DNA of 60,363 nucleotides from Aplysia californica (Eukaryota), in the NCBI RefSeq assembly GCF_000002075.1, contig NW_004797391.1, forward strand, positions 923,674 to 984,036, given 5' to 3'. Below the pieces are notes generated by a model. That model was given only the letters and a program-made list of their open reading frames with translations. It ran no database searches and was not told where the DNA came from. The position numbers were made by a program, and so were the translations under genes. Shown here in pieces: positions 1 through 60,363 of the stretch (position 1 is its first letter; the number at the start of each line of letters is the position of its first letter).

Positions 1-1183
1 AGTGGTCACTGTTTACCCAGTCTGTAACAAAGTAACAAAGGACGTCTACATAAACTTGTGACAGAAGCGTTGCTCGTTCTCCGAGTCCGAGTGATGGCGA
101 CCCATGTGTTTGTTCTAACAAGACACTCGGTCTTCCTCGTCTGATACATTTCGTTTTATTGTCACCCTTGCGCAAAATCAGCGACAATATACAAATTACA
201 AACAAAATACAAACCAACAACAACAACAACAAAAACAAAGTGGCTACTTTCGATTGGGACCTCAGATGGGAGTGGTCTGTTTTCTTCATCCCGATTAGTC
301 CTGCCTAAGACGGCCACCTGTCTTATACGGCCACTTTTCTCCTTGACAATGGGTGGCCGTCTTACACAGGTTTGACTGTAGCGGGTCACAAGAATGACAA
401 ACATACAAAAGAAGTAGAGAAAAAATGACGATAGTAAGGATTAGGAAAGAAAAAGCAGCAGTTCCCTGTTGCAGATCAGGCACAGTTATGAGCGTGACAT
501 GATGAATCAGCCCAGGACATGGGGTTAAGAAAGAAGGACAAAAGGACGATGTATCAAAGTCAAAGATGTTGCACATGGATCCCAGAGGGTTGGGGTCATT
601 GTGAGACGTTTCAATTTCATCCTTGGAGGGTTTTCACCTCCTGTAGACAGGACAGTGTGGTCTATTTATATGTCCCACAACATACGGGTGTATAAATATA
701 TGCATTATATGGCACTCAAATCCCTTAAAAACATTTTGATGTTCAGTAAGAACCAATAATGAACCATTTGTGTTCCTTTGTGTAAAATAAAAGGTCAGGA
801 GGTCATGAAGTACACATTTTAATGCAATGTCCAACGTTTGTAAAAAAAACATATTGGACAAAAATTCTAGATAGCTTCTTTAAATTTGGTGGTCAATGTT
901 GTTTTTACATCCCCGACTTAAACTGAAAATATTATTGAAGGATTCTGCTCATAACTTTGGCTGATATAAGGTGTCCATATGATGTAGGTCTGGGGCAATG
1001 TCAAATAATGTGACATAATGACCTCGAAATACGTATGTGTGTGTGCATGTGTACACAAGTCTGTCTGTCTGTCTTTCATAGAACTGTAAGAGTTTCCCCA
1101 TGGACACAATGTAGATAATTTAAGAGACTTCGTGAACTGGACAATAACAACAAGTCACACGGGCCTGGTGTCATTTCACAAAC

Positions 1184-2158
1184 TTTAATTTATTATCTCA
1201 ACAGAAAAAAAAGGGTGGAAAAATTCCACATTGCAGGTACTGCTACAAGAGACATGTGACAGGCTTTCTATCCTAAAAGCTGAAACGAGTAGGCCAATAA
1301 TTTTTTCCAAAGTTAGTGATATCTCTAAACAACGCAAAAGGCATGTCTACCAAACTATTAAAATGACAAAATATTGAAACGTCAGTTCTACGGGGAATAA
1401 AACCTACATACATAAGATAATATGCCATGACAATGAAAGTGTTTTGTGTATTGTACAAAATCAGACATCCAACATTGAGAAGAAAAAGCTGAATGCAACC
1501 TAGATATACTGTTGGCTTCAAGGTAGTAAACAGTGCAGCGGCTGGACAAAAGTAACAATTAGAATTAGATAGAACAGGCCACAGTCTCGACGTAGGCACC
1601 AGAAACACAGTCCACTAGCACAAGGAGTCGGTGGTTAGCTTACAGTGGTCATTCCAATAACTCCACAGATCCAGGCGAAATTTCAAAAGGAAATCAAATA
1701 CACACGTTTTGTCTCTACAGATCTAGTAAAACTACAAAATGAACATCACTGTACTGATGGGGTTGCAAATATTGTCCATCTGTATGTTTCTCTACGGATC
1801 TAATAGAATTACAAAACAAAAACCACTTTCTAATGGCAGCAAATGCTGTCTATCTCCATGCTCATGAACTGCTACTTGCACAAGGCAGTACGAAAACAAA
1901 AGGAATTCTACATGAACAGAGAATAAGTAAGTTCTCCCTTTTTTACAAAGCTGAGCTTTAACAGTAACAACACACACACATAATATATGTATATATGTAT
2001 GTCTAGAAAACCAAAATATAATCCCATTCTTCTCGTATTTTCCACAGATGTCCTTTCACACACAGTCCTGTTGGTGGCAGGCTCTGTGTCTTCAACAATA
2101 TCAAACCAGTCTTGTTGGTACAAAAACCTAACAAACTAAACAGCACCTGAAATTTATT
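1184..2158 (-). terminator. Candidate tandem polyadenylation signals of MDH2
   Basis: AATAAA on the minus strand at 2158-2153 and 1194-1189. The latter is followed by ATTAAA and a GT-rich downstream tract (~1165-1140). Confidence 0.35.
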
Positions 2159-2491
2159 ACTCAATGTTCATTCTTCAGCCATAAAAATTAAAATGAAGTT
2201 ATATTTAAAACATTTTGAATCTCAGTGAGTATTCAAAACACAGACCAACAGTAGTCATCACATAAATAAACAAGGAAATAACTCTGCTTACAATCTCATG
2301 TACCGTATCTGTTTCAGGGTAATGAAAATTAAAAATTGGCTCGGGAGTACAAAATGAACAAGATGAGGTATGCACTTATGTGTGCAGAGGAGCAAGCATC
2401 ATCAAAAGCCTGCCACCAACAGAAACAACTCCCCACTCAGCATGTTGTCATCACAAGTTTAAATGGTCTTAATACTTCCCAGTTGCAACGT

Positions 2492-5400
2492 CTATTTCTT
2501 GAACTGCTTCGCGACAAACTCTTCTCCTTTCTCGATGTTTGACTTCAGTTCATCCATGGCAGCGGTGACAAGTTTGCGTTCATAGTCTAGCAAGTGGCCA
2601 ATGCCCAGATTTTTCTCCACTCCATTTTTCTGAAAAGACATAAAAAATGGAAAGTAAGCCATCCCATTGCATAACTGTTGTACATGTTTTTTGGTTTTAG
2701 TAGAGGTTTTACGGCGCCCACAACTGCCTAAGGTCATATGAACGCCAAGTGGTGGAGGGCAACAGAGAAGTCCTTACAGGGAATCAGGCCTACTCTGCTC
2801 ACCTCCCTATCTTCAGCAACACAAGGTCTGCTTCGACTATCAAGGCACCCCAGAAATAGCGGATCACAGGAGAGTGACAAAAATACAAAAGAAGTAGAGG
2901 AAAAATGACGATGGAAAGGATTAGGAAAGAAAAAGGTACATGTTTTGGGGCTCCCATCAACATCAGTAAGATGATTAAGGAGGTGTGACACTCCCACTCT
3001 TGACAGCCAGGGTTCACTCGGGTTGCCTGGGACATGTCCCAGCACAAAGACACAGACACTCTAAAAAAATATGAGAGAATCGAAAGCACCTGTATTGTCC
3101 ACACAAGGCAAAAAGCAGTTTCCAACAAAATGTTAAAAAAACTAGATCTACATCACGCTTCCTCCATCCCACTCCAGGGGGAAAAGCTACAGTGTTTTAA
3201 GGGGCATCAGTAGCTTAACAAAAGAGTAGCCAGTTTCTCACTTTGCACATGCCACACAGGAGATGAACTGAAATTCGCCTGTTTTGGTTAACATCTATTT
3301 CAATTGTCAAAATTCCTGACTTCCAGTTCCCAAAGTGAAACAGCAGAATAGAGCTCTAAAACAGAACAACTTTGCTTCAAGACATATTATATCACATCCC
3401 AGTGCTAAAACTTTTTTTCTTCAAAATCTAATTGTCAAAATTGTTCAACAGGGCCATCTATTTCCAGAAGAAAAACGGCGGTTTTAGACTGGTGAACGTC
3501 TTGGACAGTATCATTAAAATATAAATAAAACCCACAGAGGGAAGTGGGAAGTGTTTGTTGTATAGGTGATTGTCTTAGACAGGTGGCCCTCAGGCCTCTC
3601 GGTAAAGCTAAAACACTATAATTCTTATGGTAAAGGACACCAATTGCCGTTTAAACTCACTGACTACAGTTCCCCTCACTGGTACGGGACTAGCGGCCGG
3701 TTTGCCGGTACGGACCCCGCACCCCCGACAGGATGGACTTTGCGGTTTTGTTCTGAAAATTGTGCTTCCGTCAAATGTACGGAAACGGACTCCAGTGTTA
3801 GTTTCACCACTTCTTTCATTTCGTGACGAGTTTGGTGGAAGTTGGGAGGTAAGTTTTTAAGCAATTGAAGGTCAGTCACCTCATCTAAAGTTACACTGAC
3901 AGAACAAACGCTGTATTTTTTAATATACAGTTTATAGTAACGTTGAAGTGGCGGTCGAAGAAAACGCTAAACAAGAATCACCTATTTCCGCAGTTTTCGA
4001 TACTTTTGTTCCTTTTACTAGCTCCAGTGACTCAGAATATGATGTGTCTGATAGTTAGGACCCTGGACATGTACCCAAACACGGCCGAAATCAGAACTTT
4101 GAGACCTACATCTGTATCATGTAATTCCCAGTAGTCAGAGAGTTAAGAGTGTGTGGGTCGCAGGGCGACAAATTATATAGAGTGTTGTTGCTTGAAAATG
4201 TACCAGTATTGATATACAAAATTTTTGAATTTCATACTTTCTATTGCCGATAGTTCACAAACGTACAAATTTCAGCGCCTAACTAAACAGTAAAATGTGT
4301 TATAAACATTGCAACTTCATTTACCTCAGGACTTTAATCAAAGACAAGCTCATTCCTTCCTTATTGAAGTTTTATCAAAACATCCTGTTGAAAATTTTTA
4401 CTTAGCCATAATTTAGCAAATGAACAAGGCCAACAAATGGCAAGAGAAAGCCCAGGGGAAAACTTACCCCTAACAAGACTGGTGTGGCGAAGTACTTGGC
4501 GTCCGTCTCGTCTGAGGCAACAAAGGCACACTGCACTTTGCCTTCTGTGCCGTTCATGGCCTCCAGCAGGGAGTTGGCAAACTCCGCAGCAGCGTAAGCC
4601 ATGGACAGTGTAGCCGAGCCCTGCAAAAGAACAAATACATTCTCAATGGGGAAAACCAACAAGTACACCTGCTTAATAAGGTAGATCATGTGTCAAGACG
4701 CGGTGTGATCAGGCGCTCATCAATTTTTGCACCTGCCCCAAGTGGAGAATTCAGATCCCCCATCAACAAGTGTCAAATCTAAACACTTTGCAGTCACACA
4801 GCCAGCAGTACAAAATACCCCATCTGGTCACCCAGCCAGGAAAGCGACGGCGCATTATTGCGCCAAGTGACTGCAAAGTGTTAGGAATTAAACAGGAGTT
4901 CACAAGGTTACAATTGTATCAAAGTTAGTGTGAGGTCCTCAGACCCTAAGTTTGTGCCCTCTGGCTTAGTGCAATGTTGAAGGAAAGTAGGAAGGGAAGT
5001 CAATAGAATCATATCTTGAGATAACTAAGGACATTCTCCGCCTCCACATTTGTAGCTGTTATTCTTTTTGCAACAAAATGTAAGAAAACAATTCGAAGTG
5101 GAACTATACATCAGTCAAGTTATCAGAAATAATATCCAATTCCAACACAGTTTATTGACATAATACAACACGAAATCAAAGCAGCACTTACAGCTCCAGC
5201 CTTCGCTTCCACCACTTCAGTGCCAGCATTTTGGATTCTCACACTGATGGCCGCTCTTTGATCCTGTAGAAAGAGAACACAATCCATTTTAAAATACCCC
5301 AACAGTGAAACTACATCCTTTATCATAATAAGCATGAACTTGAAGAAAGATTACATAAAAACTCTTTGAAAGGTTGCTATAAACACAAGAATATAGTCTG

Positions 5401-8400
5401 TCATTCAAACAAAAACTTAACCTAAACATGCAAATGACAGACTACCTAAAACAGCAACCTCCCCCTATACAAACTCACACCTCTATTTCAATATATAGGT
5501 AATTTGTGCAAGATATAATGTCACAAATCTCTCAACAAGTGCTACACTTTTTGTTTAAAAAATTCTACACGCCTGTCACATACATCATTAAGGAGAGTAG
5601 AACCTGCTTAAACCCAACCTTTATAAAAGGGCCAGGAAATATTTTGTAGACAAAATGTTCAAAAATATGAGGAGCAAGTTCTGCCTCTAAAAAGAGTATT
5701 GGAGGCGATCTTTTCCTTCCTAAATCATGTGCCCATAGATCACATTACATGAACTCACTATGGACCCACCTATCATATGTGTACTCATTTTGTGCCTGCA
5801 GATCACTTGTACTCAGTATGTAGCCAACTGACCAACTATACATGTGTACCCATTTTATACCTGTAGATCACATGTACTCACTATGTGCCCACTGACCACA
5901 TGTGTACCCATTTTGTGCTTGCAGATCACATTAACTATGAACCCATCGATAAGATTTGTATCCATTTTGTACCTGCAGATCACATAAACTAACTATGAAC
6001 CAATCGATAACATGTGTACCCATTTTGTGCCTCCAGATCACATGTACTCACTATGAACCCACTAACCACATATGTACCCGTTTTGTGCCTGGAGATCACA
6101 AAAACTAAATACGAACCCATCTACAACATTTGTACCCATTTTGTACCTACAGATTACATGTATTTACTACCTTGTGTCTGTCCCTACAGAATTATGCAAG
6201 TTACGATGGCCAAATTATGCCAGACAAATGCAAAATTATGTAAAAATTATGCAAGTTACTGTAACTCAATTCACAACAGGTTCTGCACTTTTTCAACAAG
6301 ATTTATCATGTTTTATGTAGAAAATAACTGAAAACAGAACATATCAGTATCAGTAATTTTTGTGCGTATTTGGAAAGAAAACAAACACATAAGTCTGAAA
6401 AACCATCTAAAAAATATAAGAAAAATGTTTTTAAAAAATGGCATCTGGACCAGACAACCTACCAAAAAAGGCAAAGTATATAAGATGTGCTGACAAATGA
6501 ATAAAAAACAATTGTAAATAGTGGTGACGGGCTGATAGACAAGCTGATCAAGAAGAAAATTTAAAAAAAACAACCCCCAAAAAACCCCCTCACAAAACAG
6601 ACAATGCATGATCTCATAGGCTATAGTTGCCATTGTGAAAATAGACAAGCTTACAAAGAACAATCTTAGTAGGCCTGCTTAAAAAAATAATTAAAAAATT
6701 TATCCATCTCCACTTTGTAGGCCTTATACAGGGTGCCCATTGGGGGATCACGTCGGGTCTGGATGATCGCCCGCCTCGTTGCCTGAAAACAAATGCCTTC
6801 AATCTGGCTAGCAAATCGCCCCGACCTGACCCAATCCTCCAATGGGCACCCCGAATAACTTAAGCAGCCAGCAATAGTGAACATCAACAAGGTTAGGCCA
6901 GTTACCAGAAAGGGATAATTACGGACATTGTGCATTTTGCGAAATTAAAGAGTTCTGTTTTTGAAGTAAAAATCAGTTGCTCTTTTGACAGTAAAAATAT
7001 AATTGTTTTGTGAAAAAAATTTTTTTAAAAAAGAAAAAGCGACCCGAATAAAAAATTATGCAAATGTTGCAGAATTACGCGAAAAAACACGACGGCACAA
7101 TCCGACAGGGACAGTCATGTGCACCTATTTTGTGCCTACAGATCACTTGTACTAAGAATGTACCCACTGACCACACGCGTACCCATTTTGTGTCCACAGA
7201 CCACACACATACCGACCTGAGGGAAGGACACGGACGGGGAGCACTGCGAGATCACTGGTACGATGGTGATGCCACTGTGGCCTCCAATTACTGGACAGAA
7301 CACTTTGTTCACATCCAAACCCTGAAACAACACCAATTTAAAATAACATTAGTGAGAAAGTCACTAGCACCAAAAACAGCTACAAAACATAACGTGCATA
7401 TTATGAAGTTCAACATCTTTGAAACAATAACATACAACAGCAAGCGCAGAGAGCATGCTGTAGAGCATGAATATACGCTACATAAATGACATATTACTAT
7501 CACATGCATGTGATTATCATGAGCAGTGACGTAGTAAAGATAAAATAATGTGAGGGTGAAGATCAAATGCAGAGAAATATTTTTAATATAGCTCCTTCAC
7601 TTTCGTCTGACCGCGGTTGAAACTCGATAAAAACAAATCACTCTGATTAATCTTTCTGGGTCTTTGCATGCGGGTCTAATATTTAAGCGACCAACCATGG
7701 GCAAAAGTGACAAGAGACGGTTTAGCCAGAAAATTATGTTGTTAGAGATTGGATAGCCTGAAAAGTTCAAGGTAAATTCACGTGGCCTGAATGATGGGGG
7801 GTATACGCTTTTCAATTTTCCAGGTGTGCCATCCATTGTCCGGGGGCATGTTACATAACAACGACAGCATGTGTTCTATTTAAATATATAATACATACAC
7901 ACACAAACAAGTATGTAGCCAACATTATATATGAAGGGCCTATCCAGTCAACAAAAATTCAGTGTGGAACTGGAGTCTTGTGTGACTTACGTATTTCAGT
8001 CTGTTCTTACTCGTTATATATTTTCTTATTTATATTTTCCCCTCATAATTTTATATGTAATATATAAACTATATTATACAAATGCCTGTCTTTCCCAAGG
8101 ACCATCTGTTCATCCAATCTTGTTTGCTGTTGCTTTTAATGATTTGTTTTGCAGTGTTGTATGAAGTTGGAATGTTGGGTTGTTCCTGTCTTGATCCCCT
8201 TTTGGCGAGTGAGTCTGCTCTGTCATTTTCAGGTATGTTTGAGTGTCCGGGAATCCACTGCATCACCAGGTTGACGCCACAGGATGTTATCAGGTGATGG
8301 GAGCCAAACAGTATATGTGTCAAGTCTTCGTTTAGATGACGGTCATTTTCTATAGCTTGCAAGACATAGTGAGACAGTGAAGATCACTATACTCTGTGTT

Positions 8401-11400
8401 TTGTTTGGAAGAGTGTCAAAAACTGTGCGGGGATGGTATAGTGCTGTTTTAATTGCTGTCATTTCAGCATCATAGTTGTTGCATTCCTCTCTACAGGCTG
8501 CAGAGATCTCATTGGAACTTCCATCTGGGTACTGTGTATTAGTATTTCATATCCGGCTTTGGTTGTGCCTTTGAATGCTGAGCCGTCTGTATAGACGTGT
8601 ATCCAGTCATTTAAATAGCTGTCGATTGATGTGATGCAAACAGCTATTGTCTGTGAAAGATGTTGTAATGATTGGTTTTTCCATAGAAATGTGGGGAGGG
8701 ATGGTTTGGTTGACTCTTTTCGTTTCTCTTCTGTTTTGTGGTAGATGGTGACTCTCCATTAGTTCTGTGATGCGATGGATGATTGATTTTTGTTGAAGTC
8801 GTTTCTTTGGTTTCCATGTTTCTACTAATTTCCAGTTTGAGTGGTTGGGGCACATTCTTAGATTCTTTCAAGGAGCTCCAAAACTGCTTTATCTCTGCGA
8901 ATTCCCAAGGGTTCAACATTTGAAAGAATTTAACATGCGAGGGCCCAAAGAGAAAAACTTTTGTTACGGGTGAAGACTTTTTGAAAAAATAATTATATTT
9001 GGTCGCCGGCTTGCAGAAGTGCCACGCAAAGTTTCGTGGGCATAGGTAAATTCCTCAATGAGCTAGAATTTTTTTAACGCAATCAGATGAAAGTGAACAA
9101 GCTATAAGCGATCATAAAGGGCAAAAGAACTGAAAGAATAACATAGCATAAAATGTATGACCAGAATTTCTTTGGTTTTTGAAAGTGATTAATCCAGCCT
9201 TTTTGCAAGACAGTCTGTCTGGGAAAGCCAGCTCTTTTTCCATTTTCAATCACAAAGATATCATGAGTAATGTGTGCACTGCACCTCACGAGTCTTGGGC
9301 CCTATTCTGAGAGCAAACACAATCAACTAAAAAGGGACCAGCAGTGACAAAAACCTGAGGGAAAAACCCAAAGTTCTCTACACACAATGCTTGCATGGAC
9401 CCAAGATTGAAAAAGGCATGTTGGCACGACAGACAATATTGACAAACAGAGAATCATGATAGAAAAACTAGAGATTAAAAAAAAAAGCACACAGCATGAC
9501 ACTACTAACCTTTGCTTCAGCAATGAATGTGTTGGACCTTACAACATCCAAGGTGGTCACACCAAACACTCTATTCTTGTCGTACACACCACGAAGCTTC
9601 AACACCTCAGAGGCGATGGGCACGGTGGAGTTCACCTGAAGACAATGACAAAGAACACTTTACTATCTCTACCCTGGAGCCAGTGAACATTTGGCATTGA
9701 AAATGTGACATACAGGCTCAAAAGAGTTTTTAAAAATGTACTGGTCACTGAGCTAACTCACAGGGTTGGTGATGATGCCAATCATAGCTTTTGGGCAGTT
9801 CTGTGCACATGAATCAATCAGATTGGCCACAATGCTGGCATTTGTGTTGAACAAGTCATCACGGGTCATACCTGTAAGCAGAGAACAAGATTGAGTAGAA
9901 AAAAGTTATAATGCATCTTTTGTTTAAGCAACTAGATCACCACAATTGTTGAAACATTATTGCACAATGTCAGAGTAAAAGTAGGACATCTGACAACAAT
10001 CCTTGGACAAGCACTAAAGCCAAACATGAACATGAAAATAAAAGAACCTCTTGAGAAACTATACAAACAGATATTTCCATAATTCCATGCCTTTGACTTC
10101 ACAGGCCCAATGTTCATTGTATGCCTTGAGACAAGAAGGAGACGCATCATGAAAAAGTTCACACTCACCTTGTTGGGAATTTCTTGGGTGTCATCTACAC
10201 TAACCTTTTTGTTTTCTTTACCCAGAGTCATAAACTTAGGTTGACTATTAAATGATGTGTCAGATTTTATAAAAACAAACAAGGAAGAGGCTAAAAGACT
10301 AACCAGGTTTCCTGGGTACTCCAGCAGGTATAAGCACCAAGTCAGCATCTTTAACGCAATCTGCCAGTTGCTCATCTCCCATGTGGCCAGTCACTTTTGG
10401 TCGAGTCTCAATATGGCTGAGGTCAGCAGCCACTCCAGGTGTGTGAGCAATGTCATAGAGGGAGAGGTGTGAAATGAGAGGTGACTGTTTCAACAGGAGG
10501 GACAGGGGCTGGCCAATTCCACCAGCAGCTCCCAACACTGCTACTTTGCTGTCATTCTGAAAAAGGCCGGGCAGTTCTTTAAAAACGTGTCAAAATCAGA
10601 ACATTTGGCTCATTATATTAGTGATAATTAAATGAGTTCATTCACGTGGTAGAGCAAGTTTCTTCTGTTAAATATTAAAAAACATGCAGTGTGAAAAAGG
10701 GTCAACAATTAAGATTTACAAACCCCATACAGTCTGAAAGACAAAACTCTTTATATTCACTAGTAATATTAGTATTACTATTGCATTAAATTTTCCTTAT
10801 TTGAATCTATAATTTTCCAAACACCCATTGATCCTTAGCTTTATTTCGTAAGACATCAATCCTTGACCTTGATCAACATGTGATTATCCAACTTTTGAAC
10901 AATCAATAGATGCTCTGCTTGTTGTAGATTAAAAAACCCCAACCCATCAGCAATAGCATCTGCAAAGCAATATCAAGACGAATCAAGAGTTTTCACGAAT
11001 CAGTAAACTTATTAAGCCACTTTCACTATCATCAAATAACTGATGTGACAAGCTTGTTTCACTTCGGACCTTTAAGGACCTCCCGAGGAGTTTGCATGTG
11101 TTATTTTATCTTTAAAAAAAAAAAGCGGAAAAAGTGTGCATGAGAAGTAAGACGTCCCCACAAAGGCTGCAAAGGCAACCAGTATCCCCTCAGTCGTAGT
11201 ATAGTCGACTATCTTTCTACCTGCTATCAGATAGTCACCTTGCTGAGCAAGATTTCAGAATAATACATTACATGTAATTGGGACATTATCTAGATAAAGA
11301 TAATGCACTCTTGTTCTATTTTTAAAAGTCATAGCGTAGGAATATTCCCTGTTTTGTCACAGAACGTTTTATTGAAAACATGCAGATATAATATATATAT

Positions 11401-14400
11401 ATATATAATAAAATATATATATATATATATAATAAAATATATATACATATATATTTAATAATAATAATAAAATAAATATATATTAGTAGCGTTTTCATCA
11501 TAATAGAAGTAGTTTTCAAGCTTACAAGTACAAGCATGTATTATCTACAAAAAAGTTTAGGAAAGAACAAAGATTCGCATAGATTAGGATACAGACAGTT
11601 GTAGTTTAGGCAAGCAGATATTAATGAAAGTCGGGAGAGAGAAAAAAAAAAAAAAAAAAAAAAATTTTCTTCTCTTTCTAAACCTATTCTAAAGATTGGT
11701 CTGGAAGTGGAAGGTTTCCAAAATCTTCTTCCCATGTCCTGGCTTCATCACCCCCCACCCCTTCCGGGGTTCAAACTGGGACTATGTTAAAATAATCCAC
11801 GAACAAGAAATTACAGGAAAATTGTCTAAGGTGTTAGATCACAGCGTGCTCTCCAGTTTCCATTTTAGAAGATCATACCGGTACAATTCAAGACTCAGGT
11901 CATAAATAAAGCTGGGGGTGATCTGATGTCATTAACAGACAATAGCAGGCAATTCAACTCCAAGACCTGAGCAAGTAGCAGCCGAAAAAGTGACACAAGC
12001 AACGTAAAAACAAATTTTTGGAACAATACTTTAATAAAGTAAAGGTAACTTTTCAATAAAAGTTACTCAAGCAAAAAAAGTAATGCAGAAATAATGTGAT
12101 TCAATCTCAAGCAATGACTGAATAATGAACAATGAAACTTTTTAAAACTTTACAAACCATTGACCTTTGCCTGAGTTAGTGTCGACCGCATCAGCAGTCA
12201 TCAGTATCATAATAATTATAATAGTAAATAGCATTACGGCTCCTTTTTACCGCTTGAAGGTCAGCTTGCACCAACACAGAGAAAGGATGTAATCACATTG
12301 TTGTAAGGGAAATAATCTTCGAAGGGACGATCTTAAAAACTGGCACCCAAATCACTTTTGGAAATGGATTACAAAATCATTTCAAAAGTGCTAGATCTAC
12401 GCCTCCAGAGCATTATGGCTAATATAATCAGCCATCACCAATCAGGTTTTCTGAAGGGAAGATCAATTGCAGAACATACAGAACTCTTGATGATGCTATT
12501 TTTAGCTCCTTAGAATACGACATCCCGAAAATGGCAGTCTCCTTAGACTTTCAACGCGCGCAAGACAGGAGGAGGTTGGAGTAAAAAACAGTGACAAACA
12601 AACAGCGAAGCATCTTTATATTGATTGCAAAAATGAGTGTTAGTAACATGGGGTATGGAGATGTAAAGTGTATTTTCATATTGTTTGATATCGAATTTGA
12701 ACACAGGAAAAAGTTTCTGTCATGTTTAATATCATATATTGCTCGCTTATTTTATGGCTATTCAAAGCAAAAACACAATGCACATCTGTAACAACTTATC
12801 CCTATTATAATTTATTTTCCAGGTGCCTTCGGCAACCTTATTTCCATATCTCTATTCACGTTCTTGTTTAAAGAAGATGTACCAAGGGTTCATCGATAGC
12901 TCATGTGATGGGGAGAACATTAATTAGTTTTGATATGCTGCTTGCAGCACTGCACAAATAATCTGAACGAAAGGAAAAGGTAATGGGTTTTAGTTACATA
13001 GTTTTATGCTATTGTATTATAATACTTCCTCGTTTTCCATTGCTCTCACTTTTTTTTCTCTATCTCTACATCTCCCTCTCTCTTCCCTGCTCTCCAATCC
13101 CCTTATTTCTCTCTGTCTCGGTACGGCTGTCTATCTATCTGTTTACTTTACCATCTCAAGCCTTATACAGACCTGCCATTCTATGAAATCTAAAAATGAG
13201 GGTCTTTGGAAAAAAAATCGGGACCAACGACAAATCACCAGGGTGACTGCCAAGCCGACTTTAAAATTTACCATGGGTGTCCAAAAATATATGAAGGCAT
13301 AGTTTTAAGAAAAATCTGGAGCAACAGAAGGGACAAAAAAATCAGGACACATGCGATCGACATCGGGATGTTTGAGGTTTTTTTTGGGGGGGGGGGGGGG
13401 AATCAGGACATCCAGATTAACTCGCGATGAGTGGCACATCTGCCTATATCTTTATATCACCAGTAAGTTAAACAAAAAATGGATTCTTTAGCTATTTATA
13501 TATCGATATTTACAATTACTTGAGTTTCTTATACTTTAAAATACATTTTAAAAATGTTTTTAACACAGGTTATATTGCATAATCCCCCAAAATGCGTAAG
13601 AAAATTTGTTTTCCAAGTAAACATTGCGGATGGTTTCTCTTGTACATTCATTAAGTCGACCCAATCACATTGCGTACTAAAATTTAGGTCATTCACTCCG
13701 CTCTCTAGTAGTGGCGGGTGGTGTGCATGAATATCTAGAACATGTGTAAATAAAGCGAAGCTGAAGCTTTGTGAATCCACAACCTTTCGTTTTCTCGGAC
13801 AGTAAACTTCTATCGCTTTTTTCTGCCCAGCGCAAACCTAGATCTATTTCTTGAAAATTCTTGTTAATTAAAGGCGGTGGTGAATTCGTTTTGAAGATAA
13901 ATATAAACACTTTGAAGCTGTTCTTTTGTCTTTGCTGCTTTTTAAAGTTGGTCAGTGAGTAGCGAATGTGCTGTCAGGTCGTCTCGAAGCGTAAACCTGT
14001 CTATTTGAAGTAGAAACAGAGGGAAACTTTAAAGCTGTTGTTTTTTTTTTAGCCTTGCCTTACGAAATCACCAACATCTAAAAAGCTACTTCAGTTTTCT
14101 TAAAAATTCAAAAAGCATATTTTTCACAATGCGTCATTTGGTACCTTTCACCAGGCACACACACATATATTCATTGCTTGCCACTAAGCCTCTCCACTCC
14201 CACCCCCCCCTCTAGTCTAGTCATTTCTATCTATCAAAAACACATCTAGCCAGCATTTACATATTATTGACTTGTTAAATGTAGGAATTGCTTCCAAACG
14301 TTAGCATTGGAAATATACCACACTTGATTTGGAAGTTTGAGGTTGCTCCCCCCGAGGTGATGGGATACAATATTATTATCGAATCTGAATACGAGGATGC

Positions 14401-17400
14401 TTTGTCAGAATCTCCGAAAGTTTGAAAGGACGCGAAAAGAATATTCAGGGTAAATGGTCAGGGAGCAGAAAGCTGTATTTTTTAAGTTCATTATCTGTTT
14501 GTCAACTTGCTACCTACAACCCGCTTACGAATTACCACTATACTGTCTTCCTACTCAGCTCCTATCGACACTTGTCTTGGCCCGATAGAATAGGTTAACA
14601 CTAACAATGTCACCTTAGCAGAGACTGGGCCAACCATTTCCAAACTCACGGTGACACTAAAGATGGTTCCAGTAGGAAATGGGATAGAGGCTGCCCACAT
14701 CCCTCATTAGGGCAGAGGAAGATAGGACTAATGTTAACATTACTTAAACGCAATCCCACATCATCATCACCATTATTTCTAAAATTATCATTGCTCTCAG
14801 ATCAATGACTTACATCCTTGAAGCTTTATCTGCAACAGTTACTTGTCATAGTAAGTATGCACGTAAATAGTAATACACTATTTGACACTATCATCACACG
14901 CACTTTTTTCTACTAATATCATACGGCGTCAATCTCATATAATAAATGAGTAATGGATTTACTTTTATAAGTAAATAGCATCTGTCATAGCATCCCCGCT
15001 CGAGGGCAAGCTCTCACACCTTAGAAAACTCAAAAACTTTGTTGCCTTCCTAGGAAGCATGCAGTATAAGCAGCTGGTTATGGCTATGCACTCAAACGCA
15101 AAACAAACTGACAAGACCTTTTGCTATCTACTGGCTGGTACCCATTCCCACCTGATTGAAGTGAGGAAAATTCTAATAAAGTGACTTTCCCAAGGACACA
15201 ACATCGGGCCCCCCAAGGGATTCGGACCAACGACCTTATGGTTGCGAGTTTGAGAGCTAAAGACGCCACTTGATATAAGAAAAAAAAATAGTTAAAAATA
15301 AAGCAACAACTGAACGGAAACCAAACTCAAGTTACCCATGGGCCGATGCAGGTAGAGTCTGGTAGAGTCTGAGCCAGATAGAGTATTGCACAATAAACAA
15401 AAAAAGATTTTTAAGTATGTCAAAAGTACAGTTAACTAAATCTTCTCAATCTTTACCTTATTAATTCAGTTCAGAACATGAACTGAACCTTTCTACAGAA
15501 CACAGGCTTCTTACCTACTCCTTGCTCCAAGGAACCTGGTAGTTCTCTCTCCTTTACATTTGGCTCAAAGAAGGGCTGCACCGATGCTAAATTTTGATGT
15601 CAGGTGGGGACTGCAAGATATTTTCCTACAGGCCTCAAATTAGTTCGCAAGTCGGTGGGCTTTTTTTTTTCTGCTTACACAACTTACAGTAGGTAGACTT
15701 ACTATGAACATCTATAAATTAATAAAAAGAAATTTGATTCCCACTTAAGTTTCAGTCGAAATCAGAAAAAAACTCATTTGACTGAAAAAATGACAAGGAT
15801 TCAGGGCTCCCCATTACGCACAAAAGTGCATACACATTAAACCTGCAGATTACCCCCTTAAAGTTTTGGTGGTGTGTGACCTTTACCCTTTGTAATTTCA
15901 TTTCGGGGGTTGTATACGCTTTAAAACGTAGGTGGTGAGTGTCTAACAAACATTTTCCCCCTTCTCTATGCCGAAGCCGAGTCAATGATTTGACAACACA
16001 ACCACACACATGCACGACAGTCACCTTCTGTGTCAGAAAAAGTCGACTATTTGACTTATTTATCAGCACAGAAGCTCCACCCACACTCTGGTGGCTCACA
16101 TTTCCCAGTATCGAGCCTTCAGTTTACCACTGTGAGATTACCCCCATCCTTCTTTAACACCCTAGTAAACATGAATTGTGTAAAACTAAAACACCTGGAC
16201 TAGGAGAGCTTGACGTGATACTTCAGGATTAAAAAAGAAATAATGATAAAACACACACACATGCGTGCGTTCACACACACACATACACCATACATACGCG
16301 CGCGCGCAGAGGGAATATACATGGATATAATAATGGAAACCCCTGGAAATTATTTAAGTCAGCTTGGCAGTGACCTAAGAGATTTGTTGTTGAACAAAAG
16401 GTTGAAAAAGGTTGAACTCTAATTCTAGTCAATATTACACATTTATTTCTTTTAAGTTAATTAAAAAATCGTTAACATTCAATCATAGTCATGGTCACTC
16501 TGTGTGTGTCTGTGTGAACGTGAATGTGAGTTAAATGTTTACAAGCACAAAATCTTACTATAAAATTATTATTATGAGATATTAACTTTTACCCTTTAAG
16601 TTTCTAAAACAAGAGTTTAGAAAATACCCCTTAAGATAGTAAACCAAAGGGTGAAGGAACCTCTTAAGTTGGCCTGAAAACGGGAGCCCTGTGGATTGCC
16701 AAACATTTTTTTTTTCAAAATAATTCTAATAATACTAAACAAAAGAGTATACATTATTATTTTTAGTTTTATGAAGGCGAAGGGCTTATGTTCTTTCTGC
16801 CAATGGCTAGGAACGAAATAAGCAGAGAATAAATGAGCAGCATGCCTGCCTGCGCTAATAACCTTGAAGGGATCATTTGATTTTATGGAACCTGTACTCT
16901 GTGCATCCTAAAATAGTAGCAACATTCACAAATGGAATGATCTAATCCATCCTGTGGACATTACACATAACCATCAATCCGGTTTCTTGATGTAATGGGA
17001 GGGTGGCCAGATTTTCCTTCACGAGAGGAGCAAAGGAGGAGTTCTGCAGAGGGCCGGTACTTACCGTGACAAGGTCACTGAGCAAACATGTACAAAAGTT
17101 TGGGTAGGGGTTAGGAGCTGGTCGGCTGGCTCTCTGACCCTGCGGAACTCTTTCCGAAGCAAAAGCTTCTATTTTTGCACAATTTGATCACTCTCCCAAA
17201 TCAAAGAGGTCTGATTTCTTCTGAGTCACATCATTTCCAGTTTGAGTTTGATGAAATCATGGCCAACAACCAATTAGTATATTAACGAAGTGTATACAGA
17301 CCCGGTAACCGGGAACCAAGTCACGAAGTATACAGACCCGGTAGGGGAACTCTTTTGTGATTTCGGAAAGTTTNNNNNNNNNNNNNNNNNNNNNNNNNNN

Positions 17401-19055
17401 NNNNNNNNNNNNNNNNNNNNNNNNNNNNNNNNNNNNNNNNNNNNNNNNNNNNNNNNNNNNNNNNNNNNNNNNNNNNNNNNNNNNNNNNNNNNNNNNNNNN
17501 NNNNNNNNNNNNNNNNNNNNNNNNNNNNNNNNNNNNNNNNNNNNNNNNNNNCTGCTCGATTGAAATTATGACATTGTTCTTTTCTTCAAATTGTGATTCC
17601 TCCAACTCCAAAACGGAGGAAGAACAATCGTTCATCGAAAAGACATCCGCAATCTTCATTTAGATCTAGATCTAATCTACATCTAGATCTAGATCTAGGC
17701 TAGCCTCGAAACTAGATCAATGATTTATAATGTCTGTCTATCTAGATCTAGACCTGGGCCATAGATCTAGAAGAACCTAGGTCTTCAATGAGCCAACAGG
17801 CGCTGAAACTTTCCGAAATCACAAAAGAGTTCCCCTACCGGGTCTGTATACTTTGTGACTTTGTTCCCGGTTACCGGGTCTGTATACACTCCCATATATT
17901 AAATCTACTCCACATTGGGTAGGATTTCCGTAACAATTACAAGCAACCACCCAAACAAACACAATAAAGAAGGGATCTAGATCTAGAATCTAGACCAGAC
18001 CCCACCCCTAACTCTTGCAGTCTCACTCTCTTCTCCTATACCTTCTCCATTTCAGTGGTTGCTCGATTCGGAATTCTTCCCCCACATTGCCTGCACTCAG
18101 ATAAACAATGCCATTTTATACTACGGCTTCGGCTGGCCTGAACTTCAGGGTCAAATCAATTAAAAGCAGAGGTCAATTTAATGGGCAATGGCCAGTACCA
18201 TACAGACCTGGCTGCATTTGGTCAATAGAATTAGAATAGGCAACTGGTTCTTAGCCTCTGCTCAAATTAACCAGATCTAGATCTAGATCTAAGCCTGTAT
18301 TGTATCACAAAAAGAAAAGAAAACTCTTAATTTATCAGCCATTTAAATAAAATTTTGAAACATGGCATAGAAGATGAAGGGCAATTAGTTGGCCTAGATC
18401 TAGAAATCTTTCTAGATTCTAGATCTAGATTAGAAATCTAGACGAACGCTTTCAATGAACGGTCTGTTCAGTGAAGGCTGAAACCGCCAAACCTTTATCA
18501 AGATCTCTGGTACTGGTACTACAACTACTTAGGAAAAAAGCCTTGACCTGACACTAATCCTAAAACTAAATGGCCCAAAGTCACAAGTGGCAGTGAGGTC
18601 ACAAAAAAAAACAGTTGAGCCTGGAGTGGAATAAATAGCGGATCTCAAGTGTGAAAAAGGACGTTTCCACCACCTTCATCTTGTTTTAAGTCAAGATGTA
18701 GATTCTAAATTCAACTAATGGCGTTATAATAGCCTAATGAACATCAATAACTAAGAACAAGTCATAAAGAAATCTAGATCTAGTAACGGGGTGAATAAGG
18801 CTACAGTTACCACTGCCTCAGGCTGAAATTACACATCTCAAGACAAATTTTGGTTGTACTGGTGTCATGCAAATCGTTGGAAGACCTTGAAAAAATGAGC
18901 ACGCACCAGACGAGTGAGGGCATTGTTTCAGCAAGACTGAATTAATATTGCGCAAAATTGTTATTCACATCATAAAGCATCACCTTAGAAGAAGTCGAAA
19001 AGTGCTTCCTTGCGACAAAAATAATTTGAGAGGGTCTTGCAAGTCTGGAAAACAT
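2492..19055 (-). CDS. MDH2: Malate dehydrogenase 2, mitochondrial (8 coding exons, 342 aa)
   Basis: Exons on the minus strand, all GT-AG with consistent phases: 19055-18984 ([24 protein letters not shown], Arg/Ser-rich presequence); 10556-10304 ([23 protein letters not shown]...[13 protein letters not shown]-binding Gly motif); 9871-9762 ([15 protein letters not shown]...IITNP); 9635-9510 ([11 protein letters not shown]...[17 protein letters not shown]); 7321-7217 ([26 protein letters not shown]..., catalytic His); 5263-5192 ([24 protein letters not shown]); 4620-4468 ([14 protein letters not shown]...PVLLG); 2629-2492 (KNGVEKNLG...FVAKQFKK*). Total 1029 nt. Confidence 0.97.
2695..2935 (-). 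mobile_element. Copy of the same retroposon in MDH2 intron 7
   Basis: Reverse-complement similarity to ~28330-28570 (GTAAAACCTCTACT 3' end; TCATTTTCCTCTACTTCTTTTGTAT core). Confidence 0.75.
3656..4142. mobile_element. TTAA-flanked MITE (piggyBac-type) in MDH2 intron 7
   Basis: TTAA(A)CTCACTGACTAC...GTAGTCAGAGAG|TTAA. Confidence 0.65.
5725..6165. repeat. Degenerate ~55-60-bp tandem repeat in MDH2 intron 5 (continues at 7114-7205)
   Basis: Consensus about CATGTGTACCCATTTTGTGCCTGCAGATCACATGTACTCACTATGAACCCACTGACCA, roughly 8 copies here plus ~1.5 beyond the insertion. Confidence 0.85.
6178..7113. mobile_element. Element related to the 27.2 kb MITE, with a nested 125-bp hAT-like MITE (6729-6853)
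   Basis: CTGTCCCT...AGGGACAG ends and subterminal AATTATGC repeats. The nested element reads CAGGGTGCCCATTGGGGGA...TCCTCCAATGGGCACCCCG. Confidence 0.55.
8075..8900 (-). mobile_element. LINE fragment (RNase H region), same family as the 34.5-36.8 kb element, in MDH2 intron 4
   Basis: [18 protein letters not shown] (~8555-8608) and [21 protein letters not shown] (ORF 8069-8362), with stops and frameshifts. Confidence 0.85.
12290..12600 (+). mobile_element. Decayed L1/Tx1-type reverse transcriptase fragment in MDH2 intron 1
   Basis: Reads [45 protein letters not shown]...VSLDFQ across frameshifts. Confidence 0.7.
15085..15270 (-). mobile_element. tRNA-derived SINE
   Basis: B-box-like GGTCCGAATCCC, followed by the core TTGTGTCCTTGGGAAAGTCACTT...CCTCACT...CAGGTG.GAATGGGTACC. 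Confidence 0.7.
17286..17893. mobile_element. Mutator-like MITE with long TIRs in MDH2 intron 1
   Basis: Near-perfect inverted repeats of at least 85 bp (17286-17373, cut by an N gap / 17806-17893), with a 9-bp TSD GTATATTAA / ATATATTAA (8/9). Confidence 0.8.
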
Positions 19056-19482
19056 TTTTTTAAATCCTAAGAAACAGTCGACCTCAGTCTACCGGTAGGT
19101 TTGGTCTTGATGAAACACAGGAAGTGATTGTATGACCTGACCTTACACGGCAAATCATGCGCACTCGATTGTATATATCAATCCGCTCTTGACAACCTCA
19201 ACTTTTTAAAAACATAAGTAATAGTATCAGATGTTAAATATGTGTAATTTTTACCAAGAAAATTATAAAAACTCCCTGATTTTAAGATTTCAATGCGAGT
19301 AAATCAAAGTGCCTATGGTATTCTTCAATGATATTTAACAAACTAGGCCCACGTGAATGGACATTTGTTTATAATATGAGTGATACGCCAAACTTCCTGT
19401 TAATCCCCTGCACAGCACTAAGATAGTCTCATGTTTAAACGTCAAAAGAGATAATAAAGACAAAACGCTAGAACACGTCAGG
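19056..19482. promoter_or_regulatory. Bidirectional promoter and 5' UTRs shared by MDH2 and STYXL1
   Basis: 427 bp lie between the divergent ATGs. They contain oppositely oriented ETS-type motifs CAGGAAGTG (19118-19126) and AACTTCCTGT (19391-19400), plus overlapping TGACCT half-sites (19133-19145). Confidence 0.75.
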
Positions 19483-20968
19483 ATGGAGGGTTTAGAGCTC
19501 ATAGAACCGAACGCTTTGTATAATATGCTCCAGCAAGGCACACAGTATTCAGGCCTGAGCGATACAAATTATCTTTTACTGATTGGTAAGTTTAACCTCA
19601 GCGCTGACCATGCCATAGATTAAAAAAAAAAAAATCTTGTAAAACAATAACAACATATAAACGTTTCATCCAGTATCTTAGAACCAAAGATCTTTCTTAA
19701 AAAGAGGATTTTCAAAAACTGATGTCATTGTACCTCATTTTTTAGTTTACGTTTGTGTGTCCTCCTTCTTCTTCTTAATATTATATTAGCAATTAAGTTA
19801 CTATACTAGTTTAACTCATTCGCTACATATTGTTTTCGGCTTGTGGACAAATTTTTCTCGGGAGGGCGAAATGAGATGATGACTAGTGCGCAGTTCACTG
19901 GTCTTTGGGGCCTCAAATTAAAATAAACATCATAATATACCAAAATTTACTGCAGGCCTATTGTTTGTAGATTACATTTGTAATGTTTTATATTTGTGTG
20001 TTTTTCAACTTTGGTTCCTGTAAGAGGCGATTATGCAACACAATTTTGCTTGGATGGGGATAAAATTAAAAAAAAAAAGAAATCTTTGGTGAAACTCAAG
20101 AAATATGTTTGCGCCAAGGGAAATGATACATCAGAATAACCATAAATGAATATATTATAGATCTGGAAAATATTGAAAAATTTGAAGTTATTAAAAACCA
20201 CATAACTTCCATAAAATTCGTACATTTGGATCATAACATCCGATATTTTTAAAAACAAAATATTTTTTGGCTGTAATCTTGAAAAAAGGACAATAAGATA
20301 CATTCACAAACAGAAAAAAACACTTGTAGCTATCTTACATGGGTTATATTATTCAGAATTGTATATCTGGAATAAACCTAGATCTATATGTCTTCAGGTA
20401 CTTTTTGTGTAATTTCACCAAAAAATAGGTCTATAGGAGAAAAAAATATTTTGACAATTTAGATTTAGGCCTATAAAAAAAAATCTTCTAGCACTCAAAA
20501 ATATTGATTTCTCAATAACAGTAGAGCACTGACAATTTAGAATTGATTCCATAGTAAAGAAGAATCCTACATTTCTTTAGTGAGCAAAATAAGGATACAT
20601 TTTATTGTGTAAAAGTATTAAGAAGCTGGTGTCTGGGCTATGATTTGGGCATCGCGATAAAACAAAGTCGCATAAACTACGAAATCGCGTTTGAAAAATG
20701 AATCGACACTTCCGATTTTCGGTGGAAACGCTTGACCTGGAAGTCAATGTTATATTATAACCTTTATTTTAACATGGATTTGTGGATTGGAATAAAATCT
20801 AAGCTAAAATTATAGATCGGTTCTCGAGCGGTTGGGGGCGGCTTGCCAAAGTGATGTCACTTTCGCCAAGCCATTCGGCGTAGCAAATGAGTTAATTCCT
20901 ACCTATTTAACTAAAGGCTTTTAACTTATTTGGTTTGTCAAATTTAATCTGTTCTCTCAGTCCCTCCA

Positions 20969-21032
<64 letters not shown>

Positions 21033-24000
21033 CTCTCTCTCTTATAGCTCTCTCCCTCTGTCTCTAGCTCTCATGTTGCAGTTCTTTCCACTCTCCTATT
21101 TTCATCTTAATAAACCCCTTTCTCGCCACTTTATTGTTTTAATATATGTGTACCATATACCATTAAGCTCTTTAATTATAAATTATAAGAGGATAGGTCA
21201 GAGTATAATGATAGATGCTGACTTGTGGGGTCCATTCCTAATGGCTCTCCATCTTCTATACAGAGGTACAGATAATTAAGACTCCTGTAAATTTGCCAGT
21301 CTTTTATTGCTGCACCAAGCCCACACTTTCACATTGCACTTTTGATATGATATCTGATCAATGGTCAGCGTTTTATTGGGATATATGGGCAAAAAGGTAT
21401 GCCTTTTACCTCTTCACTGCCAATCATTTCACATGGCAGCTGAGTTAAGTTTTTACAAAAATGAATATTCTTTGAAATTTGCTTGGGGGGGGGGGGGGGG
21501 TATAAGGAGCTGACTGAACAGAACAGTAGAGGAATTGTGTACAGTTGAACTTAGAGGATAGGGGACCACTGGTTGTCAAGGAGAAGTTGCCATCTTAGTG
21601 GTCTGCTTGCACAATGTCATTAATATTGCAACATTTTAAAAATGCAAGGGGGGAATTGGAAGTGATTGTTTGTTCAGGTGGTTTTTTCGGTCAAGTGGTC
21701 GTTAGAGCAGGTTCATCTGAAATTACATCATCATCATTGCCTTTTTCGCCCTGCACCAGGGTATAAGGTCACAGACAAACACTTTCCACCTTTCTCTATA
21801 TTATCCTGGGGTAGCCTCTTGATGTTATTCTATGTCTTCCCACTTTTCTGTACATCAATTTCTGTGATTCTTCATCAGGGTTCATGTGTTCTTCCCCTTG
21901 ATCTTTTAATCTGAAATTAAAGTGGAAACAAAAATAATTGCGTTTTAGAAGACAAAAAAAGTGAATAATAATGATAATTGCATTTATGTAGTGCATATCC
22001 ATGCTCTATGCCATGCCTACGGTGCTTTTACAACTGCAACTAAATAAATGCCAGTTGTGCTGTACTTTTTACATCGGATGTATGGAGAGGTAATTCTTTT
22101 TTAACAAAACAGAGAAGAGTATTTCACAAATCCTTTTCTACCAAAACTTCTTTATAAGTTTATTTATTAATCAAATATTATCAGACTTTCATTGCTTTTC
22201 CTGTCAAAGCTTTGGAGTCTTCTTTAGGGCCACCTGCGGGTGAGATTTTCCCCATTTTTCCCCAGTTTGACCATACAGTTTTTCCTCTCCATTTTTGAAA
22301 CCTACATCCATTTTAATCAAAGTTTCGAGCATCTGCCTCAATTAATTATGTTTCAAAGTCGTTTAAAAATCGGTAAAAAAAAATATTTGGCAATTTTTGG
22401 TCGTGTTTTTAAATATTTTCTTCATTTTTTTCAAATATTTATTTTTACGACTTTAAATTTAATCTTTTCTTTTATTTTTCATCTGAATAGCTTCATTATT
22501 TTACAAAATGTACATCCATTGGAGACCTGTACTGAAATAAAGCCTTTTTAGAAGATAATCTGATTAAAATTACAATCACTGTTTTTGTTGGAAATTTTGA
22601 GATTTTTTTGCTCTTCATCTATGTACACATTTCCAGAGTCTATAATTATTTTCTTAATCATAATATTACAAATCTGGCGTTATTTGTTCATTACATAGGT
22701 GTTGCAGTTTGTACTTGCTAAAAATAAAAGCCAACGGACAAAACATAAGAGAGAAGATAGCTTTTGAAATTTGATGAAATTATCCAATATGGCGGATGTT
22801 TGCTTGGTTACCTTGGTAACCATACCATATGCTTATAATAATAAATAATTACTTCAATTAACTCTTTAATGTCTGACTAATATGAATATATCATCTTTGC
22901 TACATATAGTCAAGGGATATGGTTTTTAGAAATTCCACCAGCAGATGGCCTTAAAGCTACAAAATAAAATGAGAAGCTGTGATACATATCAAAGAAATAG
23001 CTTGTAGATTCTAGTTCATATGATTCTCCTGATTTATAATTTTTTAAATTTTAAAATATTTTACACCCCATTTTCTACTTGGGATGAAAAGGGCGTGGGA
23101 TGATCAGGTGGCCAGCTTTGCCTTCACAGAAGACAAAGGTTTGTAGTAATTACAGCCTAGTTTGTTTGCAGTTTAGTCTGTCTTTCTGAAAGGGACAGTA
23201 AACTTTGTTTTCAATCAAAATCTAAATGATTGGATGTAACAGCTGGAAAATAATATGTGTCACGACTCAGTGGAATCAGGCGCTCTTCAATTTTTGGACA
23301 AGTGGAGTTTTGGTATATTTTTAAAAGCTTGTTCATTTGTCTTGCTTTAGGTGAAAAAAGTACTCATCCATTATGAATAGAAGTCCAAGTATCTGTGATT
23401 GAAGTGGGGGTTGCCTAGTTTCTGAGGTAAAATTAGCGAGAAAATGGCCACCAAAGCTTGGCGACTTCCAAAGCTTGAGAGTCTTTAAAAACTTCAAATT
23501 TACATTTTTGTACCTTAAATCCATATTTTTCAGTAAAATCCACACAGAAATATGTTTTTAAATGGACCTTGAAGGTCTTGAGTCAAAATACAAAAAATTT
23601 GATAAAAATTGCCAAATGGAGAGAAAAGGACAGTTTTTCTATTTCATTATTTTGACAAGCACCTGATTTCACCATGATGCCTCACATATGTGCAAAGACT
23701 GTAACTGTAAGAATTATACCACCTTGTCACTGGAGGGAAAGACATGAAAAATGGGAAAACAGCATCAGAAGATCATAGATCAGATGGCCATTGAGCTGAT
23801 GGTCATAAAATTTGATAACTGATTTCAGTGGCCAATATGTATTGGGCTTCTTTTAACTTGAATGGCTCATTTTTGTCTGACAGTGTGTGAATTTTTTCTT
23901 TGCAATGCAAAAGCATATTTTATTTAGAGTGCAACAGTTGCAGAATACATAACTCGAGGTGTGAGCAAGTTTAATCCAAGGATCTACCATCTCTGAAGAA

Positions 24001-27000
24001 GGTTGAGCTCCCTACCCAATCTCCCTGTATTCTCCATACCCTATGTTAATTTATTAATAACTTTTCTACCTTTCCAGTAGAATAAACAACATTGTGGCTT
24101 TGATTTATGGCTCTCATCTAACTTGTAAACAATAAGTCTTTTATTGATACATAGCTCCACTTCTATTCACAGATGCTCGAAGGAAACATGAATACAACGA
24201 AAGTCATATCGTGACTTCTAAAAAGGCACCAAAGGTAATAAGAATTGAGTTGTGTACAGAACATTTCTAATAGAGCTCTGAATTGTATTCACATCTCAGT
24301 ATTATAGTGAATTTTTAAATTTCTTTTTAATCGATAAGAGGGAATAGGGAGGTGGGTGTTTGTAGGCTTTCATCTTTCTTGTATAGTGTATAAGGCACAT
24401 TGTCATTACTAGTGTTTGTTATGTAATGTGTCGGCACTCTGCTGCTGCACACAAAGGATGTGAGTTTGATTCCATTGTGTAGAAGTATTATATTGAATAG
24501 GCTATACTTTCTTTCTGCTGGTATGCTGTACATCACTCAGTCTGGGATGGCCCTGACTGGCAGGGTCAAAGCAGCTCACCACTTAAATGATCTTGTGTCA
24601 GTGGTGGTTTGAATATTTACAAGCCATCCATCACTCTTGTCATTGTGCTCGAAAGCTCATCTAGGCTACACAGCTCAACTGAGAAGTAGTAAAGCCGATC
24701 AGAACAAGCCTCGGTAAAACATTTTCNNNNNNNNNNNNNNNNNNNNNNNNNNNNNNNNNNNNNNNNNNNNNNNNNNNNNNNNNNNNNNNNNNNNNNNNNN
24801 NNNNNNNNNNNNNNNNNNNNNNNNNNNNNNNNNNNNNNNNNNNNNNNNNNNNNNNNNNNNNNNNNNNNNNNNNNNNNNNNNNNNNNNNNNNNNNNNNNNN
24901 NNNNNNNNNNNNNNNNNNNNNNNNNNNNNNNNNNNNNNNNNNNNNNNNNNNNNNNNNNNNNNNNNNNNNNNNNNNNNNCCTTTGTGTTGCTTTTTGTGTC
25001 TGAATTCATATATTAATTATTTTTATGTATTACCAAACAATATTTGTTACTGGATTCTAGATTAGCGTTTTGATTTTTAAAATAATGCAATGAACTGTGT
25101 GACATCATTACCTGAGAAACCATGAAACTGTCGTTGCTGCAGTACTTGAGGGAAAAGCTTGTTTACCCAAGACAGCCCACTTCTCTTTTTGAGACGTAAA
25201 ATTTAAAGAAAAATTCCTGTCCTCAATACTCAAGGTACCTGTATTTTCAGGGAAAGACATATCTTGTAAACAGAGAGTGGAAGCAAAATTTTATTCTAGA
25301 ACTTCTATTTGAGAAATATAAGGAATATTTCCGCTAGCGACAATTGGGACAGTTGAACTATTGTGCATGGATTACAGTTGATGCTTTTTCTAGTGTTAAT
25401 CTTTGCTGATGGACAGCTTTGACCATAAGATTTGTCATTTATTAATTCACATAGCATACAGAGAATTAAAACGGGCTGTCGATGGATGCTCTGGTGTGGT
25501 TTACTCCTTTTTTCCATCAAACATCTGTTGTCCTGATCTCTCCTTCTTTTTTGTGTTTGTTACTCTGATGTAAAACCTCCAATCTTCGGCACTTATAATA
25601 TATAACCTTATTGTGTCGCAAGTGCCGTAAAACTCTTACTAAAACTAGAAAGAGAATTAAAAACTATTTTGTCAAATTGTGAAACAATGATATAGATAGT
25701 GTGTGTATGCTACAGTACCTGTATTTTTATACATTTGTGGAACTTGGCTCCAAAAGCTGTGTTCTAAAGTTGTCTGTATGAACTTCAAGATAAATTCCTC
25801 TGGCTGAAAAAAATATAAATTTAGAACATCTACCCTGCTCCTGTGCTCTCTAAGTTCAAAATGTCTATTTTATTCCAGTGCTTTATGTTGGGAACATCTT
25901 CCATGCGGCTGTGCGAAATATTCCAGCTGTATTTCAAACGGTGATAGGATGATGGTATTAGTATTCTAAATGTATCCTTTTTTTTGTTTCACAGAGTGAA
26001 AATGACTTGTTCATGATTCCGTATGATGCAGAACTGGAATGCAAACAGAATATTGTGGTGTATGACAGCAACACATCAACAATTCCTTTCCACTCATATT
26101 GTAAGTATATACAGCAACAAATGAGAAATTCCTCTCCATTCCATCATATTGTGAAGGGTTCTTTTTCTTCATTTCAGTTTCAATAGGAACAACTGTTAAC
26201 TGTNNNNNNNNNNNNNNNNNNNNNNNNNNNNNNNNNNNNNNNNNNNNNNNNNNNNNNNNNNNNNNNNNNNNNNNNNNNNNNNNNNNNNNNNNNNNNNNNN
26301 NNNNNNNNNNNNNNNNNNNNNNNNNNNNNNNNNNNNNNNNNNNNNNNNNNNNNNNNNNNNNNNNNNNNNNNNNNNNNNNNNNNNNNNNNNNNNNNNNNNN
26401 NNNNNNNNNNNNNNNNNNNNNNNNNNNNNNNNNNNNNNNNNNNCAGGTTCCTATACATAATATCTGATTGAATGTTTGGATATATATTTTCAAAATAGTT
26501 TAAAAACATACTTTTATTTTTTTCTGTTTCAATTAGAGCATAAAATGCTTCCTCAATTTCTTCTGATTCAGCTAACTCTTGTAACATAATGTAATAAATA
26601 TTGGTGTCATTCTTTGGTATTGTAAATTGTGTCTATTCTCCTCAGCCCCTGCAATTGACTGTGCCAAATTGTTTTGGGACATGGGAAGTCGAGACACAGT
26701 TAAAATCTTAAAAGGTAAGTGCTATAAAACTATAGAAGTGGGATTTGACATTGCCTTTCATTGTCATGAACATAATAATTTGACTTCTTTCATTTTTTTT
26801 CTTGTTGAAAAATGTTGAACTGTTAATCAGAAATCTTTCTTTCCTTGTCCAGTCTTATGTTACACACCTACCTTTGGTTAAGTTACCTTGTACGAGTTCT
26901 TTTCACTATTTGTTTTCCATGAACATATTTGCTGACATGGTCTGTAACTTGAGTATAACAAAACCCAAAAGAACTTCTGCCTCTTGCACTAAGAAAATTT

Positions 27001-30000
27001 TAAACTGGGCATGACCACTGAACTTGTTCGGTGGGTGGAGGAAGGTAAGGGCATTGAACGCGTTGAAAGTCTTATATAATTTTAATTTAGTTTTATATAT
27101 GAATTTTCTTTTTTTTACAAGAAACAAATTAATGCCTGCTTTTCTTTGAATTTCTATCCATTTACTTTCTTTCTCCCAATATTTATTCTCCTGAGTTATT
27201 ATAGGCTCGCTCTTGGACTCTTCATTGGACTGTCCCCGTCGTTTTATGCAAGAAAAATTCTGAAATTATGCAAACTGAGCCCAAAAATGTGAAATTATGC
27301 GATTCTGTTAATTTTAACAAAGAATGATAAAGGAAAATAATCAGAAATTATGCAAAAAATGATCAAATTTTGCTAAATTATGCGGGGTGCATAAAACCAC
27401 GGGGACAGATTGGATATTATACAAGTCAGGCACTGGTAACATGCATACAGAAAACTTTTAATCACGGAAGCTTAGCTTGTACAATTTTCCATTCCCTGAC
27501 TGAACCGCTATATATTCTTTGTATTAGCATCATTGATTTCTCACTTAAACACCCATATGGATATGTCGAATAGCTGGTCTTGAAAAATCAAATTAAATTT
27601 TTCCTCGCATTCAAATTGCTGTGCAAGCACAAAGCAAAACGACACACTCATTGTCCTTGAGTATGATACACACACTACTGTCACTACTGATTCTGAGATG
27701 CTTCACCACACATTACTTGTTGTGCCCATAAAGCGCAGGACTTTCCTTCAATCTGGTCAAGTGAGGGTGAATGTTTGATGGTGAGGTATGATCGAAGACA
27801 GACAGTGTAATGCTGCATTGGGCAGTATGGTGTGTGAATTATGTTTGCATTTGTGTGCATGTATGTGCATATATGTGTGTGTGGTTGTTGGAACATGAAA
27901 GTAAGCCCTGTGGATTGGGAAGTGATTACACAAGAGGGGTGGGTAGTGTGCTTTGACTAGTATTGGTTACATTGTCATGACTGTTATCTGAAGCAAGAAC
28001 GTTTTTAGATGTGTTTTGTTTTGTTATAAAGATCAGCAGCATCACTCTTTCTTTTCTTTTGGTATGACACTGAACAATACAAAGCGCTGGTATTAAGGCG
28101 CATCATCGCACTTTACCTGTAAAGTAATGTGTGTAAGTTGTAAAGCATTAGAAACTTCCTTGATGAATCTAAGACAGACATTGTGGCAGCCCCCGGGGCA
28201 GTGCCACTGACTGTAGTGTCTTTAGGCCATTCCCAAAGGGGGGGACATTTCTCGTTCAAGCACAGTAGAATTGTAAATGGGCTGATTCATGTCACGCTCA
28301 TATCTGTGCCTGATCTACAACTGGGAACTGCTGCTTTTTCTTTCCTGATTCTTACTATTGTCATTTTCCTCTACTTCTTTTGTATGTTTGTCACTCTCTT
28401 GTGACCTGCTATTTTGGGGTGCCTTGATAGTCAAAGCAGACCTTGTGCTGTTGAAGCTAGAGAGGTGAGCAGTCTAAGTCTGATTCCCTGTAAAGTCTTC
28501 TCTGTTGACACCCACCCCTTGGCGTTTATATGACCTTATGCAGTTGCGAGCGTAGTAAAACCCTCTACTGTAAAAAAAAAAAAAAAGACATTGTGACACT
28601 GCATTGGGCCATATGGTGAGTCAGTTATGTTTGTGTTTGTGTACATGTATATATATGTGTTTGGTTATTTAAAAGTGAAGGTATGGATCAGAAAGTGATT
28701 AAACGAGATGAATTGTTGATGTGTTCTGACCAGTATTGGTTACATCGTCATGATCGTGATCTGTTGGAAGAACTATTGTTTTTCAAAAGTCAGATATAGG
28801 TTATCCAAATCTCATCAACATCACCCCTCTTCTCTTCTCTCGCTTCCACCCTAAACAAAGAGCGCTCACTATCCATCTGGGTACTTTTCATTATTTATGG
28901 CAGTTATATTTTCAATTATATTGTCACAATTACTTCCCTTGATTTTCTTCAATATTTTTCATTAATGTGTTTACTCAAATTATGGATTTGTCGAATATAT
29001 TTGTCAATCTGCGATGTGTTCAAGATATACATGCTCAACTGCATTGGTTTAGAAATAGAAGAGAATCATCCTATGGTTCAACCTTAGAGAATGACGTGGT
29101 ACAGATTAGTTAAAGGTAACTGTTCTTGTGAAGTGTATTCCAGCGCAACTTTATTTTTTACCCAGGAGGCTATGAAGAATTTTCTGCCCTGTATCCATTC
29201 CTGAGAACGCAAAAAATCTTGTTCACGCCAAGGGTAAGTCTTATTGTACATTGATGTGAATGTAATAAGAAAATTTTCAATTCGTTACTACATCCCAGCA
29301 TTTTATCTTTTAAGAAGAAATGCTTATGTTTTTTCACAATTTAGAAATATATTTCCTATTTCTCCTTTGTTTCCACCTTTCAGTCTGTTTCTTTGTCAAT
29401 ATGCTTATTGTCTGTTCAACTCTGCCTCTCTTGCTGTTTCTTGCTCCATATTTCAATCTGTACATATCAAAGAAATTAACCCTGGCTGTGCCGCGGATGA
29501 GTATTCTAGCAAAACAGGCTTCCACCCACATGCCATTAACGAATATTCCGACATTCAACCTCTTTGTAGCATAACTGATGAGTATTCTTACTTTCAGCCT
29601 CTTTGCCGATAAAGAAAAACAACTTTATTTTACTCCAAACCTAGTTTCTAGATAGGGGTTAGGCGTTATGTATTATGGGAGAGGTGAAGGAGTCATTATT
29701 TTTCCTGAATACTCTTTAACGTTTTGTCAGCAATTCCATTTCTGATTATTTTCCTGAGTAGATCCAATAAAATGTAACCAAAATAACACTGCCCTGCGTA
29801 GGAGGGCAGATGACAACTATAATGCCCAGCACTGAATGAGTTAAGTAAATTTGAACATTACTTGTGCATAGTAAAAAGTGTTAATTGCAATGTACAAGAG
29901 GACCAGGAATATGCCCATCCTTTTAGTAAGGTTTCCCTTGTGAGTGGAATTATTTACAATTGTGATATCTTCAGAAAGGAAAAAGTCACACCATTTGTTC

Positions 30001-33000
30001 TACATTATTGTTATACAATGGAGTCCACTTATAATGAGTCCTAAATTAATGAGAAGTCAGTTATAAAGACACTTTTCTAAAACCCGTTTTTTTCCCCTTC
30101 TTTACCTTTGTAAATCAAATACTACTATTGTGCAATCAGACAAACGCACAAGTCGGTTATAGCGGAATGTGCACAGCGCATAGGCCATTTATACATAAAA
30201 CTTCACCAGTTGAGAAATTTGTTGGTGATCCGAACAAAGAATGGGAGAGCCCACAATGACGGCTGGAGCGAATGATTGGGGAGGATGTGGAATGGGCAGA
30301 CAAGCAGATGGCATCGTGTGATAGGCCAGCCTAGTCTAGACTATCTAGCCTACCATGCCTCTCACTTCTCCGATGCGAGGATGGACAAGTCACTGTGCTG
30401 TGATGGATGGACTTCATCGTGCGAATGTGTGATGTGCGCAAGCAGACGGAACGCACAAAAGGGTGTGGTGGGGTGGGGGACAACACAGCGGGCGAGTTAG
30501 CCTAAAGCCCTTTTTTTTCTGATCGCCAACGCGGAGCTGTCAATATCGCTAGCGCCAGAGAAAGAAACCTGATTCTATTTTTGATTTAGTAAGACCTAGA
30601 GGTCATGTTGAACAAAATGATCAGAGGAGGAGATAACAACGAGAAATAAACAGATCACCTAACTCATAGATGAGGCGTACTTTATTATTTCCCTTGAATT
30701 AATTACTGGAACCCTGACAACGAGAATCCTGCTATAACGGACATTTCGCACCTGTCCCCTCCCTCTCGTTATAACAGGATTCCACTGTATCAGTAATGGT
30801 GATGATAAAACTTGATTGCATTTATATTATAGTGCCTTACCGTGCAAGAAAGTAGGCTCTCTGTGCTGTACCTTTTATTATTAGTACCCAACAGACTGTG
30901 TAATATTCTGAAACCTTCTCAGCTTCCCAGTAAACATTCAGTGCTAGCTGCCATTGTACAGGTATTCAAACACTTTCATACTGATAAGACCTTACTTTAC
31001 ATTGCCTCAAGCTTTGTGCCCATTCCCTCTCGTGTGAGGTGAGGTGCTTTTCCCAAAATCATAATGTCAGACCCAGACCTCGATTTGAACCAGTGAACTG
31101 TTGCATGGTTTCAAATCCAGCAGCTGACCATGAGACTGCCGATTCCACTATATGTGCCTCATTCTTAATTTGCTTCAGGAGCTGGATGAGATCAAGCCAT
31201 ATCCAGTAGAACTTATCCAAGGTCTTCTCTATATGGGCAACTGGCGACAGGGAAATGCTGCTTACATTCAAAAGGATCTCAAAATCCGAGGACATATCAA
31301 CTGTTGTGTGGAAGCTGAAACTTTGTAAGGGAACTATTTAGTTTTTTTTTTTTTACTTTTACATTTATCAATTTTCAGAATTTTAATATTGTTTACTATC
31401 TTTTTTTCTTAATCAGCAAAATTCAATTAAAAGTTTTAGGAACCAATTTTTGCTTGAAGCAGTTTAATCCTATCCGTACGTCGTGTTTCACTCTCGTATT
31501 CATATGATGTGGGGAACTCTATGCACCCACTTTCCAAAGAGGAAATTTACTTGTTAATCTGATCCGTACGCTTTACGTATCAGTCTGTCAAAATGATTTT
31601 TTGAGAAACACTGAAAGTTTCAAAGACATCTTCACACTAGATAGAAGTATTCTAAAATGTGAAGAATAGAACCCTTGGGGTACAAAATGACCAAAGGCGT
31701 ACGGATAGGGTTAAAAGGTGCACTGCATTTGGCCCTGGCAAGAAGGGTCAAAACAACTCTTACCCAAATTATCAAAATTGTATAAATAGGAGTGTAAAAA
31801 TGTTTATAATCTGGCAGAGATATATATTGTAAAATATCCTGGTTCTTTAAACTGAAACAGTTTGCAAATGTTTCAGTAGAACATTGAGTCAGTCTAGCTT
31901 CGGAACTGAACAGATATAATCTATAGTAATACAAATAAACAAACAAATAGAATTTGGAGTCCAAATAAGGCAACACTTGGGCTCTGCTTTATCTAATACA
32001 TTCAATTTAGTATTTCCCCCCAGGAGTGTAAGAGCTGGTTTGAAAAAAAGCTCTTAAATTTCCTTATTTAATTGAAGTAAAATTATAGAATCAGACATGA
32101 TATACCCCTCCTGTGGAGTCACTCAAGCTGACACCATTTTTACACTGACATATCTGCTATTGTTTTGGTTTTTTTTCGGCAAACACATTATATTTACCTT
32201 GAAAAGAAATATGATTTTTCACATTTATTCCTCCAGTTTCCCAGACCCAGGACCTCACCTTCTCCATATCCAGGTAAATGATGAGAATGATGCTGACCTC
32301 TTCAGTCATTTCAAGGCAGCATGTGATTTCACAGGTAAAAATCTAGGTCTTTTTTTCTTGTCTTATACTCTAGGCCTACCATATGTCCTGGCCTCTGCGA
32401 CTTGGTTGTTAGGTGCAAATCAACTTCAACCAACCAACTTTCTAATGATTGTATTTCTTTGGTTATTGTTTGTTTTAACAATGGAATTTTACTACTTTCT
32501 TGCTAGCATGCTGGTCTCAATTTTTACAAAGTATATCTCATTCTCATATCATGTGAGCCAAATTTATGTCTTTCATGTTCAAATCTCGCATAAAGTTGTA
32601 GTCTGATGTTTTCCCCTCAATTTGATTAAAAACTAGAAGGATCTGAGATTAGAAACTATTCTCAGAGTGCGCAAGTTAATTTAGTTGGGCTCTCTTAATA
32701 GAGATGACCAGCTGTTGCTGATAAGATTGTCACACGAAACCTAAAAACCACTTTGTTTTTTGCGGGAATTGTATTCCGTCAATTTTGTCACAAGCATCAC
32801 TAACAGTGAAAAGACTTGAACCCATGCTTTACAAATCACAGTATATTACTTAATCACCAAAGAAAAAATCTTAGAATTGTGTCATAAAAACGTGCTAGAA
32901 CAGTCTCTGCAGAAGGCAGGAAAACAGACATTGTGATCTGAGCATACCATATTTACTTGTCCTCAGATGAGCACTTTGAGGAGAAGTTTGCAGTTCTTGT

Positions 33001-36000
33001 TTTCGACAACCTGGGTGTCAGTCGCAGTGCGGCAGTTGTTGTTGCTATCCTGATGCATCACTACAAGTGGACTCTGGCTGTGAGTTGCTACATGCATTTG
33101 GGATCATTTCTAGTCTAAAATATGGTGGAAAAACAAAAATGTAAGACAGTAGTCTCTGCCTAAAATCTCATCACTTACAAATTAACAATCATGGTTTGCT
33201 TATCCCTTAAAACCCCATACCGCTGGTAGGCTCTGACACTGTATTTTCCTGTACTGCTTGTAACCGTTGGTTAACTTTATCATTTAATTCCCACCGCTAG
33301 AAACTGGGGATGTAAGTCCAGATGACTCTGTCCCAAGTAGAAAGTATCGATAATGTTCTAAACCAAAAATTTGGAATTTTTGCAAGTTCCCCCCCCCCCC
33401 CCCCCCCCAAAAAAAAAAGAGTGACTTCTCGCTGCCAGGCCCATCAGGCCGCAATATTTTTTACTTTTTCGATCCTGAACCAGAGCCCAATGATGATCTT
33501 TCAGTCAGATATACAGATATATATGACTGTTAAAGATGATTGCAGTGTTTCGCAGAACATCGATGGTGATTTTGACGATAGTGGAAGTGGCAGTTGATCA
33601 CTACTAGATCTGCCAGAGGCGAGATCTACGGCTGGGTCAAATGATGCTTTGACTGAAGTGGAGACAGGGATCACACACAAGAACTTACTCACAGCATTGG
33701 TCCTAAAAACGGTGTTTTAACCTTTTCCCCTTTTGTCTAGACTGTGCATTCATAGTATTTCGATTTTAATTCAGGATTCAAGGGAGGTATGAAACAAAAG
33801 AATCCAGGGTTTTAAGGGTCAAAATTCCCACCATTTTAATTTTAAGAGAACAGACTTTGTACTACACAAAAGTCACCCTTAAGATCCCTTTCTGAAGGAC
33901 TACATTTGACTTAGATTCCACACTTCAGATCATAATTTAGGAATAAAAACCTGGACAAGTGCAGCTGATCAATCAAGCAGCAAAAATTTGCAATCATTGT
34001 GCAGCCCATTTCTTCACAAATCACCCACTATTGTGTGTGTGATCGCATCTCCATTGTAAATCTTGATGAGTGGTTACTATGTTTGTCCGAAATGGGATCA
34101 TGCTGAGGTGTGAACTCGTCAATGCGCTTGTTTTCCTCAACATTGCCCTCACATTGAGCCCTAATACTATAATAAAAACTTGTACGTCAATGTCTGACGA
34201 TGACAAATACATCCACGGAGGAGAATATTTTTCCAGCGAAATAGTAGAATTAGCAGAATTAATGGTTAAGATGACTTGTGGCTTCTGCTGTGGCTGATGA
34301 GACCTATTCTGGCTGAGAAAAGTTTGCCACATTTTGAATGTTAAGACATCCACCTGTCTCAGACGACCACTTTTTACCTTGACAGTGGGTGACCATCTTA
34401 GACAACTTCGACTATATATACATTTGTTTCTTTTTCTGTAAAATGTTGCTCTTTTTTCACTAACCTGCAACCATGTTCAGATGACATGAAAATCTTTCCT
34501 GAACAAGAGGAACATTTTATCCATGTTGTTGTTGTTGTTAGCGATCCAGTAGCATCTGAGCGTTAACTCTTCTGCATGATGCCATTCTGTAATAGCTGCT
34601 TGTCTGTTTTAATTGTCTTGAGGAGTAGAGGCAGTTTGATTTTTAAATCAGTTAGTTTTCTACAGAAGAACAGGTGATGTCCCACTGTCTCTGAGGGGTA
34701 TTCACATAGTGGGCAGGCAGCAGACTGCTTTACTCCGATTCGGTTGAGATGTTGATTGAGGGGTACATTTTAGGTTCTAAGTTGAAAGATTATGGATTGA
34801 TCTCCCCTCCTCAACTTATTGATTGAATCTTTGACCAGTGGTTTATTCTTGTGGCCATATATCATCCTTCCTGTCGTACCTGTGGCCCAATCGTTCATCC
34901 AGTCTTCCTTGAGGTTTGACTTGATCATTTGGCAGCAGGTGGTGTAATCGGTAGGAATATCAGGCTGAGGGAGGCTAGCTTCTTTCTTTGCTACAGCATC
35001 AGCTCTTTCATTTCCCGGTATCCCAGTGTGAGCAGGAATCCATTGTAAGACTACTCTGATTTGGTGCATTCTCATCAAATTATGTAGACTCCAAATCAAG
35101 TGTGATATATCTTTGTTCACATCAGTCCCACTCTCTCAAGTGTCTCTAGTGTTGAAAGGCTGTCTGTAAAGATAACAATGTCTGTGGTAGCAAGTGGGTT
35201 AGTGTCATACAAGTAGTTGATGTAGTTTGCTGTGTTGGTGATAGCCTGTTGTTCGGCAATGAAATTGGAGCAGAAGGACGCGTTGGAATTGAAGACTTCT
35301 TTTTTGATCCCATTAAGCAAGTTGATCACTGACCCATATCCAGAGTTGATTGTTGCCTTAAATGCCGATCCATCAGTGTATGATGAGTGGATCCTTGTTG
35401 GTGGATAGGAATAAATTGTTTCAAGGGCCAAATATTTTAGTGCCACAGGATATATGTTTTTATTGCTCTTGTCCAATAATGTTTTCCTAATTTCTGGCTT
35501 TGCTATGGTGAGATGTGGTGGGAGAGTTGAGGGAACTCTTTCCAGAGGTTCTCGTCTTTGTGGGAGGTGATGTTTTTCTTGGAGATTGAGGACAGTGTCA
35601 AGTACAGATTTTGTATTTTTTAGTCTTTGATTAGGTTTCCACTTGTCAACAAGAATTCTATTTGGTTGGTTATTTTTTAGCCTTTTAGATCTTTCATATA
35701 CTTCTAAAGCTGCCCATTTTCTTCGAGTTTTCTAATGGCTCAATATTTGTGGGGATTTCACAGGCCGCAGTCACTCATTCCACCAGAGATAAGACGAAGA
35801 GCTTGGTTTTAGATGGTGTCCATTGAGTTCTTTGTAGTTTTACTGCAAATGTTTTGTAAAACAAGATTAGAATCAAAAACAGCTCTAGTATATCGTAGAT
35901 AGAGACCTCTCAAGATGTTCTTGTCTGATCCCCAGTTAGTACTGGCTAGTCGTTTGATGAGATTAAGTCTCTTCATAGCCTTCTTGCTAAGGTTGTTGGT

Positions 36001-37091
36001 GTGTTGTTTCAGGTTGAGCTTACTGTCAAGTTGTACTCCAAGATACACTGGGTTATTCTCCTTTTTCAAGTTGGTACCATCTATTCTGAGGGGGATTTCT
36101 GCATTTGCAAGGTGGTAGTTATAGCTTCTCAAAAAAACAGAGTAGACAGTTTTAATAGCAATTTACTTTCATCTTCCATAAACGGTAATAGGTTCCTAGG
36201 GAATTTAGATCATCTTGTAGTCTTCGTCTGCTTATTGTTGTTGAGTCTCCAGTGTGCCAAAGGACCAGGTCATCAGCAAAAAGGGCTTTTTCTGTTTTGA
36301 GAACATCTGAAACATCATTGAGGAAGACAAGGAATAAGATACAGCTGATAGAAGATCCCTGTGGGAGTCCCTCCTCAAGTACTGCTTTTGAAGATAGGGT
36401 TTCATCCATCTGGATCTGGATAAGTCTATCTGTAAGGAATGATTTAATCCAGGAGTACATATTTCCCTTGATTCCCATGTTCTGCAGTTTTAAGAGTAGT
36501 CCTTCCCTCCACACTGTATCATAGGCTTGTTGGAAACCCACAAACACAGCCGTTGTCTGTTCCCCTCTCTGAAATCCATCAATGATTTTCTGTGTAAGCC
36601 TGAAAAGCAGATCTTCTGTCCTGCCTTTTGACCTGAACCCTGCTTGACACTGTGAGATCAGGCCTGAAGACTTAAGCCACCAATAAAGACGAGAATTGAG
36701 GATTCTTTCACAGAGCTTGCCAATACAGGATGTGAGTGATATTGGACGGTAGTTTTTAGGGTCATTTGCCTTCTTTCCTTTCTTTAAGATTGGGTTTATA
36801 GTAGCATATTTTATCCATAAAAATGTTTATTTTCATGTTTTCCTTGCTTCAACTCTTCCAAGCACACATTTTGCTTGAACAAGAAAGAGGCAAAGTTGTT
36901 ACTGTTTACTTTGTGACTATTTAATGTTATTCAGTGAAATATACACTATCTTCCTCCAGGAGGCTTATAATCATGTGCTGACATGCTGCAAAAACATGCG
37001 GCCCAACAGAGGTTTCGTGGAGCAGCTGTCGAAATGGGAAGAAGAAGTCTTAGGAGAGAAGAAAACGGACATAAGCGACCCCAACTTTTGA
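19483..37091 (+). CDS. STYXL1: Serine/threonine/tyrosine-interacting-like protein 1 (MK-STYX pseudophosphatase; rhodanese/CH2 + DUSP domain), 9 coding exons, 298 aa
   Basis: Exons: 19483-19585 (MEGLELIEPNALYNMLQQ...DTNYLLLI); 24173-24234 (DARRKHEYNESHIVTSKKAPK); 25995-26100 (...AELECKQNIVVYDSNT...); 26646-26714 (PAIDCAK...VKILK); 29166-29233 (GGYEEFSALYPFLRTQKILFTPR); 31179-31324 (ELDEIKPYPVEL...IQKDLKIRGHINC); 32237-32334 (...LLHIQVNDEND...); 32967-33079 (VLVFDNLGVSRSAAVVVA); 36960-37091 (EAYNHV...MRPNRGFVEQLSKWEEEVLG...DPNF*). All GT-AG, phases consistent, total 897 nt. The peptide follows vertebrate STYXL1 along its whole length (recognised from memory, no search run). Confidence 0.95.
19815..20891. 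mobile_element. TTAA-flanked MITE (piggyBac-type)
   Basis: TTAA|CTCATTCGCTAC...GTAGCAAATGAG|TTAA (11/12 TIR match). Confidence 0.7.
22228..22950. mobile_element. Probable Kolobok-like non-autonomous element
   Basis: ttag|GGCCACCTGCGGG...CCAGCAGATGGCC|TTAA: short TIR, with one intact and one mutated TTAA flank. Confidence 0.5.
27230..27408. mobile_element. 179-bp MITE with 21-bp TIR and 6-bp TSD
   Basis: ATTGGA|CTGTCCCCGTCGTTTTATGCA...TGCATAAAACCACGGGGACAG|ATTGGA, with internal AAATTATGC repeats. Confidence 0.8.
28186..28585 (+). mobile_element. Poly(A)-tailed retroposon (SINE or LINE 3' end) with TSD
   Basis: Poly(A) tail and a 10-bp TSD AGACATTGTG (28176-28185, 28586-28595). Homologous inverted copies at ~2695-2935 and ~378-515. 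Confidence 0.8.
29480..29840. mobile_element. Degenerate TTAA-flanked MITE
   Basis: TTAA|CCCTGGCTGTGC...GCACTGAATGAG|TTAA, with repeated subterminal GATGAGTATTCT motifs. Confidence 0.45.
31468..31710. mobile_element. Internally deleted, inverted copy of the 40.7-42.9 kb piggyBac-type element
   Basis: TTAA|TCCTATCCGTACG...CGTACGGATAGGG|TTAA. Its two ends match the right and left ends of the long copy in reverse orientation. Confidence 0.85.
34525..36810 (-). mobile_element. 5'-truncated, decayed non-LTR retrotransposon (RT + RNase H + Cys/His knuckle; I/Nimb-like group) in STYXL1 intron 8
   Basis: Broken ORFs with AYDTVWREGLL, GLPQGSSIS, FADDLVLW, YLGVQLD, YTDGSAF, QWIPAHTGIPGNERAD and IFQLRT, and a 3' (AAC)n tail at ~34525-34540. 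Confidence 0.92.
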
Positions 37092-37395
37092 TTCCCCTCC
37101 TCCTGTCAGATGCATGGTGTGCACCTTCCAACATTGGGCATAAATGTTGTTCATAAAATGAAGAATAGAAGAGTATGGTGGAAAAATGACATTTATCACA
37201 ATGTTCACATTTCATCCTTGTCGACCTTGATCTATTGTTTGCCTTGTTCCACTTAGACCATACATTTTATTTTTGTCCAAAAGGGTCCTAATCACATACT
37301 GCATAATTTAAAAGTAAAACAGAAGTAGTCTACAGGGAAAGAAAGGCAGTTGTCCTCTACATTTTATCTTTAACGAGTGTTGTTCCTCCCCCCCC

Positions 37396-37456
<61 letters not shown>

Positions 37457-37701
37457 GACTTCAAATGTTATTACCGAGAGATGCCACACTTCTATACTCC
37501 GTCCAGATATCTGTGATATAATGATTGTGATGACATGATGAGATGTGAGGGCAACCACATGGGTGGTTCGGGTTCCAAATCTCCACAACATTGAACTTTT
37601 AGTATCATGTACCAGACTTCCATGTGAATGTATATTATTTTTCAATGATTCAGATTTTCAGCTGCAGATTATGAAAGCAGATGTATATATTATATTATAT
37701 A

Positions 37702-38546
37702 CAGTTGAACCTGTGTAAGACTAAGACGGAATCGCAAGGGAGCCAGAAAAAAATTGCGTCTTAGACAGGGAAATTTAGGGGGGGTTCAAAGGCCCAGCCG
37801 GTGGGATCAAGGATCGCTTGTGCGGTTGGCAAACAGTGATCAAAACTTCACGCCTCTCAACCGCTATCCTCTCTGATAATGACATGCATCAGTCTTACTT
37901 TTCCAATTACCACAAGTGCTTGCATTTCATAGGACCACTGTTTGACCTATTAAAAACAGAAACTTTTGAACATCTCCTTTGCTTCCACCCTTAGCCCCAC
38001 CCATCGGTGTAACAAGCACAGTCCCACCCCTTACTGCCATGTAACACTGATTCGAGGAACTCCTTTTCTCGGGTGGCCGTATGATCAGGGCGGCAGGCAT
38101 TGGTCAAACTTATTTCTCACCTCTGGCTTCTGGCTATTCAGGAAAGTTTTTGTGGTGGCTAGCTGCTCGAGCACTTTCACTGGCACTCGTGTGATTTCAC
38201 ACCCACACTACCCAGACCATCTGCATCGTTCAAGGCTCACATGGATGTGGTAACATCTACTCCCAAACTGCACCCCTACTCCCCTTCCTCGCGGCAATGC
38301 ATTATGTTTAAAGCCGGTGGAATCAAATTTGCGAGTTTTGTTTGAAATCAGGGCAGAGCGGGAAAGCATTTTCCGTCTTAAACTGGTAAAACCATCGGAA
38401 GGGAGCGGATTTTTTTTTCCGTTTCTGTGCTGGACAGGATTCTGTTTTACACAGGTAATTAAAGAGGAATGTAGCAAGGGGGGAGCGGGGAGATTCCGTT
38501 AAGACTGGTTTCCGTTTTACACAGTCCGTTGAGGCAGGTTCGACTG
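37702..38546. mobile_element. Tc1/mariner (pogo/Tigger-like) MITE
   Basis: TA|CAGTTGAACCTG...CAGGTTCGACTG. Related end fragments occur at ~300-380 and ~34340-34416. Confidence 0.65.
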
Positions 38547-40671
38547 TTTATATATAATATAGATATAGATATATATACATGTTATCTATATATATAAGGT
38601 TTGTACATGACTCCTCTTCATTTAGCCACATTTCCCACACCTATGCAGCACATAATAAATTAAAAACAATGAAAAGAAGCATTACACATACATCTACATC
38701 TGTGTGGATTTTTTGTGTTCATGGCCCCCAATAAAACTAGCAATGCCAGTAGACTGCAACCATGCTAAAAGCAACCTACTGCTACACAATATCGAAACAG
38801 CTATAGATTGATTGATAACAGATGACGAACTGGGTTCGTTTTTGTTATGTCTGAGAAATTTACATGTATCATTCAACATTCAGTTTCTTTGATATCAGTT
38901 CCCTAAAATTTGCCCCAAATTAACAATTTTCTGGCTTTTTCTCCTGTCCTTTTCAGGGGTCTAATTTTTGTTGATAGGAGCATAGAATATTTTCAGTTAA
39001 TTAGGCTTTTTTATCTTCTGAAGTGTGACAACTGAATTTGTACCTTTTCTTCGAGCGTATATAATCTCTTAGACTCTCCATGAAAGATAAACCATTAGTA
39101 AGAAAATGAATTTTAATACTTTTTTCGTTACTGTTTAATATCATCTCTTTGAGCGAGGCAGTTGAATTGCATTTTTAGTGAAGGTACATGATTTAGAATT
39201 TCTACTTAAATAAGCTGCATTAAAGAGGATCTGAATACACCATTGCTAGCTTTCATTTCTTTTTGTCCAATATCATCATGAAGAAAATACATTTTTTTTA
39301 AACCAACGTTTTCTTCCAATTGTTTTTTTCATTTGATTTTCATTAGTGCCTGAATTACTGTGTAAGTGTAAGACATTTGTTGGTGATTTAAGAGAAGACT
39401 GAGAAACGACGATGGTTTTCGTTTTGTTTTATTTTCTTACACTATTCTGACAGTGAGCAACATTTGTGCAAATAACAAATATCAAAATATAGTTTTGCAG
39501 ATATGTGGTGGAACAGATTGTAAGCATGGGCGAATCCAGTCCCAATATGACATAGATCTGAGAAAAAACAAGTCTTGAACAGAAGTAGTAAAATAAAAAT
39601 CAACACATTTTAGCCTGACTGGAAGCATGAATCCTGAGTTTAGTATAAAAGCAAAGACAGTTGCAGGAACTGTGGACTACAACATGGTGTGAGGTCAATA
39701 TATGTAACACATTAGTGGTTGAACAATCGTTGATGTTTTGCGGCTAAGTGCTGAAGCCAGGCACCGCTAGGACGTGGATAAATTTTTAAAATCTCTCTCG
39801 GCTCATATGAACCTTTCAACCCTTCTCATAAAGCAAGTCAACAGAAGTAAAAGTAAATGCATACTGTATAATAACAATATAATATATGTAGCAGAAACCA
39901 AAAGGAACAAAATATATGGGATGGACACAGGAAAACTGCAGTTTGTAGAAGCTCAGGGCTAAAATATACTGAAAAGTCTACTCTGACCAACAGATATGCT
40001 TGGACATAGGACACACAGAACATAACATTATAATATTAAACCACTATAAAGTTGTTCACAGTGAACCAACACAGACTGGGACATTCTCAAAGTTTGAGAA
40101 TATGAAGTAAGTGCTTTGTAAGCTCCAAGTACAAATGTTTCTCATAAAAATTTGTCGGTCAGAGCAGCATAACAATATGACATTCCCAAAATAAAGCAAT
40201 GAAAAATGAAAAATATCTACCTTGTTCAACATGTCAGTACCATTTGGGCAAGAAACCCACATCTTGTTATGGTATGTGTCATGGTAAGGGGTTAACCTCT
40301 CTTTCAACACTGCTAGTTACTACCGTACAACCTACAAGAATAGGATTGGGCCATTGGCATACATCTTGAAAATTCCCCACCAAACAACACCCCATTCTAG
40401 ATTTGAACTATCGTCAGCTGCACCATAGTCCAGCTTGATATCAAAATGGAGAAAACAGTAGCACTTCCATTTTTTCAGAATATAAAGAACCATTTCATCT
40501 CAAAATAACGAAATAAAGTACAGTACAAGTAGAGTACCAAAAACGGTCCTTATAAGAAATTAACCTGACCTACTATTCTAAGCACATCCAGTCAGGGTCT
40601 TCACTCTCAGTCAGGCCAATATATGGGTAGCCACAACGTAAAGCAAGAACAAAGACTTAAACTTATTTTAA

Positions 40672-42934
40672 CCCTATCCGTAAGCCTGGGGTCATTTTGT
40701 ACCCCCCGGGGTTGTATTCTTCACATTTTAGAATACTTCTAGAGTAAAGGCACTATTTGCGGCCGGCTGAACTATGTGGCTACTTTCCTTATATAAAGTA
40801 AATAACTCGGGTCTTGTTTCATTTTCCAAACGGAAACCAAGCTCCCATGATGCACTGGCATGAATCATACGTTCACAACAAAGAAGGTCTTGATAGGCAG
40901 CAAAGTTTGAGAGCGGGCAGTGGTTTGAAGGGTTTGGTCGATCAAAATATCCCAAAGTGAAAATTTGACAGGTGGCTTGTCTATGGTCATTACAAAGCTT
41001 TCTTATCATATTTGTATTCGATTATTTATAGGTTCATGTGTTTAAGTAATGAATAAATATCATGCGTAAACGTTTTAACATAAAGAAAACAAAAAAATGG
41101 ACCCAGGGAGGGGGTGGCCGCATAGTTATTCCCTTATTTTTTAAAAGGGACTTCTTGCGATCGGCGACATCCGCAAAAGGTCCACCCCTTTGGAGAAGGG
41201 GCATCATTGCTGGGATCAGTTGCTAACAGTGCCCATTTAACAGCAACTTAGCTTACATAAATGCACCCAGAAAGCCTGGTTTGTAGTTCTTGACTTTGAT
41301 GCGAATAGAAACCAATCAAGCCTGACTCCATCAGATTCGGTGCAGTCAGAAGAAACTTCCCTGTCACTTGTACCTCTTGACAGGGTGACCACCAGGCCCC
41401 GGGAATTTGAAAAAAATTGCCGAGACCCGGGAATGCCTCAGGAATTTGAGGAAATCTGTAATTTGCCCAGGGAATGAACCGGGAAAATACATTAAGTTCT
41501 CGAATATTTGAAAACCAAATCCGATAAGGTCGGTGTTCATTTTTGCCCGTAGTGATGGAGTTTATTAATTCTGCTTTTCCCGGTCTGATAACGCAACATT
41601 TGTGACATGCAGGTTGTGAATTATAAACACTGTGTTGCCATGAAAATAAATCAATAGATTCTATTTGTGACTGTGCTGTCACTAGTGAAAAAAAAGAAAA
41701 TCAAACATAGTCTGATTTTGAGCTTGTCGGGCTCACCAACGTGACCGGTCAGTGAACTTGCACAGGTTCGCATCACACGTCTTCATGTGGGTACCGGCAG
41801 ATGATGGGGACACGAAAAAAGTTCATTCAAAGTCTGAGCGTTGAAGAGTATGGGATTCTGGAGTGGGGGGGGGGGGGGAATTATTGGTTTTTAAAAAAAT
41901 TAAAGGTACACTGGGGTAATTTTTGAGGGTGTCTGTCAAAGTTGCTGGCAGTATTTACGCATTCATTGTTTGTTTTTTTAAGTCTGTCATAGTTTTTGAC
42001 AGAAATATTGTGTTAATGGTCATCAATGACAATGTAACAAGAGCGTCTCACCTTTTTCTCCCAAGACTTCTTTGTTTGTTACTTACTTGACCGAGTACTG
42101 AGTTGGTAGTTTCGTCTCTTTCGACAAAGGAAGGTCATATATAGACACGCCCCTCCGGCAATAAAACTCGGAAAAAATGAGGGGTTAAACGAGACTCAAA
42201 CCCGGGAACTTCAATAAATGAAGCGAGTGTCTTACCACTACGCTAGTAACCCCTGTTGTTTATTTTATAACACCCTACTGTACACAAATGGTCATTTCGA
42301 AGGCGGATCATTTGATTTCACAAGAGGACGTCGAGGGCAGGAGGGGGGGCCTCAATAAAAAACCAAAGCCCAAGAGTATCCCACTGTCAGGATTATTTTT
42401 TTTAGGTCAGTGGTATTCGAACCGTCAAAGACGACACCCCCCTGCCAGCATGGCTTCTTTAAAAAAAAACAACCACAGTACACTACAAAATCTTGTTGGA
42501 AGGTCCAGGCCGCATACATATCCCTATGTGATCGCATCACAGTTCCCTGGCTGCAGAATGTGTCCTTGATGACCGTGTAAAGGTGCCCTGATCGCAAACT
42601 GGTCCCTTCACATGGTATTTTAGAATGATCATCCTTCTTGGCAATATAGCCGAGAATGCTCTAGACCATTAACGTCTAGTGGCCAGATTATGTGCAAGTT
42701 TGCAGGCCAAAATTTTTTTAGTTATCTGTTTTGCTTTTAGAGGAAATTAAGTGAGAAATGGCCGCAAATAGTGCCTTTGCTCTAGTGGGAAGATGTCTTT
42801 GAAATCATTTTAACAGACTGCTATGCAAAGCATACGGATCGAATAAGTTCGAGTAAATTTCCTCGTTGGAAAGTGGTGGCACAGAGCTCCACACGTCGTA
42901 TGGTACGATAGTAAAACACCACGTACGGATAGGG
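40672..42934. mobile_element. Non-autonomous piggyBac-type element (~2.3 kb)
   Basis: TTAA|CCCTATCCGTA...TACGGATAGGG|TTAA, with a subterminal 25-bp inverted repeat (~40740-40764 / ~42760-42784). No transposase ORF. Confidence 0.85.
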
Positions 42935-43528
42935 TTAAGAAGGGAGACCCTCTATTAGACCTTAACTAAAAAAATAATATTTAAAGTCTCCGACCATCCT
43001 TTCCCTTCCCTAATTTGCCCTTGCACACATATTTTCATCCACCAATCCAGTGATTACTGGCCCAATTTAAAAAAAAAGATTGCTGCATACTTGCAAGGTA
43101 ATATGACAAGTTAAAAATAATGCTTGAAATAAAAACAAATCCTGAGAATAGCAAATCAAATTCTTCACAGCGATTGGGTGACTTTCATGTGATTGTCATT
43201 TTTCATCATACATTTTTCGGTTTAGTCAAGAACAAGATGAGTGTCCATATATGTATATAAGAAAATGCCACACTGTTTCTTTAGTAGACAGAGTAAGTGC
43301 TCTTATCCAGAAGACACCTGATTAATTGTTGTTGTCAGGCACTTTAAAGATCTGCTATGCAAGCATAACAGTGTACATGTCGTTGGTTGGTAGTTATTGT
43401 TGACGTGTGAGGCACAGAGAAATATATAACAATAAGCACCTGTTTAAGTTCAAAATCTCAATTGTTCTCATGCAATGGAAAAGCGGGGCCATTATTACAG
43501 ATCGATACACAGTGACTACAATTTAAAG

Positions 43529-43885
43529 TGGAGTGAAGGGTAATGAGGAGGCTGATAGGCTGGCAGGCAGTGCCATGGTTGATGGTGAGATGAAAGTTGA
43601 CGAAGGAGAAGTGCTGAAGACCCTGGAGGAAAAGTTGCAGGATGAGGAAGACAGAGAGACAGCTGAACATCACGCAATCATCAGAATGCGGGAAATGGGG
43701 ATTGAGAGGGCAGACGGAAGAAAGGAACGATTATCTGGAAAGGAAAGACGTCGCCATAATCAAACAGCCACTGGAACAATCAGTATGAATAATTGAATAC
43801 CTTACGGGCTTTGGTGCTGAGACGAACAGAGCACTTACGGACCTGTCCGGTGTGCAATAGCGTTGTTGCCCAGGACTGGTAACAG
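43529..43885 (+). mobile_element. LINE 3' fragment (RNase H C-terminal part + CxxC knuckle)
   Basis: GVKGNEEADRLA...HNQTATGTISM, then TCPVCN. Confidence 0.65.
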
Positions 43886-46800
43886 CCTAACAGGTACAAT
43901 TCAAAGTATTGATCAACTGATATTTGTATTTGTATCAAAATACTGTGAATGTAGTATTGCTTGAGAAATGGATAAATCAGATGGTATCAATATCGTACAA
44001 ACAACTAAAATTGTAGGTATACACATCAACTTTTAGGTGTATTACATTCTTCCTCATTGCAATTTTTAGTTCATTTGAGTATGCAGGAGTGTATCGAAAC
44101 AGTAACAGTCTTATAGTGTTGAAATAGAACAAAACAGACAAGCAGAATCAACTAATGGAAGGTAAATAAATAGGACCCACCATTTCACTTTCCTCACAAC
44201 TGATGATATTTCAAAAGTCACTATGTTTGGTGGACAGTGAGTGAGTGACATTTCCAAGGACATCCATTTCTGGTGCCATACATTTCAACCCATTGTTTGC
44301 ACAACTCAGATTAGGTGACAATATAAAGCAAAATAATACAAATCAGAAATACATATCAAGCCAAGCACAATAAAAGTAAAAGACCCCCCCCCCCTTTCTT
44401 TTTTCACAACACTTATAGTCCAAGTGTATAAAAGTACACTATGTGAAACTGAGGTGAGGTATACAAGGAAGGGGGCAAATGTATTAAAGTAAAAGTAAAA
44501 ACAGAGTATTAGGATTCACATCATAGGCAGCAATGAATGAGTGAGTGAGCATACAATTTTGTACACCTCCTTCAAACAGGTTAGAAACATACATATATAT
44601 ATATTGCTCGAATGACAAGCATAATTCATACAGCTCACAAGCTGTAAAAATGGTACAGTTAAAAGAGATTTTTAAAAAAAATCACAACCACTTGCAACAT
44701 CAAGCATCCAGTGTAATATTTGTCTTTGTTACCAGTATTTATAGTCCTGGCAGTATCAAACAGATGAAAGAATCGGACATAATATAAAGAAAGCGACACA
44801 AACTATGAGCAATGTGATAGTAGCTGCTCGAAGGAGGAAAAAAGCGACATGAAAGACACATAGCTAGACAGTGGAGATATGTTTGAATTTGAAGAAGGCA
44901 TGAAGAAAGGATTATTCTTTTAAAAAAGGATTAAACAAAGCATTTCTTTAGATCTATATTTACTACTGAGTCAAAATGTCTGTAAACTTAAAGACATTTT
45001 TATCAGAAGCAATAATGATCAACAACTCATGGTCAAAGCTAATGCATGTAAAAATCAGAAATATTCAACTGAGTATTCGAAGTTTATGAGCCTCATTAGG
45101 CCGACTTTGTTTTCAGGCAAGGGAGTTGAACACTCCTTACATTCTCTTAAAGAGGATTAACATCATTCATGAAGTACGGAAATCTCACATAACATGCACA
45201 GTTTATAGATCACATATAAAAGCAGTTTTGAGTCTCAGTGGAAAGGCAAGATATCAGTCTGACACAGGATCTGGAAAACTGTCATGTTCTGAAAACACTA
45301 ATAATTTACACTCTTGCACACATATAGTGAAATCTGCGGGACACCGCAGAAAGCATTTCATTACGTACAAATTTCACCGTGTATGTTTTTAAAAAATACA
45401 TAGGTCTCTATAACTATAATGTATTTATAGGAAAAAAATTTGGACCTGAAAATCTGTTCGCAGTGATGTGTGAGTCACTTTCACTATGTGCATGTTCATT
45501 ATGTGCATGCTAAACTGTATCTTCTAAGATAAGAATCCAGTATGCGATGTGAGAAGCAATACACAACTGCTCACATGCAACCCCCCCCCCCCTCCGAAAG
45601 AGCCCAATAAAAATATAAGTAAAAACATAGTTCCTCAAAACAAATGACAAACGAGGCCTTAGTGATCCCGAAATTCAAGAGGTGAAGTCTCATAAAGTGT
45701 CACAGACACACATACAAAATTAGACCATGTTTTTAGAGCATACTTTAACTTCAACAGCTACATGCAAACTATGCATGATGATACAGAAGATGCAAAATTA
45801 AAAATCCACAGTCAGCTATGACATGGAGCGTTGAATATATACATCTAAATCAGATTTTACAACAGAAATAATTTTTCTGAGCAATGTCAGAGAACTGGAA
45901 AAAAGATTGACAGAAATAATTTTTCTAAGTCATGGAAGAGAATTGGAAAAAAGACTAAGTCAAATATATAAATGGCATCAAAAGAGGTCAACAACTGGGT
46001 AAAACTTCAGCATACCAAAATGTTCAGAGTTCTAAATAAATCAGCAAAAGTTCAGCATATAACAAAAACTACAACATGATAAAGTTTTTTATACCGCTAC
46101 CTGTGTCTCTATCTTCATTTAATGTAAGCAATTATATAGTCCAAGTGTCTCTCCTCAAACAAATGACATTAGTCAGCTGAGCTCTTTGCAGCATGACATA
46201 TATATAGAGGCAGATCAGGAGAGAGAGCTTGAGTAAAAAGAAACACACCAACACAATAATGATTATTTTGTGCAGGTACAAGATAAGAAGGACAGAAGCA
46301 AGAAATGGGAAAGAAAAGAAGTAGGACTTATCAGTGGCCACCCACAAAGAGAGAGAGAGACAGAGAGAGAGAGAAAGAGGGGGGAGAGACACTGAAAGAG
46401 AGAGGGAAGAGAGAGAGAGAGGGGGAAGAGAGAGAAATAGAGAGCAGGCTATCAGTCCTCGGTACATTGTGTCCACGCATGTCTTTATAGTTTTAACACT
46501 AGCTACCTTGCATTTGGACCTACCAGAATATACTGACTGCACCGTTTTCTGTCATTGTTGTACACACAAGAACTACGGTACACTAATACACTTACACCAA
46601 CACTCATTTCATGGAATGCTTGCTGTCTAAAAGGAACTAAAAAGAGATCTGTGAAAGTAAATTAAGAAATCTAGATGCACAAAAACTTGTACAAATCTTC
46701 CACAATAAAAGAAATAATTTGTTCATGCATTGTGGTTATAACCTGGAATTGGTTTGGATCAATGGCACTATTCAGTAAACCTCTCATGTCCACAATATAA

Positions 46801-49734
46801 ACCTTTTGAATGAAAATTAAGTCAACAACTATCTAGGAAAGAAGTGACAACTTATGATGAAAGGTGTAAATCAGATGTATTTCACAGTATTGTGTGACCT
46901 GACTTCCATTCCTGGTGAGCTTCTGTGTTCAAGTCAAAAACTTGTATATTACAATATCCTAGAACAAGCAATGTCATGGCTGCCACTTTTGGCTCTTACT
47001 AAAACCTTCCCCGTGCAGGTGCACACAATTGGTGTGCAAATGGAGGGCAAAAAAACAGTCTCACTGTGTTAGGTAAAAAAACAAGTCTCAATATAGTCGA
47101 GTGCAAGCACAACCTTTCCCTCCTCCTTGCTCTTCATTTGGTTCCAAATAAAGTCAAATGGTGTGCTCTATAGAGAGCCATAATTATGTCAGTGTACACA
47201 ATCTTTGATATATTATAATATACAAGCCTATGACTCAAATGGTAGTACGTTCTACGATGACCTCAGTCTGTTTGACCACACATAAAAAAGCTCCAATAAA
47301 AAACCAGAGTGGTGTGTGGCCAACTCCACACTCCACTAATGTCAGGGGACTTCACACTTCTACATCAACATCCACCAGGAGACTTAGTAGGCCTACCACT
47401 TGAGGTGTAACACAGGAATATGGAGAGAGTACTGTGTCATTAAATAGTAAATGCCAAAGACAAAAGAAAACATTTTGACATGGGGTTCTGTGAAAACGGA
47501 ACATCTAGAAATGCTAAAGGTAGGACAACCGTGAACTGTGAGTAAAATCCATGGCAAACAAGTCACTGGTAGATTAATCGTTTCATCTGTTCTGTGCAGA
47601 TTTCAACAACCAATAAATCAGCAGCATATATAATATACCAGTAACATACATACATTAAAAAAACAGTTATGATTTGATTCAATCGCTTTTACCTTTGAAG
47701 AGCCAACTTTCGTTTTTTGATTTCATAACAAAGCAAAGAATTCTTTTTCATGAAGAAATAAAGACGAAATTTTTTTTTCCCCAGTGGAATGGAAGAGACA
47801 TTTGGCAGAACGTGTGTTGTACATTCCATTTTTTTCAAAAGGTTTATAGATCAACTCGCTGGGACCAGTGAGAACGTGGAAGAGAAAAGTAAGGACTATG
47901 CAAGGCTTTAACTTTAACGTCCCTATTACAGGGTTCCCACTCAACTGTAAAAATGAGAAAAAGCCAAGAATTTCATTTTCAGATTTCGCGTTCGGGAAAA
48001 AACCAAGAAAATAAATGATAATGACAATAACTGGGAGAAAGCCGGGAAACTGGAATCAGGAGTGTAGTCTATGTCACAACGCCATGAGCAGCTCTATAAC
48101 TTTTACTTCAACACACTCTGTGCAGAGAACCCTTGGAGTCATTCAGTATCACTATACCCTGTAAAAAAACATCAGTAGCACCAAGGCCAGAAGTAAGGCC
48201 AAGATTAATTTGACACGGTGCTAATAAATTCCAGCACTTTTGCGTTGTGCGGGGGAGGCTTAGGCAATTGAAAAAATGAAAATAAAAAAAGAAAACGGAT
48301 TTAGTTTGACACTTGAAACAATCAGATGCGTTACAAGGTAGGTTGTGTAGTAACGTACAACCAGGATCAAAGGTTTATGACTAATATGACGCATCCCTTA
48401 GATTTCTTTGGTTTTTATAAGAGTCAAGCCAACATCTAGTTAATTCAGTCCCTCCTCCCCCTCTCTTTTAAAGTAATTTTCCTAACTCGGCAAAAGCAAG
48501 CCTGTCGAGTCCTCTTTTATCACGCCTTTGTTTACGTTACAGTTATCCCACAACCCCTGTCCCTGACACCCTGGGAAAAGGGACTATCCATGGCCATATT
48601 ATTACTATTTTTATTTTGCACCTCTCTTCATGTCTTCGTCCCAGTTCATTGAAAAAATAGATATATTTGAAAATAATTACAAAATCTGGTTCATCGTCCA
48701 CCATGATACCAACAGAGTGCCAAAACTTGGAAGACACCAATCAAGAAATAACATAGGCTTAGATTTAGATAGAAAAATAACTAACATGTGCAAAAACAAT
48801 ACTGCAACTGACACATGTATAAAATAAAGTAATTGGACCAAACAAAAATTTTCACTTTGACTGCCAGTCAAGTTGTAGACAGCTATTACAATACAATCAA
48901 GACTTGAGCAAAAGAAGAAATAAATCTCAATAAGGCTCAGACTAAGCTGCAGCTCTCTAGAATTATTGCGTGACATCATCCATAAATGACTTAACCTTCG
49001 TTAGAGTTAGTCTAATTTGTCCAGTGTCGATTAGACCAAAGGGGCAACATTCATGTTATACCATAATAATATAATTAGTAGTAATATTTTTTTTCCAACA
49101 GAGAAAGGGTCAATGAAGTAATAGTATTCCACAAAAACAAGGTAAAAAGTACCTATTCACCCGCCAAAGTTTTGTGTAAATTATACAGAATCCAACAATA
49201 ATATAATATATATTTGTGCTGTAAATGTTTTACAGATAAATCCTCCAATACCAAAGGGTAATTAAAAAGTGTACAAGAACAAAAATGTAAGTAGAGAAAA
49301 ATGTCTTCCTTTTTTAAGATTGTCAGTGCATGTACAGTATGTAATGTATGTTGACTGCATTAGTAAATTTAATATATATATTTCTGAGCAATCAGTGTCA
49401 AAATGGAATTAATTAATTAGTCAAATCAACAGTACTACTGATGATGTATTAAAATGAAGTTTTTCTCTTACCATGGGTATTTGACAGCCCAACTTTAATA
49501 CAGTTTAAAAAAAATTCATCTTAAATGCTTGACGCCACATCATTCAGCATTGAAATTTTACTGATTACTCAATTAACTTCAACATTGAATAACAGCAGTT
49601 CAGAACATAACATTCAACTTTCTGACACAAGTTATCATGTGTGTCCATCGCAAAAAAAAATTGTCTGGTTAGTGTATGAAAAGCAGACAGCTGCTGATGT
49701 AAACGCACATGGCCTTGACGATCTTTGCATTTCA

Positions 49735-52700
49735 TCATGAAACGTAGTAATCAAACACATGGTGTTGTTTAGACAACTTGTAGGCTGCGTTGGAAAAAGT
49801 GACTCCGTTTTTGGTGGTAATTCCATTGCACTCGTGGACGTGACCAAACAGATGAAGCTTTGGCCTGTTAGAAACAAAGATTTAAAAAATTCAATTTACA
49901 AAATTTGTAACCGGTTACTAAAATTGGGAAACACTATAGAAGATAAACAGGAAGAAAAACCACAACTCCTGCGACCTGCAACTTCAGATCTAACATCTTT
50001 CTTATAACCTAAGGTGCACCGGCAGTGGAATTTTAGTTGCAGCAGGGGGGTCTCCACAGAGTGCTTTATCACGTCAGGGTCACGAGGGTCAGCTCCCTGT
50101 CGCCACTCTATCTGGGCTGATTTCATTTTTGGTACTTTTCAACATACAGTTTTAAGTGTTTCCCTGCATTTATGGTAATTATCATTTAATGCACCCAAAG
50201 CATGCTTTTCTGCTCTTGAGACCCAAAAAACAACGGACACTGTAATTTGTCTGGTTATTTCGTAAGACGCGTTGAAGTCGGCAATGCTAAATTGTAAAAT
50301 TTTCTGGACAAGTGTGAATGAAAAAAATCAGAATTAAAAAAAACGGCATGACAAAAACTGTCTAACTTTTGAAACATGAACGACATAACATTGGTGCAGA
50401 TACTCAGAAAAGATGGTATCTGCGCGTATAATAGGAAGCTATAAGTTTGCATCTTTATCCATCTGGCACACAATTCGCTGTGTAATGTAATCTGGAATAT
50501 TTGAATATTTTCTCTAAAGTTTATCTAAATTACCCTGATGTCTCTCTATGAAAAAGTACAAACCGATTTTATAGTGTCAGAATACATCTACAACAATCAA
50601 TGTAATACACGAACAGTAGGCTATCAGTTACACTCCATAAATTATTCCTTATTTTTCTTAAAACGCTAGATCAAGGTTTTGTAAGTTGAGGGAATAACAG
50701 GGATGACTTCTCGTAATTGTGTTATAAGAATAATTTCTAGCTTTCCAGTGACACTGAATCAGCACCAGGCTTTTCTAGCTTTTATTTTCGTTTCTATAAC
50801 CATTTGAAATAACTGACAATGTTCTGATTTCTTTACATTCATAAAAGTGTCTGCGCATATGTCCGACACAAAACCTAAGAATGAATGTTTTAGCTGTCAT
50901 TATTTTTATTCCATACAAGAAGTTCGTCTCTACCCATGTATTAACACAGGTTTGTGTTTTTTAAAAATCGCGTAATATATCTTTTTTAGTTGTATGCAGG
51001 CTGCCACAGACACAGCATGATTCAATAACAAACGCAGAGTAACTTTCTCTTGTTTAATGGTAGAACAAGAGCTAACGCTGGGTGTCTTAGGTTAAAAAAT
51101 GCAGATGTGCATCTTTCTTCTCTTATAACTTGATTATTACTACTCGCGCAGATTAAAAATTTCTCATAGTAAAAGACATGATATTCGTAGTCAGTTTAAC
51201 ACAGATTTTGGAGAGATCTGTCGTGCCGTTTTAAAATAAACAATCATTTATTCATAAGTATGTAACAAAAATAGGACAAATTGGGTACTCTACAAAACTT
51301 ATCTAGAACAAAAACCAAGGCACAGAAATGAGCCAATCTAACGCTGCATAAATCTCAAAGCATTGAGCTTTTAGTACATCCACTTAATGGTTTGCTGTGT
51401 GGAATGGGGAATAAGTTATATCGTTTCAAACATAGACAAAAATGCTAACTTCTTAACCGACACCCGAAAAGTCACTTCAGGGCTCATTAACCCCATGACC
51501 CCGAGCCGGGAGCTCCAGCAGGTTGCTGAGTCACGCTAACTAAAGGTAACAGAATCTGGCTAAAAGTGACGCTGTGAACCAAATCTTGAGCATGAGTGAT
51601 GGGTTTCTTTGGTTCTATAAAATATCTTAAAAGTCCATTATCATTTAATTTTTCTAGAGTACCGTATGATCTTTGAAAACACATCAAACGTATCCTTCAA
51701 ACATCGCTACATGTATAAAATCAAAGGACTAATGCTCACTTGATTCTGATCAAAACTTCTTCCCTGAGATGCCGGCAGCCCCAGTGACTGCGACCTGGAT
51801 GAATGATACCACAGGTACTGCAAGGGCCTTTTGGGAGGAGTCGATGGATGGCAGATGACAACTTGGGAACTTTTCTGGCCGTGAAGTCTGTGGCAAGGTC
51901 AAGAATACCATGAGGTGGAGTGTGAGTGATAAGTACATCGGTGCGGGAAGGGATTTCTCTCCAGTGAGCTGCAATACTTCTTGAGTGACGCTGAAATCCT
52001 GTTGCGTTAGTTGTCAAGCGAAAAGGCGTGTATGGAGCACCGTAAAAATGAATACCTTCGTAAGTGTAAGAGGAGTTGTAGAGATAAACAGCTGAAGTTA
52101 AACGTTCTTGCACTGAGAGGAGTTTCTTACCCTCTAAAGAAGCTTCATGATTCCCAGCTACAAATATTTTTACTTTGTGGGGAAACCTGTCGAAAAAGTC
52201 ATTCATTGCTTGAATAATTTCTTCGAAATTTTCAGAACGAAAAAGTCCGGGAGCTTTTGAATTCCAAGCAAAATCGCCAGAGTGAATGAGAACATCTCCA
52301 GGAGGAACACTGGTAGAGCTTGAGTGTGACCTTCTAAAACTACTAAGAAATGTTCCTCCTTTATGAAATGAGGAATCATTACTTTCACTTGCTTGCATTT
52401 GCAATCGAGCTGACGCTGACCTGGCAAAAGCATCTGCACCAGTTTCATCAATTATTTGGTTGGGGGAATCAATGCTGGTACTCCTGAGTATAGCAATGTT
52501 GCCACTTAATGGTCGAAGAGGTGTAAGAGTATTATGTGCATGGTGAGTATCAGAAATGTGAACAATCCTGACAATTTTTGTCGCAGAATTAGGACAGTTC
52601 ACATTCCCAATGGACATGACATCGTCATTCATTTCGCTGGGTAGGATTTCTGAAAAAAATAGAAAAAAACAAGGTTTGTTGAGACAATTGCAAAAAAGTC

Positions 52701-52805
52701 AAGGCTTCCAGAATAGAACACTAAAACAAAATATCATGAACAATATGAATTCACAAGAAAAAGTAAGTTGCTGAACATTCGAACTTTGTCTATGCTAATT
52801 GAACA

Positions 52806-52852
<47 letters not shown>

Positions 52853-55800
52853 CAATGAAAATAATTATGCAAATAAATAAACTTGCTTTGCTGATTTGAT
52901 TTTATGACTTCGAACAAAACATTTTTACAGAGGCCTGTTCTTTGTGGAGCAACAATGCTCAGAAAAAAGAAAACCACCAACATTTCACTGCTCATTTAAA
53001 TGCTGTTTATTGAAGCCTCTTTTTTTTTCTATCCCTCAAGGGTGACTTAAATCAGTAGCAGAATATTATGCTAGGTTTTCTTTGAAATCATGATTGTCTC
53101 TTGTTTTGCTTGGTTTCCATGATACTTCTATCCAGGGGCGAAGCATCTATATAATCAAATAATCACTGCTTCCCTTCCTAATTTTGAAACGTTTTAGCAG
53201 TCAAATTCACCCATAAACGTAAACCTTATAAAGTAAATGTAAAAAGATGTTCATAATCAACAATGAACAGTATGCCTAACATTCAAAACGGTTTCACTGC
53301 CACAGAAATGGCCTGCTCACCCCTCTCGGGCCACTCCATAAGCAGTCACAAGCTTTGATCAAATAAGCTTAAAGTGGGGCTGGAAGAGTCTACCAATAGA
53401 GTTGAAGGGAATACGTGCATAGCAGTCCATACAGTTTCATTGCCACATATACCCTGTTCACCCCTTTCCGGCCACAAATATAATCAGTTGTAAGCCCTGA
53501 TTATGTAAGTGAACTATTACACTGGTCGAGTCTACCTTACAGATGTGAGGGGAACTAACTCCTAATAATCTCTTTACTGCTGCGAGTGCTTGTTTTTTTC
53601 CTCGACTTTGTAACGTCCTATAATCAGATCGTGACCTCAATTATGACACCGGCTCCTGGCCGCGCAAAGCTAGACAAAAAACAGCCAAAAGTGAAATTTT
53701 AAAAAATGATAATTGTCATGTTCTACCAAAGAGTTAGACTCCCTGGTAGATTTATAACATATTATAGATCTAGTACTGACATCTCTGCTTCCTTGCTTTG
53801 GGTTTGTGTATTCACTTCTAAAGTTAAATTTAATTTTAGTTGGAATTGATATTTAATGAGATACTTTCCCGATTATTTTGGTGGTTTAATTCCGGATTTG
53901 TTTTCACTCACACAACTTAAGAGTCCCCTGCCTCGAGTAAGATTCTTGTGTGATTTCTCCAGGCCATAATATCTGGTTCCGTACCGTTTCACTTTGAATA
54001 CCCTGTCAAACAAGTCAGCCTTCGACCCTGCTTCTATCTTTTTTTTTTCTCAATAACTACAAAAACAATTAACAGCCTAGAAAATATTGACAACTTAACA
54101 TTTTCCAAAAAAACCCTCAATATTTTGTTGACCTCTACCATCAATCCACCCACCCCTGATGTTAGAAAAGGCATTCCTTTTAAGTAGCTATCTGGCATTT
54201 CCTGTAGTGAAAATAACATTGGCATGACAACTCCTTCTTGGCCTTAGAATCACAAATGAGACACTGACTCAAAAAACTCACACAAAAAAAACCTTTTGTA
54301 AAAGCAAGTCCTAATAAACATCTCTACCTCGGTTAAGCATCAAGAAATACACACCTATTTAAGACTAGAAAAGCTGATGTATGCAGCATCTTTTTCTGAG
54401 GACAACAGCCATCCATTTAATTACATCATTTTGATTTTGAAAAGACCCATCAAACCACTGTACTTTATCATTTTCTCCAACACATTATAAACACAGTGAT
54501 CTACAAAAGAACAGTCAAGAAGCAAAAAAAGCAGTTTCTCAGACAGAAAGGGTTCCTTTGTAAATTTAAAGGGGTGCAACTCAGATCATATATCTGCTGC
54601 CACAGTTGGCTTCCCTTGTTTATCAGGAAGAGTGATTGTTTTTCAATCAAACGGCAGCGTCCCACATAATAAAGTAAAGCAAGCATACAGGGTTGGGTTG
54701 ATTTAAATCAGGTTGATTTAAATCAGTTGATTTTTAAAAATTTAAATCAACTTGATTTTTAAAATAAAAATCAGTGATTTTAAATCACTTTTAAAAAAAA
54801 TTATTTTTATTCAGTTTTTTAATATTTCAACATTCAGAATTCCTTTCCTAGGTTTCATAAAACAGATATAAGGTTTAGTACACTAATATAATCATGCTTA
54901 AGAGTCTGCTTCCCCCTCCCCCTTTCACTGTAAAATAATACAGTATTCAATTTACTTTTTTTTCCCATAATTGAAATCAGAGTTTGGTTGATTTAAATCA
55001 GTTGATTTTTTTATTTTAATCAACTTGATTTTGTGATTTAAATCACTTTTAAAAAAATGTATTCTGTTTTTACATATTTAAACATTCAGAATTCATTTCC
55101 TTTAACAGATATAAGGTTTAGTAGACTAATATAATCATGCTTAAAAGTCTGCTTTCCCCCCCTGTCACTGTAAAATAATACAGTATTCAATTTTCTTTCT
55201 TTTCATAATTGAAAACCAGGGTTGGGTTGATTTAAATCAGTTGATTTTTTTAATTTATATCAACTTGATTTTAAAATTAAAACTCAGTGATTTAAATCAA
55301 AATCATTTTTAAAAAATGTATTGTTTTTACGTCTTTAAACGTTCAGAATTCCTTTCCTTGGTTTTATAAAACAGATATAAGGTTTAGTAGACTAATATAA
55401 TCATGCTTACAAGTCTGCTTTCCCCCCTGTCACTGTAAGTAGTAAATTAATACAGTATTCAATTTACTTTTTTTTTCATGATTGAAATTAGCATTTTCTT
55501 TTTCTTTTTAGACAAACACAAGCGCGCGCACACACACACACTGTAATAAAATACAAGTTTATCTATGCATAATTACCCCCTCCCCCCCCTTTCCTTTTAG
55601 ACTGACATTTTCTTCATTTGAAGTCTGTAGCCATAATTCACTGATATAGCAGATTAAGGCTTTCTTTTGCAGTTGCTTAAATTAATCATTAGTTAAAATA
55701 AAGACAATGCATTCTGCACTAAAAGAACATACTTTTAGCCACCAAAAATCCCAAACTGTGTCGACATTTAAAAAAAATAATAAAAAATATAAAAAAATCC

Positions 55801-56254
55801 GATTTAAATTTAAAAAATCTGATTAAAATTTTTAAAATCGATTTTTTTGATTTTGATTTAAAAAATCAAAAAAATCACCAACCCTGCAAGCATATATCTG
55901 TAAAACAAAAACTCCAGCTCAACAGCAAGCTCTATCATACTCTATGTGTTTTACAATCTATATGGCTCTTTTCGTCTATGCAGATGGTTAATTTAGCTTA
56001 CAATCTATATATAACAAACCAACAGACCTGATGGCATTCTGAAACAATCTCAACTTACATAATATAACTATTGTTCTCCATCCAGAGAGGTAAATAGGAT
56101 AATGTGATCTTTTTGGGGGCATGATTGTATTTTTCAAGACAGCTAAAAATAGGGAGGATAAAATGATAAAATTTGTGGAAATGTCACCTCTCGCCATCAC
56201 TCAACAAACACGGAAAAGTTGCCACTAACGAAATAGAACATTACCTTTTAACAT
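49735..56254 (-). CDS. Metallophosphoesterase domain-containing protein (MPPED1/2 / UPF0046-like calcineurin-like phosphoesterase), ~349 aa
   Basis: Main exon 52649-51740 carries HISDTH, IHSGDF, VAGNHE, LITHTPPHGILD and HWGC. Last exon 49864-49735 (K|PKLHLFGHVHECNG...FSNAAY...YVS*) supplies GHxH, and phase 2 matches. A candidate first coding micro-exon 56254-56245 (acaccATG TTA AAA G|gtaatg) is in phase 1 with the main exon. That micro-exon is less certain; the alternative start is ATG at 52632. Confidence 0.88.
54688..55886. mobile_element. Non-autonomous hAT element with triplicated left end
   Basis: TIR CAGGGTTGG...CCAACCCTG with a perfect 8-bp TSD CAAGCATA (54680-54687, 55887-55894). Internal ~240-290-bp units start at ~54688, ~54978 and ~55217. 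Confidence 0.9.
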
Positions 56255-56399
56255 GGTGTTTACAGTTCAATTCACTTTTTAATGTCCACTCAGAAAAGAT
56301 AATGTAAGCCACACGTCTTACAGAAACTACTGCAACTTATACTTTTATCACAGTAAATCCGGCAATTTCAATTATTCACTTTTATTATAAGTTCAAAGC

Positions 56400-56890
56400 T
56401 ATTTATTGAAAGTGGCTATTCTCACCCGCCCGGAAGTTCTCGCAAGATCAACTCCTCCCCTCTCTCTCTCTGTCTCTTTCTGAATACTGTCTATCGGTGT
56501 GGACGATCAAATTGACCAAAACAAAGTTAAAAAATGATGTTAAAACACAAAAGTAAATTAATTTGGTTGTCTACAAAGATGCTACGGCTATTTAACTTTT
56601 CGAATCGAGCCGAACTACGCGGGTCGCCATTTTGTTTTGCCCGGAAATTTTCGCGCTACTCCTCTCTCTCCACTGCCCACAGACAAAATTGTACGCTTTT
56701 AGTAGGCTACAGTTGTAATGGAACGTTTGTTCACGGCACAGAATTCTACAATTTTTCTGTTATCACAGTGTAGAATTCTGTGGTTTAGGGTGAACGCAAA
56801 ATTTGGTGAACGCGCACCGGGTGAGAATAGCCACAAGACTCGCCTGCACTATTCTCACTCCGGGTGAGAACTCCGGGTGAGAATAGAGGT
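56400..56890 (-). promoter_or_regulatory. Probable promoter of the metallophosphoesterase gene
   Basis: Locally CpG-richer, with ETS CCGGAAGT (~56430-56437), YY1-type CGCCATTTTG (~56625-56634) and nested short inverted repeats. Lies directly upstream of the candidate first coding exon. Confidence 0.5.
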
Positions 56891-58141
56891 GGCCTTTTAG
56901 TAAATTTATACTCCAATCACTGACCACACTAAACTTGACTTGACAATATGATTCCTATAATATTATAGGCTACATACATTCCCGTTGTGCTGTCTTTAGA
57001 CTGAATGTTTCTTCATTCATATTTCATTGTTATAAATCAGCAAGACGTAACATTCTAAAGGCTACGATTGTAAACGAAGCTTGCTAATTCATCCACAAAA
57101 TATGTCCCTCTTAATCTTTCTTTCTTTTTGTTGACTTCCTGGTTCAGACAAATATCATGAAATCCAAGTGACCAAACTTTATTCCTGAGATAAGTGTGAA
57201 AATCTGACCCCAACAATGGATGGACTGCACTATAGGAATAATATTTATAACATCTTTCGAAACATCCTGAAATGCTTTTTTTCTAAAAAGGAAACATATT
57301 ACCAGACTTTCTATTTCTGGTCGCATGCTTGTATCAGTCGGTGCTCACTCGACGCCATTGTTGTGACAACAGCCTTTCGGGAAAACCTCATCGCTAAAAA
57401 TAGCTCTCGCGTGGCATTAAAATTTGGCAATTTTCTCTATAAATTTCGAAATACCACCCGGGCTATTTGTCATCAATTTTCTGATTGATGCTATTTTTTT
57501 CGTCTTGAATTTAGTTTCATCTTTTATGCCTCTTTCCCTTTTTCTTTTGTGCTAGATCTAGAAATCTAGATTCCATCTTTCAAAATGAATCGTTCTTTGC
57601 AAAGCGAAGTATTATTTTGCCCGTTCATAGACCTATATTGAGACAACTGTAGACAAATTAAATTAGGCCGGCACTATTTCTCCGAACGTTCGGGAAAATA
57701 AAGCTGGACACTAAATCTCCGAAAACTCTGAAATCACATCCTTTCCGCAAATTTCGNNNNNNNNNNNNNNNNNNNNNNNNNNNNNNNNNNNNNNNNNNNN
57801 NNNNNNNNNNNNNNNNNNNNNNNNNNNNNNNNNNNNNNNNNNNNNNNNNNNNNNNNNNNNNNNNNNNNNNNNNNNNNNNNNNNNNNNNNNNNNNNNNNNN
57901 NNNNNNNNNNNNGGGGGGGGGGGGGGGCAGAAAGTGAGGAGGAAAACAGATGACAAAACATATTGAGCTAGGAGGTGAAAAGAGAAAACTTTAGAGAAGA
58001 AAAATGTCTGTCCCAGTCATGTTTCAGACCTATTGAATGAGAGGCAAACACTGTAACTCTAAACTCTATAGACCACGATCAGAGCCCCCCCCCCCAGAAA
58101 AACGTGTATTATTCGCTAGATCTAGTTAAGTTATATTATAG

Positions 58142-58590
58142 CAAGGTTTAACAATGTTTCGTCCTCCAAGGTTTAACAATGTTTCGTCCTCCAAGGTTTA
58201 ACAACAATGTTTCGTCCTCCAAGGTTTAACAATGTTTCGTCCTCCAAGGTTTAACAACAATGTTTCGTCCTCCAAGGTTTAACAATGTTTCGTCCTCCAA
58301 GGTTTAACAACAATGTTTCGTCCTCCAAGGTTTAACAATGTTTCGTCCTCCAAGGTTTAACAATGTTTCGTCCTCCAAGGTTTAACAACAATGTTTCATC
58401 CTCCAAGGTTTAACAATGTTTCGTCCTCCAAGGTTTAACAACAATGTTTCGTCCTCCAAGGTTTAACAACAATGTTTCGTCCTCCAAGGTTTAACAATGT
58501 TTCGTCCTCCAAGGTTTAACAATGTTTCGTCCTCCAAGGTTTAACAACAATGTTTCGTCCTCCAAGGTTTAACAACAATGTTTCGTCCTG
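58142..58590. repeat. Minisatellite, 17 units of 25/28 bp
   Basis: Unit CAAGGTTTAAC(AAC)AATGTTTCGTCCTC: 9 short and 8 long units. Confidence 0.95.
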
Positions 58591-58719
58591 GCATGACGGG
58601 ACGAACAGTAACTAGGCTAATCGACTGCACTGTCGCATGTGTTGTGAAGAATTAGAGGAAGGAATGTGTAGAAGCAAACATTATAATATGTCTATGCTAT
58701 GATAATAAGGCCCAAGGAT

Positions 58720-59055
58720 AGATCTAGATCTAGATCAGGTCCTAGTAGACCCACTAGGCCCGCTACATTAGGCCCTTCTAGACCTAGAATCTAGATCTAG
58801 ATCTAGATCTAGAATCTAGATCTAGTTCTAATCAGGACCTGGACACTGATACTAGATCTAGATCTAGATCTACAATCTATTATCTAATCTAGTTCTGGAT
58901 CTAGATCTACATCTATATCTAGATCTATATCTCTAGGATTCTAGATCTAGGTCTAGAGTCCAGGTATTCTAGATCTAGATCTAGATAGATCTAGATATAT
59001 CTAGATATCTAGTTAGGCCTAGATCTAGATAAGCCTAGATCTAGACTAGATCTAC
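58720..59055. repeat. Degenerate (TAGATC)n palindromic simple-repeat array
   Basis: Many AGATCT/TCTAGA units. Similar clusters at 17660-17770, 18270-18440, ~18775, ~57555 and 60060-60180. Confidence 0.9.
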
Positions 59056-59113
59056 ACATGAGAAAAACGATATTAAATAAGGTTAATGAAAAAGTACATG
59101 TGCAAATTCTTAC

Positions 59114-59245
59114 ATTTCAGGGTCCTTTGGAAAGCTAAAGAATGCTAGGTCTGGTAATTGTGCGATCTTGAATTGGCACGGACGCAGACTGCCGCAAAAC
59201 ACCAGTTACACTTGCGGGTGACTTGCGACTGCCGACAGCCGCCAT
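59114..59245 (-). pseudogene. Frameshifted THAP12/PRKRIR-like THAP zinc-finger first exon
   Basis: One frame reads CNWCFAAVC...NSRS and another reads QLPDLAFFSFPKDPE, followed by a gtaag donor. This resembles the THAP12 N-terminus (NFCAAPNC...DLAFFRFPRDP). The frame opened by ATG 59245 stops after 36 codons. Confidence 0.45.
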
Positions 59246-59490
59246 TAGCTTTGTTTACCGCGCCTCGTTTCACGATCAGCTGGTGACCTGGATACGCGAA
59301 AAGAGGCTTCGTTTCCGCTCTCTATAATTAAATACTCTCTGCTAGAGTCAGAGACACTAAAACTAAAATATAATTAAATACTCTCTGCTAGAGTCCATAC
59401 GAGGTCACGTGACACGGAAACTTTTGAGTTTGTTGGCGGCCATTTTTTAAGTGGCGAAAACGTTTGTTTACATGTGAGTGGGCGTGTCTC
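59246..59490. promoter_or_regulatory. Promoter-like CpG-rich segment
   Basis: GTCACGTGAC E-box palindrome (~59404-59413), YY1-type GGCGGCCATTTT (~59435-59446), and a 27-bp direct repeat TATAATTAAATACTCTCTGCTAGAGTC (59323-59349, 59369-59395). Confidence 0.45.
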
Positions 59491-59599
59491 TGCTCTTACG
59501 TGTTTTAATTGATTCTAACGTTGTGTTTTAATCTAAAGTGATTCTCTTAAAAGTGTAAGCATATGAAACCTCTAGTCCCTTTCTGGATTAACGTCTTAT

Positions 59600-59885
59600 T
59601 GGGTCCAATCGTGTGTTCGTTATATACACAGCTGCTTGGTTTTGGAGCTGTGATTAGAAAGCACAGTTGAGTATGAATTATAATTCTATCATGTACGCAG
59701 ATGATACACAGTTGTACAAATCTGTTCCACCGCCAGATAATAATAATAATAATATATAACATTTATAGAGATGTTAAAACCTTGCCTACCACCATGGGTA
59801 TGTCCATTGATGATGTCAAGAACTGGATGATTGATAATAAGCTCCAGCTTAATGAAAATAATACTGACATTCTTATAAAATATTA
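59600..59885 (+). mobile_element. L2/CR1-type reverse transcriptase fragment
   Basis: LGPIVCSLYT...YADDTQLYKS...IDDVKNWMIDNKLQLNENNTDIL across frameshifts. Confidence 0.75.
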
Positions 59886-59906
59886 TGTAACTCAAAGAAA
59901 AACGGC

Positions 59907-60130
59907 GCTTTTTCGGTAGTTCCCACCCCGCCATTGTTATTCGCGGGTTTTGGCCCCAAGAGTAGGATGGTTTCAAGGGGGCATGCCCCCCTGATTTTGC
60001 TATGATTTGATGTTTTGCAGTTGTTAGGTTTGATACCTTAGCTTGCCGCGCATCAAACGTAGATCTATAGACTATAGACCTAGATGTAGATCTAGGCTCA
60101 AATAAGGAGAGTGGGAACTACCAGAAAAGC
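59907..60130. mobile_element. Small MITE-like inverted-repeat element
   Basis: GCTTTTTCGGTAGTTCCCACCCCGCC ... GGAGAGTGGGAACTACCAGAAAAGC form an imperfect ~25-bp TIR. Confidence 0.5.
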
Positions 60131-60199
60131 CTTATCCACATAGACATCTAGATTCTAGATCTATATCTAGATCTAGATCATGTTAGTACGATGTATAAG

Positions 60200-60227
60200 C
60201 GTGTGCGTGTGATGTGTGTGTGTCTTT

Positions 60228-60306
<79 letters not shown>
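60200..60306. repeat. (TG)n microsatellite
   Basis: Seen directly. Other microsatellites: (TA)n ~11387-11460 and ~52809-52851, (CT)n ~20975-21040 and ~37406-37453. Confidence 0.95.
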
Positions 60307-60309
<3 letters not shown>

Positions 60310-60363
60310 TTGCTCATACATGCATTTATGTAAAGCACCTAGAGCTGTGTTCGTGGGCGCTAT

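What the first reader, a model, noticed from the sequence alone, without database searches (positions are those of the whole stretch)
18984..19585. MDH2-STYXL1 head-to-head pair apparently conserved between an invertebrate and human
Seen: the two start codons are 427 bp apart on opposite strands, although both genes have multi-kb, transposon-filled introns. Known: human MDH2 and STYXL1 are also head-to-head (7q11.23), and MK-STYX has been linked to mitochondria (PTPMT1 interaction, apoptosis). Inference: if this genome is a mollusc, the pair predates the protostome-deuterostome split and is held together by a shared promoter. That would suggest co-regulation of a TCA enzyme with a pseudophosphatase.
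Basis: partly seen in the sequence, partly recalled or inferred. Interest (0 to 1): 0.7.

Follow-up and report, generated by a model that had tools for sequence, protein, structure and literature searches.

The report
Ancient back-to-back MDH2–STYXL1 gene pair
In the sea slug Aplysia, the gene for a mitochondrial enzyme (MDH2) and the gene for an inactive phosphatase that sits in mammalian cilia and sperm tails (STYXL1) start 427 bases apart and face away from each other, as in humans, so they have likely shared one small promoter since before molluscs and vertebrates split; several hundred such ancient pairs are known, and this one likely does not mean the two proteins work together.

Summary
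Observation confirmed. The window is Aplysia californica: the 8-exon MDH2 model is identical to its RefSeq protein. MDH2 (-, ATG 19055) and a 9-exon STYXL1 (+, ATG 19483) start 427 bp apart; spliced contigs of one run end 323 bp apart. The pair is old. Of 15 molluscs and echinoderms with both identifiers, 7 are consecutive and 10 within 3; all 15 share a scaffold. A 2010 table already lists it as divergent in human, mouse, chicken and Ciona. A bilaterian origin is about 90% likely. Orientation outside Aplysia and chordates, and the state in outgroups, are open: the sponge STYXL1's head-to-head partner is annotated as S6 kinase. The proposed meaning is weaker. STYXL1 is a testis-enriched radial-spoke protein that sits with MDH1/MDH1B, not MDH2. 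A compact shared promoter with STYXL1 as passenger fits better than TCA co-regulation. This is one of about 600 known-type ancient pairs and may be in Irimia 2012's list, which I could not read. Interest is modest.

The parts
18984..19055 (-). MDH2 coding exon 1 (ATG at 19055; mitochondrial presequence-like N-terminus)
   Evidence: contig of run X5 spliced at 18984
19056..19092 (-). MDH2 5' UTR, minimum extent (37 nt)
   Evidence: X5 contig 2 ends at 19092; true start site not shown
19093..19415 (.). 323-bp spacer between the assembled 5' ends; likely shared divergent promoter
   Evidence: CpG o/e 0.80 against 0.51 and 0.40 in the two gene bodies
19117..19125 (+). ETS-like 9-mer ACAGGAAGT, 24 bp outside the MDH2 contig end; left arm of a mirror pair
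   Evidence: motif label recalled; noticed after the fact
19392..19400 (-). same 9-mer on the other strand, 15 bp outside the STYXL1 contig end; right arm
   Evidence: the 8-mer core occurs 3 times in 60 kb, 2 of them here
19133..19163 (-). two AGGTCA half-sites (ERR-like) and a TGCGCA (NRF1-like half site) on the MDH2 side; putative only
   Evidence: consensus labels recalled; not corrected for 18 motifs scanned
19416..19482 (+). STYXL1 5' UTR, minimum extent (67 nt)
   Evidence: X5 contig 3 ends at 19416
19483..19585 (+). STYXL1 coding exon 1 (ATG at 19483)
   Evidence: X5 loose end continues into exon 2 at 24173
2492..19055 (-). MDH2 gene: exons 19055-18984, 10556-10304, 9871-9762, 9635-9510, 7321-7217, 5263-5192, 4620-4468, 2629-2492
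   Evidence: model identical to P0033; best PDB hits are mitochondrial MDH
15336..15368 (-). 33-nt in-frame cassette exon in MDH2 intron 1 (11 aa)
   Evidence: X5 loose end maps here with AG/GT flanks
19483..37091 (+). STYXL1 gene: exons 19483-19585, 24173-24234, 25995-26100, 26646-26714, 29166-29233, 31179-31324, 32237-32334, 32967-33079, 36960-37091; 298 aa; F-D replaces the catalytic H-C

Best explanation
MDH2 and STYXL1 sit head-to-head 427 bp apart in Aplysia, and this is likely an arrangement inherited from the bilaterian ancestor, likely kept because both genes draw on one compact promoter region and not because their proteins cooperate. Shown: gene identities, geometry, spliced contigs 323 bp apart, chordate divergent pair (literature). 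Indirect: adjacency in other molluscs and sea urchins. Inferred mechanism: two mirror-image core promoters, each with an ETS-like site, flank a CpG-retaining open spacer kept accessible by the housekeeping MDH2 gene. A break or insertion can fall only in about 0.3 kb without cutting a gene, and there it would disturb both starts, so the pair is locked. STYXL1 would ride on this open chromatin and be raised separately in sperm and motile-ciliated cells. The lock can be released, for example after genome duplication. Confidence: about 0.9 for bilaterian age, 0.6 for this mechanism.
For: Geometry and splicing. 10 of 15 species with identifiers within 3, 7 consecutive, including a bivalve, limpets, abalone, pulmonates and three sea urchins; L. 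variegatus has two copies of the pair, each consecutive. Human, mouse, chicken, Ciona divergent; GO similarity 0. Spacer CpG o/e 0.83 over 602 bp, reached by 17 of 286 windows. Mirror 9-mer next to each contig end. STYXL1 testis-enriched and axonemal. In amphioxus, bidirectional promoters are commonest among ubiquitous promoters and many ancestral ones were lost after genome duplication. In the sponge, STYXL1 is again head-to-head with a neighbour 169 bp away.
Against: No promoter assay, start-site map or tissue series; one run only gave contigs, and three raw-read runs gave 0, 1 and 0 reads. Identifier order does not give orientation, and 5 of 15 species have identifiers 34-1342 apart; one second copy in Diadema antillarum has the genes on different contigs. 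The CpG rise is mild and the motifs were noticed after the fact. In the 2010 table the pair is not listed for teleosts or Xenopus, which appear in other MDH rows. In a published sponge-amphioxus block, the amphioxus STYXL1 match is head-to-head with a gene matched to the sponge gene annotated S6 kinase, not MDH2; unresolved. No annelid, ecdysozoan or cnidarian pair could be compared.
Confidence: 0.6

Rival explanations
1. Functional co-regulation: the shared promoter matches mitochondrial malate dehydrogenase output to STYXL1, either through its mitochondrial PTPMT1/apoptosis role or through energy supply of motile cilia and sperm.
For: MK-STYX binds PTPMT1. Radial spoke 3 holds STYXL1 and an MDH1/MDH1B dimer. 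Conserved pairs are on average more co-expressed than controls. All three human MDH genes have a divergent partner within 300 bp.
Against: Mouse Styxl1 is germ-cell specific in testis and knockouts are viable with sperm defects; MDH2 is ubiquitous (established knowledge). The spoke enzyme is not MDH2. GO similarity 0. No co-expression data seen.
Confidence: 0.15
2. Neutral retention: no shared element; the genes became neighbours once and the gap is simply too small a target for rearrangements in slowly evolving genomes.
For: Slow lineages such as Lottia and amphioxus keep 448-492 of 595 ancient pairs, fast ones 12-54. The pair is not listed for teleosts or Xenopus. BLTP2/hobbit flanks MDH2 in Aplysia but is not among the human neighbours listed, so the wider neighbourhood has shuffled.
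Against: The pair survives in Ciona, which keeps only 54 such pairs. The gap stayed under 0.5 kb while flanking introns average about 2.1 kb. Mirror motif arrangement.
Confidence: 0.2
3. Convergence or mis-inference: the pair formed separately in molluscs and deuterostomes, or the ancestral partner of STYXL1 was S6 kinase and MDH2 arrived more than once.
For: Sponge Em0015g1256a (in the STYXL1 clade) is head-to-head with a gene annotated S6 kinase, and the block is matched in amphioxus with a 441-bp gap.
Against: Independent origin needs repeated events of about 1 in 10,000. The sponge partner spans 5.8 kb against 1.3 and 2.1 kb for its neighbours, so it may be a fused model that includes MDH2 (inference). 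Genes of one ancestral linkage group can be reshuffled locally.
Confidence: 0.05

Closest known systems
STYXL1-MDH2 divergent pair of chordates (Davila Lopez 2010, PMC2871058, Table S5 row 160)
   Same: Same two genes, same divergent orientation, short gap (72 bp in human).
   Different: Listed only for human, mouse, chicken and Ciona; no protostome or echinoderm. Its 72 bp is a gene-boundary distance, not ATG to ATG.
Conserved ancestral microsyntenic pairs, 5'-5' class (Irimia 2012, PMC3514665)
   Same: Unrelated genes, neighbours in four or more lineages, head-to-head, under 1 kb.
   Different: Textbook members (HSPD1-HSPE1, HADHA-HADHB) are functionally matched and strongly co-expressed; this pair joins a housekeeping enzyme to an axonemal protein. 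Whether it is in their Table S2 could not be read.
PRKN-PACRG and MDH1-C2orf86 (WDPCP) pairs
   Same: A ciliary gene shares a short divergent promoter with a broadly expressed gene (PACRG: abstract in search listing; MDH1-C2orf86 253 bp; WDPCP identity and ciliary role recalled).
   Different: MDH1-C2orf86 is listed for vertebrates only; depth of the PACRG pair was not checked.
Ancestral bidirectional promoters of amphioxus (Marletaz 2018, PMC6292497)
   Same: Short divergent promoters enriched for ubiquitous genes, often lost after genome duplication.
   Different: Defined by CAGE; no such data here, and neither gene name was found in its 4 supplement files.

Membership tests
Conserved ancestral microsyntenic pair (CAMP) | Two non-paralogous genes | tested here: met
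   Ldh_1_N/Ldh_1_C against Rhodanese/DSPc (on P0033 and the close relative P0001)
Conserved ancestral microsyntenic pair (CAMP) | At most 4 intervening genes in at least 4 lineages | tested here: met
   Mollusc direct; sea urchins by consecutive accessions; Ciona and amniotes from a published table. The urchin evidence is indirect.
Conserved ancestral microsyntenic pair (CAMP) | 5'-5' orientation kept across lineages | tested here: inconclusive
   Shown in Aplysia, published for four chordates; unknown for the 15 identifier-based species
Conserved ancestral microsyntenic pair (CAMP) | Listed in Irimia 2012 Table S2 | not testable with these tools
   Supplement not held
Bidirectional promoter | Divergent transcript starts under 1 kb apart | tested here: met
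   Spliced contigs end 323 bp apart in run X5; ends are minimum UTRs, one run
Bidirectional promoter | Spacer drives transcription both ways through shared elements | not testable with these tools
   Needs reporter or editing; mirror motif only suggestive
Bidirectional promoter | Correlated expression of the two genes | tested here: inconclusive
   Both present in one run; mouse Styxl1 testis-enriched argues against tight correlation
Genomic regulatory block | A developmental regulator plus a bystander gene holding its enhancers | tested here: not met
   Neither gene is a developmental regulator
STYXL1 / MK-STYX | Rhodanese plus DSP domain | tested here: met
   Named hits of exon 6 are STYXL1 with PF00581+PF00782; full model aligns end to end
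STYXL1 / MK-STYX | Loss of catalytic H-C in the HCX5R motif | tested here: met
   Window model reads F-D-X5-R; none of 39 STYXL1-clade rows has H-C, all 5 outgroup rows do
STYXL1 / MK-STYX | Orthology by tree | tested here: met
   Window model groups with Elysia and Physella STYXL1 (100/99) inside a 36-row clade (100/100) with vertebrate-type rows
STYXL1 / MK-STYX | Radial spoke 3 localisation in the mollusc | not testable with these tools
   Known for mammals only
Mitochondrial MDH2 | Closest to mitochondrial MDH with an N-terminal presequence | tested here: met
   import itself not tested

The most novel reading that the evidence does not exclude
The pair is a relic of an ancient link between malate dehydrogenases and the motile cilium: radial spoke 3 carries STYXL1 beside an MDH1/MDH1B dimer, human MDH1 and MDH2 are each wired head-to-head to a ciliary gene, and the MDH2-STYXL1 promoter has coupled the mitochondrial half of the malate shuttle to spoke assembly in sperm and ciliated cells since the first animals (if the sponge partner is a fused MDH2 model).
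Probability: 0.1. Interest if true: 0.7.

Novelty: new member of a known kind. Interest (0 to 1): 0.3.

Why it matters
It pushes a pair recorded for chordates back to the bilaterian ancestor and adds a short, testable promoter to the set of ancient head-to-head pairs. It is a useful case because the partners look functionally mismatched (housekeeping enzyme, axonemal pseudoenzyme), so it can separate co-regulation from simple lock-in as the reason such pairs last. In practice, edits or variants near the start of either human gene may affect the other. It opens no new class of system.

Tried and rejected
Raw RNA reads: runs X21, X22, X23 gave 0, 1 and 0 reads on the promoter stretch, so no start-site, strand or level evidence; no listed holder was on record as RNA. 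Contig depths (84 and 14.7) were not used to rank expression. Metagenome scan: 18 loci with STYXL1 relatives, none reaching MDH2 (best E 0.079); they are transcripts or short internal fragments, so no test. Outgroups: STYXL1 orthologues were named in Nematostella, Stylophora, Sanderia, Ephydatia, Mnemiopsis and Bolinopsis but no MDH2 identifier from these was among the 120 listed of 416 hits. No arthropod STYXL1 was among the 120 listed of 392 hits or the 10 clusters named; this is not evidence of loss. S6 kinase or NLK near the Aplysia pair: none of 9 Pkinase_C matches lies on this scaffold, and a motif scan of 200 kb each side found one kinase-like ORF about 145 kb beyond the STYXL1 stop, not identified. 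Literature: the listing of 18 of 19 papers naming both genes showed none on deep synteny by title or abstract; further searches; supplements without a hit by gene name: PMC13508932 (2 files), PMC6292497 (4 files), PMC5429095 (12 of 16 files), PMC8809688 (3 files); these may use other identifiers. No X-box (RFX) match in the spacer; 4 FOX-like sites against 1.46 expected is not significant. A heterobranch STYXL1 5' UTR (L001) gave no convincing alignment to the spacer. No complex prediction was run because no binding is claimed. Earlier notes of this scan: nothing found.
Full report
Observation. Eight exons give a 342-aa protein identical to Aplysia californica MDH2 isoform X2 (P0033), and the scaffold length equals that record's (1,518,253 bp). 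Nine exons give a 298-aa STYXL1 with no internal stop and AG/GT at all junctions. It groups with Elysia and Physella STYXL1 and reads F-D where active phosphatases have H-C. One probed exon of each gene matched once in the genome. Introns are 126-8427 bp; retroelement remnants were found in 2 of the 15, from a handful of ORFs tested.

Transcripts. In run X5 (contigs; RNA is the tool's guess) one contig covers 18984-19092 and another 19416-19585, each leaving the genome at the predicted donor; the STYXL1 loose end is the start of exon 2. The assembled ends are 323 bp apart and do not overlap. Contigs cannot fix start sites, and three raw-read runs gave 0, 1 and 0 reads. The first-exon region keeps more CpG (o/e 0.83) than either gene body (0.51, 0.40); 17 of 286 windows reach that value. 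A 9-mer, ACAGGAAGT, stands on opposite strands 24 and 15 bp outside the two contig ends; its 8-mer core occurs 3 times in the window against 2.2 expected, 2 of them here. Its ETS-like label is recalled and it was noticed after scanning 18 motifs, so it is a lead only.

Age of the pair. No animal genomes other than this one could be read, so I compared identifiers of the two proteins in species that appeared in both hit lists. Of 15 species with both identifiers, 7 are consecutive (Solemya velum, Patella caerulea, Candidula, Lymnaea, Bulinus, Lytechinus variegatus in two copies, L. pictus) and 3 more are within 3 (P. vulgata, Haliotis rubra, Strongylocentrotus purpuratus). The other 5 (Pinctada, Liolophura, Antedon, two Diadema) are 34-1342 apart; all 15 have both genes on contigs of identical length, except one second copy in D. 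antillarum. Babylonia and Physella share a contig length but identifiers were not compared. This assumes that identifiers follow gene order, which evidently does not hold for every annotation run, and it gives no orientation. Davila Lopez 2010 (PMC2871058; passages and three supplement rows seen) lists STYL1-MDHM as divergent, 72 bp apart in human, also in mouse, chicken and Ciona, GO similarity 0. Molluscs, sea urchins, a tunicate and amniotes together make a bilaterian origin about 90% likely.

Outgroups are open. STYXL1 orthologues exist in cnidarians, a sponge and ctenophores, but I had no matching MDH2 identifiers. Supplement rows of Kenny 2020 (PMC7385117) place sponge STYXL1 (Em0015g1256a) head-to-head, 169 bp from Em0015g1257a, annotated S6 kinase beta-2-like, and tail-to-tail with NLK; the block is matched in amphioxus, where the STYXL1 match lies 441 bp from the match of 1257a. 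Either 1257a is a fused model containing MDH2 (it spans 5.8 kb, its neighbours 1.3 and 2.1 kb) or the partner differs in sponge and amphioxus. I could not decide; this is the main result against a simple history.

Meaning. The mitochondrial reading rests on MK-STYX binding PTPMT1 (passages of PMC10761714 and PMC8622459). Stronger in vivo evidence points to cilia: mouse Styxl1 is highest in testis among eight tissues, germ-cell specific there, and its loss gives viable but infertile males with flagellar defects (PMC10761714, passages). STYXL1 is a radial spoke 3 protein, and the spoke's dehydrogenase is an MDH1/MDH1B dimer (PMC11779644, passages and one section; PMC12399478, one passage). MDH2 is a ubiquitous matrix enzyme (established knowledge). 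The best reading is therefore a compact divergent promoter that is hard to break, with STYXL1 as a passenger on housekeeping chromatin (0.6); neutral retention 0.2; functional co-regulation 0.15; convergence 0.05. The pair is not listed for teleosts or Xenopus in the 2010 table, which fits release after duplication, as described for amphioxus-era promoters (PMC6292497, passages), or an annotation gap.

Comparison with what is known. Irimia 2012 (PMC3514665; abstract, Results parts 1-2 of 3, Methods seen) defines 595 such unrelated ancient pairs, 54.8% of the human ones head-to-head. This pair appears to meet the rule of four lineages and may well be in their Table S2, which was not available. 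My ten literature searches and four supplement searches by gene name found no statement of the pair in a protostome; the library lacks most subscription papers. Other papers seen as passages only: PMC13508932, PMC4300403, PMC5787515, PMC4175457, PMC7442816.

Verdict. Real, very likely bilaterian in age, a new or unrecognised member of a known class, with a weaker functional story than proposed. Interest 0.3. The bold case, a malate-shuttle link to the radial spoke, is about 10% likely.

Noticed in passing
window 15336-15368 (-): 33-nt in-frame cassette exon in MDH2 intron 1, spliced to exon 1 in run X5; it adds 11 aa at the end of the presequence. The chiton Liolophura has an isoform with 12 unrelated extra residues at the same junction.
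   Followed up: partly
L041-L043 (G000:C121 about 884,000-911,600, +): BLTP2/hobbit exons (PF10344, 8 of 12 ORFs tested from L041-L045) end about 14.6 kb from the MDH2 stop, tail-to-tail. Human BLTP2 lies near NLK on 17q11 (recalled), and NLK flanks STYXL1 in the sponge, hinting at one old neighbourhood.
   Followed up: partly
P0335 (Nematostella STYXL1, XP_001639455): A Nematostella small heat-shock gene has accession XP_001639451, 4 away; HSPB1 is in the human STYXL1-MDH2 locus. Possible older linkage; orthology untested.
   Followed up: no
PMC2871058 Table S5 rows 160, 216, 293: All three human malate dehydrogenase genes have a divergent neighbour within 300 bp: MDH2-STYXL1, MDH1B-FASTKD2, MDH1-C2orf86.
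   Followed up: no
P0195, P0199, P0204, P0207, P0211, P0243 and similar: Unnamed sister family of STYXL1 with rhodanese plus DSP domains, often a long N-terminal extension, and an intact HCX5R motif in the 5 aligned: a likely active relative of the pseudophosphatase.
   Followed up: partly
window 34773-36826 (-) and 8072-8383 (-): Broken non-LTR-type retroelement (RT and RNase H) in STYXL1 intron 8; RNase H remnant in MDH2 intron 4.
   Followed up: no
L020:4559-6715 (+): 719-aa open frame matching P-element-type transposase domains just beyond the window.
   Followed up: no
L026:7845 to L027:1138 (+); L032:1503-1721 (+): A long open frame with a weak P-loop match below cut-off, and a kinase-domain ORF; neither identified.
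   Followed up: no
P0368 (Babylonia areolata): A second, faster-evolving STYXL1 copy on another scaffold than the MDH2-linked copy.
   Followed up: no
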